IMG/VR virus record: IMGVR_UViG_2609459845_000009
Length of the DNA stretch: 17,583 nucleotides
DNA from: a virus
Lineage: Duplodnaviria; Heunggongvirae; Uroviricota; Caudoviricetes
Strand: one strand, 5' to 3'
Shown: positions 1 through 17,583 of the stretch, in pieces
Position numbering within the stretch: position 1 is the stretch's first letter
Layout: each line of letters opens with the position of its first letter
The notes under the pieces: generated by a model
Databases searched by the model: none
Told to the model about the DNA's origin: nothing
Seen by the model: only the letters and a program-made list of their open reading frames with translations
Program-made: the position numbers and the translations under genes

Positions 1-939
1 TACGAATCGGTTGGCTGCAGCGATGCTGATCGGTTTGTTTATGTCTTCTCCAGGGAAAAGAACATCATTGTACGTTGTCATGGCCTTTTCGAGAAAAGGC
101 TTAATTTGTTCGAAGATTGGACGGCGGATAACATTACCCATCTTGCTATGCTCTTTCGGTACGGTCCATACGTTGTCCAGCAGGTCAAATTCTGTCTTTG
201 TTGCCAGCCTAAGCTCTGAGAGCCTCGCCCCCCACAGCATAAGCATCTGATGAAGGAGCTTATTTGACGTAGACGCACGGCTTCTTTCAATAGCAAGCCA
301 AATCTTAGCCAGTTCGTGATACGACAGTACCCGATCCCCTACCTCAGCGCGGGAGCCGAAGTCCCTTGGTTGGATGCTCATAATTGCGCAACTATCTATC
401 AACTGACGCCGCATGCACCAACTTATTGCTGATCTTAGTTGACTTAGCACCTGCCTTGCTCGGCGTGGATTATCTCTTTCTTCTTCGGTAAGCAGGTCAA
501 CCCATTGCTTAACCGTGATAGAAGATGCCGGACGATTAGGAAAGGCGTCATGCATGCGCTTCATAACCGTTGATCGGTAAAGTGCCTGGGTCTTTTCTCT
601 GAGAGTTGTAGAGACGTAGTTGTCGAACCAGTAGTCGAGACACTGGGCGACCGTCATGGAGTTCTCCACCTTCTCTTCAAAATAGGTGCGTGGATCCGTT
701 CCTGAGAAATAGAGCTTTCGCAAGTCAGCAGTGATCTGTCTGGCATCCTTCAAAGACAGGGATGGGTATCGACCAAGCCCAAGTCGATTAGGCTTGCCAT
801 GCCAGCGATAGCGGTACTGGAACTGGATGACCCCCTTCGGTGAAATTCGTACGCTGAGGCCATCGGCATCAGCCACTTCTTGTGGGCCCGAATATGGTTT
901 ACCATAAATAGTACGCAGTTTTGTGTCGCTTATAGCCAT
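1..939 (-). CDS. int: Tyrosine integrase, P4-like family, partial (C-terminal catalytic part lies beyond window start)
   Basis: Minus-strand ATG at 939-937; own translation gives MAISDTKLRTIYGKPYSGPQEVADADGLSVRISPKGVIQFQYRYRWHGKPNRLGLGRYPSLSLKDAR..., the DG-GL / RYR-GK / LGxYP-SL-AR pattern of the arm-binding N-terminus of P4-type integrases. Frame stays open to position 1 where checked (939-781 and 60-1). Missing from the supplied ORF track because it runs off the edge. Confidence 0.8.
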   Translation of the reverse strand, partial: MAISDTKLRTIYGKPYSGPQEVADADGLSVRISPKGVIQFQYRYRWHGKPNRLGLGRYPSLSLKDARQITADLRKLYFSGTDPRTYFEEKVENSMTVAQCLDYWFDNYVSTTLREKTQALYRSTVMKRMHDAFPNRPASSITVKQWVDLLTEEERDNPRRARQVLSQLRSAISWCMRRQLIDSCAIMSIQPRDFGSRAEVGDRVLSYHELAKIWLAIERSRASTSNKLLHQMLMLWGARLSELRLATKTEFDLLDNVWTVPKEHSKMGNVIRRPIFEQIKPFLEKAMTTYNDVLFPGEDINKPISIAAANRFV

Positions 940-947
940 AAATAATA

Positions 948-1243
948 TTTGGTACGCTCAAAAATAATGGTTTGGTACACATCTGGTACACAATATCACA
1001 TGGACAACAGCGCACAGTAAACAACTATATTTGACGTTCGTAGACATACTCAGGTTAAAAAAGGGTTGTTTTTCGAGTTATAACAGACAGTTAATTAACT
1101 ACAGTGGACAATGCTAGACAATGACAGGCACAGATAAACAACCTACCTTCCTCTTTCACGATTACGCGCAATACCCCTGAGAACCGCCATGAACAAGGGT
1201 TTCATGATTTGTGATTTTAGTTTGGTACGCAATTTGGTACACA
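948..1243. repeat. Five direct copies of TTGGTAC(A/G)C in two clusters (950-992 and 1223-1243) in the region upstream of int
   Basis: Read directly: TTTGGTACGC 948-957, TTTGGTACAC 971-980, CTGGTACACA 983-992, TTTGGTACGC 1221-1230, TTTGGTACAC 1234-1243, all same orientation. Confidence 0.5.
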
Positions 1244-1252
1244 ACACTATTT

Positions 1253-1651
1253 TCACTTCAGCGGGTAGTCATCAAACTCACCAGTCCGCGCGTCATTGAT
1301 GATGTACGTCACCACCCCCTTCACTACGACTCGTTCCTCACAATCGTCGTCAGTTATCCATGTCTTTTTATCAGCGTGGTCCAGTTCTTCCAGGTGCACC
1401 TTTGGCAGCAGCCTGAGACGCAACAGCCGTATCTGGTCATTCAGATGACAAATCACCAGGCTTCCGTCTACCGGAGTCAGCGATGTGTCCATGACCAGCA
1501 GAGCCCCTCTCTTGATTCCTTCCCGCCATGATGTAGCAGCGTAACGGATGAAGAATGTCGCCGCTGGTTTTCGTATCAACTCCTTGTCGAGTGAGATCGC
1601 ATCCTCGTGGTAATCAGCAGCAGGGCTGGGAAACTGTGACATGGCAACCAT
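1253..1651 (-). CDS. UmuD'-like protein (LexA/UmuD S24 peptidase fold; pre-processed HumD-like form)
   Basis: 132-aa ORF; N-terminus MVAMSQFPSPAADY matches the FPSPAADY segment that follows the Cys24-Gly25 cleavage site of E. coli UmuD (recalled). Ser of the GDSM motif is retained (ATSW), but the catalytic Lys position appears to be Arg/Leu. GAGGTGA Shine-Dalgarno upstream. Confidence 0.7.
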   Translation of the reverse strand: MVAMSQFPSPAADYHEDAISLDKELIRKPAATFFIRYAATSWREGIKRGALLVMDTSLTPVDGSLVICHLNDQIRLLRLRLLPKVHLEELDHADKKTWITDDDCEERVVVKGVVTYIINDARTGEFDDYPLK

Positions 1652-1666
1652 AACTCACCTCATTGG

Positions 1667-1686
1667 CACTGTATGTACATACAGTA
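1667..1686. promoter_or_regulatory. LexA (SOS) box CTGT-N8-ACAG upstream of the UmuD'-like gene
   Basis: CACTGTATGTACATACAGTA, an 18-bp perfect palindrome with CTGTATGTACATACAG at 1669-1684, about 18 nt upstream of the start codon at 1651. Confidence 0.7.
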
Positions 1687-1697
1687 CCAATGCATGG

Positions 1698-1740
1698 ATT
1701 TTGATCGTTGCAACCGATCGATTTGAAGATTTTGATCGTT
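1698..1740. repeat. Two 13-bp direct repeats GATTTTGATCGTT (1698-1710, 1728-1740) carrying three GATC sites in the divergent promoter region
   Basis: Read directly; GATC at 1703-1706, 1716-1719, 1734-1737; repeat spacing 30 bp. Confidence 0.45.
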
Positions 1741-1830
1741 ATTTCCCATAACCAAATAGTGAGCAATTTTGGGACATTTATTATAAATTTAAATTGTCTT
1801 TAAATATAAATATCCAATCGGTAAATCATC

Positions 1831-3117
1831 GTGAAAAATAATTCCGCGCTGTTTGTTGGTTCTTTTTTTGAAAGTGACCAAAGCTCAAAAGTAAACCTGG
1901 CATTATCTTATGATGGAGAACGATTCGAAAAAATAAAGGCTCAATTCCTTTGGGCTATTGGTGGAACTGGAGAAGTTTTAGGGAGAGACCCATCAATTAT
2001 TTATCACAACGGTTGGTGGTTAATAGCCGTATCAGGATATACAGAAAACGTTTATGACGTCGATTGCTGGCGCTCACGTGATTTAACCGTGTGGGAACTG
2101 GTACGAATTAAGCTTGGCGATACGCCAGTCTGTGGGAAACGATTACCGGGTTCAGATCTGGTGACCACTGACGTGTGGGCTCCTGAATGGTTTGTTGATG
2201 ACGAAAATCTGTTCCTGATAGTCAGCCTGCGTTATTACAACGATCAGACTGACAGTAAAGGTGTAAATGTCAAAAGTTTTAAAACATTCTATTCTGTCTG
2301 TTCTGATGTTGAGAGACTGGAGTTTTACGATCCGGTTGCGGTAAATATCGAACCAAAAAACATGATTGATTCTGTTTTTTCCAGAATATTCCAGACGTAT
2401 TACCTGACAATAAAAGATGAAATCACCAAAAAAATTGAGGTGTATTGTTCAAATTGTTTCTCAGGACAGTTCACGAAATTATCAGTAATTCCGTTTACTC
2501 AGGCGGCGGAAGGCCCGGCGCTGGTTTATTTGCCGGACGGCACGATCAGAATCTATGCGGATTTTTTCGACACAAAAAAATGGACTTATTTTGTAGACAC
2601 GAAAGACTTCGTGACGTTCACGCCAGAGCGCCCCGTTTTGTTTGACGGCAGAATTAAGCGCGGGACTATTACAAATGTGCTGAACTGGCGCGATAGTGAA
2701 ACCGCATTGCAGCAACTGTCGGCGCTGTTCTGTGCAAACTCCGGGGATTTACAGCCAGGGAAAATCCACAAGCTCATTGATGTAGCGGGAACGAGCAATA
2801 TCAACGCTACTGATTTAATCTGGTGGCCTGAAACTGGACATTGTTATTTCACCGAGGGGTTATCCGGTAACGTGACAATCAATGCGCTGCCAACTGTTTA
2901 CCCGGACGGGAGTTCGTTTTATCTGATGGTCCGAAGCGCAACGCCGGGAGCTGGTGATCTGACGCTTAAACAGGCTGTCGGCGACCTGTACCACCCGGCT
3001 AATGGCATGGCGATATTTGATGCTGATTTGGTAGTGGCGGCTGGCGGGAACGCCGCATCACGTCTGTTTAGAATGGTGTGCTTTGATGGCCAGTTGTGGG
3101 TTGAGGGGGTTTTCTGA
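1831..3117 (+). CDS. Hypothetical 428-aa protein; N-terminal part resembles a GH43-type five-bladed beta-propeller glycoside hydrolase, C-terminal about 140 aa unassigned
   Basis: Long ORF in an AT-rich island; GTG start (first in-frame ATG is far inside). Motifs in GH43-like order: RDPSIIYHNGWWLIAVSGY, DVWAPEW, AEGPALVYLPDG. No signal peptide. Assignment is motif-level only. Confidence 0.5.
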   Translation: MKNNSALFVGSFFESDQSSKVNLALSYDGERFEKIKAQFLWAIGGTGEVLGRDPSIIYHNGWWLIAVSGYTENVYDVDCWRSRDLTVWELVRIKLGDTPVCGKRLPGSDLVTTDVWAPEWFVDDENLFLIVSLRYYNDQTDSKGVNVKSFKTFYSVCSDVERLEFYDPVAVNIEPKNMIDSVFSRIFQTYYLTIKDEITKKIEVYCSNCFSGQFTKLSVIPFTQAAEGPALVYLPDGTIRIYADFFDTKKWTYFVDTKDFVTFTPERPVLFDGRIKRGTITNVLNWRDSETALQQLSALFCANSGDLQPGKIHKLIDVAGTSNINATDLIWWPETGHCYFTEGLSGNVTINALPTVYPDGSSFYLMVRSATPGAGDLTLKQAVGDLYHPANGMAIFDADLVVAAGGNAASRLFRMVCFDGQLWVEGVF

Positions 3118-3151
3118 TATAATTGTGGCTCAATGAAAATTGGGCCACATA

Positions 3152-4213
3152 ATGAACAATAAAATATTTTCCGTCCAGTATCTTCGTGGAATAGCAGCGC
3201 TACTTGTGGTGCTGTACCATTTTTCTTTTTTTACTCCGCGCTGGTTTGCTAATTTATTTGCAAATGGCATGGTGGGCGTTGATATTTTTTTCATTATCTC
3301 TGGATTTATTATTTATTGGTCAACAATAAATCCTGAGGAATGCAGACCAACGGTATTTATTGTTAAACGATTCGCCAGAATATACCCGCTATTTTTTGTT
3401 GTGTTACTGGTTTCGTTGTTATTGCAACCTGCGCCTGCCACACAATTATCCAGGGGTTTTCTGGTTCTGCACAACGATTACACACTACCCGCTCCGGCGT
3501 TTGGATTTAATCTGCTACCGCCCGCGTGGACATTGACTTATGAAATATCGTTCTACGCTATTTTCTGTATGTGCGCTGCAATAACGACCCGGTATCGAGG
3601 TTCATTGTGTATCGCGCTGCTGATTGCAATCCCGGCAGTGCTACAGGTTGCGTTTAATGGAGGGTTGTCGTTTAACAGCACAGTCACCGCTATCCCTCCT
3701 GCTGACTCGCCGTTTTATGGTCTAATCAGGCTGGCAGGCTCAACGATGTTTTATGAGTTTGCGTTTGGGATTATGTCTGGAATGATATTTGAAAGGTTTA
3801 AATTAATTCTTCCTAACTTAACTGCTATTACTATAGCAATATTCGCATCGGCTTTATTTTTCTATTTTTTCTTCACATTCTCAGACCATACCAGCGGTAT
3901 AGAAGGAATGTTCTTTTTTGCTGCAATATTTTTTGTGGGCGTTTTGATGCTGGATAAATCAAAGGCGGGAGAGATAAAAGCATTATCAATTCTTGGCGAC
4001 CTGACATATAGCATTTATCTCTGTCATTGGCTGGTAATGCAGATGGTACAGAAATTTATTCCGATTGGGGAGTATAAGCACTGGGGCGTCCTTGTCCCCT
4101 GCATGCTTGTTGCTTCTCTGATGATGGCATTCGCAGCTAACCGGATAATTGAAAAACCGTTTATCCGTCTGGCCCGTTCGGCGCTGAAACGCCAGGAGAT
4201 TACGACGCGGTAG
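3152..4213 (+). CDS. Acyltransferase family 3 integral membrane protein (OafA/Oac-like O-acetyltransferase)
   Basis: N-terminus MNNKIFSVQYLRGIAALLVVLYHF is the acyltransferase-3 signature; many hydrophobic segments; 34 nt downstream of the 428-aa gene, same strand. ATG 3152 preferred over the track's TTG at 3140. Confidence 0.8.
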   Translation: MNNKIFSVQYLRGIAALLVVLYHFSFFTPRWFANLFANGMVGVDIFFIISGFIIYWSTINPEECRPTVFIVKRFARIYPLFFVVLLVSLLLQPAPATQLSRGFLVLHNDYTLPAPAFGFNLLPPAWTLTYEISFYAIFCMCAAITTRYRGSLCIALLIAIPAVLQVAFNGGLSFNSTVTAIPPADSPFYGLIRLAGSTMFYEFAFGIMSGMIFERFKLILPNLTAITIAIFASALFFYFFFTFSDHTSGIEGMFFFAAIFFVGVLMLDKSKAGEIKALSILGDLTYSIYLCHWLVMQMVQKFIPIGEYKHWGVLVPCMLVASLMMAFAANRIIEKPFIRLARSALKRQEITTR

Positions 4214-4664
4214 CAGGACGTGGCGGCCATTCAAGGCTGTCACTTAATATCGCTGCTTCATCATTAAACTTCATTTTCTTCAAGGCATCGATATGAGCAA
4301 GCCACTCTTTAAAGGTCGCCTTCTCTTCATCGGTGATGATCTCCAGAATGAGCTTAGAAGGCCAGTGTTCGCTGCTTATATATGCGTTAGCCGCAGAGAT
4401 TAACGCATCTCTCTTTGACTCGGCCTGTGCCAGTTTAAGCGCGAACAGTTCTTCTTTAGTTGGCTCGGGAATTTTTTCCCACGCAGGCATGCCGTCTGGC
4501 CCTGCAACCCTTCGCATGCCGTCTTTAACTGTTGGGTAAAATTCGGCGAAAACACCCATATCAACCGGCACAGCATCACTGTATTCGTCCGTCTTTAACA
4601 GAGAGCTTTCCTTGAAAACAAAAGCGTTGCTTTTGGCACTATATAAAAAATCTGAATCAGACAT
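4200..4664 (-). CDS. tfa: Tail fibre assembly protein (Tfa family)
   Basis: 154 aa; position directly downstream of a tail-fibre C-terminal fragment with TAATG stop/start overlap; C-terminal region (DEEKATFKEWLAHIDALKKM...DSLEWPPRP) resembles Tfa chaperones from memory. Confidence 0.7.
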   Translation of the reverse strand: MSDSDFLYSAKSNAFVFKESSLLKTDEYSDAVPVDMGVFAEFYPTVKDGMRRVAGPDGMPAWEKIPEPTKEELFALKLAQAESKRDALISAANAYISSEHWPSKLILEIITDEEKATFKEWLAHIDALKKMKFNDEAAILSDSLEWPPRPATAS

Positions 4665-5099
4665 TACGCTCTCCCGATAGCAATCCAGTTAAAAACTGTT
4701 GGCTGCGCAGTAAAGTTGTGGTCGGACGAACTCCAGGTTGCAGAACGAACATTAAAGCTCCCTGCGTTAACCTTTTCGGCACCATACACGGTTAAGAGTT
4801 GATAGATACCGCCGGAGGCTGTCCATCCAGAGACATGGCCTTCTACTGCAAATACCTGGTATGAGCTCATCGCCACACCCATATTCACATTATAAAATCC
4901 GTTACTGTCCGTTGTACCTACATCCATCTGGATGATCATATTGCCAGGAAGGCGAATAACCACACCAGACCCGGTTGTTGTATAGGTAAAGGATGACATA
5001 TCCGGAACTTGCCCGGTAGCCGGTATAAATCACACACTCTCCGACATACACATCATCCGGATGGGCAAACAGCTCTTGTTTGTCTGTGAGCTCTGCCAT
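4664..5099 (-). pseudogene. stf: Side tail fibre C-terminal remnant, truncated at 5' end and split by a frameshift (65-aa + 111-aa ORFs)
   Basis: Two overlapping minus-strand ORFs in different frames (5099-4902 and 4999-4664), ending at the tfa start; no upstream tail-fibre body or any other structural genes. Confidence 0.5.
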
Positions 5100-5456
5100 T
5101 GTTGGCTCCGTTTATCCGTTAAAAGGGATATCAGTTAAGTTATCCCGTGCAGGGTATAAGCCATTGTCGAGACCACTCATTGAATGGCCTCTGCAATAAC
5201 CGATGTCTTTCCATCAGTCCGCCACAACAAAGAATCTTTTTTGCCATAAGGCAGGAGGTTCATCTTTCAGTGGCTGCCAGTGTTATTTCCCCACTTACTG
5301 GCTTGGGTTGTTTTGTGGTACTGCCGTAACTGGTTGCCAAGAATAAATTCCGGTTTCATTATCAAGCCCACCCGTAGATGGGCTTTGTAATGGATAGCCG
5401 TTGCTCAGTTCTCGTAATGCTTTGATTTTTCCGATAACGCAGTTTTGCGTTTGCCA

Positions 5457-5978
5457 TCAGCACGCGATATCGAGAGTCAACTGCAGTTGCTCGCGCCAGT
5501 ACTCAACATTTGCTTCAATAACCGGCTTATCCCATCGCCAGCGAGCCATCTCTCTTGCCCCATTGCTGGCTTTTGATTTCCGGTCATCGCGAATGCGACA
5601 TGCTTGCTCATATTTCTGCTGCTCAGTCAGTTCACCGCGAAGCAGACTATCAATGTGCAGGTCGCACCACACAGCAAAACGAGCATCACACCAACGGGCA
5701 AATGCAACTGAAAGTTTTGGATGTAGCCACGTACCACCACCCCTGTCCTTTCGTGCCTTGCTGGTTTTTACATACCTCGATTGTGAGGGATGTAAAATTT
5801 GAGATTCTTTCCCGGTCAACGCTTCGTCTAAAGCACGAACGTATTCAAGCGTTTCTGCCAAACGCATCCAGTTATCAATGCGTTTTCCAAATCTCTCAGC
5901 AACACCTGTGACGTTGATCCAACCATCAGTGTTGAAACTGACAATTTCACCTTTGTAATTAAGTGGCACGATATTCAT
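5457..5978 (-). CDS. KilA-N domain protein
   Basis: 173 aa; DGWINVTGVAERFGKRIDNWMRL and GTWLHPKLSVAFARWCDARFAVWCD match the KilA-N (APSES-like) domain pattern. Confidence 0.6.
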   Translation of the reverse strand: MNIVPLNYKGEIVSFNTDGWINVTGVAERFGKRIDNWMRLAETLEYVRALDEALTGKESQILHPSQSRYVKTSKARKDRGGGTWLHPKLSVAFARWCDARFAVWCDLHIDSLLRGELTEQQKYEQACRIRDDRKSKASNGAREMARWRWDKPVIEANVEYWREQLQLTLDIAC

Positions 5979-6091
5979 AACGTTTACCTACCATTTGAAA
6001 TGAACCTTTGCCGCATAGGAAACCAGCCCACCGAGGCTCGCCAGCACTAACTGGTATCCTCAAAGGCCCATTCCAAAGGGGCAGGTTCGGT

Positions 6092-6147
6092 GTAAAAAAC
6101 ATGCGTTGCGGTACGCATTTATTGCAAAAAGCCCCGCATCGCGAGGC
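6092..6147 (-). terminator. Two tandem putative intrinsic terminators downstream of Rz
   Basis: On the minus-strand RNA: hairpin GCCUCGC-GAU-GCGGGGC (6131-6147, one mismatch) followed by UUUUU; then hairpin AUGCGU-ACCGCA-ACGCAU (6101-6118) followed by GUUUUUU. Confidence 0.5.
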
Positions 6148-6179
6148 TCATTAAATTGACTTTGTGATTTGCAAAAAAA

Positions 6180-6638
6180 TTATTTCAGGCATTGCGTCCT
6201 GATGTATTCCTGCAGGTAGTTAACCTGCGCGGTTATCTTGTCGATTCCACTTCGGAGACGGTAATAATTGAGTTCAGCATCTGCTGTAAGTCTTGGGCTT
6301 TCTCCATCGCCCATGCTGCTGGCTCCGGTCGTTGACTTTGCACAGGTGGCGGCGACTTGCAGGCGCTTACGACCAGCAGAAACATCAGCACGGAGACTTT
6401 CGATAGTCGCGTTAGCATCAGCAAGCTCCTTTGTATATCTGGCATCGAGTTCTGCTACATCACGTTGACGCTTCCGCATGTCAGCGATGGTGGCGTTCGC
6501 CTTCTCCAGTTCACTGGCCTTGTTATCGCGCTGCTCTTTGTAGGCGATTGCGTTATCACGGTAATGATTGACCGCCCACGACAGGCAGACGATGATGCAG
6601 ATAACCAGAGCGGAGATAATCGCGGTTAACCGACTCAT
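6180..6638 (-). CDS. Rz: Spanin inner-membrane subunit Rz (lambda Rz-like)
   Basis: [34 protein letters not shown]... closely resembles lambda Rz; internal ATG at 6638 chosen over the ORF-track start at 6767. Confidence 0.9.
6233..6418 (-). CDS. Rz1: Spanin outer-membrane lipoprotein subunit Rz1, embedded in Rz in the +1 frame
   Basis: Embedded ORF with lipobox LLVVSAC followed by a proline-rich stretch [12 protein letters not shown]; start at 6418 or 6385 is uncertain. Confidence 0.7.
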
Positions 6639-6726
6639 GACATCAACACCCCAACGGCCAGAAACCACGGCCACGCATCGTTGCCATTCAATGCGAGCAA
6701 CGCTGCCATGAAAAAGCAAATCATGC

Positions 6727-7230
6727 TCATTGTTGCCCCCACAAACAGACTTCACGCTCAATCTCACGACGGGTCATCAGCCCTTTCCATTGCTTACCGC
6801 CAGCGTATGTCCAGCGCCGTAGCTGATCACATGCGCCCTTGATATCGCCCTGGTTTATTTTGCGAAGAAGCGTCGATGTTCTGAAATTGCCTGTGCCCAC
6901 GTTATAGACGAACGAGTAAAGAGCGCCGCGCGTTGTTTCCGGTATATCGACTTTGATGTACGGGTTAATTTGTCTGGCGACCGTGGCAAGGTCTTTATTC
7001 AGGAGGGCTTTGCATTCTGCTTCGGTATACGTTTTACCGAGCATGATGTCTTTTCCGGTGTGTCCGTGGCATACAGTCCATACACCAACAATATCTTTGT
7101 ATGGTATGTAGCTGACACCTTCCAGACCATCGTTACCACTCGGTCCAGTGATTAACACAGATGCTATAGCAATAGCCCCGCCACTTATCGCCGCTATTAC
7201 GCTATTTCGTAGTGCCGGTGACATTGCCAT
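6727..7230 (-). CDS. R: SAR endolysin (phage lysozyme, T4-lysozyme/GH24 type; P21 R / RrrD-like)
   Basis: N-terminal Gly/Ala-rich weakly hydrophobic segment [16 protein letters not shown] (signal-anchor-release type) followed by [25 protein letters not shown] catalytic region. Confidence 0.9.
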
Positions 7231-7462
7231 TCAATCTGTCCTCGCGCTCTTTGCGCTTGTAGTACCAGTTGATGCCAAATGTGCCGACAGTACAAAGAAT
7301 ACCAATGATGACAGCCCAGTCATTCAGGGAGAGAATGCCACCCATCGCAGTCAGTCCTCCGAAGCTGTAACTGAACCATTCTCTGATTTTGTCCATAGCG
7401 CACGTTAATACCCGCTCGACGCTTTCTTTCAGGTATTGAAGGGATTGAGATGGGCTAAGCAT
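7202..7462 (-). CDS. S: Holin (probably pinholin partner of the SAR endolysin)
   Basis: 86-aa ORF with hydrophobic segments and a charged C-terminus ([10 protein letters not shown]); strong AGGAGG Shine-Dalgarno 6 nt before ATG 7462; overlaps the lysozyme start. Internal start at Met23 (7396) is possible. Confidence 0.7.
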
Positions 7463-7796
7463 TATTGGCCTCCTGCATCAGGAGAAAGACAATCATGGCG
7501 GCGCGGAGAGGTCTGGTATCAAATATTGGGCTTACGCCTTTTGCATCCACACACCATTCAGTTAACTGGTCTAAGATAGAAATCCTGTATTTCTCAATAA
7601 TCGGCCATGAAGCGCTCGGATCATTGCAGTAGTCAGGCAAATGATTTAATGGCTCAAAAGTTGTATAAGCATTTCCGTAATACCATTTGTTGGTGTTATT
7701 CCCTGATGTTTCCGGTTTACTTGCCCAAAGGCCTTTAAAAATTATGTCTCCTACCATTCTGTTAATTTCAAAATCACTTAACTGTGAATAATCCAT
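7455..7796 (-). CDS. Hypothetical protein immediately upstream of and overlapping the holin gene
   Basis: ORF with GAGG Shine-Dalgarno 8 nt before ATG 7796 (track start 7838 is GTG and would overlap ninE); no recognisable Q-antiterminator features. Confidence 0.45.
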
Positions 7797-7822
7797 TGTC
7801 ATTTCCTCGCACGATATCTTAG

Positions 7823-7975
7823 CTACCGGATATCCCACAGGTGAGCTGTGTAATTGAAGATTTTTACGTCAGATTCTTTTGGGATTGGCTTGCGTTTATT
7901 TCTGGAGCGTTTCGTTGGAAGGTATTTGCAGTTTTCGCAGATGATGTCGGTGAAACTTCGTCGCTGTCGCCTCAT
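7823..7975 (-). CDS. ninE: NinE
   Basis: [50 protein letters not shown] resembles lambda NinE; ATGA overlap with the upstream Dam reading frame. Confidence 0.75.
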
Positions 7976-8500
7976 GCCGCCCTCCTGACGCCCTGCCCGA
8001 TCGCCATCAATGCCGCTTTGGATACGGTAGTAAACATCCGTCGAGGACTGATGAACGGTCGCCAAATCAGCAGCATGGAGCCTTTGCTGTTTCCCTTCTT
8101 CTCCAGCCCTGTCGATGGTTCGATAAAATTAATCCGTCCATCAGTGATAATGCGAACTTCGTCGACACTCTCCAGAGCCTTGCTGAACCATCCGACTGAC
8201 ATATCCTCTGGCACAAGCATAACTACCGTCTGTCGCTGTTGTATGCACTGCTCAGCGGCTTTTTCCACCCACGGCCTGATATTGCTGTACGGTGGGTTAT
8301 TCCAGATTGCACCGTGGCTTATCCACTCAGAATTTAGCGCGTCGTCGGCCTCAGTTAACCAGTGAGCGCACAGAGCATTTTTTGTCGCTCGCTGCCGAAT
8401 CCAGCCAGAATCCAAACTCAATATCCAGTGCATCAAAAAGCCAAAGCGGCGTTTGCCAGCAGTCCTTGTCGTGTGCTGGCGTATTTGATTTGATAGTCAT
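7972..8500 (-). pseudogene. Phage-type DNA N6-adenine methyltransferase (Dam) interrupted by a frameshift in an A6 run
   Basis: N-terminal frame (8500-8351) has MTIKSNTPAHDKDCWQTPLWLFDALDIEFGFWLDSAASD; C-terminal frame (to 7972) has NALCAHWLTEADD...NNPPYS (motif IV). The frames meet at T6 on plus strand 8378-8383; removing one A restores a continuous protein. Confidence 0.7.
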
Positions 8501-8937
8501 GCAGCCCGATCTCCCCATCGCGCTTTCCATTCGAGAGCCAGTCGCGCTTCGTCTGACCACTTAACGCCACGCTCTGTACCGAATGCCTGTATAAGCTCTA
8601 ATAGCTCCGCAAATTCGTTTACACGCATCCTGCTGGTTGACTGGCCTATTACCACAAAGCCATTCCCGGCAAGGTTAGGAACAACATCCTGCTGCTTTAA
8701 TGCTGCGGTAAACACACACTTCCAGCTTTCTGCATCCAGCCAGCGACCATGCCATTCAACCTGACGAGAGACGTCACCAAGGCAAGCCCAAAGCTTTCGA
8801 TTCTGGTCTAAGCTGCGGTTGCGTTCCTGAATGGTTACTACGATTGGTTTGGTTGGGTCTGGAAGAATTTGCTGTACCGCGTGAATAGCGTTTTGCTGAT
8901 GTGCTGGAGATCGAATTTCAAAGGTTAGTTTTTTCAT
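8497..8937 (-). CDS. ninB: NinB (Orf-family recombination protein)
   Basis: MKKLTFEIRSPAHQQNAIHAVQQILPDPTKPIVVTIQERNRSLDQNRKLWACLGDVSRQVEWHGRWLD... matches lambda NinB from memory; ATG at 8937. Confidence 0.9.
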   Translation of the reverse strand: MKKLTFEIRSPAHQQNAIHAVQQILPDPTKPIVVTIQERNRSLDQNRKLWACLGDVSRQVEWHGRWLDAESWKCVFTAALKQQDVVPNLAGNGFVVIGQSTSRMRVNEFAELLELIQAFGTERGVKWSDEARLALEWKARWGDRAA

Positions 8938-8953
8938 GACTTCCCTCTCCCCC

Positions 8954-8985
8954 AAATAAAAAGGCCTGCGATTACCAGCAGGCCT
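8954..8985 (-). terminator. Intrinsic terminator between ren and ninB (tR2 position)
   Basis: Minus-strand hairpin AGGCCUGC-UGGUAAUC-GCAGGCCU (plus 8962-8985) followed by UUUUUAUUU. Confidence 0.6.
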
Positions 8986-9010
8986 GTTATTAGCTCAGTG
9001 ATGTAGATGG

Positions 9011-9301
9011 TCATCTTTTAACTCCATATACTGCCAATACCCGTTTCATCGCGGCACTCTGGCGACACTCCTTAAAAATCAGGTTCGTGCTCATCTTTCC
9101 TTCCCGTTCTTCCCTGGTAGCAAATCGGTAATACACCGTTCGCCAGACCTTACCTTCGATAACCAGAAGACCTGCCCGTGCCATTTTAGCCGCGGCCTGA
9201 TTTATGCTGGTTACTGTTGCGCCTGTTAGCGCGGCAACGTCCGGCGCACAGAAGCTATTATGCGTCCCCAGGTAATGAATAATTGCCTCTTTGCCCGTCA
9301 T
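9011..9301 (-). CDS. ren: Ren
   Basis: 96-aa MTGKEAIIHYLGTHNSFCAPDVAALTGATVTSINQAAAKMARAGLLVIEGKVWRTVYYRFATREEREGK... matches lambda Ren from memory. Confidence 0.85.
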   Translation of the reverse strand: MTGKEAIIHYLGTHNSFCAPDVAALTGATVTSINQAAAKMARAGLLVIEGKVWRTVYYRFATREEREGKMSTNLIFKECRQSAAMKRVLAVYGVKR

Positions 9302-9999
9302 ACACTTGCTCCTTTCAGTCCGAACTTAGCTTTGATTTCTGCGATCTTCGCCAGAGCCTGTGCACGATTTAGAGGTCTACCGCCCATGACAGGAAGTTGT
9401 TTTACTGGTTCAGGGATCGCCTCACCACGGTTAATTCTCGCAGTCATATGGACAAGCTCATCTGCGGCCTTACGGCGTAATTCCGCATCAGTAAGCGCAT
9501 TGGCCCGCATGTTCTGATACAGGTTGGTAACCAGCCAGTAGTGCGCGTTTGATTTCCACGGATAAGACTCCGCATCCGGATACAGGCCTCGCTTCCGGCA
9601 ATACTCGTAAACCATATCAACCAGCTCGCTGACGTTTGGCAGTCCGGCGGTAACGGATGCTTCTTCCCGGCACCATGCAACAAACTGCCCGGGTGATGGC
9701 AGAAATGGTCGATTCTGCCGACGGGCTACGCGCATTCCTGCGTTAACCTGTTCCATCGTGGTGATCCCGTTTTCCCGAAAAGCCAGAACCCACTGGCGAC
9801 GGATTTCGTTCACTTCGTTCTGGTCACGGTTAGCCAGGCTCGCCGGGAAAGTTGCCAGTAACTGGCTGAACACACCGTTGATGATCTGCGCTACCTGCTG
9901 TACCTGCGGCTTTTCGTCGTACTGTTCCGGCATGTTGTTGGCGATCCGACGCATCTGCTCACGGTCAAAGTTAACCATCTGTGCGGCGATGTTTTTCAT
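9298..9999 (-). CDS. P: Replication protein P (DnaB helicase loader)
   Basis: 233 aa, MKNIAAQMVNFDREQMRRIANNMPEQYDEKPQVQQVAQIINGVFSQLLATFPASLANRDQNEVNEIRRQW... matches lambda P; ATGA overlap with O stop. Confidence 0.95.
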   Translation of the reverse strand: MKNIAAQMVNFDREQMRRIANNMPEQYDEKPQVQQVAQIINGVFSQLLATFPASLANRDQNEVNEIRRQWVLAFRENGITTMEQVNAGMRVARRQNRPFLPSPGQFVAWCREEASVTAGLPNVSELVDMVYEYCRKRGLYPDAESYPWKSNAHYWLVTNLYQNMRANALTDAELRRKAADELVHMTARINRGEAIPEPVKQLPVMGGRPLNRAQALAKIAEIKAKFGLKGASV

Positions 10000-10895
10000 A
10001 GATCCACCCCGTAAATCCAGTCTGTGTTTGTCAGGTCGAGTTTTGGTTTGCTGGCTGTCATGCCTGCCTGTTGCTTGTTACGGTTGATTTCGAGTTGGGT
10101 CCACTTATCGCGGAGTTTGGCCGGGCTCAGCACGTTACCGGACCAGAAGTTGTCCTGGCATGCCCAGCGGAACAGCACGCACATGTCACGGTGGTTACGT
10201 CCGTCACGTTCACGCATCAGGCGGATATCGTTAGCCCACCCAGCAAAATTCGGTTTTCTGGCTGATGGTGCGATAGTCTTCACCATGTCAAACATCCACT
10301 CTGCGGCGGTCAGGTCTTCTGCTGTCCCCCACTTGCTGCCGCTCTGAATTGCAGCATCCGGTTTCACCACAGAAAGGTCGTTTTCTGGCTGGTCAGAGGA
10401 TTCGCCAGAATTCTCTGACGAATAATCTTTTCTTTTTTCTTTTGTAATAGTGTCTTTTGTGTCCCCCTGTTTTGAGGGATAGCAATCCCCCAATTTGAGG
10501 GATGTTTTATCCCTCGTTTTAGGGGATTTTCCCTCGTTTTGAGGGATGCACCATTCTGAGATGTTTTTATTTGGTCCAAACATGCCGCCTTGCTGCTTGA
10601 TAATATTCATTCTGACGAGTTCTAACTTGGCTTCATTGCACCGTTTGACGGGTAACTTTGTAATCTCGCTAAGTTGAGAATCGGTGATTCTGTCCATTGG
10701 TTTATTCCACCCATAGGTTTTACGCAGAATGGCAAGCAGCACTTTAAACTGTCGCTTGGTCAGATCTGCGCCCGAATAAGCCTCAAGCAGCATATTTGAT
10801 AGTCTGGCGTAACCATCATCGAGATCTGCCACATTACGCTCCTGTCCGGCAAAGTTACCTCTGCCGAAGTTGAGTATTTTTGCTGTATTTGTCAT
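9996..10895 (-). CDS. O: Replication initiator O
   Basis: 299 aa, MTNTAKILNFGRGNFAGQERNVADLDDGYARLSNMLLEAYSGADLTKRQFKVLLAILRKTYGWNKP... matches lambda O; contains the iteron array. Confidence 0.95.
   Translation of the reverse strand: MTNTAKILNFGRGNFAGQERNVADLDDGYARLSNMLLEAYSGADLTKRQFKVLLAILRKTYGWNKPMDRITDSQLSEITKLPVKRCNEAKLELVRMNIIKQQGGMFGPNKNISEWCIPQNEGKSPKTRDKTSLKLGDCYPSKQGDTKDTITKEKRKDYSSENSGESSDQPENDLSVVKPDAAIQSGSKWGTAEDLTAAEWMFDMVKTIAPSARKPNFAGWANDIRLMRERDGRNHRDMCVLFRWACQDNFWSGNVLSPAKLRDKWTQLEINRNKQQAGMTASKPKLDLTNTDWIYGVDL
10420..10547. repeat. ori-lambda-type origin: four ~19-bp iterons plus adjacent AT-rich segment inside O
   Basis: Repeated TCCCTCAAA-type units on the minus strand (plus strand: tttgagggat...tttgagggatg...atccctcgttttagggga...ccctcgttttgagggatg) at about 10460-10547, flanked by AT-rich 10421-10450. 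Confidence 0.8.
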
Positions 10896-10905
10896 AATGA
10901 CTCCT

Positions 10906-10982
10906 GTTGATAGATCCAGTAATGACCTCAGAACTCCATCTGGATTTGTTCAGAACGCTCGGTTGCCGCCGGGCGTTTTTTA
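10906..10982 (+). ncRNA. oop: oop antisense RNA
   Basis: GTTGATAGATCCAGTAATGACCTCAGAACTCCATCTGGATTTGTTCAGAACGCTCGGTTGCCGCCGGGCGTTTTTTATT, antisense to the cII 3' end, ending in a GC hairpin plus T-run; matches lambda oop from memory. Confidence 0.7.
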
Positions 10983-11221
10983 TTGGTGAGAATCGCAGCA
11001 ACTTGTCGCGCCAATCGAGCCATGTCGTCGTCAACGACCCCCCATTCAAGAACAGCAAGCAGCATTGAGAACTTTGGAATCCAGTCCCTCTTCCACCTGC
11101 TGATCTGCGACTTATCAACGCCCACAGCTTCCGCTGTCTTCTCAGTTCCAAGCATTGCGATTTTGTTAAGCAACGCACTCTCGATTCGTAGAGCCTCGTT
11201 GCGTTTGTTTGCACGAACCAT
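10928..11221 (-). CDS. cII: Transcriptional activator CII
   Basis: MVRANKRNEALRIESALLNKIAMLGTEKTAEAVGVDKSQISRWKRDWIPKFSMLLAVLEWGVVDDDMARLARQVAAILTNKKRPAATERSEQIQMEF matches lambda CII; ATG at 11221. Confidence 0.95.
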   Translation of the reverse strand: MVRANKRNEALRIESALLNKIAMLGTEKTAEAVGVDKSQISRWKRDWIPKFSMLLAVLEWGVVDDDMARLARQVAAILTNKKRPAATERSEQIQMEF

Positions 11222-11300
11222 ATGTAAGTATTTCCTTAGATAACAATTGATTGAATGTATGCAAATAAATGCATACACCATAGGTGTGGTTTAATTTGAT

Positions 11301-11332
11301 GCCCTTTTTCAGGGCTGGGATGTGTAAGAGCG
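11301..11332 (-). promoter_or_regulatory. nutR (boxA CGCTCTTACACA, boxB GCCCTGAAAAAGGGC)
   Basis: Reverse complement of 11301-11332 gives the boxA and boxB hairpin between cro and cII. Confidence 0.75.
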
Positions 11333-11340
11333 GGAATGTC

Positions 11341-12696
<1,356 letters not shown>

Positions 12697-12746
12697 TCCC
12701 CACCTCAATCTCGATAACCAAAAAACAAACTATTTTCCGTTTAAAA

Positions 12747-12815
12747 ACAATGGAGTTTGTTTTTCATGCCCCTTTCTTACAATATTTCTTGTTTACAACA
12801 TACAATCTTTTTTGT
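12747..12815. promoter_or_regulatory. 434-type left operator OL sites with pL
   Basis: ACAA-N6-TTGT 14-mers at 12747-12760 (ACAATGGAGTTTGT), 12779-12792 (ACAATATTTCTTGT) and 12802-12815 (ACAATCTTTTTTGT), upstream of nutL and N. Confidence 0.75.
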
Positions 12816-12860
12816 AATTTTAAACCATCAGCAGGACGCACTGACCACCATTGAAGGTGA

Positions 12861-12891
12861 TGCTCTTAAAAATTAAGCCCTGAAGAAGGGC
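12861..12891 (+). promoter_or_regulatory. nutL (boxA TGCTCTTAA, boxB GCCCTGAAGAAGGGC)
   Basis: Read directly at 12861-12869 and 12877-12891. Confidence 0.8.
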
Positions 12892-13049
12892 AGCATTCAA
12901 AGCAGAAGGCTTTGGGGTGTGTGATACGAAACGAAGCATTGGCCGGAAGTGCGAATCCGGATTAGCTGCAAATGAGCCAATCGTGGGGTGTTTTCGTTCA
13001 GGACTACGACTCACACACACCACCAAAGCTAACTGACAAGAGAATCCAG

Positions 13050-13373
13050 ATGGATGCACAAACACGCCGCCGCGAACGTCGCGCAGAGAAACAGGCTCAA
13101 TGGAAAGCAGCAAATCCCCTGTTGGTTGGGGTAAGCGCAAAACCAGTTAACCGCCCTATTCTCTCGCTGAATCGCAAACCGAAATCACGAGTAGAAAGCG
13201 CACTGAATCCGATAGACCTTACGGTGCTGGCTGAATACCACGAACAGATTGAAAGCAACCTGCAACGTATTGAGCGCAAGAATCTTCGAGTTTGGTATAG
13301 CAAGCCAAGTGAGTTCGGTATAACTTGTCAAGGAAGACAAAAGGTTAAAGGGAAATCCATTCCATTGGCATGA
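13050..13373 (+). CDS. N: Antiterminator N
   Basis: MDAQTRRRERRAEKQAQWKAANPLLVGVSAKPVNRPILSLNRKPKSRVESALNPIDLTVLAEYHEQIESNLQRIERKN... matches lambda N, including the arginine-rich boxB-binding motif; ATG 13050. Confidence 0.95.
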   Translation: MDAQTRRRERRAEKQAQWKAANPLLVGVSAKPVNRPILSLNRKPKSRVESALNPIDLTVLAEYHEQIESNLQRIERKNLRVWYSKPSEFGITCQGRQKVKGKSIPLA

Positions 13374-13523
13374 GGTACGTAATGAAGAAAATTGATTACA
13401 AGTCCATACCAAAACCAATAGACTCAGCATCAGAGCGAAAAAAAACACAAAAAAGAGGCTGAAAAATTAGCAAATTATATCAGTTTTATTAGAAACAATG
13501 CTCACGGCGATGGCGACAGGAAG

Positions 13524-14252
13524 TTGCTTTCAGATGCCCGGACCCAAGCGTTCAGCATACTTCGTAAGCAGATGCAATATCGTCTTCATCCAGGCTACAT
13601 AATTGAAATTCGCCCGACTGAAAGACAATTGTTCTTATTAAACTCTGTCTTTGACTTTGTAAACGTAGTTGGAGATCTTATCGACAGGTCTGTAGATAAG
13701 GCTCCTGATACAAATAGTTTTCTTCTAACAAATAAAGAATACTTATATGGTAAATTTGGTATAAACGGATGGCAAAAATATGTACGATTCTTACGTGCAT
13801 TCGTTGATGCGAATAAAAATTCCGACATGATTTATACATATTTGCCTGGTGGTAATAATTGTACGCTTTCGGCAGACAATAGAATATTCATACCTATACT
13901 TGGTCTTGGGCTGATTAATGCAGTAAATGAAAGAGATGTTATAATTGTTAAGCAGTGGCGAAAGCATGAGGGATATAGATATCTGCCATGCTTTGATATA
14001 TTAAAAATACAGAATAAATTCTATGTAAAAATTAAATATAAAGAAGATGTTTTCTTCCTCAGAAAAAACAAAGATCTTTTACAAGAACTTTCTGGGACAA
14101 TAGATGTCATCGTAGGTTCTAGGTTTATAAAAGAACTGAAAGAAAGCAGGTCTTTCTCTCGTGTAGAGATAAGCGAGTCAGAGTTATGGGGTATATCAAA
14201 TAATCCTGTAAACCACGCTCACCAACGAAATCCAAACAAAAAGTGGTCATAA
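13524..14252 (+). CDS. Hypothetical 242-aa protein in an AT-rich insert between N and ea10 (the ral/sieB position)
   Basis: Long ORF with TTG start at 13524 (the first in-frame ATG, at 13572, would give 226 aa); no recognisable motifs; followed by a hairpin plus T-run. Confidence 0.5.
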   Translation: MLSDARTQAFSILRKQMQYRLHPGYIIEIRPTERQLFLLNSVFDFVNVVGDLIDRSVDKAPDTNSFLLTNKEYLYGKFGINGWQKYVRFLRAFVDANKNSDMIYTYLPGGNNCTLSADNRIFIPILGLGLINAVNERDVIIVKQWRKHEGYRYLPCFDILKIQNKFYVKIKYKEDVFFLRKNKDLLQELSGTIDVIVGSRFIKELKESRSFSRVEISESELWGISNNPVNHAHQRNPNKKWS

Positions 14253-14276
14253 CCCGCTCAGGCGGGTTTCATTTTC
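14251..14276 (+). terminator. Putative intrinsic terminator after the 242-aa gene
   Basis: AACCCGC-TCAG-GCGGGTT hairpin followed by TCATTTT. Confidence 0.45.
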
Positions 14277-14394
14277 ACGCAAACAACAGAATAAACACTG
14301 CACTGTGTATTCATTCCAACGAGTGAATACACGGAGCAATGTCGCTCGTAACTAAACAGGAGTCGACTTGTTCTGATTATTGGAAATCTTCTTT

Positions 14395-14421
14395 GCCCTC
14401 CAGTGTGAGGGCGATTTTTTA
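14395..14421 (+). terminator. Intrinsic terminator or attenuator upstream of ea10
   Basis: GCCCTC-CAGTGT-GAGGGC hairpin followed by GATTTTTT. Confidence 0.6.
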
Positions 14422-14440
14422 TCTGTGAGGATATGAACAG

Positions 14441-14809
14441 ATGTCAAACATCAAAAAATACATCATTGATTACGACTGGAAAGCATCAATAGAAATTGAA
14501 ATCGACCATGACGTAATGACAGAGGAAAAACTTCACCAGATTAATAATTTCTGGTCAGACTCTGAATACCGACTCAATAAACACGGCTCTGTATTAAATG
14601 CTGTATTAATCATGCTGGCGCAACATGCTCTGCTTATAGCAATTTCAAGCGACTTAAATGCATATGGTGTTGTGTGTGAGTTCGACTGGAATGATGGAAA
14701 TGGTCAGGAAGGATGGCCTCCAATGGATGGTAGCGAAGGAATAAGAATTACCGATATCGATACATCAGGAATATTTGATCCAGATGATATGACTATCAAA
14801 GCCGCCTGA
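14441..14809 (+). CDS. ea10: Ea10-like early protein
   Basis: 122-aa ORF directly upstream of cIII, matching the lambda ea10 position and length; sequence identity to lambda Ea10 is recalled only tentatively. Confidence 0.6.
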   Translation: MSNIKKYIIDYDWKASIEIEIDHDVMTEEKLHQINNFWSDSEYRLNKHGSVLNAVLIMLAQHALLIAISSDLNAYGVVCEFDWNDGNGQEGWPPMDGSEGIRITDIDTSGIFDPDDMTIKAA

Positions 14810-14881
14810 GCGCGGCGTTACCGCATACCAATAACGCTTCACTCGAGGCGTTTTTCGTTATGTATAAATAAGGAGCACACC

Positions 14882-15046
14882 ATGCAATATGCCATTGCAG
14901 GGTGGCCTGTTGCTGGCTGCCCTTCCGAATCTTTACTTGAACGAATCACCCGTAAATTACGTGACGGATGGAAACGCCTTATCGACATACTTAATCAGCC
15001 AGGAGTCCCAAAAAATGGATCAAACACTTATGGCTATCCAGACTAA
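14882..15046 (+). CDS. cIII: CIII (FtsH inhibitor)
   Basis: [54 protein letters not shown] matches lambda CIII; AGGAG 6 nt upstream. Not in the ORF track (under 60 aa). Confidence 0.9.
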   Translation: MQYAIAGWPVAGCPSESLLERITRKLRDGWKRLIDILNQPGVPKNGSNTYGYPD

Positions 15047-15179
15047 ATTCACTATCGCCACTTTTATTGGCGATGAAAAGATGTTTCGTGAGGCCGTCGA
15101 CGCTTATAAAAAATGGATATTAATACTGAAACTGAGATCAAGCAAAAGCATTCACTACCCCCCTTCCCTGTTTTCCTAA
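15015..15179 (+). CDS. kil: Kil (host-killing / FtsZ-inhibiting protein)
   Basis: [43 protein letters not shown]... in the frame overlapping the cIII 3' end; AGGAG upstream. Exact start (15015 or 15030) is uncertain. Confidence 0.75.
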
Positions 15180-15529
15180 TCAGCCCGGCATTTCGCGGAC
15201 GATATTTTCACAGCTATTTCAGGAGTTCAGCCATGAACGCTTATTACATTCAGGATCGTCTTGAGGCTCAGAGCTGGGCGCGTCACTACCAGCAGATCGC
15301 CCGTGAAGAGAAAGAGGCAGAACTGGCAGACGACATGGAAAAAGGCCTGCCCCAGCACCTGTTTGAATCGCTATGCATCGATCATTTGCAACGCCACGGG
15401 GCCAGCAAAAAAGCCATTACCCGTGCGTTTGATGACGATGTTGAGTTTCAGGAGCGCATGGCAGAACACATCCGGTACATGGTTGAAACCATTGCTCACC
15501 ATCAGGTTGATATTGATTCAGAGGTATAA
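15113..15529 (+). CDS. gam: Gam (RecBCD inhibitor)
   Basis: 138 aa, [71 protein letters not shown]... matches lambda Gam. Confidence 0.95.
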
Positions 15530-15534
15530 AACGG

Positions 15535-16320
15535 ATGAGTACAGCACTCGCAACGCTGGCAGGGAAGCTGGCTGAACGTGTCGGCATGGATTCTGTCGAC
15601 CCACAGGAACTGATCACCACTCTTCGCCAGACGGCATTTAAAGGTGATGCCAGCGATGCGCAGTTCATCGCATTGTTGATCGTCGCCAACCAGTACGGCC
15701 TTAATCCGTGGACGAAAGAAATTTACGCCTTCCCTGATAAGCAGAACGGCATCGTTCCGGTGGTGGGCGTTGATGGCTGGTCCCGTATCATCAATGAAAA
15801 CCAGCAGTTTGATGGCATGGACTTTGAGCAGGACAATGAATCCTGCACATGCCGGATTTACCGCAAGGACCGTAATCATCCGATCTGCGTTACCGAGTGG
15901 ATGGATGAATGCCGCCGCGAACCATTCAAAACCCGCGAAGGCAGAGAAATCACGGGGCCGTGGCAGTCGCATCCCAAACGGATGTTGCGTCATAAAGCCA
16001 TGATTCAGTGTGCCCGTCTGGCCTTCGGATTTGCTGGTATCTATGACAAGGATGAAGCCGAGCGCATTGTCGAAAATACCGCATACACTGCAGAACGTCA
16101 GCCGGAACGCGACATCACTCCGGTTAACGATGAAACCATGCAGGAGATTAACACTCTGCTGATTGCCCTGGATAAAACATGGGATGACGACTTATTGCCG
16201 CTCTGTTCCCAGATATTTCGCCGCGACATTCGCGCATCGTCAGAACTGACACAGGCCGAAGCAGTGAAAGCTCTTGGATTCCTGAAACAGAAAGCCTCTG
16301 AGCAGAAGGTGGCTGCATGA
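15535..16320 (+). CDS. bet: Bet (Red-beta single-strand annealing protein)
   Basis: 261 aa, [72 protein letters not shown]... matches lambda Bet. Confidence 0.95.
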
Positions 16321-16997
16321 CACCGGACATTATCCTGCAGCGTACCGGGATCGACGTGAGAGCTGTCGAACAGGGAGATGATGCGTGGAACAAATTACGA
16401 CTCGGCGTCATCACGGCTTCAGAAGTTCACAATGTGATAGCAAAACCCCGCTCCGGTAAAAAGTGGCCTGACATGAAAATGTCCTACTTTCACACCCTGC
16501 TGGCTGAGATTTGTACCGGTGTGGCTCCGGAAGTTAACGCTAAGGCGCTGGCCTGGGGAAAAAAGTACGAGAATGACGCCAGAGCCCTGTTTGAGTTTAC
16601 TTCCGGCGTGAATGTTACTGAATCCCCGATCATCTATCGCGACGAAAGTATGCGCACCGCCTGCTCTCCCGATGGTTTATGCAGTGACGGCAACGGCCTT
16701 GAGCTGAAATGCCCGTTTACCTCCCGGGATTTCATGAAGTTCCGGCTCGGTGGTTTCGAGGCCATAAAGTCGGCTTACATGGCCCAGGTGCAGTACAGCA
16801 TGTGGGTGACGCGAAAAGATGCCTGGTACTTTGCCAACTATGACCCACGAATGAAGCGTGAAGGCCTGCATTATGTCGTGGTTGAGCGGGATGAAAATTA
16901 CATGGCGAGTTTTGACGAGATGGTGCCGGAGTTCATCGAAAAAATGGACGAGGCACTGGCTGAAATTGGTTTTGTATTTGGGGAGCAATGGCGATGA
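16317..16997 (+). CDS. exo: Exo (Red-alpha 5'-3' exonuclease)
   Basis: 226 aa, [74 protein letters not shown]... matches lambda Exo; ATGA overlap with bet. Confidence 0.95.
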
Positions 16998-17176
16998 CGC
17001 ATCCTCACGATAATATCCGGGTAGGCGCGATCACTTTCGTCTACTCCGTTACAAAGCGAGGCTGGGTATTTCCCGGCCTTTCTGTTACCCGAAATCCCCT
17101 GAAAGCACAGCGGCTGGCTGAGGAGATAAATAATAAACGGGGAGCTGTATGCACAAAGCATCTCCTGTTGAGTTAA
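16988..17176 (+). CDS. Small early-left protein (lambda orf60a-like)
   Basis: 62-aa ORF overlapping the exo stop, in the lambda orf60a position. Confidence 0.6.
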
Positions 17177-17340
17177 GAACGAGCATTGAGATGGCACATA
17201 GCCTCGCTCAAATTGGAGTCAGGTTTGTGCCAATACCGGTAGAAACAGACGAAGAATTTCATACGTTAACCGCATCCCTTTCACAAAAGCTGGAAATGAT
17301 GGTGGCGAAAGCAGAAGCAGATGAGAGAGACCAGGTATGA
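17149..17340 (+). CDS. Small early-left protein (lambda orf63-like)
   Basis: 63-aa ORF overlapping the preceding gene, in the lambda orf63 position. Confidence 0.6.
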   Translation: MHKASPVELRTSIEMAHSLAQIGVRFVPIPVETDEEFHTLTASLSQKLEMMVAKAEADERDQV

Positions 17341-17420
17341 CAACCACTGAATGCATTTTTCTGGCAGCGGGCTTCATATTCTGTGTGCTTATGCTTGCCG
17401 ACATGGGACTTGTTCAATGA
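17337..17420 (+). CDS. Possible 27-aa hydrophobic peptide
   Basis: ATG 17337 overlaps the upstream stop (ATGA) and its own stop overlaps the next ATG (17417); MTTTECIFLAAGFIFCVLMLADMGLVQ is a single hydrophobic helix. Below the ORF-track cutoff. Confidence 0.35.
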   Translation: MTTTECIFLAAGFIFCVLMLADMGLVQ

Positions 17421-17583
17421 CACCTCAGCAAGAAAACGCCCTTCGCAGTATTGCCCGTCAGGCTAATTCTGAAATCAAAAAAGCCAGACAGCAGTTTCCG
17501 GATAAAAACGTCGATGACATTTGCCGTAGCGTACTGAAGAAGCACCGCGAAACGGTAACGCTGATGGGATTCACACCGACTCA
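17417..17583 (+). CDS. Hypothetical early-left protein, 3'-partial (runs off window)
   Basis: ORF starting MTPQQENALRSIARQANSEIKKARQQFPDKNVDDICRSVLKKHRETVTLMGFTPT, translationally coupled to the upstream small ORF. Confidence 0.5.
   Translation, partial: MTPQQENALRSIARQANSEIKKARQQFPDKNVDDICRSVLKKHRETVTLMGFTPT

Follow-up and report, generated by a model that had tools for sequence, protein, structure and literature searches.

A gap of 314 bp (940-1252) separates an integrase gene from a UmuD-like gene in a viral DNA stretch of 17,583 bp, here called the window, and five copies of the octamer TGGTACRC lie within it. The question raised by this locus is what these repeats bind. An earlier note on this DNA offered integrase arm-type sites as its first reading, with sites of a recombination directionality factor (RDF) or of an autoregulator as alternatives. 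After comparing the region with phage records, bacterial genomes and related integrases, we favor the first of these readings, and we provide a putative mechanism for how the integrase uses the repeats.

Five repeats inside an attachment site

An exact scan of the window found TGGTACRC five times, at 950-957, 973-980, 984-991, 1223-1230 and 1235-1242, always on the + strand, which bears out the earlier description of two clusters of repeats in one orientation. Cluster A has three copies (spacings of 23 and 11 bp), cluster B has two (12 bp), and the clusters lie 231-273 bp apart. The copies can be extended to about 11 nucleotides, TTGGTACRCAA. By chance, 0.63 matches were expected in the whole window on both strands and, by our own arithmetic, about 0.01 in the 314-bp gap that holds all five. 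Chance clustering of a short motif in AT-rich intergenic DNA is nevertheless a reading to be weighed, since five matches were also reached in one of 200 whole-window shuffles. Against it stand the five copies in 314 bp on a single strand, their register with the recombination core described below, and the recurrence of the same layout in 32 loci from many genera; we regard chance as scarcely credible. Outside the attachment site, the window contains no GTAC pair at a spacing of 11 or 12 bp and no GTAC triplet.

The gap is the intact attP of the "type 2851" lambdoid phages, which integrate into sbcB. The int and attP DNA is about 96-99% identical in phages HK140, mEp234, HK544, Sf101, 2851 and 1717 and in several Stx converters (about 98% over int and attP in HK140, mEp234, HK544 and 2851), and phage records annotate the same DNA as attP "type 2851" or as a 13-bp duplication from prophage insertion. 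The common core, TTTCACGATTACG, is the crossover region at 1154-1166; it is identical to the attB inside sbcB and is annotated as attP or as a duplication in HK544, mEp234 and phage 1717. Both the 13-bp core and the sbcB target have been published for 2851 and Sf101 (PMC4159516). The split form, with the int-side half joined to sbcB, occurs in 587 of 5,426 complete E. coli genomes, and the break falls exactly at 1154-1166. In K-12, the core of attB lies within a perfect inverted repeat of 5 bp (GTTTC-ACGATTAC-GAAAC), which is the form that core-type sites should take and is not related to the arm motif TTGGTACRCAA. A tRNA-type attachment site was ruled out, as the window holds no tRNA gene.

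Placing the repeats at the upstream region of the integrase gene was thus right as far as it went: all five do lie between int and the UmuD-like gene, and what they flank is a complete attP with the core between the clusters. The attP being intact, both arms are already inside the window, and the advice of the earlier note to look for the motif near an outer att site beyond the window falls away. Toward int, cluster A spans distances of 163-204 bp from the core; on the opposite side, to the right, cluster B spans 57-76 bp. Measured from the core center, three int-proximal sites at 172-206 bp form a long arm and two distal sites at 66-78 bp form a short arm.

We numbered the candidate arm-type sites outward from the core on each side. 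Site A1 (984-991, TGGTACAC) has its GTAC at about -50 from the int ATG and its center about 172 bp from the core center. Site A2 (973-980, TGGTACAC) is at about -39, at the 11-bp distance from A1 that is found in every locus compared. Site A3 (950-957) reads TGGTACGC on the + strand and GCGTACCA in the int sense; it lies 11 nucleotides upstream of the int ATG, with a GTAC at about -16 that is invariant in 32 nonredundant relatives. On the side away from int, site B1 (1223-1230, TGGTACGC) begins 57 bp past the core, and an equivalent distal pair occurs in all six independent intact attPs. Site B2 (1235-1242, TGGTACAC) follows 12 bp from B1 and 11 bp before the stop codon of the UmuD-like gene.

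Published and GenBank attPs of 2851, Sf101, HK140, HK544 and mEp234 represent the same element, with about 96-99% DNA identity, the same core and the same sbcB target. These sources define the core only, except that HK140 instead carries a 147-bp 'putative attP'. The Sf101 paper does not use the word 'arm' and is silent on arm sites (PMC4159516).

The UmuD-like gene (1253-1651, minus strand; Peptidase S24, Pfam PF00717, 2.4e-6) bounds the attP, is co-oriented with int, and is called 'UmuD-like protein' by RefSeq in HK140. Next to the attP, two cargo genes (1831-4213, + strand) encode products of 428 and 357 amino acids; the former has weak glycosyl-hydrolase 43/32 and 'tail protein' matches and the latter is an Acyl_transf_3 acyltransferase (4.6e-34). 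In Sf101, SEN34 and AH07, O-antigen-modifying genes usually occupy this place. Head and tail genes are missing from the window. A tail-fiber-assembly gene (4200-4664) and a short ORF (4664-4999), a stretch that includes a tail-fiber remnant, are followed by a fragment of a Rha-like regulator (5457-5978) and directly, on the same strand, by Rz (6180-6767) and an endolysin gene (6727-7230). The right end of the window, with bet, exo and small ORFs, resembles DNA that a relative has about 3.5 kb upstream of its xis-int, as would fit a circular or tandem arrangement with the attP intact. By its appearance, the element either is defective or belongs to such an arrangement.

The integrase as the probable binder

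The window contains the 5′ part of int (1-939, minus strand), 312 of about 392 codons, and the gene runs off the left edge. Its start is at 939, not at 938 as previously given. The product is a tyrosine integrase with an N-terminal arm-DNA-binding domain: Pfam assigned Arm-DNA-bind_3 (PF13356, 6e-18) to residues 4-85, in addition to Phage_integrase. A published survey classes this DUF4102 domain as arm-binding, within the IntSXT subgroup of tyrosine recombinases (PMC8138268). The N-terminal domain matches the arm-binding domain of the HPI integrase (PDB 3JTZ/3RMP, E 1.4e-12) and that of HAI7 (3JU0, E 1.2e-8), and residues 1-77 align with both without internal gaps, through the GVIxFQYRYRW segment. 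The likeness to these genomic-island integrases lies in the N-terminal domain family; HPI and HAI7 are tRNA-targeting islands, unlike the sbcB-targeting window type. A single-sequence AlphaFold model of residues 1-110 had a pLDDT of 51, and only secondary structure was taken from it. The earlier note had left the binding protein open; with an arm-DNA-binding domain encoded next door, Int itself is the best candidate.

We compared the region with those upstream of related integrases, as had been proposed. A scan of species-representative genomes yielded about 30 prophages with integrases 40-74% identical, and further loci came from viral contigs and phage records. The comparison set comprised 32 nonredundant loci with integrases about 50-94% identical to that of the window, from Escherichia, Buttiauxella, Pantoea, Erwinia, Serratia, Tatumella, Rosenbergiella, Yersinia, Xenorhabdus, Proteus, Gilliamella and Orbus. 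The proximal triplet was present in all 32, with GTAC at about -50, -39 and -16 from the int ATG and spacings of 11 and 22-24 bp. GTAC was invariant at all three sites and the spacers were unconserved; no such triplet was found in the 189 kb that these loci contain outside the att region. The distal pair could be followed in six independent lineages with an intact attP, namely, the window type, L070 (Int identity of 73%), SEN34 (61%), L097 (62%, with a different core), phi349 (56%) and Pantoea phage AH07 (55%). It was present in all six, beyond the core at -281 to -302 from the int ATG, with a spacing of exactly 12 bp. Among attPs that are about 96-99% identical, 2 of 40 site positions carried substitutions versus 32 of 273 elsewhere, an underpowered comparison (p = 0.28), and the variation within sites was confined to the degenerate R position.

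Overall, these data point to the five repeats being arm-type binding sites of the type 2851 sbcB-phage attP for its own integrase, which we consider the likely reading. Copies lie on both sides of the core, the motif is unlike the core sites, the integrase has an N-terminal arm domain, the 3 + 2 layout is kept with the Int lineage, and each phage carries matched variants in its two arms (see below). The first-named interpretation of the earlier note thus gains support from the sequence comparisons.

We propose the following putative mechanism. Int would act as a heterobivalent protein, its catalytic and core-binding part working at the 13-bp core (1154-1166) and its N-terminal Arm-DNA-bind_3 domain binding the GTACCA repeats of both arms (three int-proximal ones on the long arm, two distal ones on the short arm). 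By bridging arms and core, Int would fold attP into an intasome that recombines with attB in sbcB, and excision would occur together with an RDF. A 170-bp arm normally needs a bending protein. Between the arms and the core, no convincing IHF consensus was found; the only match with one mismatch overlaps A2 and is no better than expected by chance.

The phage lambda attP resembles the one described here in its heterobivalent integrase, in its five arm-type sites split 2 + 3 over one long and one short arm, and in having RDF sites on one arm only (PMC2951348). The two differ in the family of the arm-binding domain and in the motif, and no IHF consensus was found in the window attP. They also differ in the direction of int. 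Lambda int is transcribed toward attP from pI/pL, and there is no autoregulation through arm sites.

Several loci deserve separate mention. SEN34 (L040) and L097/L102, with Int identities of 61% and 62%, both have GTACA-type sites in near-identical arm layouts and have different cores: SEN34 keeps the sbcB core CGTAATCGTGAAA, and the L097 type uses ...GTAATCTTCGGCAAGG..., within a different host gene, for recombination, which indicates that the target was switched without a change in the arm sites. Direct-repeat clusters of GTACCA in attP-like geometry also occur in five unrelated IMG/VR contigs, L130, L183, L133, L129 and L155; L130 and L183 have 3 + 2 copies about 230 bp apart, and L133 has 2 + 2 copies flanking an apparent tRNA 3′ end. 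GTACCA may have been adopted as an arm site by other integrases in these elements. A scan of viral contigs with TGTACCA-N5-7-GTACCAA for further GTACCA-type distal arms was not useful, as the matches listed were mostly chance and the loci with double hits were unrelated elements. Searching viral contigs with the Tatumella and Pantoea integrases turned up no further GTACCA-type attP in intact form, the matches all being prophage ends truncated at int.

Directionality factor, promoter and sbcB start on the long arm

An alternative is that the GTAC(C)A repeats are sites of an AlpA/HTH_17-like RDF that bends the arms as a phased array and directs excision. Direct repeats that recur at every helical turn are typical of RDF sites (PMC7498355), and the pairs here are 11 and 12 bp apart. 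The earlier note saw no ORF of xis or AlpA size, which holds within the window; in relatives, however, a 63-amino-acid AlpA/HTH_17-like gene of the excisionase type converges on the 3′ end of int, at a place equivalent to just past the left edge of the window. An RDF gene adjoins int in most relatives, and one column of the RDF helix correlates with the motif variant. The position of the repeats argues against this alternative. The GTAC sites are the outermost and lie on both arms, whereas mapped RDF sites, the five TorI sites on attL of KplE1 (PMC2951348, PMC3509656), are confined to a single arm and stand inward of its arm-type sites, toward the core. Moreover, L009, L032, L070 and L074 have no RDF gene next to int, the only place at which its absence was judged, yet they keep the GTAC triplet, and L070 keeps both arms. 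We consider it improbable that the GTAC repeats are RDF sites.

A different repeat, GTYCA, has the RDF-like position and a strict 10-bp phasing. In the 32 loci, it occurs 60 times in the forward and twice in the reverse orientation, against about 9.5 expected, at fixed positions and with exact 10-bp spacing in 12 cases. In the relatives L006-L097, copies are found from -65 to -170 relative to the int ATG, in the stretch that separates the triplet from the core. In the window, a GTCCA element in the int sense is located at 1001-1005, 16 bp upstream of A1; this copy is nearly universal, with the columns G-T-N-C-A conserved in the 32 loci. A second exact GTCCA copy, at 1105-1109, lies about -170 from the int ATG, a position that recurs in relatives (-169). 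Because they are phased and occupy one arm on the core side of the triplet, in parallel to the TorI sites of KplE1, the GTYCA repeats are a candidate RDF (excisionase) site array, with the copy at 1001-1005 alternatively being a promoter element. The RDF reading of the earlier note fits GTYCA better than TGGTACRC. An expanded GTTCA-type repeat was seen in L029 (Klebsiella sp. BIGb0407), where about ten tandem CACTGTTCA units at roughly 2900-2990 stand directly upstream of a degraded integrase of this family.

Because int is transcribed away from the core, the proximal triplet falls on the stretch from -50 to -9 relative to the ATG, where the int promoter and leader are predicted. This promoter (992-1021, minus strand) is predicted to be weak, with a -35 TTTACT (1016-1021), an 18-nucleotide spacer and a -10 GATATT (992-997), matching 8 of 12 positions; A1-A3 lie at and just downstream of the predicted transcription start. 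A promoter-like match at the same position occurs in 11 of the 32 loci, with the -10 ending 3 bp before A1. A second clade of 12 loci has TTGCCA-18-CATAAT, with the -10 inside A2 and matches of up to 10 of 12, so that fixed-position promoter-like matches overlap the sites in 23 of 32 loci. A stricter scan of 800-1800 for sigma-70 promoters and terminators returned neither.

The closest experimentally mapped parallel is the KplE1 (CPS-53)/HK620/Sf6 module, in which the IntS arm-type P′ sites overlap PintS, the TorI sites lie upstream, and intS is repressed by IntS and TorI (PMC2951348). Like the window Int, IntS has an Arm-DNA-bind_3 domain and is transcribed away from the att core. The KplE1 arm-type sites lie between promoter and ATG, two of them 11 bp apart at -45/-34, compared with -50/-39 in the window. 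In K-12, where we matched the sequences to the published KplE1 sites by our own reading of the text of that paper, attL begins this order with phased GTTCG repeats; TTGACA comes next, and the pair GGGTAAAA (-45) and GGATAAAA (-34) follows, so that both order and spacing agree with the window attP. Short repeats phased at about 10 bp thus stand just upstream in both systems, GTTCG in KplE1 and GTYCA in the window type. The differences are considerable as well. IntS is only 21% identical to the window Int, and its target is the argW tRNA gene rather than sbcB. The IntS arm motif is GGGTAAAA with two copies inverted, whereas all five copies of the window type are direct. In addition, torI is at the far end of the KplE1 prophage, whereas the RDF gene of the relatives converges on int, and TorI has no significant pairwise similarity to that RDF (E 1.1). 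By analogy with IntS of KplE1, Int bound at the proximal triplet would also repress its own gene, and autoregulation of int through A1-A3 is plausible. An autoregulatory operator, as the earlier note had allowed, is compatible with the arm-type reading, the overlap with a promoter being a predicted one.

The same arm also contains the 5′ end of a replacement sbcB. It is phage borne, begins with an ATG at 1121 (MTGTDKQPTFLFHDY...; 1121-1166, + strand), is divergent from int, and becomes fused in frame to the body of host sbcB after integration. In a lysogen, RefSeq starts sbcB at the equivalent of 1121, that is, at the phage-derived ATG. The hybrid reads MTDTDKQPTFLFHDYETFG, compared with MMNDGKQQSTFLFHDYETFG in the native form, for which the start of sbcB is MMNDGKQQSTFLFHDYE. 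In lysogens, therefore, about 180 bp that include A1-A3 are common to the upstream sides of int and the rebuilt sbcB, which are transcribed in opposite directions. A palindrome, GTTAATTAAC, lies at 1091-1100, 21-30 nucleotides upstream of the phage-borne ATG. Other sbcB-integrating relatives have a GTTnnTTAAC-like element at the same place, possibly as a component of the promoter or leader from which the rebuilt sbcB is expressed. We speculate, as a rather unlikely extension, that the long arm combines sites for Int and probably RDF with the sole promoter region and 5′ end for lysogen sbcB, in which case occupancy of the arm sites by Int or RDF would tie the expression of exonuclease I, a DNA-repair nuclease of the host, to the state of the prophage.

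A further alternative is that the proximal triplet is mainly a core promoter or the operator of another regulator, from phage or host, for int or for the hybrid sbcB, with the distal pair being unrelated or secondary. The triplet does overlap positionally conserved promoter-like matches and lies within the 180 bp of divergent control DNA that separate int from the start of the phage-borne sbcB. However, a purely transcriptional role leaves unexplained the same-variant pair at a fixed distance across the core in six lineages, as well as the invariance of GTAC while the predicted -10 and -35 hexamers shift between clades. Hexamers based on GTAC are also poor sigma-70 elements. We regard this alternative as quite improbable.

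A LexA box, the perfect palindrome CTGTATGTACATACAG, lies at 1669-1684, 18 nucleotides upstream of the start codon of the UmuD-like gene, and is the sole match in the window. Since the UmuD-like gene is co-oriented with int across attP and no terminator is predicted in between, SOS-induced read-through into int would be conceivable in a circular or tandem form.

Arm-site variants and the specificity of the integrase

Under the arm-type reading, the variation of the motif among relatives becomes informative. The window type has GTACCA at all five sites, and each of the five other intact-attP lineages has GTACA or GTAC-N at all five. The presence of one variant in both arms of each phage points to a single specificity that serves both arms, an argument for a switch in both arms that sets one GTACCA lineage against five GTACA-type lineages. 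On the Int tree, GTACCA has at least three separate origins, and in each of them all three proximal sites carry it. Mixed loci exist: L073 and L076 have the order A-C-A and L017 has C-A-A.

Column 39 of the Int N-terminal domain, the residue before the invariant F40-Q41, follows this variation. GTACA accompanies T, A or S there in 23 of 23 loci, and GTACCA accompanies Q, R or L in 8 of 8; Asn is found with both variants. Within one tight clade, Leu39 integrases (L009, L074 and L032) accompany GTACCA, and Thr39 accompanies GTACA (L070) or the mixed A-C-A order (L073 and L076). In the model of the N-terminal region described above, whose confidence is low (pLDDT 51), residue 39 lies at the start of a predicted strand (38-46). 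A column in the helix of the neighboring RDF (SSR-x-T) correlates with the motif variant much as column 39 does, and the covariation test of Int against RDF is therefore confounded by coinheritance and shared ancestry. The clade able to separate the two has no RDF gene adjacent to int. It is possible, judging from these alignments, that the single Arm-DNA-bind_3 residue at column 39 sets the preference for GTACA or GTACCA.

Arm-type sites as such are well known from textbooks, and both this attP and its core had been annotated and published before; the present finding leaves the accepted working of such systems unchanged. In the searchable literature, a set outside which the original 2851 paper lies, we found no description of the five repeats, no five-site map, and no account of the conservation in Enterobacterales and Orbaceae or of the switching between GTACA and GTACCA.

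Type 2851 modules are those of Stx2c/Stx1a toxin phages and of Sf101, a phage that converts the serotype of Shigella, and about 11% of complete E. coli genomes have such a module in sbcB (the 587 of 5,426 counted above). Knowledge of the full functional attP of about 300 bp and five arm sites, in place of the 13-bp core, helps in drawing prophage boundaries correctly and in predicting the elements still able to excise. The full attP would also be needed if this integrase were used as a tool for site-specific integration. Finally, the family alignment constitutes a natural experiment on how arm-site specificity changes from GTACA to GTACCA, and if the role of column 39 is true, it would be the first handle on the specificity of the Arm-DNA-bind_3 domain family.

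Follow-up and report, generated by a model that had tools for sequence, protein, structure and literature searches.

A humD-type gene without umuC beside the attP of a lambdoid element: an ordinary member of a known phage family

The gene studied here lies at the attP-proximal end of the window, by which we mean the whole stretch of 17,583 nucleotides that was analysed, and it belongs with near certainty to the known HumD family, of which it is an ordinary representative. By analogy with P1 HumD, we consider it probable that the gene is a LexA-controlled HumD moron of a temperate enterobacterial phage which would supply ready UmuD' to the UmuC of the host. The feature was already known and already annotated, and as a discovery it carries little weight: from P1 HumD onwards, temperate enterobacterial phages have been known to carry pre-activated UmuD' genes under LexA control and without umuC, and these form a curated equivalog. 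Two by-products of the analysis are of use. The catalytic dyad is usually lost in ready-made UmuD'-like proteins (Lys replaced by Arg, Cys, Val, Leu or Phe), and the family has a conserved disordered tail which, judged by its residues, may be a look-alike of the SSB docking peptide.

The gene, its protein and its family

The following features define the gene and its translation start.

1253..1651, minus strand: humD-type gene for a 132-aa ready-made UmuD'-like protein, stop codon included (open reading frame and translation)
1655..1661, minus strand: Shine-Dalgarno sequence GAGGTGA, 3 nt from the ATG at 1651 (read in the sequence)

The ATG at 1651 opens 132 codons (MVAMSQFPSPAADY...) and gives the N-terminus MVAMSQFPSPAADYHED. 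In the alignment this first ATG is the conserved start among relatives, and a GAGGTGA-N3/N8-ATG layout recurs in the Phytobacter and P1 homologues. The N-terminus falls five residues ahead of the UmuD cleavage point; six residues precede FPSP, where UmuD' has one, so that HumD starts practically where UmuD is cut, between Cys24 and Gly25. The alignment thus confirmed the sequence-only reading, in which the protein was said to start almost at the site of RecA-mediated UmuD cleavage (FPSPAADY). Comparison of the window gene with its Phytobacter homologue gave a dN/dS of 0.08 at a dS of approximately 1.0, indicating that humD is under strong purifying selection. The exact protein sequence was found on 41 contigs in the protein collection and is labelled 'S24 family peptidase [Escherichia coli]' by NCBI and 'HumD family translesion DNA polymerase' by UniRef; by the latter label the gene was already catalogued under the name that had been proposed for it. 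A PADLOC scan of HumD and its two neighbours returned no match to a defence system.

Homology to UmuD extends well beyond the short N-terminal motif. Residues 26-139 of E. coli UmuD matched window positions 1633-1286 (35% identity, E 4.5e-16), and the alignment spans the full length, which answers the question raised with the original proposal of whether the likeness would go further than that motif. A profile match against the PDB built from an alignment that itself includes UmuD is circular, and a single-sequence phmmer search was relied on instead; this recovered UmuD and UmuD' at approximately 3e-15 over residues 5-118, with LexA much weaker. The protein scored 171.1 bits against the NCBIfam equivalog NF051876 ('HumD family translesion DNA polymerase', curated cut-off 120), with residues 7-131 covering profile positions 3-128 of 129. 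The generic NCBIfam UmuD model gave 78.5 bits, below its cut-off of 110, Pfam Peptidase_S24 gave 27.7 bits, and PHROG 811 ('UmuD-like protein') was matched at 2e-40.

Searches of phage records by tblastn gave 78 records that match window HumD. The homologues of P1, P7, D6, phiKO2, N15, HK140 and HK639 share 49-57% identity with it over 94-99% of the length, with approximately 55% for P1 HumD, N15 gp26, phiKO2 gp23 and HK140 gp28. P1, P7 and D6 HumD, phiKO2 gp23, N15 gp26, HK140 gp28 and HK639 gp28 all start MGFPSPA, that is, Met followed by the N-terminus of UmuD'. The nearest cluster representatives in a collection of 5.8 billion proteins came from Phytobacter (76-89% identity), followed by E. 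coli (69%) and Salmonella (65%), and intact ORFs of 128-132 aa were found in Escherichia, Phytobacter, Kluyvera and Salmonella alike. Among 1.84 billion cluster representatives, a profile search picked up 3,936 relatives, 11 of them with E <= 1e-30; a scan of genome contigs with the single protein, which required exact peptide words, found two distant or partial relatives only.

An AlphaFold2 model based on 22 relatives had a mean pLDDT of 76, with 87-91 in the core. The best Foldseek matches were UmuD on the RecA filament (8gmt) and UmuD' (1ay9, 1umu), with target-normalised TM scores of 0.78-0.82, and the C-terminal domains of LexA and lambda CI ranked behind them. The description of the protein as a ready-made UmuD' like P1 HumD was therefore borne out by the equivalog score, by the identity of approximately 55% to P1 and P7 HumD and by the best fold match.

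No umuC accompanies the gene. When E. coli UmuC (MG1655 record) was searched by tblastn against all six frames of the window the best E was 2.5, with no UmuC-like sequence, in agreement with the earlier statement that the window holds no umuC-like polymerase gene. The only ORFs of more than 300 aa in the window encode a weakly GH43-like protein and an Acyl_transf_3 acyltransferase, and at the homologous loci that were examined for a umuC beside the gene there was none. The prophages that carry an identical humD are flanked by E. coli dacD-sbmC at 98.9% identity, which identifies the host as E. coli; E. coli K-12 carries umuDC.

The LexA box, the attachment site and the surrounding element

The region upstream of the gene contains a predicted LexA box and a tentative promoter element.

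1667..1686, unstranded: LexA (SOS) box TACTGTATGTACATACAGTG, with a perfect 18-bp palindrome at 1668-1685 and a 17/20 match to consensus
1708..1713, minus strand: tentative -35 hexamer TTGCAA, picked by eye, with no convincing -10 after it

The predicted box sits 15 bp 5' of the humD start codon. It is the single occurrence of CTGT-N8-ACAG in the window and the sole match to the 20-mer LexA consensus at three or fewer mismatches, and none of 200 dinucleotide-preserving shuffles gave any such match. The E. coli umuDC operator TACTGTATATAAAAACAGTA (MG1655 record) occupies a similar position before umuD and agrees with the window box at 15 of 20 positions. A CTG-N10-CAG box was present upstream in all 12 homologous loci extracted, each matching 16-18 of the 20 consensus positions. 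It starts 28-64 nt before the start codon in the window, in near-identical E. coli copies and in P1, N15, HK639, phiKO2 and Phytobacter, and approximately 280 nt upstream in HK140, E. coli P0013 and Salmonella P0014, where it lies ahead of a 79-aa ORF preceding humD. Since the flanks of these homologues are otherwise unrelated, it is the box itself that is conserved. The copy in the P1 record carries the label 'LexA binding site in the regulatory region of lxr and humD', a lexA binding site is annotated in the phiKO2 record, and a survey of P1 plasmids classes humD as a LexA-regulated SOS gene (PMC9603915). The near-consensus SOS box noticed just upstream in the sequence-only reading is thus upheld as a predicted site, unique in the window and with counterparts before all homologues examined.

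A consensus scan of positions 900-2000 for sigma-70 promoters and terminators found nothing. The hexamer TTGCAA can be put forward only tentatively, on its sequence, as the -35 of humD; its GCAACG part recurs in the Phytobacter homologue, in which TATACT follows after an 18-nt spacer and overlaps the box.

Downstream of the gene the DNA belongs to a known type of integration module.

1253..1318, minus strand: last 22 humD codons (...INDARTGEFDDYPLK), part of a shared int-attP module (comparison with HK140)
1154..1166, unstranded: attP crossover core TTTCACGATTACG, 87 nt 3' of the humD stop (window compared with the attR of E. coli prophages, locus L009, and with the 5' end of MG1655 sbcB)

Positions 1-1318 of the window are 98.7% identical to the HK140 segment that runs from int through attP to the 3' end of humD, and are close to other phages with a '2851-type' attachment site. 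In the nucleotide alignment with HK140 humD, identity is approximately 50-60% and then changes to near identity from about 1318 through the stop codon, attP and int. This switch indicates that the last 22 codons travel with the integrase module. The C-terminal variant ...DDYPLK (versus ...DDCPVM) is linked to the 2851/HK140-type integrase module. The same attachment site also occurs in phages that have kept little of the gene: mEp234, Sf101 and the Stx phages 2851 and 1717 carry an unannotated 3' humD fragment only (query residues 50-132). The humD copy of BTP1 (locus L028, 2501-2858) is probably disrupted, since its alignment falls into two pieces and the record has no gene annotated there. 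The 3' fragments suggest that the gene is often lost while its 3' end survives in the attP arm.

The 13-bp crossover core falls within the first codons of sbcB in the comparison with MG1655. The attP (1121-1180, plus strand) bears a surrogate 5' end of sbcB, with the stub MTGTDKQPTFLFHDY... compared with MMNDGKQQSTFLFHDY... in MG1655. Integration would rebuild sbcB (exonuclease I) with a phage-derived promoter and N-terminus, and the native sbcB start would be left facing the 3' end of humD at attR. The idea that integration changes the C-terminus of HumD was dropped; the core lies 87 nt beyond the stop codon and the protein is therefore unaltered. RNA folding of the spacer between humD and attP gave no structure beyond that of shuffles (z 0.18) and no sign of a terminator or of regulated int read-through. 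Window positions 1137-5024 match, at 99.3% identity or more, the right ends of E. coli prophages in which this humD is the last gene, followed by dacD-sbmC-yeeA. The window, where an intact attP links humD to int, therefore shows the element in excised or circular form, as a phage genome or as a tandem array.

By homology the remainder of the window comprises lambdoid early, replication, nin, Q and lysis genes, and no terminase, head or tail genes were found in it. At approximately 5024-5110 a tail-fibre gene has been reduced to a C-terminal ORF of 111 aa (4664-4999) and fused to DNA that lies downstream of KilA-N and the lysis genes. The same junction recurs in three IMG/VR proviruses (contigs of 21.9, 19.2 and 8.0 kb), which suggests a recurrent lambdoid element of approximately 22 kb without structural genes that keeps int, the immunity region, O/P, Q and lysis. 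Between humD and the tail-fibre assembly gene lies a divergent two-gene cassette (1831-3117 and 3140-4213, both plus strand). The product of 1831-3117 (428 aa) has weak GH43/GH32 similarity, below Pfam cut-offs, and that of 3140-4213 is an Acyl_transf_3 protein of 357 aa (PHROG 'O-acetyltransferase', 1e-56); on these similarities the cassette probably represents surface-polysaccharide (O-antigen) modification morons. The 1831-4213 module was absent from the complete E. coli genomes in the collection.

A phage dinI lies next to the humD homologue, in divergent orientation, in HK140 (locus L001, 5642-6233) and phiKO2 (locus L003, 1175-1878). The two genes have an annotated LexA site between them in phiKO2, and the HK140 box falls in the corresponding dinI-gp27/humD interval. 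The dinI and humD pair looks like a small SOS/RecA-directed module. Neither dinI nor the upstream 79-aa ORF is present in the window.

Active site and C-terminal tail

The catalytic Lys is missing, as had been proposed: in every alignment Lys97 of UmuD stands opposite Leu77 of window HumD. On the companion claim, that the Ser is retained, the alignments disagree. Pairwise phmmer places Ser41 opposite Ser60 of UmuD, while multiple and profile alignments place Thr40 there; the two residues are adjacent, and the register of the nucleophile is ambiguous because of a one-residue deletion nearby in HumD proteins. The equivalent of Cys24-Gly25 is Ser5-Gln6, with only five residues upstream, and with Ser-Gln in the place of Cys-Gly window HumD has no cleavage site.

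To place the missing Lys in context, approximately 30 ready-made representatives (start MGFPSPA, 115-135 aa) were aligned. Lys in the K97 column proved to be a minority, found in P1-like clusters; the other representatives have Arg (most of them), Cys, Val, Leu or Phe, and Ser in the S60 column was rarer still than Lys in the K97 column. Loss of the dyad is therefore usual across ready-made UmuD'-like proteins and no peculiarity of the window gene. Most ready-made lineages have lost it, as usually happens once self-cutting is no longer needed. Such a pattern is what one would expect of a peptidase domain that serves purely as a scaffold, and it argues for selection on binding rather than on catalysis.

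HumD-type proteins run 10-13 residues past the end of UmuD, with the pattern ...INDARxGEFDDxPxx. Window HumD carries this family tail (INDARTGEFDDYPLK) with an end of the HK140-type variant. In the AlphaFold2 model the tail has low pLDDT and no secondary structure, and in the alignment G-E-F-D-D is invariant in the close family. The two peptides below are HumD-tail peptides.

HumD-tail peptide: ARTGEFDDYPLK
HumD-tail peptide: ARSGEFDDCPVM

The tail motif is retained in roughly half of the ready-made representatives, some of which end EFDDTPF, EFDDIAPF or FEFHDNLPF. The C-terminus of E. coli SSB is MDFDDDIPF, in which DDDIPF is the partner-docking motif (PMC5872125). Window HumD ends PLK and has no terminal hydrophobic residue. 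Our literature search found no mention of a resemblance between the HumD tail and the SSB tip. A conserved disordered tail is usually a binding peptide, and this one, being absent from UmuD', hints at an additional or different partner. We also note a coincidence: the product of sbcB, the gene that serves as integration target of the element, is one of the classical partners of the SSB C-terminus, while the HumD tail GEFDDxP[VF][MIL] resembles the SSB docking peptide DFDDDIPF.

Proposed role and comparison with known systems

In the role that we favour, that of a ready UmuD' for the host polymerase, host LexA would repress humD in the lysogen. Upon DNA damage, RecA-stimulated cleavage of LexA would derepress humD along with the umuDC of the host. 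HumD would then be made in its active form and dimerise, and the dimer would bind host UmuC to give a Pol V-like activity at once, skipping the slow RecA-mediated step from UmuD to UmuD'. During the SOS response and prophage induction, lesions in host and phage DNA would then be bypassed more often, and mutagenesis would rise as well. Within this scheme, the analogy with P1 makes UmuC perhaps a reasonably likely partner. According to a note in the P1 record, humD 'functionally complements E. coli UmuD'', and HumD is described as an already activated, shorter UmuD (PMC7092418). P1 HumD is the one member of the family for which replacement of UmuD' in SOS mutagenesis and binding to UmuC and RecA filaments are known. 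Counted against Pol V activation were the limited identities of window HumD (only 35% to UmuD' and 55% to P1 HumD) a consensus scan in which no recognisable sigma-70 promoter went with the LexA box, and the conserved tail, foreign to UmuD', with its hint at another or an extra partner. In addition, P1 HumD was reportedly poorly expressed in the 1999 work of McLenigan et al. and is said to have complemented well only from a high-copy plasmid, so that its natural role may not be the activation of Pol V.

The main alternative is that the chief target of HumD is not UmuC but the RecA nucleoprotein filament, whose groove it would occupy as a non-cleavable look-alike; it might then tune the cleavage of LexA, UmuD or a 434-type CI, or restrain recombination, and so time prophage induction. 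UmuD binds the filament via a domain that is conserved in HumD, and the best structural match, 8gmt, is itself the UmuD-RecA filament. The pairing of the homologue in phiKO2 and HK140 with dinI, another RecA-filament binder, with a LexA box between them, points the same way, as does the fact that the window encodes a LexA-family CI repressor whose cleavage is RecA-dependent. The lost dyad would fit a pure binder, but it is equally expected in a substitute for UmuD'. Moreover, the window is without dinI, and the prototype, P1 HumD, is recorded as complementing UmuD', which needs UmuC. We regard an action chiefly on RecA, with the proposed consequences for prophage timing, as unlikely. The tail raises a further idea, compatible with supply of UmuD' to UmuC, in which GEFDDxP-hydrophobic would be a docking peptide like the SSB C-terminus and give HumD an extra function: it could recruit SSB partners or compete for them, or dock on SSB-coated DNA. 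The extension past the end of UmuD, its disorder, the invariance of G-E-F-D-D in the close family and the likeness of some endings to that of SSB speak for it. The likeness, however, extends over just four to five residues of a short acidic stretch and may be fortuitous, and the window protein ends PLK rather than in a hydrophobic residue. That an invariant acidic tail [DE]-F-D-D-x-P-hydrophobic mimics the SSB docking peptide DFDDDIPF is, on sequence, an outside chance, and that such a peptide gives HumD an added function, whether by engaging SSB partners or by docking on SSB-coated DNA, seems to us slightly more doubtful again. If true, a dyad-less UmuD' dimer would be plugged into the SSB network, or would rival SSB for chi, ExoI, RecQ and PriA during SOS and prophage induction. 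HumD proteins would then do more than replace UmuD', and SSB-type docking would change views on how they work.

We give very little credence to the view that humD is a functionless, decaying remnant, a truncated umuD with a degenerated active site. The catalytic Lys is indeed lost, many 2851-type phages retain 3' fragments only, the BTP1 copy is probably disrupted and no consensus promoter was found. A dN/dS of 0.08 at a dS of about 1 nevertheless excludes it, and the intact ORFs in Escherichia, Phytobacter, Kluyvera and Salmonella, the conserved SOS box and Shine-Dalgarno sequence and the invariant tail all stand against decay. Least credible of all is that the protein still cleaves itself, as an S24 peptidase or repressor in the manner of LexA, UmuD or UmuDAb. 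The Pfam Peptidase_S24 score of 27.7 bits and a Ser or Thr near the position of the nucleophile might suggest this, but replacement of the general-base Lys by Leu77 excludes it; there is also no Ala/Cys-Gly site, and no N-terminal domain to be removed or to bind DNA.

Among known systems the closest are the HumD proteins of P1, P7 and D6, which belong to the same curated equivalog and share 55-57% identity over 95% of the length. Like the window protein, P1 HumD starts at the UmuD cleavage point, has a LexA box approximately 35 nt upstream and no umuC, and bears a tail of the same family. It differs in that P1 keeps both Ser and Lys of the dyad, where window HumD has Thr40/Ser41 and Leu77, and in that it starts MGFPSP and ends DDCPVI, whereas the window protein starts MVAMSQFPSP and ends DDYPLK. 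P1 is a plasmid prophage with humD by lxr and phd-doc, while the window humD lies by the attP of an integrating lambdoid element.

HK140 gp28, HK639 gp28, N15 gp26 and phiKO2 gp23 are likewise orphan 'UmuD-like proteins' with a LexA box, encoded after tail-fibre genes and adjoining attP/int or partition genes. HK140 shares with the window, almost letter for letter, the final 22 codons and the attP-int stretch that follows them. Over the rest of the protein, in contrast, these homologues share only 47-53% identity with window HumD, and HK140, N15 and phiKO2 keep the Lys and HK639 has Met where the window protein has Leu77. The HK140 gene further differs in following a 79-aa ORF, with a box approximately 280 nt upstream that is shared with the divergent dinI; both of these genes are missing in the window.

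E. coli UmuD' (1UMU, 1AY9, 1I4V, 8GMT) has the same fold and domain boundaries and LexA-type control, but arises by RecA-mediated self-cleavage of a 139-aa precursor whose gene shares an operon with umuC. Window HumD is instead translated short, without the dyad Lys and without umuC, and carries 10-13 extra C-terminal residues. Salmonella phage vB_SosS_Oslo gp31-gp32 occupies the same moron slot between tail fibre and integrase; there, however, umuC directly follows umuD, and the UmuD-like protein matches query residues 7-121 only and is without the HumD tail. Unlike umuDC-type operons (Pol V, MucAB, RumAB), the window humD has attP and then int downstream and no Y-family polymerase gene. Finally, unlike the active S24 peptidases LexA, UmuD and lambda CI, window HumD has neither the Lys general base nor an Ala-Gly or Cys-Gly scissile bond.

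Follow-up and report, generated by a model that had tools for sequence, protein, structure and literature searches.

A cluster of three GATC sites that resembles the Dam- and OxyR-controlled operators of Mu mom and agn43 was found next to the LexA box of a UmuD'-like prophage gene in the 17,583-nt stretch of DNA analysed here (hereafter, the window). On balance, we lean towards the reading in which this mom/agn43-class Dam–OxyR operator would place the SOS-controlled UmuD'-like gene under an additional, epigenetic lock. The original prediction had taken the site to be the promoter of the divergent cargo operon, which was probably a mis-assignment, as the site recurs with a LexA box and a UmuD'-like or small gene. 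The comparisons below show directly how the site is built, that it resembles validated sites and that it recurs together with LexA boxes, and the recurring combination of a predicted OxyR/Dam operator with a LexA box appears to be its notable feature.

The window covers an E. coli chromosome-prophage junction, with the 3' part of dacD at its left end and prophage sequence from about position 1200. In other assemblies too, this prophage end adjoins dacD, sbmC and yeeA; GCA_049343005.1, GCA_028635825.1 and GCA_049205735.1 are assemblies in which it is present. Phage HK140 has an attP region similar to positions 1200-1318, and its att site is likewise overlapped by a UmuD-like gene; among the GenBank phages, the match was limited to this att-site end and no annotated relatives were found. 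To the right of the cargo genes lie a tail-fibre assembly gene, a tail-fibre fragment, KilA-N and lysis genes, followed by nin, replication, immunity and recombination regions that are phage-434-like lambdoid. After induction, the Dam-family methylase encoded in the nin region may also contribute to GATC methylation. The intergenic region between the UmuD'-like ORF and the cargo is 179 bp long and identical in all nine other public copies of the prophage end, so variation within the lineage was uninformative. Searches of 5,426 complete E. coli genomes returned no close copies by megablast with positions 1500-2000, and nothing significant by sensitive blastn with the intergenic region. The intergenic region had no Rfam match at gathering thresholds, and the sub-threshold matches were to unrelated eukaryotic RNA families only (E 0.3-0.8). 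A 50-aa ORF at 1614-1766 was rejected as a gene for want of support.

Table 1 Positions and strands of the features in the window; features on the minus strand are written in their reading direction where two positions are joined by "to".
Feature	Position	Strand	Remark
UmuD'-like gene, 132 aa, S24 family	1253-1651, ATG at 1651	-	3' end overlaps HK140 att-site homology
LexA box CTGTATGTACATACAG (1684 to 1669), overlapped by -10-like TACTGT (1686 to 1681)	1669-1686	-	
13-mer copy 1, GATTTTGATCGTT, with GATC 1703-1706	1697-1709	+	Predicted arm of the proximal half-site (nearest the UmuD'-like promoter)
Whole predicted OxyR-type operator	1704-1749	-	GATC spacing 18/13 on this strand
Proximal predicted half-site ATCGGTTGCAACGAT	1718 to 1704	-	8/10 to consensus
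TTGCAA, candidate -35 of the UmuD'-like promoter, inside the proximal half-site	1708-1713	-	Placed by its spacing to the -10 region
Middle GATC	1716-1719		Pairs with GATC 1703 as GATC-N9-GATC (ATCG-N7-CGAT)
13-mer copy 2, GATTTTGATCGTT, with GATC 1734-1737	1728-1740	+	Predicted equivalent arm of the distal half-site
Distal predicted half-site ATGGGAAATAACGAT	1749 to 1735	-	7/10 to ATAGnTnnnAnCTAT
Possible third OxyR-like half-site ATAGTGAGCAATTTT	1756-1770	+	7/10; on the cargo side, 21 bp beyond the distal half-site
Cargo gene 1, 428 aa, weak glycoside-hydrolase 43/32-like match	1831-3117, GTG at 1831	+	
Cargo gene 2, Acyl_transf_3 / O-acetyltransferase-like membrane protein	3140-4213	+	
Dam-family adenine methyltransferase (PF05869), prophage-encoded, nin region	7972-8436	-	Pfam scan

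The three GATC sites (1703-1706, 1716-1719 and 1734-1737) span 35 bp. As originally predicted, the repeats lie between the LexA box (1669-1684) and the cargo start (1831), a third GATC sits between the two 13-mers (at 1716-1719), and the 13-mers are exact copies of each other; the separation of 30 bp given for them had to be corrected, as their starts are 31 bp apart and the gap from one copy to the next is 18 bp. With up to one mismatch allowed, no further copy of GATTTTGATCGTT was detected in the window. On the minus strand, where the site reads AACGATCAAAATCTTCAAATCGATCGGTTGCAACGATC, the GATCs are met at 1737 to 1734, 1719 to 1716 and 1706 to 1703. Each 13-mer supplies the equivalent arm of one of two predicted OxyR-type half-sites (1704-1718 and 1735-1749), and this equivalence explains a direct repeat three helical turns apart: the half-sites are themselves 31 bp apart start to start, within a putative operator of 46 bp that carries three GATCs.

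Against the OxyR half-site consensus, ATAGxTxxxAxCTAT after correction of a typographical error in the paper (PMC2909390), the window site scored 8/10 and 7/10, compared with 8 and 8 for agn43, 7 and 7 for mom, and 8 each for gtr A and C. A half-site pair reaching at least 15/20 at the allowed spacings was present in 28% of simulated windows, so the OxyR consensus score alone is not decisive. The reference Dam/OxyR regions that we compared with the window, those of agn43, Mu mom and P22 gtr, are all experimentally characterised. When a 54-nt Mu mom probe was used, the best match in the window on either strand was the site itself (1752 to 1699, 34/54 identities), and the best matches in 300 simulated windows averaged 28.0 ± 1.0 with a highest value of 32; outside the GATCs, mom and the window site are identical at 22 of 42 positions. 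The central GATC pair (GATCGGTTGCAACGATCAA) is identical at 18 of 21 positions to the P22 gtr OxyR(A) half-site, as seen when TCGATCGGTTGCAACGATCAA is set against gtr OxyR(A) TTGATCGGTAACAACGATCAA. The proposal of a Dam/OxyR-type site was thus borne out by the three-GATC geometry of mom and agn43 and by the near-identical gtr OxyR(A) pair, a support that is confined to sequence, and the regulator class is probably Dam/OxyR.

It is very unlikely, in our view, that the GATCs and 13-mers reflect chance or hitch-hiking, for example by a local duplication around a TTGATC-like -35. Although GATC is depleted in the window (50 found against 68.9 ± 7.8 expected), 15% of random placements put three GATCs within 35 bp or less somewhere in 17.6 kb, which makes the cluster by itself weak evidence. 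The specific arrangement is rarer: a GATC triple with the mom/agn43-type spacing of 18-19/13 appeared in 11 of 3000 simulated windows, and an exact 13-mer direct repeat within 50 nt in 41 of 3000. The undistinctive match to the OxyR consensus would suit a chance origin, as would TTGATC being the usual -35 of umuD-type promoters and the absence of the element from most relatives; against it, the mom match beat all 300 simulated windows and the same invariant columns recur in divergent loci.

The site of Mu mom (ACGATCGAATCAATTAAATCGATCGGTAATACAGATC) shares with the window site, besides the overall identity given above, a GATC spacing of 18/13 and an identical 12-mer (AAATCGATCGGT); the 13-bp pair is nearest the regulated gene in both, and both lie in a prophage. 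The mom site ends about 43 nt before its -10 and the promoter needs the C activator, whereas in the window 16 nt separate the end of the site from the -10-like TACTGT, the predicted -35 falls within the site and the LexA box comes next. The regulated gene is a DNA-modification gene in mom and would be a UmuD' analogue in the window. In agn43 (flu; AACGATCAATATCTATTTTATCGATCGTTTATATCGATCGAT), there is likewise a single three-GATC OxyR site, with a spacing of 19/13, so that the first spacing of the window site is one base shorter, and the two sites have the same ATAG/ATGG-N7-CGATC ... ATCGATCG-N8-GATC layout. They differ in position: the annotated IsrC leader RNA of agn43 starts at the first GATC, which puts that OxyR site at the transcript start or downstream of it, whereas the window site is upstream of and over the predicted -35. 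The agn43 -10 at that place is presumably TAGAAT; the upstream quarter-site of the window is ATGG, not ATAG, so an agn43-like -10 is absent. An agn43-like promoter just upstream of the first minus-strand GATC was considered and rejected, since the conserved ATGG there fits an OxyR quarter-site and no -10 is conserved. OxyR acts as a repressor at agn43, and methylation abrogates its binding (PMC2909390). Operators of this class have their GATCs in the arms of two half-sites that together form the site of one OxyR tetramer, and OxyR, once bound, protects those GATCs from Dam.

The P22 and Salmonella gtr regions resemble the window site in their GATC-N9-GATC half-sites, a pair also present in agn43 and mom and found in both gtr OxyR(A) and OxyR(C), in their half-site spacing of 31-32 bp, and in lying at a prophage end beside O-antigen modification genes. 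They have three equally spaced half-sites (A, B and C) and four GATCs arranged as two pairs, which offer OxyR either an activating or a repressing position, and they have no LexA box; the window has two clear half-sites, three GATCs and a weak candidate for a third half-site. A gtr-type three-half-site switch was therefore rejected on the count of three GATCs and two clear half-sites. The best candidate for a third half-site is 21 bp away (32 in gtr) and lacks a GATC, and is at most a weak lead. Salmonella opvAB is a horizontally acquired surface-modifying locus under OxyR and Dam control, with four OxyR sites and four GATCs, a layout absent from the window.

The gene on the minus strand is related to umuD. 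Its product matched PF00717 (27.7 bits, cut-off 23.3) and the 'UmuD-like' phrog_811 (2e-40), and its residues 6-119 align to residues 25-136 of E. coli UmuD (8gmt_B, 2.4e-15; 1umu UmuD', 3e-15). The N-terminus corresponds to the post-cleavage start GFPSPAADY, and an alignment that starts from UmuD residue 25 indicates that the protein begins where RecA-mediated cleavage leaves UmuD'. Phage P1 HumD has the same ready-made UmuD' form. The LexA box is perfect (CTGT-N8-ACAG) and stands 17 nt from the ATG, an arrangement kept in the homologous loci, and it overlaps a TACTGT -10 as in umuDC-type SOS promoters. The UmuD'-like gene thus appears to have the promoter architecture of a LexA-regulated (SOS) gene. 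Standard umuD-type promoters differ from it in having a TTGATC -35, at most one or two GATCs, and no 46-bp three-GATC OxyR-like operator.

The -10 of the UmuD'-like promoter is poor and the consensus promoter scan found no promoter on either strand, so the promoters were assigned by alignment to homologous regions. Four such regulatory regions share an invariant TTGC at the expected -35 position (TTGCnn-18-TATACT in three of the loci; TTGCAA with a weaker -10 in the window), which places every plausible -35 inside the proximal half-site, whether TTGCAA (1713 to 1708) or ACGATC (1708 to 1703). On the minus strand, the predicted operator would cover the -35 region and ends 18 nt before the LexA box. 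With transcription assumed to begin some 7 nt downstream of TACTGT, the proximal pair of GATCs would be at about -45/-32; in gtr, GATC3 and GATC4 of the repressing OxyR(C) pair are at -46/-33, where OxyR represses (PMC2909390).

Viral contigs were searched with the GATC geometry of the element alone (ACGATC-N11/12-ATCGATCG-N8-GATC). This pattern matched 41 viral contigs, most of them Mu-like mom regions, along with about a dozen other sequence types that include the window site. Several comparison loci came from patterns that force the GATC positions, so the independent evidence consists of the unforced columns and the gene context only. Across the ten sequence classes into which the matches were grouped, the unforced columns of the distal half-site were A1 in 10/10, T2 in 10/10, G4 in 9/10, T6 in 7/10 and A10 in 9/10, and those of the proximal half-site were T6 in 10/10 and A10 in 8/10, which are the OxyR consensus bases. 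In most other classes, as at mom and agn43, it is the 13-bp-spaced pair that faces the gene, and the orientation of the window site agrees with mom and agn43 only when it is read towards the UmuD'-like gene.

In several unrelated prophages, the element recurs at an unchanged distance from a LexA box and Shine-Dalgarno sequence, before other genes. In two of these classes (L032 and L047), the LexA box stands 15 nt beyond the element (16 nt in the window, measured to TACTGT), and next come a Shine-Dalgarno sequence and a UmuD'-like gene of 107 aa, whose product has an FPSPAxDY start, belongs to phrog_3469 and is 31-34% identical to the window protein. Upstream of the element in these loci is the end of a same-strand tail-fibre gene, with no divergent gene, and downstream of the UmuD'-like gene is host DNA. 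At a prophage end in L177, a metagenome-assembled genome of an uncultured Enterobacterales bacterium from the representative-genome scan, the element and a LexA box are followed by a small phrog_2100 gene, and in the lambdoid nin region of two metagenome contigs (L272 and L284) by an sRNA-like unit; the likeness of this unit to the agn43 leader RNA family is weak (RF00124, 27 bits, below threshold). In the four-way alignment, ATGG, CGATC, ATCGATCG, TTGC, CGATCAA and the LexA box are invariant, and the flanks diverge. Elsewhere, the element neighbours a divergent family-25 LPS glycosyltransferase (L021), an EAL-domain protein (L022) or a DUF968–Q antiterminator pair (L043). Operators of the mom/agn43 type thus seem to be reused as portable modules before varied prophage accessory genes.

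Only a minority of such UmuD'-like genes carry the element as a module. Among close relatives of L032, it was present in only 3 of 77 distinct upstream regions; a LexA box stands directly upstream in 34 of the 77, most with an umuDC-type TTGATC-17/18-TACTGT promoter, and the other 40 regions fall inside the upstream gene, with the regulatory region out of view. The locus encoding the closest relative of the window UmuD'-like protein (L060, 89% identity) keeps GTTGCAACGtTC and has lost the GATCs, and HK140-type phages have the LexA box without the GATC cluster. In about 27 Enterobacterales species, TTGATC-N8-CGATC-N5-TACTGT...ACAG occurs before umuD, umuD', gp27-like or umuC-like genes, indicating that GATC pairs are common in umuD-type core promoters, although the GATCs were forced in this search.

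The conserved columns bear on which protein reads the repeats. Many DNA-binding proteins that act as dimers or oligomers could use identical 13-mers spaced by three helical turns, so the repeats might be operators of a protein other than OxyR, such as Lrp in a pap-type arrangement or a phage-encoded regulator. We regard this as highly improbable, since the 13-mer itself is not conserved in the homologous elements and only the OxyR-consensus columns are. Control of the pap type by Dam and Lrp, which the original prediction had offered beside OxyR, is excluded: the likeness to the pap family is limited to Dam sites in a regulatory region, and there is neither a GATC pair 102 bp apart nor a pap-type box. 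The nearest further GATC (1595) is 108 bp from 1703 and lies inside a coding region, and the box in the window (CGATCAAAA) is different from what we take to be the pap box (CGATCTTTT). The Pfam scans of the window ORFs detected no PapI- or PapB-like gene. The defining features of pap-type control are two GATC boxes 102 bp apart in Lrp sites and a PapI-like co-regulator (PMC2909390).

A reading that would also accept Dam sensitivity of the site, and that we hold to be quite unlikely, dispenses with heritable ON/OFF states. OxyR or SeqA would then modulate the promoter according to methylation level, and expression would be coupled to replication, to the Dam supply, or to the prophage Dam after induction. 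The outer GATCs are 31 bp apart and so on the same helical face, which suits SeqA on hemimethylated DNA, and this spacing, the prophage Dam-family methylase (7972-8436) and the 27 or so Enterobacterales species with GATC-N9-GATC in umuD-type core promoters, which suggest a general methylation input, are all points for modulation. The GATC spacing is moreover identical to that of Mu mom, for which Dam/OxyR control is established and phase variation is not (PMC2909390). However, agn43, with 19/13 as against 18/13 here, does phase-vary, and the sequence does not tell the two outcomes apart.

The cargo operon was then considered as the unit under control. Its first gene encodes a very rare protein (4 clusters among 5.8 billion) with homology to the C-terminal region of a Serratia tail-fibre protein. 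Positions 1750-1830 are AT-rich and hold no recognisable promoter, and a candidate cargo promoter inside the element (-35 TTGCAA, -10 TTTGAT) was rejected for lack of the essential -11 A. That the GATC site is a Dam/OxyR phase-variation switch of the divergent cargo operon, with the UmuD'-like gene a mere neighbour, seems to us unlikely, though several observations are in line with it. The site is 81 nt upstream of the cargo start codon in a region of 33% G+C (1651-1950), and the AT richness without a consensus promoter makes activator dependence of the cargo plausible. OxyR is a LysR-type regulator, and such regulators classically work at divergent promoters, which would suit control of the cargo. 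Relative to a candidate TAAATT -10 at 1790-1795, OxyR on the third half-site, if real, would occupy about -67 to -32, an activator-like position; the element adjoins a divergent family-25 LPS glycosyltransferase in L021, and phage O-antigen modification genes can be Dam/OxyR phase-variable, as shown by the gtr precedent (PMC2909390).

Comparative support for cargo control was, however, nil. Upstream of a 78%-identical cargo homologue (L007), the sequence is unrelated over the 86 bp visible before the contig ends, and no further cargo loci for footprinting were recovered, including from the 61% homologue and the representative-genome scan. The element recurs without an adjoining divergent gene (L032 and L047), it keeps a fixed distance to the LexA box and not to the cargo, and no cargo promoter could be identified in 1750-1830. 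Phase variation of the cargo is therefore a possibility that stands below the UmuD'-like reading in support.

The site could, more speculatively, be a two-way epigenetic toggle common to the divergent UmuD'-like and cargo promoters, an idea that we rate as doubtful. In the unmethylated state, OxyR on 1704-1718 and 1735-1749 would shut the SOS-inducible UmuD'-like promoter, and OxyR there, or on 1735-1749 and 1756-1770, would also activate a silent O-antigen-modification cargo; methylation would give the reverse pattern. If true, a single heritable mark would sort lysogens into 'surface-modified, non-mutable' and 'unmodified, SOS-mutable' cells.

In the favoured reading, the epigenetic lock on the UmuD'-like promoter, we infer OxyR binding, methylation sensitivity, a repressing sign and heritable switching at the site. 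When the site is unmethylated, OxyR would bind, shield the three GATCs from Dam and occlude the -35, and the UmuD'-like gene would stay off even when LexA is cleaved. When it is methylated, OxyR would be excluded, leaving the UmuD'-like promoter under LexA alone and SOS-inducible. Each methylation state would tend to reproduce itself, so lysogens would form sub-populations able or unable to induce the UmuD'-like protein in the SOS response, and the prophage Dam-family methylase could force the methylated state after induction. A site at about -75 to -30 also fits OxyR as an activator, which makes the sign of the effect uncertain.

A search of the literature on Dam, OxyR or GATC together with prophages, umuD or humD, with subscription journals mostly outside its scope, returned no Dam/OxyR site at a UmuD-like or SOS promoter and only the known gtr, opvAB and agn43 work; two methylome studies likewise describe no such sites. 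These comparisons also correct the view of the O-antigen acetyltransferase cargo as the phase-variable unit, which should be tested and not assumed. If the site works as predicted, a prophage-encoded accessory factor of the error-prone DNA polymerase V would be under both the SOS repressor and a heritable methylation mark, and after DNA damage the capacity for mutagenesis could rise in only a fraction of a clonal population. This would be epigenetic bet-hedging linked directly to mutability, a link on which we found no paper. The 'OxyR/Dam operator plus LexA box', recovered in five sequence classes, would then be a portable composite promoter module in enterobacterial prophages.

Three-GATC OxyR-type modules were also detected at other genes in the comparison contigs. 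Such a module lies directly upstream of an EAL-domain gene in L022 (106-142) and of a DUF968 gene in L043 (778-815), the latter followed by the gene for the late-gene antiterminator Q, and a third module adjoins a divergent family-25 LPS glycosyltransferase gene in L021 (3355-3391). In two further contigs (L284, 3850-4030; L272, 265-312), a three-GATC OxyR-type element and a umuDC-like LexA box (TACTGTATATAAAAACAG) precede a unit of ~120 nt that contains no ORF and ends in a terminator-like hairpin. This unit showed a sub-threshold match (27 bits, E 0.01) to the Rfam family IS102/IsrC, the agn43 leader RNA, and it may be a small RNA under SOS and methylation control.

The core-promoter layout cTTGATC-N8-CGATC-N5-TACTGT-N8-ACAG, with two GATCs 13 bp apart across the -35 and the spacer, is shared by ~27 Enterobacterales genomes (L138-L190; e.g., Pantoea, Enterobacter and Franconibacter), though the GATCs were imposed by the search pattern and their recurrence thus says nothing on conservation. 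The genes that follow this layout are umuD, umuD'-like, gp27-like and umuC-like. At the UmuD'-like locus of contig L136 (~1300-1340), a promoter-proximal GATC-N9-GATC pair sits beside the LexA box, and a second GATC triple with 18/13 spacing is located ~100 bp upstream of this pair. Seven GATCs were found in an intergenic region of a CP4-like island of E. coli (NZ_CM194533.1; L016, 2440-2625), which includes TTGATCGTTATTTTC, similar to window 1731-1745, and has hypothetical genes downstream; this may be a further methylation-sensitive regulatory region.

The 16-bp LexA box upstream of the UmuD'-like gene in the window forms the middle of a near-perfect palindrome of 32 bp (1661-1692; CATTGGCACTGTATGT / ACATACAGTACCAATG, 94% complementary) that reaches far past the box; at the homologous loci it was not observed. 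At its 3' end, the UmuD'-like gene overlaps a region (1200-1318) that is 91-96% identical to attP in HK140, mEp234, HK544 and a number of Stx phages, and therefore integration restores the C-terminus of the gene product (...GEFDDYPLK).

The first cargo protein (1831-3117) is extremely rare: a search of 5.8 billion proteins yielded 4 clusters, and one of 185,579 representative genomes yielded no match. It shares homology with the C-terminal portion of a Serratia tail-fibre protein of 715 aa (31% over 88%) and also with a PHROG annotated as 'tail protein', and may have its origin in a receptor-binding or depolymerase domain rather than be a classical O-antigen-modifying enzyme.

The prophage in the window looks defective. 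No terminase, head or tail genes were found in it, and a tail-fibre fragment and a tail-fibre assembly gene come almost straight after Rz and KilA-N (window 4200-6200). The structural region is retained to differing extents in the related assemblies L008-L012.

Prophage features and their positions in the window
Feature	Window	Strand	Remarks
Tail-fibre fragment	4664-4999		111 aa
KilA-N	5457-5978		
Rz	6180-6767		
Dam-family N6-adenine methyltransferase	7972-8436	minus	PF05869, 1.7e-49; nin region of prophage

If the methyltransferase encoded by the prophage recognises GATC, the methylation state of the operator would change upon induction.

Follow-up and report, generated by a model that had tools for sequence, protein, structure and literature searches.

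A putative anchorless tailspike-type glycanase encoded beside an Oac-type acyltransferase at a prophage end

Surface sugars are the object of a well-studied arms race, in which O-antigen acetylases carried by phages stand on one side and tailspike glycanases on the other. In the temperate Shigella phage Sf6, acetylation by Oac hinders the Sf6 endorhamnosidase, so that the enzyme is blocked and superinfection immunity is conferred, and acetylation by OafB protects against the BTP1 tailspike (PMC9558356). The Oac homologue of the E. coli O157 phage phiV10 modifies the O157 antigen, and the Shigella phage SfII carries oacD (PMC9558356). In phiV10 and other Uetakevirus/Lederbergvirus prophages, the O-antigen modification gene lies directly behind the receptor-binding protein (RBP) gene (PMC10408124). 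In the locus described here, both sides of the race appear to be co-encoded on the side of the lysogen.

The window analysed is the whole stretch of 17,583 nucleotides of virus record IMGVR_UViG_2609459845_000009. Its relevant features are as follows.

1..939, minus strand: tyrosine integrase gene, 5' part, running off the window (megablast to E. coli genomes and int CDS start of L021)
1137..1166, no strand: putative att core (overlap of the dacD-side and sbcB-side junction homologies)
1253..1651, minus strand: gene for a UmuD-like S24 peptidase, transcribed away from the cassette (PHROG 811 "UmuD-like", 2.2e-40; Pfam Peptidase_S24, 27.7 bits)
1667..1686, no strand: LexA (SOS) box CACTGTATGTACATACAGTA, within a palindrome of 32 nt (1661-1692) between the divergently transcribed genes (inverted repeat and sequence)
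1831..3117, plus strand: gene 1, stand-alone GH43-like protein of 428 aa, GTG start (ORF, homology, structure model)
1846..2685, plus strand: predicted five-bladed beta-propeller of gene 1, residues ~6-285, containing Asp53, Trp116, Asp180 and Glu227
2758..3114, plus strand: predicted beta-rich C-terminal domain of gene 1, residues ~310-428 (AF2 structure, GC 0.525)
3152..4213, plus strand: gene 2, putative AT3-only membrane O-acyltransferase of 353 aa (PF01757, PHROG 3333, hydrophobic segments)
4200..4664, minus strand: tail fibre assembly protein (Tfa) gene (Pfam Caudo_TAP, 54 bits; PHROG 188)
4664..4999, minus strand: tail fibre gene, C-terminal 111 codons (PHROG 1396 tail fiber)

Two co-oriented reading frames had been described at this site, and both were found there on the plus strand (1831..3117 and 3140..4213). 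The second opens at TTG 3140 (357 aa), and in six other E. coli contigs the gene callers use ATG 3152, giving 353 aa. Both genes lie on the same strand with a gap of 34 nt, and no terminator was found between them. The AT-richness attributed to the pair held for the propeller part of gene 1 (GC 0.42), for gene 2 (0.43) and for the upstream intergenic region (0.32), as compared with 0.466 for the whole window, but not for the last 139 codons of gene 1 (0.525). This last value fits the earlier remark that the C-terminal ~140 aa differ in composition, and the same part was predicted to form a separate structural domain.

Homology identified the gene 2 product as an Oac-type, AT3-only O-acyltransferase, in agreement with the acyltransferase-3 assignment of the preliminary description. 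The PF01757 match (E = 4.6e-34; 118.4 bits against a cutoff of 31) extended over residues 11-332, corresponding to profile positions 3-323 of 326. PHROG 3333 (O-acetyltransferase) matched at 1e-56, and NCBIfam gave insignificant matches only. AT3 enzymes are characterized by about ten transmembrane segments, an Arg/His pair in the first of them, and FFxISG and RxxR motifs. The gene 2 protein displayed at least seven segments with a Kyte-Doolittle mean of at least 1.6, together with R12...H23 in RGIAALLVVLYH, F46-F-I-I-S-G (FFIISGF) and R73-F-A-R76 (RFARIYP). PF01757 occurs alone, with no fused SGNH domain, which points to the Oac type as opposed to the OafA/OafB type, and the close homologues all measure 345-389 aa. 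At 36-45% identity, its relatives comprise acyltransferases of enterobacteria and Pseudomonas; one of their contexts was examined, that of P0161 (Enterobacter), and it proved to be a prophage remnant carrying an integrase and an Arc-like repressor. By analogy with the Oac enzymes of Sf6 and phiV10, the most likely role of gene 2 in the lysogen is O-acetylation of a surface polysaccharide, the O-antigen being the probable target.

The gene 1 protein is identical to the cluster member P0278, and NCBI and UniRef already call exactly this protein "glycoside hydrolase family 43 protein" [E. coli]. Motifs DPSII, WAPE and EGP had been taken as signs of a GH43-type propeller in the N-terminal ~290 aa, and they were found as Asp53 in GRDPSI, Trp116-Ala-Pro in WAPE and Glu227 in EGP, with Asp180 in IDS. 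Across 96 homologues, Asp53 was conserved in 88, Asp180 in 95 and Glu227 in all, with GH43-like spacing, and Trp116 was near-invariant or invariant. The catalytic order in GH43 is Asp (base), Asp (pKa modulator) and Glu (acid); Asp180 and Glu227 were putatively assigned to the last two roles by motif context and spacing and not by an inspected structural superposition. Residues 51-130 aligned to the stretch 12-87 of 3c2u, a GH43 xylosidase, which is the region of its catalytic base. The AF2 structure model, built from a 70-sequence alignment, predicted five blades, the first strand being residues 8-13, followed by a helix at residues 289-303 and the C-terminal domain. The latter gave no meaningful match to PDB sequences; it is duplicated in many tailspike homologues, as second matches to profile positions 313-428. 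Pfam PF04616 (GH43) scored 25.0 bits, below its gathering cutoff of 32.2, and the same family matched 54 of the 70 homologues at E ≤ 1e-3 (best 1e-17). GH32 and GH130 blades matched the family profile as strongly as GH43 or better, and no NCBIfam family was found. A GH43-type five-bladed propeller in the N-terminal ~290 aa is supported by the model, and the family is probably an unclassified, phage-used sister of GH43/GH159.

At E ≤ 1e-3, 628 homologues of gene 1 were retrieved. Most of the 150 listed are proteins of 600-1000 aa in which the domain begins at residue 100-360. Anchors recognized in the 69 best homologues were Tail_spike_N, T7 tail, tail-collar, P22 head-binding and BppU_N; by type, the anchors of the relatives are those of T7, P22, CBA120, tail-collar and BppU. 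Peptidase_S74 was present in six of these 69 and GDSL esterase domains in two. Among long relatives, the two closest, at 47% and 41% identity, come from the tailspike arrays of a multi-tailspike phage and of an SU10-like phage, and in a P22-like prophage a domain of this type serves as the tailspike, with a glycosyltransferase moron adjoining. The fused homologues whose contexts were examined lie within clusters of tail genes, and PHROG 18920 "tail protein" matched gene 1 at 2.4e-11. The profile match begins at residue 1-6, so that gene 1 starts exactly at the anchor/domain boundary and has no N-terminal virion-attachment domain. By far the most of its relatives are thus enzymatic, receptor-binding portions of the tail fibres and tailspikes of phages, and by homology and fold gene 1 is an anchorless copy of such a module (propeller and distal domain). 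Neither a hydrophobic segment nor a signal peptide was found in the protein, which would keep the enzyme in the cytoplasm. The earlier label of a cytoplasmic glycosidase-like protein missed this kinship: an anchorless tailspike/tail-fibre module is not an ordinary cytoplasmic enzyme. The new point is the descent from tail modules, here in free-standing form; in the literature searched, no pairing of an acetylase with a tailspike module lacking its anchor was found described.

In the E. coli strains examined, prophages of this kind sit between dacD and sbcB, and in L020 dacD adjoins sbcB. Megablast against E. coli genomes covered window positions 1-1166, annotated as tyrosine-type recombinase/integrase and sbcB, and the int CDS start of L021 maps to position 939. 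Homology to L001-L005, which carry dacD and then a umuD-like gene, starts at 1137 and stops at 5024, whereas homology to the genomes with int and sbcB ends at 1166. The overlap of both homologies at 1137-1166 points to an att core there, which would make the window an attP-like or tandem-prophage junction. The integrase part would then belong to the sbcB-side prophage end, across the junction from the cassette. By position, the cassette does lie between integrase and tail-fibre genes, as first described; however, the UmuD-like gene and the att junction intervene, and in other strains the cassette is flanked by chromosomal dacD and not by int.

A LexA box equivalent to that of the window, TACTGTTTTTATATACAGTA, lies upstream of the Cronobacter pair, and a promoter scan of positions 1652-1830 identified none. 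On the other side, gene 1 is on the strand opposite to the late/tail operon and convergent with tfa, and gene 2 and the tail fibre assembly gene overlap by 14 bp at their 3' ends, as they also do in L007, L024, L026 and L028. The whole tail fibre gene is present in L002 (243 aa). In the window, the prophage is a decayed E. coli one, with the remainder of the structural module beyond the tail fibre C-terminus deleted; in the window and in L004 all structural genes are lost and gene 1 is still present. Prophages of the relatives carry contractile-tail-type baseplate genes with their own tail fibre and Tfa, and the early region of the window matches SfI at 96.9% identity, with 57% of the query covered. 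The site had been called a moron slot, and it is one, at the prophage end: in an O157:H7 strain it carries nleG7, and in a decayed remnant an acyltransferase of another kind. No Gtr module is present: none of the ORFs of positions 1-6200 matched GtrA (flippase), GtrB (bactoprenol glucosyltransferase) or a type-specific Gtr in Pfam, PHROG or NCBIfam. PADLOC defence-system models matched neither gene 1, gene 2 nor the UmuD-like protein. As a whole, the cassette is best explained as a moron at the prophage end of lambdoid, contractile-tail-type prophages.

The pair recurs in four diverged alleles, from E. coli, Cronobacter turicensis and two metagenomic contigs, and the gene order is identical in the window, L007, L024 (Cronobacter) and L028. 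It always adjoins tail-fibre genes, is at a prophage end wherever the contig extends that far, and stays intact across alleles while the tfa C-terminus and the UmuD-like gene get swapped. Compared with L007, a locus 72% identical, gene 1 showed a pN of 0.15 with pS saturated at 0.76 and gene 2 a dN/dS of ~0.06; amino-acid identities of 77% and 78% indicate about equal divergence. To judge from these values, both are real genes under strong purifying selection. The neighbours of homologues were checked for pairing: stand-alone gene 1 homologues had the same AT3 after them in all four diverged loci examined, but another E. coli prophage (L026/L027) has the AT3 with neither gene 1 nor any remnant of it. 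The AT3 can therefore do without gene 1, and the pair is not obligate. No match to the cassette was found in 5,426 complete E. coli genomes (megablast, blastn) or in 50,697 phage records (megablast), and it is thus rare in those collections. A scan for related loci gave weak Firmicutes matches only among genome contigs and identical copies only among viral contigs.

The reading that we prefer, tentatively and at a little less than an even chance, is a variant of the Sf6/phiV10-type arrangement in which an anchorless tailspike glycanase and an O-acetylase act on a shared glycan. The pair would derive from the common layout of a glycanase RBP gene followed by a gene modifying that glycan, the gene 1 module having lost its virion anchor and been kept as a separate signal-less protein. 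Directly downstream of a complete tailspike of this family, AT3 was absent in the four contexts examined (Serratia, a P22-like prophage, lytic phages), and the proposed "tailspike then AT3" donor was accordingly not found in this family. Both proteins would target one polysaccharide. Gene 2 would acetylate the surface polysaccharide of the lysogen, with a serotype change and a block to glycan-dependent phages as the outcome, and acetylation would turn the lysogen's own glycan into a poor substrate or ligand for an enzyme of the gene 1 type. The weakest step is that the gene 1 enzyme would be held in the lysogen cytoplasm and reach its substrate at cell lysis alone. After lysis, it could act as a soluble depolymerase on the non-acetylated glycan of neighbours and debris, sparing acetylated lysogens. 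The convergence with the late tail operon and the overlapping 3' ends argue for expression in the lysogen and not in late infection, which makes a role upon release at lysis indirect.

Alternatively, gene 1 could be an orphaned receptor-binding-domain relic, or a reservoir of tail-fibre module exchange, functionless in the lysogen while the AT3 alone works. This is unlikely, and several properties of the window allele speak for it. The allele reads K276-R277-G278 where the family has R-H-G, with His in 93 of 96 homologues; the R277 codon is CGC, and E. coli sister alleles differing by 1-4 residues carry H277. The histidine is one that we take to be the counterpart of the GH43 last-blade histidine (G-H-x-S/T type). 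H277R is a recent change, and it may have weakened catalysis. Together with a GTG start and a Shine-Dalgarno sequence weaker than in the relatives, which start with ATG, it suggests that the window allele of gene 1 may be inactive. Also in favour of a relic are the AT3 that works without gene 1 in L026/L027 and the start of the gene 1 protein, which falls exactly on the anchor/domain breakpoint usual when RBP modules are exchanged. However, even in alleles with as little as 61% identity gene 1 has kept its own start codon and its exact length of 428 aa; its catalytic triad is conserved, and pN is low against a saturated pS. Moreover, the most divergent stand-alone relative (P0003, Ewingella) is ~61-62% identical to the window allele and to its sisters alike, which indicates no rate acceleration in the window lineage.

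Such a relic might be the fossil of an invertible tail-fibre segment. The arrangement stf -> tfa -> <- AT3 <- gene 1 resembles the Sv-U / U'-Sv' geometry of Mu G-type segments; as in the Mu G, P1 C and e14 P segments, stf-tfa faces an opposite-strand pair whose distal gene is tail-fibre-domain-like. In addition, a 34-aa C-terminal fragment of a Gin/Pin-type invertase lies ~340 bp upstream of the AT3-only locus L026. An invertible segment was rejected since no flanking inverted repeats, gix-like crossover site (AAACCnnGGTTT core) or invertase gene were found in the window, L002 and L024, the window having no invertase ORF, and since the start codons are conserved. Unlike in those segments, the opposite-strand genes have their own start codons, and one of them encodes an acyltransferase instead of a chaperone.

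A rather improbable alternative is that two independent morons share the slot, gene 1 being a cytoplasmic auxiliary metabolic glycosidase, for instance for imported furanoside or galactoside oligosaccharides. Many GH43, GH32 and GH130 enzymes are intracellular, gene 1 has no signal peptide, and signal-less stand-alone relatives exist outside phage context, such as P0023, which adjoins a molybdopterin oxidoreductase and has no AT3. The slot also takes unrelated cargo (nleG7, the other acyltransferase). Against this, all the nearest relatives are virion receptor-binding proteins directed at surface glycans, gene 1 is accompanied by neither a transporter nor a regulator, and the pair has been kept at matched divergence in the E. 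coli, Cronobacter and two metagenomic alleles despite the swapping of its neighbours.

It is also doubtful, at about the level of a slim chance, that the pair is the surface-glycan counterpart of a restriction-modification or bacteriocin-immunity system, with a stockpiled glycanase and an acetylase that marks self. A fraction of the cells would lyse and the enzyme would strip O-antigen or capsule from non-lysogenic kin; the LexA box beside the cassette may bear on such a release. In a related reading, which would answer a standing question about AT3-only enzymes, gene 1 could be a partner encoded apart from the AT3 that trims the acceptor glycan for it or presents it.

Another reading, which we regard as quite improbable, is a new two-enzyme conversion in which gene 1 edits the glycan inside the cell before export and the AT3 acetylates the product outside. 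The targets would be Und-PP-linked repeat units or a cytoplasmically polymerised polysaccharide (ABC-transporter-dependent O-antigens, group 2 capsules). The predicted cytoplasmic location, the apparent co-transcription in a layout suggesting lysogen expression, and the intact catalytic triad under purifying selection are consistent with it. To our knowledge, editing of this kind has no precedent; furthermore, the AT3 is self-sufficient elsewhere, tailspike enzymes normally require a polymer of several repeats, and the cost to the host would be large. Least probable is an accessory virion RBP docking non-covalently as a depolymerase on the short tail fibre, Tfa or baseplate: gene 1 adjoins stf/tfa, its homologues are virion proteins and the prophage tail fibre is short (243 aa), but the protein has no N-terminal docking domain, with the propeller starting at residue ~6, its gene is convergent with the late operon on the opposite strand, and it is retained where all structural genes are gone (window, L004).

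Purifying selection has thus kept an anchor-stripped, putative glycanase module in no fewer than two genera, represented by E. coli and Cronobacter, and a third, Ewingella, carries gene 1. If the orphan enzyme is active, it would reveal the glycan modified by the adjoining acetylase, giving a self-annotating specificity pair, and would offer a ready-made soluble depolymerase to type or strip that glycan. The family, with its 628 homologues, mostly tailspikes, represents a large and poorly annotated class of propeller-type phage depolymerases, which standard Pfam thresholds partly miss.

Compared with known enzymes, gene 1 shares with GH43/GH159 (CAZy clan GH-F propellers) the DPS, WAP, ID and EGP motifs and the Asp/Asp/Glu spacing, but its identity to them is 8-18%, its Pfam score is below the gathering cutoff and it has an extra C-terminal domain. 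PghP of the Bacillus phage phiNIT1 and levanase are soluble, non-virion polysaccharide hydrolases of lytic phages with no paired modifying enzyme; they are signal-less, one of them is a GH32 five-bladed propeller, and they are freed at lysis and degrade the polymer around neighbouring cells. For the gene 1 protein, such a release is a conjecture.

The Shigella phages SfI, SfII, SfV and SfX are of the same kind and use the same slot, with gtrABC or oacD between the tail-fibre genes and attP; unlike them, the window has no GtrA, GtrB or Gtr(type) and carries an extra glycanase-like gene before the acetylase. The RBPs of Uetakevirus/Lederbergvirus are complete podovirus virion proteins, whereas the present phages are of the contractile-tail type with their own tail fibre and Tfa. 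Sf6, also a temperate phage, has a like pair at its att-proximal end, next to attP/int: one gene for a glycan-cleaving receptor-binding enzyme and one for an AT3-only acetylase (Oac). A tblastn of the window AT3 against Sf6 gave no match at E ≤ 1e-5. The Sf6 enzyme, however, belongs to the virion, as a tailspike that has a beta-helix fold and an anchor for head binding, whereas gene 1 encodes an anchorless GH43-like propeller, runs opposite to the late genes and apparently forms one transcription unit with the acetylase. The preliminary description had suggested an undescribed surface-polysaccharide-modifying or exclusion system; because the layout in which an O-antigen-modifying gene comes after that of a glycanase RBP is already known (PMC10408124, PMC9558356), this went too far, and the pair is best read as an unusual twist on ordinary phage serotype conversion rather than a wholly new system.

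The two co-oriented open reading frames of the preliminary description were both found in the window, with a spacing of 34 nt and no terminator between them in a consensus scan. The features are arranged as follows.

Features of the cassette and its flanks
<=1..939, minus strand: integrase gene, left of the cassette
about 1137-1166: inferred att core, 30 bp
1253..1651, minus strand: UmuD-like S24 peptidase gene
1831..3117, plus strand: gene 1, 428 aa, GTG start
3140..4213, plus strand: gene 2, 357 aa from TTG or 353 aa from ATG at 3152
4200..4664, minus strand: tail-fibre assembly gene (tfa), whose 3' end shares 14 bp with gene 2
right of tfa: tail-fibre gene, last 111 codons only

The ATG at 3152 is the gene 2 start called by gene callers in other strains. 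The tail-fibre fragment is followed directly by KilA-N, the genes for lysis and an early region of the usual lambdoid kind, with about 97% identity to phages 434 and SfI. The cargo had been called AT-rich, which holds for the spacer upstream of gene 1 (GC 0.32); the genes themselves are only mildly so (0.42-0.43, against 0.466 for the whole window), and the final 139 codons of gene 1 have a GC of 0.525. A near-consensus LexA (SOS) box was found at 1667-1686, within a palindrome (1661-1692) in the spacer from which the UmuD-like gene and the cassette diverge; it closely precedes the UmuD-like gene. An equivalent box is present at the Cronobacter turicensis locus (L024:5527-5546), though the UmuD-like gene there belongs to another PHROG family. 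In the Cronobacter sequence this box overlaps a plausible -10 element of the UmuD-like promoter.

A GH43-type propeller fold had been proposed for gene 1, with a profile search as its check. The outcome of the search was mixed: the window protein itself stayed below the Pfam thresholds for GH43 (25 vs 32.2 bits) and GH32N (20.2 vs 22.1), whereas 54 of the 70 sequences scanned matched GH43 at E<=1e-3. The fold is borne out by these matches, by an AlphaFold model (pLDDT 91.9, 70-sequence alignment) and by conserved residues. In the model a helix (residues 289-303) lies between the propeller (about 6-285) and a beta-rich domain (310-428), and the conserved acidic residues Asp53 (GRDPSI, 88/96), Asp180 (IDS, 95/96) and Glu227 (EGP, 96/96) show GH43-like spacing. 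GH32 and GH130 blades fit the gene 1 family profile equally well or better, which leaves the assignment at family level loose.

Gene 2 was clearly identified as an acyltransferase (Acyl_transf_3, 118 bits vs a cutoff of 31; PHROG 'O-acetyltransferase' family, 1e-56). The protein is a polytopic membrane protein and contains the TM1 Arg/His, FFxISG and RxxR motifs. The presence of these AT3 motifs and the absence of an SGNH domain assign it to the Oac ('AT3-only') type. Relatives sharing 36-45% identity with it come from enterobacteria and Pseudomonas and are likewise acyltransferases; the single one whose context was opened lies in a prophage remnant.

The main new point is the tailspike ancestry of gene 1. 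An exhaustive profile search retrieved 628 homologues at E<=1e-3, and in most of the best 150 of these the domain starts 100-360 residues into a protein of 600-1000 aa. Among 70 sequences scanned, the N-terminal anchors were Tail_spike_N (5), T7 tail-fibre (4), tail-collar (3), P22 head-binding (1) and BppU_N (1), while a Peptidase_S74 chaperone was present in six homologues and a GDSL esterase domain in two. The nearest long relatives among the homologues listed (47% and 41% identity) belong to a large phage, in an array of four tailspikes, and to an SU10-like phage, next to its adaptor gene. In a Serratia prophage the domain is fused to a tail-collar fibre, and in a P22-like prophage a domain of this type is the tailspike, adjoined by a glycosyltransferase moron. 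Other homologues, of about 320 aa, have Sec, Tat or lipoprotein leaders and are enzymes secreted by bacteria. The window protein begins exactly at the domain boundary, and no anchor, signal peptide or hydrophobic segment was found in it, so gene 1 encodes the enzymatic module of a tailspike as an independent protein, presumably located in the cytoplasm. A depolymerase family of the propeller type, large and under-annotated at standard thresholds, is thereby brought to light. The GDSL/SGNH esterase and the GH43-like domain occur together in two tailspike homologues of the gene 1 alignment; such tailspikes would fit the removal of O-acetyl groups before cutting, possibly a counter-move to acetylases of the gene 2 type.

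The order gene 1, AT3 and convergent tfa, with overlapping 3' ends, was observed for the window allele, for the metagenomic contigs L007 and L028, and for Cronobacter turicensis. Identity to the window ranges from 77 to 79% for the gene 1 alleles and from 74 to 83% for the AT3 alleles. Between the window and L007, pN is about 0.14-0.15 in both genes and synonymous sites are saturated. A fifth gene 1 allele, from Ewingella americana (61% identity; protein only), is the most divergent stand-alone member. It is equally distant from every other allele, indicating that the window lineage is not accelerating. The neighbours of the cassette are reshuffled independently of it: the Cronobacter tfa and fibre tip are 98-99% identical to those of the window, the cargo only 77-82%, and the UmuD-like family differs. 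At the E. coli prophage loci L026 and L027 an AT3 gene (72% identity) shows the same tfa overlap and no trace of gene 1 was found, which argues against obligate coupling. A 34-aa C-terminal fragment of a Gin/Pin-type DNA invertase lies amid LysR-gene debris about 340 bp upstream of this AT3 gene (L026:6563-6667, minus strand).

The window protein (P0278) is named 'glycoside hydrolase family 43 protein' in its sources. Its residue 277 is Arg (codon CGC at 2659-2661), a position occupied by His in 93 of 96 homologues (R-H-G motif) and in sister E. coli alleles that are 1-4 residues away and otherwise 99% identical. The R277 form is carried by 22 contigs and the H277 form (P0279) by 15. At position 276 the three stand-alone alleles compared (window, P0002 and the Ewingella protein P0003) have Lys instead of the family Arg. 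Compared with its ATG-starting relatives, the window gene has a GTG start, a poorer Shine-Dalgarno sequence and a 50-nt AT-rich insertion. Judging from these features and R277, catalysis may be impaired in the window copy.

The cluster representative of gene 1, P0001, departs from the window protein solely at residue 178, and its exact 428-aa sequence is carried by nine E. coli contigs. Six of the nine are shown, and five of these six reach beyond the UmuD-like gene. All five have the gene order yeeX(tmaR)-yeeA-sbmC-dacD (chromosomal), UmuD-like gene, gene 1, gene 2, tfa and tail fibre, followed by baseplate wedge, baseplate J, sheath-initiator and more tail genes. Homology of the dacD-side contigs to the window begins at 1137, complete E. 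coli genomes matching window 1-1166 are annotated 'integrase | sbcB', and dacD and sbcB are adjacent genes. Prophages of this kind are thus inserted between dacD and sbcB, and the cassette forms their att-proximal end. In E. coli a few genes separate the his operon from the dacD-sbcB spacer, which is where the insertion lies in other strains. The window junction is of the attP-like or tandem-prophage type, as in one O157:H7 genome; its int-att-UmuD order points to an excised circle or to prophages in tandem. The 12-nt motif TTTGGTAC(A/G)C occurs at least three times within 946-1252 (970-981, 1220-1231 and 1232-1243), and its copies resemble arm-type sites of the integrase.

This prophage-end slot is a cargo hot spot, and O157:H7 carries nleG7 in it. 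At the same site in E. coli strain 100416, a fully decayed remnant (L020:7117-10457) retains, besides IS1 and pseudogenes of an S24 peptidase and an integrase, nothing but an unrelated AT3 acyltransferase gene (34% identity over 82 aa); this suggests that acyltransferase cargo tends to outlast the phage there. The window has lost its entire head and tail module at 4664-5457, where the 111-codon tail-fibre end abuts the KilA-N/lysis region; the E. coli contigs L004 and L005 show the same prophage at intermediate stages of deletion. The cassette was kept in all three despite partial or total loss of structural genes. No match to its DNA came from 5,426 complete E. coli genomes, low-stringency searching included, or from megablast against 50,697 phage records.

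Three further loci of the window were noted. The stretch from the N gene (12972-13373) to DUF2528/gam, where lambdoid phages classically carry morons or defence genes, contains an island of 34-38% GC, and in it lies a 242-aa ORF (13524-14252, plus strand). A 158-aa ORF (12220-12696, plus strand) stands where lambda has rexAB and shares sequence with the 3' end of the cI repressor gene, which is of the 434 type (11663-12295). Neither had a Pfam or PADLOC match. The KilA-N/ORF11CD3 gene (5457-5978, minus strand) gave a weak PADLOC match to PDC-S22 (E=1.2e-5, no stretch passing alone), which probably reflects common KilA-N domain similarity and not a defence system.

As to function, the AT3 protein would carry out conversion in the lysogen, and the orphan enzyme encoded by gene 1 would recognise the same glycan in its unmodified state. 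Since the enzyme lacks a signal for export, the most conservative guess is that it would reach its substrate on release by lysis. Production of the enzyme in the lysogen, and not late in infection, is favoured by the convergent overlap with the late operon. Alternatively, gene 1 could be a domain relic, either functionless or a reservoir, a cytoplasmic glycosidase unrelated to the AT3 protein, an editor of glycan precursors inside the cell, or a virion protein docked non-covalently. A role as partner of the AT3-only enzyme is worth a test, as the partner requirement of such enzymes is an open issue in the field (PMC9558356); the existence of an AT3-only locus and the lack of a signal peptide in gene 1 speak against it. 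An invertible tail-fibre segment was tested and rejected.

Phage AT3 acetylation is known to block tailspike glycanases, as with Sf6 Oac and the Sf6 endorhamnosidase, or OafB and the BTP1 tailspike (PMC9558356). In some temperate phages an O-antigen modification gene lies directly behind the receptor-binding protein gene (PMC10408124), and derivation from such a layout would be the simplest account of the cassette. The pair had been put forward as a possible new system, a reading that is only partly supported; it is a variation on a known layout of glycanase and modifier, with a twist in which its value lies: a conserved tailspike module without an anchor.

What the first reader, a model, noticed from the sequence alone, without database searches (positions are those of the whole stretch)
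4664..5456. Deletion scar where head and tail genes should be
Reading leftward on the minus strand, the late region goes from Rz and a KilA-N gene straight to a 5'-truncated, frameshifted tail-fibre C-terminal fragment and tfa. No terminase, portal, capsid or tail genes exist in the window. The roughly 350-bp non-coding stretch 5100-5456 is the probable junction. The element is therefore a defective prophage that keeps immunity, recombination, replication, lysis and cargo functions.
Basis: partly seen in the sequence, partly recalled or inferred. Interest (0 to 1): 0.4.

Follow-up and report, generated by a model that had tools for sequence, protein, structure and literature searches.

The report
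Deletion scar in defective lambdoid prophage
A single deletion of about 20 kb removed every head and tail gene from a lambda-like prophage of E. coli. It fused the first 28 codons of a packaging-module HNH endonuclease gene to the last 118 codons of the tail-fibre gene, which makes this an ordinary defective prophage whose break lies at 5016-5018, not in the 5100-5456 spacer.

Summary

- **Source:** the window is E. coli contig JNRH01000072.1.
- **Spacer 5100-5456:** on the minus strand it follows Rz and KilA-N. It is 88-98% conserved at the same position in intact lambda-, P22-, HK97- and SEN34-type phages, so it is normal late-region DNA and not a junction.
- **True junction:** window 5099->5016 is the first 84 nt of the HNH endonuclease gene that opens the HNH-TerS-TerL-portal module. 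It is fused at a 3-nt microhomology (TAC, 5016-5018) to nt 378-732 of a 732-nt myovirus tail-fibre gene. That fragment is 100% identical to intact copies and is followed by an intact tfa.
- **No fibre frameshift:** the apparent frameshift is the out-of-frame HNH::fibre fusion. There is no IS remnant.
- **Deletion size:** in intact relatives (E. coli E308, C3728) the two breakpoints lie 19.8-20.3 kb apart and span 26 head, tail and packaging genes.
- **Whole element:** a sister contig shows 19,894 bp from att to att, with no virion genes.
- **Recurrence:** the identical junction occurs in 8 contigs from 6 assemblies.
- **Further decay:** a second 2,509-bp deletion removed Q and two tRNA genes.

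The mechanism is illegitimate recombination. Interest is low.

The parts
1..939 (-). 5' 939 nt (313 of 392 codons) of the element's own tyrosine integrase, cut by the contig end
   Evidence: 100% identical over window 1-1166 to the integrase next to sbcB in sister contig L034. Carries Arm-DNA-bind_3 and Phage_integrase Pfam hits. Annotated as a tyrosine recombinase next to sbcB in CEC15.
1137..1166 (.). attP-type junction: int-side arm joined to the HumD-side arm. The identical core TTTCACGATTACG is at 1154-1166, and 1137-1153 is imperfectly shared.
   Evidence: Three-way comparison with attR (L034) and attL (L008). Among all fetched loci the attP 46-mer occurs only in this contig.
1253..1651 (-). 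HumD/UmuD'-like S24 peptidase gene (cargo, next to att)
   Evidence: NCBIfam HumD equivalog at 9.6e-51 and PHROG UmuD-like. Present at the same place in intact relatives L003 and L005-L010.
1831..3117 (+). 428-aa GH43-like beta-propeller protein (cargo)
   Evidence: Weak, below-cutoff Pfam GH43 and GH32N hits and PHROG 18920. Present in intact relatives.
3152..4213 (+). Acyltransferase-3 family gene, O-acetyltransferase-like (cargo)
   Evidence: Pfam Acyl_transf_3 at 4.6e-34 and PHROG O-acetyltransferase at 1e-56. Called as 353 aa in L028.
4200..4664 (-). Intact tail-fibre assembly (chaperone) gene tfa, 154 aa
   Evidence: Pfam Caudo_TAP at 2.4e-14. The exact same protein is encoded downstream of full-length fibres in intact myovirus prophages L003, L005, L007, L009 and L010; in L006 it is also present but no fibre gene was called upstream.
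4664..5018 (-). 3' fragment of the tail-fibre gene: nt 378-732 of 732. This is the last base of codon 126, then codons 127-243 and the stop, covering the variable C-terminal (receptor-binding) part.
   Evidence: 0 mismatches to the L009 fibre gene over 355 nt. Intact protein P0109 is 243 aa, and PHROG tail-fibre families match its residues 1-125, which are missing here.
5016..5018 (.). Deletion junction: a 3-nt microhomology (TAC on the minus strand) shared by both parents, inside the imperfect match ACCGG(C)TAC (5016-5024).
   Evidence: Three-way alignments and base-by-base mapping. The identical 36-mer junction occurs in L004, L008/L025, L024 and L026-L030.
5016..5099 (-). First 84 nt (28 codons) of the HNH endonuclease gene that opens the HNH-TerS-TerL-portal module
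   Evidence: 99-95% identity to the start of annotated HNH endonuclease genes in 14 complete E. coli genomes. One mismatch in 84 nt to E308. Synteny in E308 and C3728.
4902..5099 (-). Chimeric 65-codon ORF: HNH codons 1-28, then 37 codons of out-of-frame fibre sequence. This is the source of the apparent frameshift.
   Evidence: Translations. No Pfam, NCBIfam or PHROG hit.
5100..5456 (-). Conserved late-region intergenic DNA between KilA-N and the first packaging-module gene, ending in the SD GGAG upstream of ATG 5099. It is not a scar.
   Evidence: 98% identity to intact lambda-like (L016, L017) and P22-like (L001) prophages, and 88-98% with modular gaps in L011, L014, L015, L018-L023 and HK544. 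The minus-strand RNA folds with z = -5.4. No Rfam family matches.
5457..5978 (-). KilA-N domain gene (173 aa), a common gene between Rz and the packaging genes
   Evidence: Pfam KilA-N at 8.2e-22. The exact protein is listed in 12,336 blocks of the collection. In the 10 places shown it always lies between Rz and a terminase gene.
6180..6638 (-). Rz spanin gene (152 aa)
   Evidence: Pfam Phage_lysis at 1.4e-40. This exact variant was found on 17 contigs. All seven of the eight places shown that extend beyond KilA-N carry the deletion; the eighth, L031, is a 1,274-bp contig that ends inside KilA-N.
6727..7224 (-). Endolysin gene (165 aa)
   Evidence: Pfam Phage_lysozyme on the called gene.
7202..7462 (-). 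In-frame NinF'(22 codons)::holin(codons 4-67) fusion ORF. The junction of the second deletion (2,509 bp) is at 7396-7397, with microhomology TA.
   Evidence: Collinearity break against Q-containing relatives L004, L024, L027 and L030. Three-way alignment and translations. tRNA-Asn and tRNA-Thr are present in L004 and absent from the window.

Best explanation
The window carries a defective lambdoid prophage that integrates into the 5' end of sbcB.

**Inferred ancestor.** It was a temperate phage of about 42 kb of the SEN34/E308 type. These have lambda-like early, nin and lysis regions, then KilA-N, an HNH endonuclease, TerS, TerL, a DUF1073 portal, head genes, a contractile tail and baseplate, the tail fibre, tfa, and cargo genes next to att.

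**The deletion.** One illegitimate-recombination event joined nt 84 of the HNH gene to nt 378 of the fibre gene, at a 3-nt microhomology (TAC) set within the imperfect match ACCGG(C)TAC. The fibre side lies in a 10-bp palindrome, CCGGTACCGG. About 20 kb was removed: 26 complete packaging, head and tail genes plus parts of the two end genes.

**Consequences.**
- A 65-codon out-of-frame HNH::fibre ORF.
- A promoterless fibre C-terminal fragment.
- An intact tfa.
- An element that cannot build virions.

**Shown here:** both parental sequences, the exact breakpoint, the absence of inserted DNA, the recurrence of the same junction in 8 contigs, and the absence of virion genes from att to att.

**Inferred:** that both breakpoints lay in one prophage, the mechanism (replication slippage or end-joining at microhomology), and the loss of particle production.

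**Later decay.** In a sub-lineage that includes this window, a second 2,509-bp deletion (microhomology TA) removed ninF-3' to Q, the Q-holin intergenic region with two tRNA genes, and the first holin start codon.
For: **Junction**
- Window 5099->5016 equals HNH nt 1-84 of E308, with 1 mismatch.
- Window 5018->4664 equals fibre nt 378-732 of L009, with 0 mismatches.
- The two overlap by 3 nt and there is no extra DNA.
- The HNH identification rests on 99-95% matches to annotated HNH endonuclease genes and on Pfam/PHROG HNH hits for the full-length E308 protein.

**Synteny in intact relatives**
- E308 and C3728 show Rz, KilA-N or Rha, HNH, TerS, TerL, portal, head, sheath, tube, baseplate, fibre and tfa in that order. 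The breakpoints map 20,332 and 19,841 bp apart.
- The tail module upstream of the intact fibre in L009 and L003 is 91-97% identical to E308's.
- L009 and L003 carry the identical tfa and cargo, and the same attL, next to dacD.
- Cultured relatives of the deleted block are vB_EcoM-606R2 (42,743 bp) and SEN34.

**Recurrence and completeness**
- The same junction is in CP170296.1 (a complete chromosome) and 7 other contigs, from 6 assemblies in all.
- The whole element is 19,894 bp without virion genes.

**No IS or long repeat at the junction**.

Against: - The immediate intact parent, with the same early and lysis region and an undeleted structural block at sbcB, was not recovered. The seven contigs that carry this exact Rz variant and reach beyond KilA-N are already deleted.
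- The upstream parts of the L003 and L009 contigs could not be fetched. A deletion spanning two tandem prophages of the same family therefore cannot be excluded.
- Three nucleotides of perfect microhomology is little more than chance would give, so the mechanistic label rests mainly on the absence of any alternative signature.
- Inability to make particles is inferred from gene content only.
Confidence: 0.88

Rival explanations
1. One reading: the deletion endpoint lies in the roughly 350-bp non-coding stretch 5100-5456, and the fibre fragment is the lambdoid phage's own frameshifted tail fibre.
For: The stretch has no ORF of 40 aa or more on the minus strand. It lies between the last clearly intact late gene and the fragments.
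Against: - The stretch is 88-98% identical and syntenic in intact lambda-, P22-, HK97- and E308-type phages.
- Homology to intact genomes continues 84 nt further, into the HNH gene.
- The fibre fragment has 0 mismatches or indels against the intact gene.
Confidence: 0.02
2. The junction arose by illegitimate recombination between two different co-resident prophages. An example is a tandem pair at sbcB: fibre-tfa-cargo from the dacD-proximal phage, HNH-KilA-N-lysis-early-int from the distal one. The deletion would then be about 60 kb instead of 20 kb.
For: - The fibre tip, tfa and cargo cassette is shared by two unrelated tail types at this site: Mu-like in L005, L006, L007 and L010, and E308-like in L003 and L009. 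The cassette therefore does not identify the parent by itself.
- attP-type junctions, which imply tandem or excised copies, do occur at this locus.
- The true parent was not recovered.
Against: - The HNH-TerS-TerL module and the L009-type tail co-occur in single prophages (E308, C3728).
- L009-type prophages occupy the same att site with identical tfa and cargo.
- One 20-kb deletion therefore suffices, whereas this rival needs an extra tandem lysogen of the same family.
Confidence: 0.08
3. The junction is an assembly artefact, that is, a chimeric contig.
For: - The source assembly contains redundant contigs. Window 6317-17583 recurs at 99.97-100% identity in JNRH01000028.1, JNRH01000036.1 and JNRH01000066.1, each with a different flank.
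- All of them diverge exactly at the window's last base.
Against: The identical junction is present in six independent assemblies, including the complete chromosome CP170296.1. The 111-aa ORF it creates is deposited under many independent E. coli protein accessions.
Confidence: 0.01
4. The element is not merely decaying. It is a helper-dependent mini-lambdoid (satellite-like) that still excises and replicates, and is packaged by a SEN34/E308-type helper phage.
For: - The contig carries an attP-type junction, int arm joined to HumD arm, while attL occurs in another contig of the same assembly. This implies excised circles or tandem copies.
- The int, xis-like, O, P, cI and cro genes are intact.
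- The conserved DNA upstream of HNH is retained.
- At 19.9 kb the element is close to half a 42.7-kb helper genome.
Against: - No cos or pac site has been identified, and TerS, the usual location of pac, is deleted.
- No helper-manipulation genes appear among the Pfam hits.
- All copies found are about 99.9% identical and, wherever the left flank was seen, lie beside dacD. That fits vertical inheritance in one lineage, not horizontal spread.
- Q is deleted in this sub-lineage and dam is disrupted.
Confidence: 0.04

Closest known systems
SEN34/E308-type lambdoid myoviruses: prophages of E. coli E308 and C3728, Escherichia phage vB_EcoM-606R2, Salmonella phage SEN34
   Same: - Lambda-like early, nin and lysis regions.
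- The spacer and the start of the HNH gene are 92-99% identical.
- The fibre's conserved N-terminal domain and the tail module of the L009-type relatives are 91-97% identical to E308's.
- The fibre-tfa pair is the last late operon unit before the prophage end.
   Different: - The window lacks the 19.8-20.3 kb from HNH nt 85 to fibre nt 377, which holds 26 genes.
- It has a different fibre tip and tfa, and extra cargo (acyltransferase, GH43-like, HumD).
- It integrates at sbcB with a different integrase, whereas E308 and C3728 use argW and IntS.
Cryptic lambdoid prophages of E. coli K-12 such as DLP12, Rac and Qin (from my own knowledge, not checked here), and 'grounded'/incomplete prophages in general (PMC6379469, title and abstract only; PMC7744054)
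   Same: - An att-bounded lambdoid remnant that lost its packaging, head and tail genes by deletion.
- It keeps the integrase, regulatory and recombination genes, some lysis genes, tail-fibre/tfa remnants and cargo.
- This matches the reported preferential loss of terminase, portal, capsid and plate genes and the enrichment of tail-fibre and integrase genes.
   Different: - This one is young and clean. There are only two deletions with exactly definable endpoints, no IS elements, an intact immunity and replication region, and an attP junction suggesting it can still excise.
- The K-12 remnants are more heavily rearranged (own knowledge).
HK97 gp74-type HNH endonuclease and terminase packaging modules
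   Same: An HNH endonuclease gene sits directly beside the terminase genes, at the boundary between the lysis and packaging regions. HK544 has KilA-N followed by a gp74-like HNH gene. GP74 stimulates cos cleavage by TerL (PMC9410871).
   Different: - Only 28 codons survive here, before the HNH catalytic domain. PHROG and Pfam HNH matches start at about residue 20 of the 165-aa E308 protein.
- The E308-type HNH is not the HK97 gp74 sequence.
- No function can remain.
Phage satellites (P4, PICI-like elements)
   Same: A small (19.9 kb) integrase-bearing element without virion genes, with evidence of an attP form.
   Different: The gene content is an ordinary lambdoid early and lysis set. There are no capsid-size redirection, helper-derepression or dedicated packaging genes among the Pfam hits. 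All copies look vertically inherited.

Membership tests
Defective (cryptic) lambdoid prophage | Bounded by att sites and carries a phage integrase | tested here: met
   Sister contig JMGU01000058.1 has attL (sbcB 5' end | HumD arm) and attR (int arm | sbcB) 19,894 bp apart, with a 392-aa tyrosine integrase. The window carries the corresponding attP and 313 codons of the same integrase at 100% identity.
Defective (cryptic) lambdoid prophage | Lambda-type early gene order: exo-bet-gam-kil-cIII-N-cI-cro-cII-O-P-nin | tested here: met
   Pfam hits on the called genes of L028 (the window itself) and of L025 and L034: YqaJ, RecT, Gam, Lambda_Kil, Lambda_CIII, N36, HTH_3+Peptidase_S24, HTH_3, Phage_CII, Phage_rep_O, Phage_lambda_P, NinB, NinE and NinX. 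The Rfam lambda cIII thermoregulator lies at 14869-14927.
Defective (cryptic) lambdoid prophage | Lacks a complete set of packaging, head and tail genes | tested here: met
   Between Rz/KilA-N and att there are only an 84-nt HNH remnant, a 355-nt fibre remnant, tfa and three cargo genes. No terminase, portal, capsid, sheath, tube or baseplate Pfam hit occurs anywhere from att to att.
Defective (cryptic) lambdoid prophage | Fails to produce infectious particles on induction | not testable with these tools
   This needs an induction experiment. It is inferred from gene content only.
SEN34/E308-type lambdoid myovirus (as the parent lineage) | The HNH-TerS-TerL-DUF1073 portal module follows the lysis cassette | tested here: inconclusive
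   Only the first 84 nt of HNH survive, at the syntenic position and with the same upstream spacer. TerS, TerL and portal are absent by deletion, so the module's former presence is inferred from E308 and C3728 synteny.
SEN34/E308-type lambdoid myovirus (as the parent lineage) | Fibre (conserved N-terminal anchor, variable tip) plus tfa as the last late genes, downstream of a DUF3383 sheath / baseplate-J tail module | tested here: inconclusive
   The fibre tip and tfa are 100% identical to those of L009 and L003, whose upstream tail module is 91-97% identical to E308's. The same tip-tfa cassette also sits on Mu-like tails (L005, L007, L010), so the cassette alone does not prove the tail type.
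IS-mediated or site-specific deletion | An IS remnant, inverted repeats or a recombinase site at the junction | tested here: not met
   The two parental sequences abut with a 3-nt overlap and no foreign bases. The repeat search of 4500-5600 found only short chance-level repeats.
Phage satellite (P4/PICI-like) | Helper-exploitation genes and a helper-compatible packaging signal | tested here: not met
   No such genes appear among the Pfam or PHROG hits. Presence of a cos or pac site could not be tested.

The most novel reading that the evidence does not exclude
The 19.9-kb element may still be a working mobile unit and not just a fossil. It would excise (an attP junction is present in this contig), replicate from its intact O/P origin, and be packaged, perhaps as a dimer of about 40 kb, by a co-resident SEN34/E308-type helper phage. 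The packaging signal would lie in the conserved, strongly structured DNA retained just upstream of the HNH remnant (5100-5456). That would make it a lambdoid 'mini-phage' satellite created by a single deletion.
Probability: 0.04. Interest if true: 0.5.

Novelty: new member of a known kind. Interest (0 to 1): 0.13.

Why it matters
The biological significance is small. Loss of packaging, head and tail genes, with retention of integrase, fibre/tfa remnants and cargo, is the textbook route by which prophages become cryptic (PMC7744054).

The case has three practical uses:
- **A clean worked example.** Both parental sequences are known to the base, and the deletion uses only 3 nt of microhomology beside a 10-bp palindrome. 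A second, nested deletion dates the order of decay: the structural genes went first, Q and the holin start later.
- **An annotation warning.** The 65-aa and 111-aa ORFs here are deletion by-products, although they are deposited as 'hypothetical proteins'.
- **A possible lineage marker.** The junction 36-mer could serve as a marker for the E. coli lineage that carries the element.

Tried and rejected
- **Recovering the intact parent.** Exact-protein look-ups with the window's KilA-N returned only unrelated lambda-like and P22-like prophages. Look-ups with its Rz returned only already-deleted copies. A homology search with the E308 HNH protein did not return a usable full-length representative from the L009 or L003 contigs. 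I ran no further search on a two-step walk upstream of L009.
- **Neighbouring prophage.** I first read the integrase at 1-939 as belonging to a neighbouring tandem prophage. One search showed it is 100% identical to the element's own integrase, so that reading was dropped.
- **30-bp att core.** I first called 1137-1166 a 30-bp core. One search showed only 13 bp (1154-1166) are identical between attL and attR.
- **Megablast of 4190-5120.** Against phages it found nothing. Against complete RefSeq E. coli genomes it found only the HNH and terS starts, so the fibre tip and tfa are absent from those 5,426 genomes.
- **RNA in the spacer.** Rfam found no family in 4900-6200. Homologues of the 5100-5456 spacer are too similar (88-98%) for a covariation test.
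- **Literature.** A search for the assembly accessions found nothing.
- **Promoter and terminator scan** of 4600-6300 gave promoter-like hits at background level and a few terminator-like hairpins, with nothing placed at the junction itself.
Full report
**What the window is.** The window is 100% identical to contig JNRH01000072.1 (17,583 bp, the same length as the window) of assembly GCA_000704585.1. Source names for the identical proteins say Escherichia coli, in strains with names such as 3-073-06_S3_C1 and 2-474-04_S3_C1. From 5111 to 17583 it is a lambdoid early, nin and lysis region, about 98% identical to prophages in thousands of E. coli genomes. Its gene map follows.

| Window position | Strand | Feature |
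|---|---|---|
| 1-939 | - | integrase, cut by the contig end |
| 1137-1166 | . | att junction |
| 1253-1651 | - | HumD-like gene |
| 1831-3117 | + | GH43-like gene |
| 3152-4213 | + | acyltransferase-3 |
| 4200-4664 | - | tfa |
| 4664-5018 | - | fibre fragment |
| 5016-5099 | - | HNH fragment |
| 5100-5456 | - | spacer |
| 5457-5978 | - | KilA-N |
| 6180-6638 | - | Rz |
| 6727-7224 | - | endolysin |
| 7202-7462 | - | holin fusion |

After these come ninX, ninE, a split dam, ninB, P, O, cII, a cro-like gene, a cI-like gene (11663-12295, +), N, cIII, kil, gam, bet and exo.

**Checking the observation.** Three details are wrong.
- *The spacer is not a scar.* The 357 bp at 5100-5456 occur at the same place in intact elements, between the KilA-N stop and the first gene of the packaging module.
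  - They are 98% identical in lambda-like prophages with Nu1/A terminase (L016, L017) and in a P22-like prophage (L001).
  - They are 88-98% identical, with modular insertions or deletions at 5357/5344, 5200/5202 and 5111/5091, in P22-like, HK97-like (HK544) and E308-type elements.
- *Homology to intact genomes continues past the spacer.* Window 5099->5016 is the start codon and first 28 codons of a gene annotated 'HNH endonuclease' in 14 complete E. coli genomes, at 99-95% identity. There is one mismatch in 84 nt against E308.
- *The fibre fragment has no frameshift.* Window 5018->4664 equals nt 378-732 of the 732-nt fibre gene of L009, with no mismatch and no gap. The two overlapping ORFs that suggested a frameshift are the chimera (4902-5099: HNH codons 1-28, then 37 out-of-frame codons) and an internal-ATG ORF in the fibre frame (4664-4999).

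**The junction.** On the minus strand the three sequences read as follows.

| Sequence | Read |
|---|---|
| HNH parent | ...GATTTATACCGGCTAC/ATAAATAAGCG... |
| Fibre parent | ...GACATCGGCACCGGTAC/CGGGCAAGTTCC... |
| Window | ...GATTTATACCGGCTACCGGGCAAGTTCC... |

- The three bases TAC (window 5016-5018) could come from either parent. With one extra C the similarity extends to ACCGG(C)TAC (5016-5024).
- The fibre side lies in the 10-bp palindrome CCGGTACCGG.
- No foreign bases, IS ends or significant repeats flank the junction.
- The same 36-mer junction occurs in eight contigs from six assemblies, including the complete chromosome CP170296.1. It is therefore neither chance nor an assembly artefact.

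**What was lost.**
- *Intact synteny.* In E. coli E308 and C3728 the HNH gene is followed by terS, terL, a DUF1073 portal, head morphogenesis and capsid genes, a DUF3383 sheath, a DUF3277 tube, chaperones, a tape-measure/transglycosylase, baseplate genes, the fibre and tfa.
- *Size.* Mapping the two breakpoints onto these genomes gives 20,332 bp (E308) and 19,841 bp (C3728). That span holds 26 complete genes.
- *Link to the window's fibre.* The exact tfa protein of the window is encoded in intact prophages at the same chromosomal site, with the same cargo and attL beside dacD. These are of two tail types:
  - Mu-like (L005, L007 and L010, with a 227-aa fibre; L006, where no fibre gene was called);
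  - E308-like (L003 and L009, with a 243-aa fibre).
- *Tail module.* The L009 and L003 tail module is 91-97% identical to E308's, up to fibre nt 401.
- *Conclusion.* Because the HNH-TerS-TerL module and this tail type occur together in single prophages, the simplest history is one deletion inside an L009-type prophage. That step is inferred. I could not fetch the DNA upstream of L009 or L003, and every sufficiently long contig shown that carries this Rz variant is already deleted.
- *Cultured relatives* of the lost block are Escherichia phage vB_EcoM-606R2 (42,743 bp; 96.5% identity over 87%) and Salmonella phage SEN34.
- *Surviving fibre part.* It is the variable tip. PHROG tail-fibre families match residues 1-125 of the intact protein, and that part is gone.

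**The whole element.**
- *Extent.* Sister contig JMGU01000058.1 is 99.95-99.98% identical to the window over the shared parts. It shows the complete element between dacD and sbcB: attL, HumD ... exo, ea22-like, ea8.5, an xis-like gene, int, attR. The length is 19,894 bp, with no virion genes.
- *Integration site.* The element integrates in the 5' end of sbcB. attR supplies a new start and 15 codons (MTGTDKQPTFLFHDY) in place of MMNDGKQQSTFLFHDY.
- *attP junction.* Window 1-1166 is 100% identical to the int-attR arm of that contig but is joined to the HumD arm. The contig therefore carries an attP-type junction, while attL occurs in another contig of the same assembly.
- *What that implies.* It points to excised circles or a tandem duplicate in the sequenced culture.
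- *Caveat.* The assembly is redundant. Window 6317-17583 recurs at 99.97-100% in three other contigs with different flanks, and all diverge exactly at the window's end.

**Further decay.** Q-containing relatives are L004, L024, L027 and L030. Relative to them, the window and part of the lineage lack 2,509 bp.
- The left breakpoint is in ninF codon 22, the right breakpoint is in holin codon 3, and the microhomology is TA at 7396-7397.
- This removes the 3' part of ninF, four nin genes, the Q antiterminator, the Q-holin intergenic region with tRNA-Asn and tRNA-Thr, and the first holin start.
- It creates an in-frame NinF'::holin ORF. The second holin Met is kept.
- dam is split into two ORFs (49 and 98 aa, against 175 aa in L015 and L021).
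- The structural-gene deletion is shared by all copies and the Q deletion by a subset, so the structural deletion came first.

**Mechanism.**
- *Shown:* the two parental sequences, the exact breakpoint, 3 nt of shared sequence, no inserted DNA and no mobile-element signature.
- *Inferred:* an illegitimate recombination event, by replication slippage or microhomology-assisted joining, possibly favoured by the palindrome.
- *Outcome:* the event is followed by vertical inheritance in one E. coli lineage. All copies are about 99.9% identical, and every copy whose left flank was seen lies beside dacD.
- *Expression:* the fusion is out of frame, so no hybrid protein with either function is expected. 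The HNH remnant ends at about the point where the HNH-domain matches begin (for the role of HNH partners of terminase see PMC9410871).

**Comparison with what is known, and verdict.** This is a standard defective lambdoid prophage. The pattern is loss of terminase, portal, capsid and plate genes with retention of integrase and fibre-related genes. Surveys of incomplete prophages report exactly this pattern (PMC7744054). It passes the testable membership criteria for a cryptic lambdoid prophage. It is not a satellite by gene content. The specific element has no description that I could find, so I rate it a new member of a known kind. The only less ordinary possibility is that the element still excises and is mobilised by an E308-type helper. 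It rests on the attP junction alone, and I give it about 4%.

Noticed in passing
window 1-1166: The left end is the element's own integrase arm (100% identical to the int-attR arm of sister contig L034) joined to the HumD arm. That is an attP-type junction, so the contig is a circular permutation of the 19,894-bp element with 2,311 bp missing. attL is present in another contig of the same assembly. This implies excised circles or a tandem duplicate, unless it is an assembly-graph artefact.
   Followed up: partly
window 7396-7397 (ORF 7202-7462, minus strand): A second deletion of 2,509 bp, relative to L004, L024, L027 and L030. It runs from ninF codon 22 to holin codon 3 with microhomology TA. 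It removes four nin genes, the Q antiterminator, the Q-holin intergenic region with tRNA-Asn and tRNA-Thr, and the first Met of the holin. It creates an in-frame NinF'(22 aa)::holin fusion.
   Followed up: yes
window 5100-5456: This conserved 'non-coding' spacer of lambdoid late regions folds much better than shuffled controls: minus-strand RNA -113 kcal/mol, z = -5.4; plus strand z = -3.2. It has mosaic breakpoints at 5357/5344, 5200/5202 (where gp49 is inserted in other phages) and 5111/5091. No Rfam family matches, and homologues are too similar for a covariation test. Its function is unknown.
   Followed up: partly
window 6317-17583; loci L036, L037, L040: The source assembly (GCA_000704585.1) holds four contigs that share this stretch at 99.97-100% identity but have different outer flanks: the dsdC side, the ybhC/lambda-att side with a different integrase, dacD, and this attP. 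All diverge exactly at window position 17583. This looks like redundant threading of a repeat by the assembler, so contig-level linkage in this assembly should be treated with care.
   Followed up: partly
window 4200-5018; loci L003, L005-L007, L009, L010: The fibre tip (from about fibre nt 250 onward), tfa and the acyltransferase/GH43-like/HumD cargo form one cassette. It is about 99-100% identical on two unrelated contractile-tail modules, Mu-like and E308-like, at the same dacD/sbcB site. This is a clear case of tail-fibre-tip module exchange.
   Followed up: partly
window 7972-8500 (minus strand): The phage dam methyltransferase gene is split into two ORFs (49 and 98 aa) instead of the 175-aa gene of L015 and L021. 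There is one indel over the aligned 1.7 kb, so it is probably a frameshifted pseudogene.
   Followed up: partly
window 1121-1180; L034 14699-14790: Integration is inside the 5' end of sbcB. The int arm supplies a replacement start codon and 15 codons (MTGTDKQPTFLFHDY against the native MMNDGKQQSTFLFHDY), so sbcB stays intact at attR. In the window's attP form this start runs into the HumD arm and stops after 19 codons.
   Followed up: partly
window 1831-4213: The cargo pair on the opposite strand from the late genes comprises a 428-aa GH43-like beta-propeller protein (only weak Pfam hits, plus a PHROG 'tail protein' hit) and an acyltransferase-3 (PHROG O-acetyltransferase, 1e-56). This may be a surface-polysaccharide modification cassette. 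Megablast found no match to the tfa and fibre-tip part of the cassette (window 4190-5015) in the 5,426 complete RefSeq E. coli genomes; the two cargo genes themselves were not searched separately.
   Followed up: no
window 14869-14927: A full-length match to the Rfam lambda cIII thermoregulator element (88.5 bits, gathering score 50), as expected upstream of cIII.
   Followed up: no
protein P0043 (another contig, not in the window): A 224-aa protein that fuses a complete KilA-N protein, near-identical to the window's, to the C-terminal about 55 residues of the E308-type HNH endonuclease. This is an independent deletion in the same KilA-N to HNH interval in another genome.
   Followed up: no

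Follow-up and report, generated by a model that had tools for sequence, protein, structure and literature searches.

How the lysis genes of a lambdoid prophage can be transcribed when the nin region runs straight into them, with neither a Q antiterminator nor a late promoter in between, is the question raised by the IMG/VR record IMGVR_UViG_2609459845_000009, a stretch of 17,583 nt (hereafter, the window) with its lysis and nin genes on the minus strand in the order ninE, ninX (113 aa), an 86-aa ninF'::holin open reading frame (ORF), SAR endolysin, a small ORF and Rz/Rz1. A preliminary description of the locus left two options: either Q had been deleted, or lysis was wired to the early operon independently of Q. 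The locus is very probably a defective lambdoid prophage that combines 434-type immunity with the N/nut system of lambda and bears the scar of a deletion; the arrangement is prophage decay of the ordinary kind, confined to one clonal lineage, rather than a new lysis wiring. Head and tail genes are all absent from the prophage, and each ORF from ren to the endolysin is explained by Pfam matches (Table 1).

Table 1. Coordinates of the features of the prophage, in window positions
Feature	Position	Strand	Description
N antiterminator	13053..13376	plus	107 aa from MDAQTRRRERR; PF11438 N36, E=3e-26; listed ORF begins 12972
nutL boxB	12877-12891	plus	exact lambda boxB
pR-like promoter	11584..11612	minus	upstream of 434-type cro; TTGACA-17-GAAAAT, 10/12 consensus matches
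nutR	11301..11332 (boxB 11301-11315)	minus	boxA-like CGCTCTTA and exact lambda boxB GCCCTGAAAAAGGGC
tR2-type intrinsic terminator	8962..8985	minus	between ren and ninB; AGGCCTGCTGGTAATCGCAGGCCT then TTTTATTT
ninB	8497..8937	minus	intact; PF05772, E=1.3e-54
dam pseudogene	7972..8500	minus	phage N6-adenine methyltransferase; +1 A insertion at 8383
ninE	7823..7975	minus	premature stop; PF05322 profile positions 1-50 of 58
ninX	7455..7796	minus	113 aa; ATG 7796, stop 7457-7455; PF10765 Phage_P22_NinX
ninF 5' remnant	7397..7462	minus	codons 1-22; AGGAGG ribosome-binding site; overlaps the ninX stop by the native 8 nt
Deletion junction	7396..7397	minus	TA common to both parental sequences; three-way alignment
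Class II (HP1-family) holin part	7202..7396	minus	64 aa from MDKIREW; PF16080
SAR endolysin (R21/RrrD type)	6727..7230	minus	intact; PF00959
Rz i-spanin	6180..6638	minus	152 aa; PF03245, E=1.4e-40
Rz1 o-spanin	ORF 6233-6445	minus	embedded in Rz; lipobox LVVSAC
Second breakpoint	5090..5091		end of the phage homology, downstream of KilA-N (5457-5978)

The interval missing between ninF and the holin

The ORF that follows ninE after 26 nt and overlaps the ATG of the holin-containing ORF had been described as unknown, and the overlapped start had been assigned to the holin; the arrangement is as described, whereas the ORF proves to be ninX and the start to be the native ATG of ninF. Specifically, the 113-aa protein matches the NinX profile at 64.2 bits against a Pfam cutoff of 22.6 (E=1.7e-17; residues 4-110 on profile positions 1-114), its DNA is 98-99% identical to annotated NinX/DUF2591 genes of many phages, and it lies between ninE and ninF with the order and overlap seen in ev099, phage Oslo, E. 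coli NT1F25 and E. coli 222. The overlap between the end of ninX and the ATG at 7462 measures 8 nt (ATGCTTAG), the same as the ninX/ninF overlap of phage Oslo. In gene order and in this overlap the region is identical to the P22-type nin region (ninB-ninE-ninX-ninF-ninG-...-gene 23/Q) of Oslo and other P22-like or lambda-like phages; it differs in ending at ninF codon 22 and in carrying dam and ninE as pseudogenes. NCBIfam assigned no family to NinX, the chimeric ORF or N, and Pfam was used instead.

The lack of Q and of a late promoter, in turn, was borne out by the Pfam, tblastn and promoter searches. The profile search suggested for recognizing the 113-aa protein as a divergent Q returned solely NinX and no Q family, and tblastn with the QuuD-type Q of ev099 and the P22/55989-type Q found no Q homologue in the window (best E=1.3). 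No pR'/pause-site/tR' arrangement follows the 113-aa ORF, the stop of which overlaps the next start without any intergenic space, and a consensus scan of the minus strand from 7200 to 9000 (tR2 to holin) detected no sigma-70-like promoter, a scan that a weak or non-sigma-70 site in dam, ninE or ninX would escape.

The 86-aa ORF (7462-7202) is an in-frame chimera, in which ninF codons 1-22 are followed by a class II holin that starts at its second Met (7396). The ninX-ninF homology to E. coli prophages extends to 7396, while the holin homology, mapped independently of the three-way alignment, begins at 7397 and gives the same limits, with a breakpoint microhomology of 2 nt (TA). Full-length NinF comprises about 56-58 aa with a Cys-rich C-terminal part, of which 22 codons are left at the point where the relatives read on as NCGQKLH...CC.... 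Likewise, the native dual start of the holin (MYRM) and its own ribosome-binding site are missing, and its first three codons and their upstream sequence are replaced by ninF. The alignments show a single illegitimate recombination, in which the second Met codon of a dual-start class II holin came to follow directly on ninF codon 22. Lost with it were the remainder of ninF, the distal nin genes, Q and the pR'/qut/tR' region, together with the holin's first start and its ribosome-binding site.

The relatives carry in the missing interval ninF, ninG or rusA, ninH or ylcG, Q, and then a porin gene, tRNAs or a non-coding spacer. In detail, the interval holds ninF, rusA, ylcG, Q, porin and holin in ev099, ninF ... 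ninH, Q and holin in E. coli 55989, and ninF, ninG, ninY, ninH, ninZ, Q, two tRNAs and holin in phage Oslo; Q is also present in the corresponding interval of E. coli NT1F25 and strain 222. The proposal that Q was deleted is thus supported and maps to a single deletion with ninF codon 23 and holin codon 3 as its ends, across a segment that has Q in every relative examined. The size of the deletion, measured between matching points in the relatives, is a range of 2.3-3.0 kb. ev099 and NT1F25 were rejected as parents, since their holin is phage-21-type and they define the left flank alone. None of the records compared proved to have both exact flanks, although both gene types, the ninX/ninF side and the holin, are present in phage Oslo.

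Transcription of the lysis genes

The prophage retains a lambda-type N system, with an arginine-rich N-terminal peptide and boxB in both nutL and nutR. The two boxB sites have no mismatches, and two matches occurred in none of 200 shuffled sequences. Moreover, O and P are intact, and the pR-like promoter is the only candidate upstream of the lysis genes on the minus strand; pR transcripts must cross tR2 to get to the nin and lysis genes. Since N, nutL, nutR, pR and tR2 are intact and the lysis genes apparently lack a dedicated promoter, their expression would need N-dependent read-through from pR, a requirement that fits the sequence. The lysis genes would be silent in the lysogen; after repressor cleavage, N-modified RNA polymerase from pR would proceed through tR1 and tR2, reach them, and make them behave as delayed-early genes.

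Among the alternatives, the one that survives best, unlikely as it is, holds that the cassette is functionally dead, either because pR read-through is too weak or because the prophage is non-inducible, and that it awaits further decay. It is favored by the absence of a dedicated promoter in the scan, by the intact tR2 upstream, by the upstream nonsense mutation and frameshift, which would add Rho-dependent polarity for N-unmodified polymerase, and by the heavy deletion of the prophage. Conversely, N and nut are intact by sequence, and in lambda N-modified polymerase passes intrinsic and Rho-dependent terminators for many kilobases, to be compared with the roughly 4.1 kb that separate the cassette from pR; lambda Q mutants, moreover, keep a low, N-dependent expression of late genes.

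The search of the literature on Q-independent late expression and on Q-less cryptic prophages retrieved nothing directly relevant. A close comparison is offered by the nin5 mutation of lambda and similar spontaneous deletions in the nin region. nin5, a deletion of about 2.8 kb, removes tR2 and the nin ORFs, keeps Q and pR', and renders growth N-independent. Both nin5 and the present lesion are non-homologous deletions in the P-to-Q interval that alter which antiterminator the late functions need. In contrast to nin5, the present deletion lies further right, keeps tR2 and ninB to ninX, loses Q and pR', cuts the holin, and would leave the lysis genes Q-independent and N-dependent.

The chimeric holin and its partners

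The holin part scores 74.2 bits against PF16080 (Pfam cutoff 28.8) and, from 7397 onward, is 100% identical to the holins of E. coli 55989 and phage Emek. The native holin, exemplified by E. coli 55989, is MYRMDKIREW..., 67 aa. The 86-aa chimera is the sole long form among the 40 members read of a 219-member cluster; the 14 other members listed are all 66-67 aa, and of the 13 others aligned, 12 have 67 aa with the MYR start and 12 retain the second Met.

The chimera is predicted to be translated from the strong Shine-Dalgarno sequence of ninF, coupled to ninX, with a predicted pairing energy of dG -10.3 at the ATG at 7462 against -4.2, badly spaced, at Met23. Because Met23 is without a properly spaced Shine-Dalgarno sequence, the 64-aa holin proper is probably hardly produced. 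The hydropathy of the chimera (Kyte-Doolittle) shows two segments, TMD1 at about 1.1 and TMD2 at about 2.3, followed by a KRKEREDR tail; TMD1 is weakly hydrophobic and rich in Gly, Ser and Thr, and the 22-residue extension is hydrophilic, with two positive and two negative charges and a net charge of zero.

These features invite a comparison with the phage 21 pinholin S21 68 and antiholin S21 71, which share the two-TMD class II organization, an M-x-x-M dual start (MYRM in the native holin, MKSM in the phage-21-type holin of ev099), a weakly hydrophobic TMD1 and an R21-type SAR endolysin as partner. N-terminal extensions or added charges make the phage 21 holin an inhibitor, and S21 68 with two positive charges added at its N-terminus becomes a lysis antagonist (PMC9025707). 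By analogy, the 22-residue extension probably holds the weakly hydrophobic TMD1 in the membrane, and the chimera would act like an antiholin or a crippled holin. The present case differs from S21 68 and the engineered irsS21 68 antagonist in its holin family, PF16080, and in its extension, a net-neutral NinF fragment of 22 residues made by a deletion; such a net-neutral extension might be tolerated by the holin. The kinship to the phage 21 pinholin is distant, with a PF04971 match below cutoff and a pairwise BLASTP E of 0.024, and the transfer of the TMD1-exit model is therefore uncertain.

The endolysin matches 4zpu (RrrD; E=8.5e-107) and 3hde (R21 of phage 21; E=6.2e-106) over residues 3-167, SAR segment included, and an E-8-D-5-T motif is readable in its sequence. 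The Rz/Rz1 region shares 93-98% identity with phage cassettes. A further suspected lesion, the 88 nt that separate the endolysin from Rz, was rejected, since functional phages conserve this allele, which codes for a 31-aa ORF. SAR endolysins are able to lyse cells without a holin (PMC9025707), and by analogy any lysis would be due chiefly to SAR endolysin that is released independently of the holin.

Distribution, decay and significance of the deletion

None of 5,426 complete E. coli genomes has the junction, and an exact 24-mer across it (TTAACGTGCGCTATGGACAAAATC) has no match in GTDB species representatives or in metagenome contigs. In IMG/VR the 24-mer occurs in one contig, UViG_2609459845_000023, which is identical to the window except for 1 base in 7,383, and the junction is also found in the Logan contig SRR1186762_466 (5 samples). 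Both contigs contain the dam and ninE point lesions as well; the carriers are all near-identical, with no conservation of the junction across diverged lineages.

The lesion is recent and clonal and belongs to a set of at least four: besides the ninF-holin deletion, the prophage has a frameshift in dam and a nonsense mutation in ninE and is devoid of morphogenesis genes. In dam, the extra base is apparent against ev099 and NT1F25, and PF05869 is matched by the distal frame alone. In ninE, a G>A change at 7824 (TGG>TAG) relative to two relatives leaves 50 aa instead of 58; ninE of the relatives ends 2 nt before ninX, and the 26-nt gap between ninE and ninX is due to this nonsense mutation. Beyond the second breakpoint lie the remnant of a tail fibre (4664-4999) and a gene for tail-fibre assembly (4200-4664; Caudo_TAP), where intact relatives go on into terminase genes past the corresponding point. 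The integrase at the left end was rejected as a fragmented gene, since it runs off the window.

Against this background, it is improbable that the cassette is a functional and selected Q-independent lysis module under N and pR, such that the tail-less prophage, on SOS induction, would kill and lyse its host, whether in altruistic suicide or to set the cell contents free. In favor of such a module, the cassette has kept its endolysin, Rz, Rz1 and holin core intact, at 93-100% identity to the genes of functional phages, the fusion is in frame and provided with a strong Shine-Dalgarno sequence, N, nut, pR, O and P are preserved, and lysis by SAR endolysins can dispense with a holin (PMC9025707). 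However, a junction confined to near-identical sequences and missing from the complete E. coli genomes gives no sign of long-term maintenance, dam and ninE decay beside the cassette, an in-frame junction is explained by a one-in-three chance, and the dual-start control region of the holin is destroyed. Equally doubtful is the more specific scenario in which the deletion would have made a working Q-independent, N-dependent and SOS-triggered lysis device, with the extended holin as a built-in antiholin next to the SAR endolysin and the spanins, that is expressed with delayed-early timing from the tail-less prophage and kept via kin benefit. The suggested Q-independent wiring of lysis holds true as a by-product of the deletion and is unsupported as an evolved arrangement, given the limited distribution of the junction, its decaying neighbours and the solitary long chimera.

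An assembly artefact, namely a chimeric join of two prophages in a draft assembly, is very improbable: several prophages per genome hold ninX and holin sequences able to confuse short-read assemblers, but the identical junction with both point lesions recurs in the Logan contig (5 samples) and in the IMG/VR contig, and a repeat-mediated misjoin requires shared sequence, of which the junction has 2 nt. Least credible, to a practically negligible chance, is that the 113-aa protein is a divergent Q with pR'/qut hidden upstream and a late switch present yet unrecognised, which has nothing in its favor except the position immediately upstream of the lysis genes and conflicts with the above-cutoff NinX match in the absence of Q-family matches, with the near-identical ninX of phages that encode a separate Q further downstream, and with the preceding 26 nt, which are the tail of ninE and in which no promoter-like site was found.

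Ordinary decay has parallels in the DLP12, Qin and Rac prophages of E. coli K-12, which have likewise lost morphogenesis genes by deletion and retained holin, endolysin and spanins; DLP12 is also akin in its endolysin, given the close match of the present one to the RrrD structure 4zpu. DLP12 and Qin retain a Q gene (quuD and quuQ, respectively) upstream of the lysis cassette, as in the quuD-essD-rrrD layout, whereas the present prophage has neither Q nor the late promoter, and its holin is chimeric.

The chimera offers a natural experiment on the N-terminal topology of holins, quickly testable in existing lysis assays. The main value of the analysis is a correction, in that an apparent alternative regulatory architecture becomes a mapped deletion in a decaying prophage. 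Automated annotation would label the chimera as a slightly long “holin” and overlook the missing Q and pR', a loss that is relevant when prophages are scored as intact or lysis-competent.

Organization of the region from pR to the lysis genes

All genes at issue lie on the minus strand in the ORF map of the window, and the succession of ninE, a 113-aa ORF, and a holin-containing ORF reported in the preliminary description is real according to this map and to Pfam. By sequence, the N/nut system is intact, as are the pR-like promoter and the tR2-type terminator, and the lysis cassette has neither a promoter nor an antiterminator of its own in the sequence scans.

Features of the early and lysis regions and of the flanking DNA, in window coordinates
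Feature	Position	Strand	Basis
pR-like promoter	11612-11584	-	Consensus scan
434-type cro	Between pR-like promoter and nutR	-	
nutR, exact lambda boxB	11315-11301	-	Motif search
cII, O, P, ren (in this order)	After nutR	-	
tR2-type terminator	8985-8962	-	Sequence scan
ninB	8937-8497	-	
Phage dam methyltransferase (frameshifted)	7972-8500, after ninB	-	Pfam
ninE	7975-7823	-	Pfam
ninX (113-aa ORF)	7796-7455	-	PF10765
Holin-containing ORF (86 aa)	7462-7202	-	PF16080
Endolysin	7230-6727	-	Pfam lysozyme
Rz with embedded Rz1	6638-6180	-	
KilA-N gene	5978-5457	-	
Tail-fibre-like C-terminal fragment (111 aa), beyond the end of homology	4664-4999		
Tail-fibre assembly gene (Caudo_TAP), beyond the end of homology	4200-4664		Pfam
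434-type cI		+	
nutL, exact boxB	12877-12891	+	Motif search
Lambda N gene		+	PF11438

The immunity region (11341-13376) is mosaic: its cI and cro are of the 434 type, and its N, nutL, and nutR are exact lambda versions. Directly downstream of cI, at the lambda rex position, a 158-aa ORF (12220-12696, +) with a signal-peptide-like N-terminus has no family in Pfam or NCBIfam; it is possibly an exclusion gene or a moron expressed in the lysogen.

The 113-aa ORF, first described as unknown, with a divergent Q named as a possible outcome, is NinX: the Pfam profile PF10765 matches over its full length (E=1.7e-17), and its DNA is 98-99% identical to NinX/DUF2591-annotated genes of many Escherichia and Salmonella phages. 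Because of this match, and because phages with this ninX carry a separate Q downstream of it (ev099, Oslo, NT1F25, and strain 222 were examined), the ORF is neither unknown nor a cryptic Q, and that candidate is rejected. The absence of Q itself is borne out: tblastn with two different Q types yields zero matches in the window, and Pfam accounts for every ORF from ren to the endolysin (NinB, Dam, NinE, NinX, holin, and lysozyme). Moreover, tblastn with the RusA, YlcG, NinH, and DUF1364 proteins of the relatives gives no matches in the window, and a consensus scan of the minus strand from tR2 to the holin detects no sigma-70-like promoter. The 26 nt between ninE and ninX, noticed earlier as an intergenic gap, exist because of a nonsense mutation in ninE (codon 51, TGG to TAG, by G>A at 7824 on the minus strand, compared with ev099 and NT1F25) that costs NinE its last 8 residues; in the relatives, ninE ends only 2 nt before ninX (ev099 annotation). 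Compared with the same two relatives, dam is frameshifted by an extra A (+1) at 8383 on the minus strand.

The ninF-holin junction and the missing interval

The ninX stop shares 8 nt (ATGCTTAG) with the ATG of the next ORF, which contains a holin domain (74 bits in Pfam). The overlap is thus as first described, but the start is not the holin's own: it is the native ninF ATG, overlapped by ninX in the same way in phage Oslo. With a 301-nt query across the region, the E. coli prophage ninX-ninF match stops at 7396, and none of 5,426 complete E. coli genomes covers the whole query; the holin-side query matches only from 7397 downward, its hits being holins of E. coli prophages and of P22-like and lambda-like phages at up to 100% identity. 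The native holin in E. coli 55989 is a 67-aa protein beginning MYRMDKIREW..., a length and MYR start shared by 12 of the 13 other members of the holin cluster alignment, in which the second Met is kept equally often (12/13). Residues 1-22 of the window protein are instead the NinF N-terminus (compared with NinF of E. coli 222), and in a three-way alignment the ninF parent matches through ...ACGTGCGCTA and the holin parent from TATGGAC..., only TA being common to both at the junction. Given these match limits, the NinF N-terminus, and the TA-only sharing, the 86-aa ORF is, by sequence comparison, an in-frame ninF'-'holin chimera from illegitimate recombination.

The exact 86-aa protein is also encoded on the Logan contig SRR1186762_466 (5 samples), which shares the junction and the two point lesions, that of dam included, and the junction 24-mer recurs in the IMG/VR contig UViG_2609459845_000023, which differs from the window by 1 base in 7,383. 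The junction is found in none of the GTDB species representatives, metagenome contigs, and 5,426 complete E. coli genomes searched, and among the 40 members read of the 219-member holin protein cluster, no long form other than the chimera occurs (14 others are listed at 66-67 aa). From the near-identical carriers, the absence elsewhere, and the lone long form, the junction is judged real, clonal, and recent. An assembly artefact is rejected, since the junction recurs in Logan and IMG/VR contigs and only TA is shared at the breakpoint.

In the relatives, the corresponding interval contains the remaining ninF, rusA, ylcG, Q, and a porin gene (ev099), a KilAC antirepressor, DUF1364, rusA, ninH, and Q (E. 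coli 55989), or ninG, ninY, ninH, ninZ, Q, and two tRNAs (phage Oslo; 2,283 bp by coordinates). E. coli NT1F25 and strain 222 have comparable gene sets there. Judged by these intervals, the loss amounts to about 2.3-3.0 kb. The proposal that Q was deleted therefore holds, with the breakpoints mapped to the base and Q present in the relatives' interval. The holin-side homology starts 1 nt ahead of the holin's second Met codon and, as no native holin upstream sequence is left, pR', qut, and tR' are necessarily lost. Also deleted are the ribosome-binding site and the stem-loop serving the holin's two starts: in E. coli 55989, a GC stem-loop (CCCCTCAATGAAGGGG) lies just upstream of the MYRM dual start (positions 4448-4504 of its locus L002, compared with 7397-7462 in the window), and it is entirely missing from the window. 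This native structure recalls lambda sdi, which sets the holin-to-antiholin ratio.

Predicted working of the lysis cassette

An AGGAGG lies 5 nt ahead of the chimera ATG (dG of predicted pairing, -10.3 kcal/mol), and pairing prediction finds no usable Shine-Dalgarno sequence for Met23. The endolysin is a close match to two solved structures, RrrD (4zpu, E=8.5e-107) and phage 21 R21 (3hde, E=6.2e-106), N-terminal SAR segment included. By hydropathy, TMD1 of the holin core is weakly hydrophobic, with a Gly/Ser/Thr-rich sequence, and TMD2 is strongly hydrophobic. As a pair, the lysis proteins are similar to the pinholin and SAR endolysin of phage 21.

Between the endolysin and Rz, a 31-aa hydrophobic ORF (6635-6730, -) fills the space from the stop of the former to the start of the latter, with an ATGA overlap at each end. 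Phages such as Emek, 2B8, and PS34 have this spacer with 95-98% conservation, annotated as "hypothetical" at most; the ORF is possibly a small membrane component, so far unrecognised, of lysis cassettes of this type.

In the lysogen, the lysis genes would be silent. Upon repressor cleavage, N-modified polymerase from pR would pass tR1 and tR2, and everything from ninB to Rz/Rz1, the chimera and the endolysin included, would be transcribed as delayed-early genes; the main product would probably be the 86-aa chimera. Phage 21 pinholin becomes an antagonist on small N-terminal additions of positive charge (PMC9025707) and, by analogy, the 22-residue hydrophilic extension (K12, E13, E16, R17) would hinder the exit of TMD1 from the membrane, an analogy weakened because the window holin is only distantly related to S21 (BLASTP E=0.024; PF04971 matched only below cutoff). 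Lysis, if any, would be slow and would proceed mainly via spontaneous release of the SAR endolysin, a type of enzyme that does not need a holin to lyse cells (PMC9025707). With weak read-through, the cassette could be completely silent.

State of the prophage

Past the KilA-N gene, phage DNA homology ends at 5091, and the tail-fibre-like fragment and the tail-fibre assembly gene beyond it have no DNA match in the phage collection. The packaging, head, and tail genes are all missing, and the intact relative NT1F25 continues into terminase genes; a second large deletion, at 5091, removed them. At the prophage end lie cargo-like genes for an acyltransferase of the Acyl_transf_3 family (3140-4213, +), for a 428-aa protein whose GH43/GH32-like matches are weak and below threshold (1831-3117, +), and for a protein resembling HumD/UmuD (1253-1651, -); a tyrosine integrase runs past the left end of the window and adjoins sbcB in E. 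coli relatives.

That selection has kept the lysis cassette as a suicide module is very improbable, since conservation of the arrangement does not extend past a single clone, decay affects the flanking genes, and the timing control of the holin is destroyed. The Q-independent wiring of lysis proposed earlier does arise, but as an accidental by-product of the deletion and not as a design, and the original observation as a whole is confirmed in part. The event is similar to lambda nin5 and other classical nin-region deletions, but is shifted to the right and removes Q and pR' rather than tR2; the overall defective state is similar to that of the K-12 prophages DLP12 and Qin, although both keep Q. 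The locus is a further case of a known type, the defective lambdoid prophage, here with its deletion mapped and its holin chimeric, and is of mild interest because a class II holin of the dual-start kind carries a natural extension at its N-terminus.

Follow-up and report, generated by a model that had tools for sequence, protein, structure and literature searches.

A one-base expansion of a short adenine run splits the dam gene of a defective lambdoid prophage of Escherichia coli

The described enzyme closest to the gene analysed here is the adenine-N6 methylase M.EcoVT2Dam of phage VT2-Sakai (BAA94133; homologue of 933W L0094), whose target is given as GATC in a passage of PMC6602927 that cites Radlinska and Bujnicki 2001. 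What phage-borne Dam enzymes of this kind do is described as poorly understood (PMC7556043). More distant homologues are M.T1 of phage T1 and Orf13 of Haemophilus phage HP1 (PF05869/TIGR01712), to which the VT2-Sakai record itself notes similarity; they share with the present protein the format of a small Dam of about 175 amino acids that has an NPPY motif and no separate target-recognition domain. Two other systems resemble the locus in a different way. The phasevarion mod genes of Haemophilus, Neisseria and Helicobacter are methyltransferase genes whose reading frame is set by repeat length, and their long repeat tracts vary between and within closely related strains. In Stx phage phiPA8, M.EcoPA8orf6770P is an MT-A70-type 16S rRNA methylase encoded by a prophage gene that bears a DNA adenine methylase annotation; the gene is naturally knocked out in some strains, as by IS629 in phiPA2, and its loss affects spontaneous induction (PMC10810198).

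We analysed a stretch of 17,583 nucleotides (IMG/VR record IMGVR_UViG_2609459845_000009; hereafter the window), which is the entire draft contig JNRH01000072.1 of E. coli assembly GCA_000704585.1 in reverse orientation. A plus-strand T6 run at 8378-8383, corresponding to A6 on the coding (minus) strand, lies inside a phage Dam gene. Translated from the ATG at 8500, the minus-strand frame reads MTIKSNTPAHDKDCWQTPLWLFDALDIEFGFWLDSAASDKKCSVRSLVN and then meets a TGA stop codon at 8351-8353, closing an N-terminal ORF of 49 codons (8351-8500, minus strand) that consists of 40 native and nine out-of-frame codons. The +1 frame reads ...KNALCAHWLTEADD...NNPPYS...GVRRAA up to a stop at 7972-7974 (also written ...KNALCAHWLTEADDALNSEW...NNPPYS...GVRRAA) and holds the C-terminal 135 Dam codons with the catalytic NPPY motif (7972-8377, minus strand), as seen from the translation and from profile matches. 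The ORFs as listed, 8351-8560 and 7972-8436 on the minus strand, overlap at 8351-8436. The window thus lacks the single ORF of about 175 codons expected of the family; because the frame is broken at A6, the locus is a pseudogene of the phage Dam family and not a working member. The initial annotation had proposed that two well-preserved Dam halves lie in different frames that switch at this run, and the split is confirmed by both reading frames and by the PF05869 and TIGR01712 matches of the two parts.

In Pfam PF05869 the N-terminal fragment matched profile positions 1-40 (39.3 bits) and the C-terminal fragment positions 37-167 (168.3 bits). Deletion of one A from the run restores a 175-amino acid Dam protein, which matched positions 1-167 with 218 bits (cutoff 28.1). 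With the NCBIfam equivalog TIGR01712 (phage N-6-adenine-methyltransferase, cutoff 97) the corresponding scores were 55.7, 197.7 and 264.2 bits, such that the N-terminal fragment as encoded falls under the cutoff. Judged by these profile coordinates, the two halves are colinear parts of one domain, far beyond chance. The repaired protein is identical to VT2-Sakai Dam at 174 of 175 residues, and on this degree of identity its designation as a GATC-type Dam, made in the initial annotation, is very probably right. The gene shares with M.EcoVT2Dam its Pfam and TIGRFAM families, the position between ninB and ninE, and overlapping stop and start codons; the window copy differs in that a +1 frameshift interrupts it at codon 41, and in that the prophage around it is defective and lacks stx genes. 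We also considered whether the gene might be the Stx-phage 16S rRNA methylase and rejected this assignment, since that enzyme (PMC10810198) belongs to the MT-A70 family, has a DPPW motif, is encoded elsewhere in the phage, near its left end, needs the partner PNB-2 and has no homology to the NPPY Dam of the nin region.

Conserved segments lie on both sides of the frameshift. The N-terminal ORF contains the motifs DCWQTP and LDSAAS and the C-terminal frame contains NNPPYS; in an alignment of 35 homologues, reaching down to 58% identity, the DxWxTP, LDxAA and NPPY segments are invariant or nearly so. A conserved EFGFxLDxAA segment lies within the N-terminal fragment, and 12 of its first 40 residues are invariant (S5, T7, T17, P18, F22, A24, E28, F29, F31, L33, D34 and A36). 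An AlphaFold model of Dam (mean pLDDT 76.8, pTM 0.80) has a helix at residues 19-29 and a strand at 31-38, and is poor near residues 40-48. Foldseek matches in the PDB were N6-adenine methyltransferases, including CAPAM, CamA and E. coli Dam; they are weak (best E = 4.6e-4, TM about 0.55) and place strand 31-38 in the core of the fold while being too weak for detailed inference. When the PDB was searched by sequence, no relative of solved structure emerged, the best match (E-value 0.18) being spurious. With strand 31-38 in the core, the frameshift would separate a conserved core strand from the catalytic NPPY part, and general knowledge of methyltransferase motifs suggests that this strand probably helps in cofactor binding. 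Among intact dam alleles, 49% of 183 variants are synonymous compared to 22% expected, an excess that indicates purifying selection on these alleles.

The gene is embedded in the nin region between ninB (8497-8937, minus strand; PF05772) and ninE (7823-7975, minus strand; PF05322), both placed by the gene calls of locus L007. The gene tables have the order ninB-dam-ninE in common for L007, the intact locus L001 and VT2-Sakai. The sequence ATGA at 8497-8500 contains the ninB stop and the dam start, and a second ATGA at 7972-7975 contains the dam stop and the ninE start. The first overlap points to translational coupling of ninB and dam. Ribosomes entering at the dam ATG, coupled to ninB, would synthesize a 49-residue peptide and then stop; this product would retain the segments conserved at the N-terminus and, of the methylase fold, the first β-strand of the core. 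A survey of the upstream sequence found no plausible start codon with a Shine-Dalgarno sequence for the C-terminal half, so that active Dam would not be made from the NPPY-containing +1 frame, beyond rare slippage products. Since translation of dam ends about 380 nucleotides upstream of ninE, the coupling to ninE is probably broken as well.

Full-length enzyme could in principle still be produced from A6 as a form of deliberately low expression, by +1 frameshifting or transcriptional slippage. A -1 frameshift was discarded as a route to full Dam because the -1 frame reaches a stop within about nine codons. For a +1 shift, the P-site tRNA-Lys following GAC AAA might re-pair from AAA to AAA, after which AAT GCT would continue the native DKNAL sequence, and some full-length Dam may arise in this manner. 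Several features of the locus speak against programmed recoding, however. More than 99% of the dam homologues are plain in-frame A5 genes and the two-frame arrangement is not conserved; the A site holds no slow or rare codon and no stop, and reading the sequence by eye revealed no upstream Shine-Dalgarno-like stimulator of the kind found in prfB. Furthermore, six A's are below the length required for efficient slippage of RNA polymerase. We consider recoding extremely improbable, and the AAA AAA context would be expected to yield at most a trace of the Dam enzyme.

The direction of the change was established by comparison with homologous prophages. The top E. coli matches all span 700 nucleotides against a 701-nucleotide query, and 79 nucleotides against an 80-nucleotide query. 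The intact homologues carry A5, and the change in the window dam is therefore an insertion, A5 to A6. In a census of run lengths, A6 was found in none of 1254 complete E. coli records carrying the region (1411 places) and in none of 193 phage records; in IMG/VR, three contigs had A6 and at least 120 had A5, and neither A4 nor A7 occurred. When one A is removed, the window dam matches intact alleles base for base, among them L001 and four IMG/VR loci, and it has no lesion other than the extra A, which indicates that the inactivation is recent. A very recent inactivation was one of the readings proposed at the outset, and it is supported by this identity and the absence of further damage.

A different way to account for the extra A is that dam is in fact intact in the strain, with A5, and that A6 is a homopolymer miscall in the consensus. 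Indel errors typically arise at homopolymers; the window is itself a short draft contig, its assembly contains three near-duplicate contigs of the region, and A6 occurs in no complete RefSeq E. coli genome. In addition, many genes are fragmented in the assemblies behind two A6 carriers, L004 and L136, whose A6 may be an error. Opposing this explanation, the window differs from sister contigs (L002, L006, L008 and L009) by three to eight substitutions and no gaps over 16.4 kb, and hence the contig is not prone to indels. The same A6 is present in all three contigs of the assembly and in sister assemblies, and it recurs in unrelated data: another NCBI draft assembly, an ENA metagenome and Logan re-assemblies. 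A6 was present in 10 of 10 loci with the window backbone, the window included (the three GCA_000704585.1 contigs together with L002, L005, L009, L011 and L012-14), although several A6 assemblies share one isolate collection and hence are not independent. These loci, which include three sister assemblies, are 99.85-99.99% identical to the window without gaps, except for the ENA metagenome contig L011 at 99.69% with one gap. A6 was further found on two unrelated lambdoid backbones, L003 (GCA_038073755.1) and L010 (the Logan assembly of SRR23175538).

The distribution of A6 over dam haplotypes weighs further on this question. The 126 dam loci resolve into 85 haplotypes, and 12 of the 13 A6 loci have exactly the haplotype of the window, even though the 29-nucleotide context of the run is common to all haplotypes; a context-dependent miscall would not pick out one of them. 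The window haplotype also occurs with A5. Thirty-one A5 loci would yield the same 49-amino acid product and only five of them are on the window haplotype; within IMG/VR the association of A6 with the haplotype has a Fisher p of 2e-4. Given this restriction to one haplotype, we conclude that A6 on the window haplotype is very probably a genuine mutation, identical by descent among its carriers. We therefore judge a sequencing or assembly error, which the initial annotation had offered as another possibility, to be improbable.

A second A6 was detected in L137 (GCA_000613265.1), L138 (the Logan assembly of ERR13669349) and L136, in a haplotype that is the commonest of all and is 10 sites away from that of the window; L137 and L138 have a common backbone. 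The product ending in ...SLAN that is expected from this haplotype was found on only three contigs, and a third variant product, P0004, exists. Occurrence of A6 on two haplotypes independently makes the run a weak recurrent mutational hotspot. It might then be asked whether the run acts as a contingency tract, in which flips between A5 (ON) and A6 (OFF) are frequent enough to turn the prophage Dam on and off at the level of the population. The location of the frameshift at a homopolymer, the origin of A6 at least twice (window and commonest haplotypes) and the existence of P0004 would fit such a switch. Known phase-variable switches, however, use homopolymers of about 8 nucleotides or more, and the present tract has only five to six. 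The rarity of A6 in the census, the lack of A4 and A7 alleles, and the three contigs with the ...SLAN product also count against switching. Closely related genomes showed no variation in tract length: A6 was constant on the window backbone, with no reversion at any locus, and an A5 copy on this backbone, be it ancestor or revertant, was found neither among 139 loci nor in 5426 complete genomes, where the best match to the whole window had 68% coverage and 98% identity. Thus, in contrast to phasevarions, the window tract is short; essentially all genomes have A5 here, and a single lineage has A6 stably. The suggestion of a slippage-prone on/off tract was not borne out, and we regard a switch as very improbable.

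The A6 allele resides in a prophage that has lost other functions. Comparison with L005 and L007 and their gene tables placed the junction of a 2509-bp deletion, relative to the sister prophage L005, at 7390-7400 of the window (window position of about 7396, L007 position 10188), the deleted segment being 10547-13055 of L005. The deletion removed ninF, a YbcO-like gene, rusA, ninH, the Q antiterminator and the region upstream of the holin. Because the holin gene is thereby fused at its 5' end to the junction and Q is lost, the lysis genes are probably silent. The gene tables list no terminase, portal, head or tail genes in the window, and together with the ninF-Q deletion this renders the prophage defective. 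L005 and L011 have Q yet carry A6, and the frameshift is therefore older than the deletion.

The left end of the window consists of the 5' part of a tyrosine integrase gene (1-939, minus strand) and an att region that includes about 46 nucleotides of sbcB, and its int-sbcB junction is 99.7% identical to that of strain CEC15. Near position 1137 (region 1-1166) the left end is fused to the right end of the prophage, which carries S24/UmuD-like and cargo genes; in sister contigs the same right end adjoins dacD-sbmC-yeeA. The joining of left and right ends points to an attP-type junction, as would result from prophage copies in tandem or from excision as a circle. In one assembly the same 16.4 kb is represented by three contigs, four to five SNPs apart. 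The gene tables of L006 and L007 have shortened cI and cII genes and no cIII. We considered a contig full of indel errors and rejected it in view of the few substitutions, the absence of gaps and an intact cI (210 amino acids); the odd cI, cII and cIII calls are accordingly gene-caller artefacts.

Gene calls at dam itself also deserve comment. The exact 49-amino acid product is present in public collections, where GenBank names it 'DNA N-6-adenine-methyltransferase family protein'. A 174-amino acid antisense ORF (window 7841-8365, plus strand) has no family match, and several public A6 assemblies (L003, L010 and L011) annotate this ORF in place of the C-terminal half of dam; the call is an annotation artefact that results from the frameshift. 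A separate allele, P0020 (JGI/ENA), encodes 175 amino acids that in the alignment are in an alternative frame at residues of about 4-47 and become normal again at LTEADDAL. It is apparently a compensated double frameshift in which the conserved N-terminal motifs are scrambled.

The window also contains a GATC-rich region upstream of cargo genes. Three GATC sites occur within 32 bp (1703, 1716 and 1734, in the segment 1690-1831), set in a 13-nucleotide direct repeat, GATTTTGATCGTT, at 1697 and 1728. The cluster precedes, by about 100 bp, the GTG start codon of a gene for a 428-amino acid protein (1831-3117, plus strand), which is followed by a second gene (3152-4213, plus strand). We take the cluster to resemble the Dam/OxyR-controlled phase-variation regions of gtr and agn43. 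Neither cargo gene had an NCBIfam match; precomputed Pfam results assign Acyl_transf_3 to the second and give a faint GH43 hint for the first, and the pair adjoins a tail-fibre-assembly remnant. The two genes may form a surface-polysaccharide modification module. GATC sites in E. coli are already served by the Dam of the host, and the nin-region genes are dispensable in lambda and are transcribed from pR only after derepression. Control of the cargo promoter is hence unlikely to depend on the phage dam, and judged from such general knowledge the link between the two is weak.

Taken as a whole, the observations are best explained by a genuine heritable loss-of-function allele of a lambdoid-phage Dam gene, a reading that we hold to be very probable. 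Its cause would be the one-base expansion from A5 to A6 at codons 39-41, with replication slippage on the homopolymer as the likely mechanism. The allele would have arisen once on one dam haplotype, prior to the ninF-Q deletion, and then been inherited by the prophage lineage integrated at sbcB/dacD; it would also have been transferred, as a ninB-dam module, into the two other lambdoid backbones. With dam being accessory in the nin region and the prophage unable to form virions, relaxed selection could explain why A6 has persisted. A more elaborate proposal, that the run is a low-frequency recurrent ON/OFF site at which OFF is favoured in lysogens and loss is adaptive, strikes us as having a very slight chance of being correct. 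If it were, a leaky phage Dam might interfere with the GATC-controlled cargo operon (1697-1831), disturbing its Dam/OxyR-type phase variation, or, alternatively, phage Dam might affect prophage induction.

The loss-of-function allele looks like an ordinary event of gene decay and not like a genetic switch. It is known in kind, since accessory genes of decaying prophages are routinely found frameshifted, and the fragment has a GenBank entry that bears a methyltransferase name. For annotation, 7972-8500 should be flagged as one pseudogene, and the strain should not be counted as having an extra active Dam when methylomes or the GATC-rich promoter are interpreted. The same +1 event on two haplotypes provides a small example of a homopolymer hotspot of decay.

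Follow-up and report, generated by a model that had tools for sequence, protein, structure and literature searches.

A gene between N and ea10 of a phage 434-type prophage carries the Nun arrest peptide on a predicted TnpB-like core

The window analysed here, a 17,583-nucleotide stretch of viral DNA (IMGVR_UViG_2609459845_000009), carries on its plus strand a pL operon of the phage 434 type. It is 97-98% identical to phage 434 and, across 8.9 kb, 100% identical to a second IMG/VR contig, UViG_2609459845_000023 (L071). The left third (1-6368) has no alignment to phage 434, and the best phage matches begin at about 5100-6370. The immunity region contains 434 cI (11663-12295, plus strand) and, downstream of it, a gene homologous to 434 Hex, the "repressor protection protein" (12292-12696). 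A mechanical ORF list stretches this gene to 158 amino acids from an ATG at 12220, so that it overlaps the end of cI. The annotated record of phage 434, when aligned, placed the −10 hexamer of pL at 12814-12819 and the start of the leftward transcript at about 12827 (plus strand of the window). The nutL boxB hairpin GCCCTGAAGAAGGGC (12877-12891, plus strand) is identical to the annotated 434 nutL stem-loop. It is followed by the 107-residue N antiterminator (13050-13373, plus strand; Pfam N36, E=3e-26; N in the 434 annotation), which has the lambda-type arginine-rich motif (ARM) MDAQTRRRERR. To the right lie ea10 (14441-14809; Pfam DUF2528) and then cIII, kil, gam, bet and exo. Rfam gives a strong hit at 14869-14927 to the lambda cIII thermoregulator (RF01804, 88.5 bits), an element expected both upstream of cIII and within it.

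Exactly one gene occupies the slot between the N stop codon (13371-13373) and ea10, at 13374-14440, an interval that holds sieB, orf28 and ral in lambda. An earlier note, made from the sequence of the window, had described a single AT-rich gene with lambda-like flanks and hairpin terminators behind it, and this description holds. The flanks are lambda- or 434-like, and the GC content of the gene is 35.0%, against 46.6% for the whole window and 48% for N. One predicted intrinsic terminator hairpin (14251-14268, plus strand) lies directly after the stop codon and overlaps it, and a second (14393-14414, plus strand), followed by a T-run, is an annotated terminator in 434. The spacer between them, which is common to lambda, contains a further hairpin read from the sequence, GTGTATTCA...TGAATACAC (14305-14331, plus strand). 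Homology to lambda resumes at 14281, and a module spanning 14207-14422 (plus strand) is shared, at 94.9% identity, with the 3' end of HK75 nun and the terminators downstream of it. The terminator scan of the region returned five sites where 1.9 were expected. The site at 14251-14268 is the first on the plus strand within the scanned 12600-14900, which includes pL, and none is predicted between pL and the gene adjoining N.

In lambda, sieB is an exclusion gene with its own promoter and is expressed from the prophage. The earlier note had raised the possibility of a similar promoter here, an idea to which the predicted sites give no support, promoter-like sequences occurring at chance level (six found, 6.1 expected). 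Unlike the prophage-expressed sieB, with which it shares a position and no sequence or structural relation, the 434-type gene is coupled to N within the pL operon. Its Shine-Dalgarno sequence, GAGG (13372-13375, plus strand), overlaps the N stop codon and coincides with a ribosome-binding site in the 434 annotation; its intact start codon, the ATG at 13382, lies 8 nt past that stop. Since no terminator separates pL from the gene and one follows it, the gene is probably made together with N, before antitermination is needed.

Comparison with phage 434 established the identity of the gene. The N-ea10 interval is 97.4% identical at the DNA level to that of 434 across its whole length, and the 434 coding sequence is annotated in GenBank as a "Nun C-terminal peptide-containing protein" of 289 amino acids. 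In the window the full gene (13382-14252, plus strand) carries a +1 frameshift, and the frame opened by the ATG at 13382 ends after 26 codons (MKKIDYKSIPKPIDSASERKKTQKRG, then a stop; 13382-13462, plus strand). The frameshift site is a run of eight A residues (A8; 13438-13445, plus strand), made up of the last base of the Arg19 codon and the codons for Lys20 and Lys21, where the intact allele has seven (A7). Deletion of one A restores 289 amino acids with 10 substitutions relative to 434. The 242-residue gene of the earlier note, an ORF with a TTG start (13524-14252, plus strand), is the out-of-frame remainder of this longer gene. A second possible product, of 226 residues, would start internally at Met64 (13572-14252, plus strand) and contain the core and tail of the protein without its N-terminal helical hairpin; it is this ORF that PGAP calls in the two E. 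coli copies with a frameshift.

Some part of the query was matched in 2239 of 5426 complete E. coli genomes, but nearly all of these match only its short right-hand end, which is also common to lambda, and the gene itself is present in 83. In 81 of the 83 the spacing is intact, giving 289 amino acids from an ATG equivalent to that at 13382. The A8 allele occurs in none of the 83; the remaining two have other length changes in or beside the A-runs of the lysine codons, and it is in these that PGAP calls the Met64 ORF only. The A8 allele is also found in L048, L071 and L115, and other frameshifts in or beside the same A-runs in L004 and L005. The two runs (A7 and A6; window 13438-13454) thus occur as A8+A6, as A7+A7, or with one base missing in or beside the second run, and each of these three frameshift alleles leaves the 226-residue Met64 ORF, which matches the minimal architecture of distant relatives. 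The A-runs of the lysine codons are therefore a recurrent site of disruption. A sequencing error was considered as the origin of the frameshift in the window and is unlikely, because two further viral contigs, which match the window at 99.87% identity with 13-15 substitutions in 10 kb, have the same A8, and this argues for inheritance. The full-length protein cannot be made in this prophage lineage, and at most the Met64 product could be. Recurrent frameshifts of this kind would fit a product whose leaky expression carries a cost, as overexpression of Nun does.

Whether the window copy is simply dead, with the frameshift inactivating it and nothing functional being made, we regard as an even call; this reading concerns the window copy only and is compatible with the explanation of the family favoured below. 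The stop after 26 codons, its inheritance in two further prophage assemblies about 99.9% identical to the window, and internal starts whose ribosome-binding sites appear weak or badly spaced all point towards a dead gene. Against these stand the state of the remaining ORF, which is intact with its few substitutions at a non-synonymous to synonymous ratio of about 0.3 relative to 434, and the Met64 start, which yields the very arrangement of core plus tail that the distant relatives have. Slippage at a low level is also possible at an A8 run.

The earlier note had recognised no motifs in the gene, but its C-terminus is that of the Nun protein of phages HK022 and HK75. Residues 276-289 (VNHAHQRNPNKKWS; 14208-14249, plus strand, with the stop codon at 14250-14252) are identical to Nun residues 96-109 (PDB 6ALG chain N; hhalign E=2e-9; PHROG 5632). 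The DNA identity to HK75 nun starts abruptly, one codon before VNHAH, and runs through the shared terminators. As in Nun, the peptide stands at the extreme C-terminus behind a disordered linker, is itself predicted to be disordered, and is encoded in the pL region of lambdoid phages. In the cryo-EM structure of the Nun complex (6ALG), only the extended residues 87-109 of the protein are ordered and visible (PMC5386594). Residues N97, H98, H100, R102, K106, K107 and W108 contact RNA, DNA or the β' rudder, or impair arrest when substituted, while N103 serves as a non-contacting control (PMC5386594). Nun acts on elongation complexes containing nut; at high concentration, Nun alone also arrests complexes without nut, and it is toxic when overexpressed (PMC5386594).

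The family in which this peptide could be followed is very small: 5.8 billion sequences yielded five clusters, and the representatives a few more. All seven key residues of Nun are invariant in members whose bodies are 37-49% identical; the pattern V-N-H-A-H-x-R-x-x-x-K-K-W is unchanged in the divergent members, and positions 103 and 105 (N103 and N105) vary. In a codon comparison, non-synonymous differences per site were 0.09-0.13 in the tail versus 0.36-0.41 in the body, making the tail 3-4 times more constrained, and synonymous sites were saturated in both. Low non-synonymous change combined with saturated synonymous change argues that the tail is old and under strong purifying selection rather than a recent recombination scar. 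Two observations count against a Nun-type reading: H93 and R94, which contact the upstream DNA duplex in Nun, are not conserved in the 434-type family, and the last residue of the divergent members is W, so that they lack the terminal S that, in Nun, pairs with R102 through its carboxylate.

Nun proteins measure 109-112 residues, versus 289 for the 434-type protein. The Nun family as a whole is small (about 80-125 residues) and takes the position of N next to pL; the 434-type gene instead follows an intact N and gives no sign of expression from the prophage. The 434-type protein also differs from Nun in having no N-like middle and no arginine-rich boxB-binding motif; a lysine-rich stretch, ERKKHKKEAEKLANY, which is like the AEKQAQW of lambda N, was found only in the 434-type sequence. 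We considered this as a possible ARM, the 434 residues AEKLANY placing an aromatic at the position of W18, and rejected it because it is not conserved in P0002-P0007.

In place of the ARM and N-like middle, the protein has a body for which sequence libraries offered little. Searches of the window ORF and up to 27 family members against Pfam, NCBIfam and PADLOC gave no match; in particular, none of the 27 matched Pfam OrfB_IS605 or HTH_OrfB_IS605, and none of five family members matched the PADLOC defence HMMs. The libraries matched only PHROG 12139, of unknown function, and, on the tail, the Nun PHROG. Among 1.84 billion representatives, a profile search returned 32 proteins, of which the distant ones are 220-290 residues long and align to residues ~71-225, and a search of species-representative genomes for protein relatives returned none. 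Searching the PDB by sequence with a whole-family profile returned no TnpB.

Two structures were modelled with AlphaFold2, the better of them with the distant relatives in the alignment (pLDDT 83, pTM 0.78). This model predicts a helical hairpin at residues 16-65, a strand at 71-77, helices at 80-145, a beta-sheet at 152-218, a long helix at 223-258 and a disordered segment at 259-281. The top Foldseek hit was ISDra2 TnpB (E=0.1, probability 0.84), and the earlier, shallow model gave the same list. The predicted topology of split strand, helices and sheet is that of WED+REC in TnpB and Cas12 (ISDra2 TnpB, PDB 8H1J and 8BF8), placing a candidate core at residues ~70-220 (13590-14042, plus strand). 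The sole hhalign match to ISDra2 TnpB residues 1-203, a weak one (P=0.017, 29 columns), puts the N-terminal strand and the start of the "L.P...Q...L" helix in the expected register. On this evidence the body is probably TnpB-like. The model has no counterpart of RuvC: past the last WED strands, which end at 218, only the long helix and the disordered tail remain before the end of the protein at 289. Unlike TnpB and Cas12, the 434-type protein also has no zinc-finger/TNB domain, no transposon ends, no detectable guide RNA and no significant sequence similarity to them, and it carries an arrest peptide, not a nuclease. The guide search with Rfam returned nothing relevant, and the downstream hairpins are terminators common to lambda and HK75, both of which are without the gene.

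The family is closely linked to N. In every lineage with readable context except L084, the gene starts 1-8 nt after an N-type gene. Such a gene lies directly upstream in the P0002, P0004, P0005, P0006 and P0007 lineages; for P0007 it is intact in L092 and a remnant of N in L015. An automatic check found N adjacency at 25 of 32 viral loci, and the addition of L136 and L092 brings the count to at least 27 of the 32 among the matches listed. In L084 (~6076-6990) the relative stands directly after a cI-type repressor with no N ORF between, the position of nun in HK022. An intrinsic terminator follows the gene in the window and in L008, and in L006 it follows a small ORF just downstream of the gene.

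The presence of the Nun peptide in the 434 protein was already known, being noted in the GenBank annotation of the phage. The genome announcement of phage 434 leaves the gene unmentioned, and our literature searches found no paper combining TnpB with Nun, or Nun with phage 434. New, as far as we found, are the prediction of a TnpB-like core, the strictness with which the gene is linked to N, and the signs that selection acts on the tail of divergent members; for the window itself, what is added to a known, annotated 434 gene is its frameshifted state.

The tail is not confined to this family. A scan of viral contigs for the codons of the tail found at least 120 loci, and among the matches listed about 88 are small (80-125 residues) Nun-like proteins in which the peptide follows many different ARMs, and 32 are of the TnpB-like type. 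An ARM is present in nearly all of the ~88 small proteins listed that are not shortened by a contig end or an internal start, and some have a lambda-N-like N-terminus (MDAQARRREKRK...). In species-representative genomes the tail pattern returned only small Nun-like proteins (Providencia, Proteus, Photorhabdus, Shimwellia, Escherichia) and chance hits. Proteins that join a targeting module to the Nun arrest peptide are thus a broader kind than HK022 Nun, and the 434-type gene is the only non-ARM variant among the matches listed. In one viral contig, L042, a cI-like gene is followed by a tandem pair of different genes that each join an ARM to the Nun tail (tail matches on the minus strand at 3257-3292 and 3556-3591), together with a short N-like ORF, which suggests stacked arrest factors with different RNA specificities.

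Given the tail, the predicted core and the operon position, we think it somewhat more probable than otherwise that the 434-type protein is a Nun-type elongation-arrest factor in which a TnpB-derived core has replaced the ARM as the targeting part. According to this model, the gene would be transcribed from pL with N and translated from the ribosome-binding site overlapping the N stop codon, ahead of the first predicted intrinsic terminator. The intact protein would consist of the helical hairpin (16-65), a WED+REC core (~70-220) devoid of the RuvC nuclease, the long helix, a disordered linker and the 14-residue Nun peptide. We infer that, like Nun, the peptide blocks translocation by threading into the active-site cleft of an elongation complex of E. 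coli RNA polymerase, while the core, standing in for the boxB-binding arginine-rich motif of Nun, may select elongation complexes through a feature of DNA, RNA or their hybrid. The role would probably lie in competition with other phages or in shutting down non-phage transcription early in infection. Candidate roles are the exclusion of rival phages, the timing of the phage's own early transcription, and a general shut-off that spares N-modified complexes. Further considerations weigh against arrest: no cognate RNA or DNA target was found, an N-dependent phage would be in danger of arresting transcription of its own genes, and the frameshifts in the window copy and several others could mean that the gene is dispensable or counter-selected.

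The earlier note had called the slot a defence or exclusion hotspot. The slot is indeed variable, with the gene in 83 of the 5426 E. coli genomes, and its occupant carries the effector peptide of Nun, a superinfection-exclusion protein, which makes a role in exclusion or competition plausible. The grounds then given, that the gene is unknown, AT-rich and replaces sieB, do not bear the idea, which draws its support from the Nun tail instead; and a pL gene coupled to N, frameshifted in this copy and matching no PADLOC model, lends exclusion no further support.

The same observations were weighed against other accounts of the protein. It may regulate the phage's own N-dependent transcription: recruited to N/nut-modified complexes, or to those from pL and pR, it would use the Nun tail as a brake or timer, providing negative feedback on N and no exclusion. 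This accords with an adjacency to N that is strict and long-lived, with apparent translational coupling preserved across lineages 37-49% identical, with expression alongside N before the first terminator, and with the action of Nun itself on nut-containing complexes. We nevertheless consider it unlikely, as the protein has no ARM or other known motif for binding boxB, NusA or N, its lysine-rich N-terminal stretch is not conserved in the family, L084 has the gene directly after cI without an N ORF, and distant relatives occur outside phages as single-gene cassettes.

A general shut-off of transcription in the host or in a competitor is more doubtful still. Here the tail would arrest unmodified complexes non-specifically at a high early level of the protein, and N-modified complexes would be immune with the C-terminus of N filling the hybrid cavity. 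Lambda N does traverse the hybrid cavity of RNA polymerase (PMC9378689), the same cleft that Nun enters. Protection by N would explain the linkage of the gene to N and their co-expression, and the arrest of nut-less complexes by concentrated Nun, like its toxicity on overexpression, fits a non-specific action. Such a shut-off would leave the conserved TnpB-like core without a role, however, L084 lacks N, and the mutual exclusion of N and the Nun tail is itself an inferred element. Least probable is a functionally irrelevant tail, a by-product of mosaicism on a protein whose nucleic-acid-binding core does all the work (it might be a regulator that binds DNA or RNA, or an anti-defence factor): the abrupt onset of HK75 nun identity is the signature of a mosaic joint and distant relatives bear a different tail, but the peptide is retained on bodies only 37-49% identical with many synonymous changes, none but conservative replacements at the non-contact positions, and a constraint several times that of the body.

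Among known systems, the favoured reading, a Nun-type arrest factor with a TnpB-derived core, has precedents in proteins derived from TnpB or Cas12f that control transcription and do not cut DNA, namely TldR and exapted dCas12f homologs, some of them phage-encoded (bioRxiv 10.1101/2023.11.30.569447; PMC13472631). Both have retained a guide RNA and a RuvC domain, though an inactivated one, and they work at promoters or with sigma factors (bioRxiv 10.1101/2023.11.30.569447; PMC13472631). The 434-type protein, unlike them, has no RuvC-like domain and no guide was found; it would act on the elongating polymerase through the Nun peptide.

Among phage proteins that keep out a rival by jamming RNA polymerase, Nun is the textbook example, and it was previously known only as a small protein of ARM and tail. 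The tail now appears as a portable module, found on dozens of different ARMs and, in 434 and its relatives, on a body of 270 residues that is predicted to be a nuclease-less TnpB WED/REC. If the core holds, it would represent a further independent domestication of TnpB, after Cas12, TldR and dCas12f-sigma, and the first aimed at the elongating polymerase. Phage 434, E. coli and the Nun-resistant rpoC alleles would then form an easy system in which to study how the arrest peptide is targeted and why the gene accompanies N. Nun-resistant rpoC mutants carry the β' substitutions R322H, D264G and D329G.

A bolder form of the favoured reading, which we hold to be quite improbable, is that this RuvC-less TnpB descendant is a programmable or sequence-directed arrest factor that recognises a DNA motif, an RNA structure or an RNA-DNA hybrid, possibly with an RNA partner, and delivers the Nun peptide to transcribing polymerase. 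With N directly upstream of the gene that bears the tail, a deletion in frame could give rise to a Nun-like gene; if the programmable form were true, Nun-like proteins may have originated, or may repeatedly originate, from the fusion of an N-type gene with the tail of the adjacent gene. The programmable form would also make a second conserved peptide, GGLPSLGK[KR]R, a portable effector directed against a core cellular machine.

This second peptide was met in the distant relatives P0010-P0036, in which a conserved C-terminal ...L.G..V.GGLPSLGK[KR]R replaces the Nun tail. A literature search for the motif GGLPSLGK found no paper. The peptide also ends many small phage proteins with unrelated N-termini, such as C2HC zinc-finger ORFs of 80-97 residues (PHROG 20899; L051, L147-L167), and thus looks like a second portable effector peptide. 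In L006 (8883-9152) and L051 an ORF ending in this peptide lies directly downstream of a gene with a Nun-type tail. One relative of the GGLPSLGKRR type, P0020, recurs as an identical protein within an 870-bp unit in three different contexts (L011, 1399-2269; L012, 2494-3365; L013, 697-1563); with its GTTAG.. core boundaries and a structured 3' end of 120 nt, the unit would look like an integron gene cassette with an attC site. Another relative, P0030, is found at contig ends adjoining glnS in 17 contigs.
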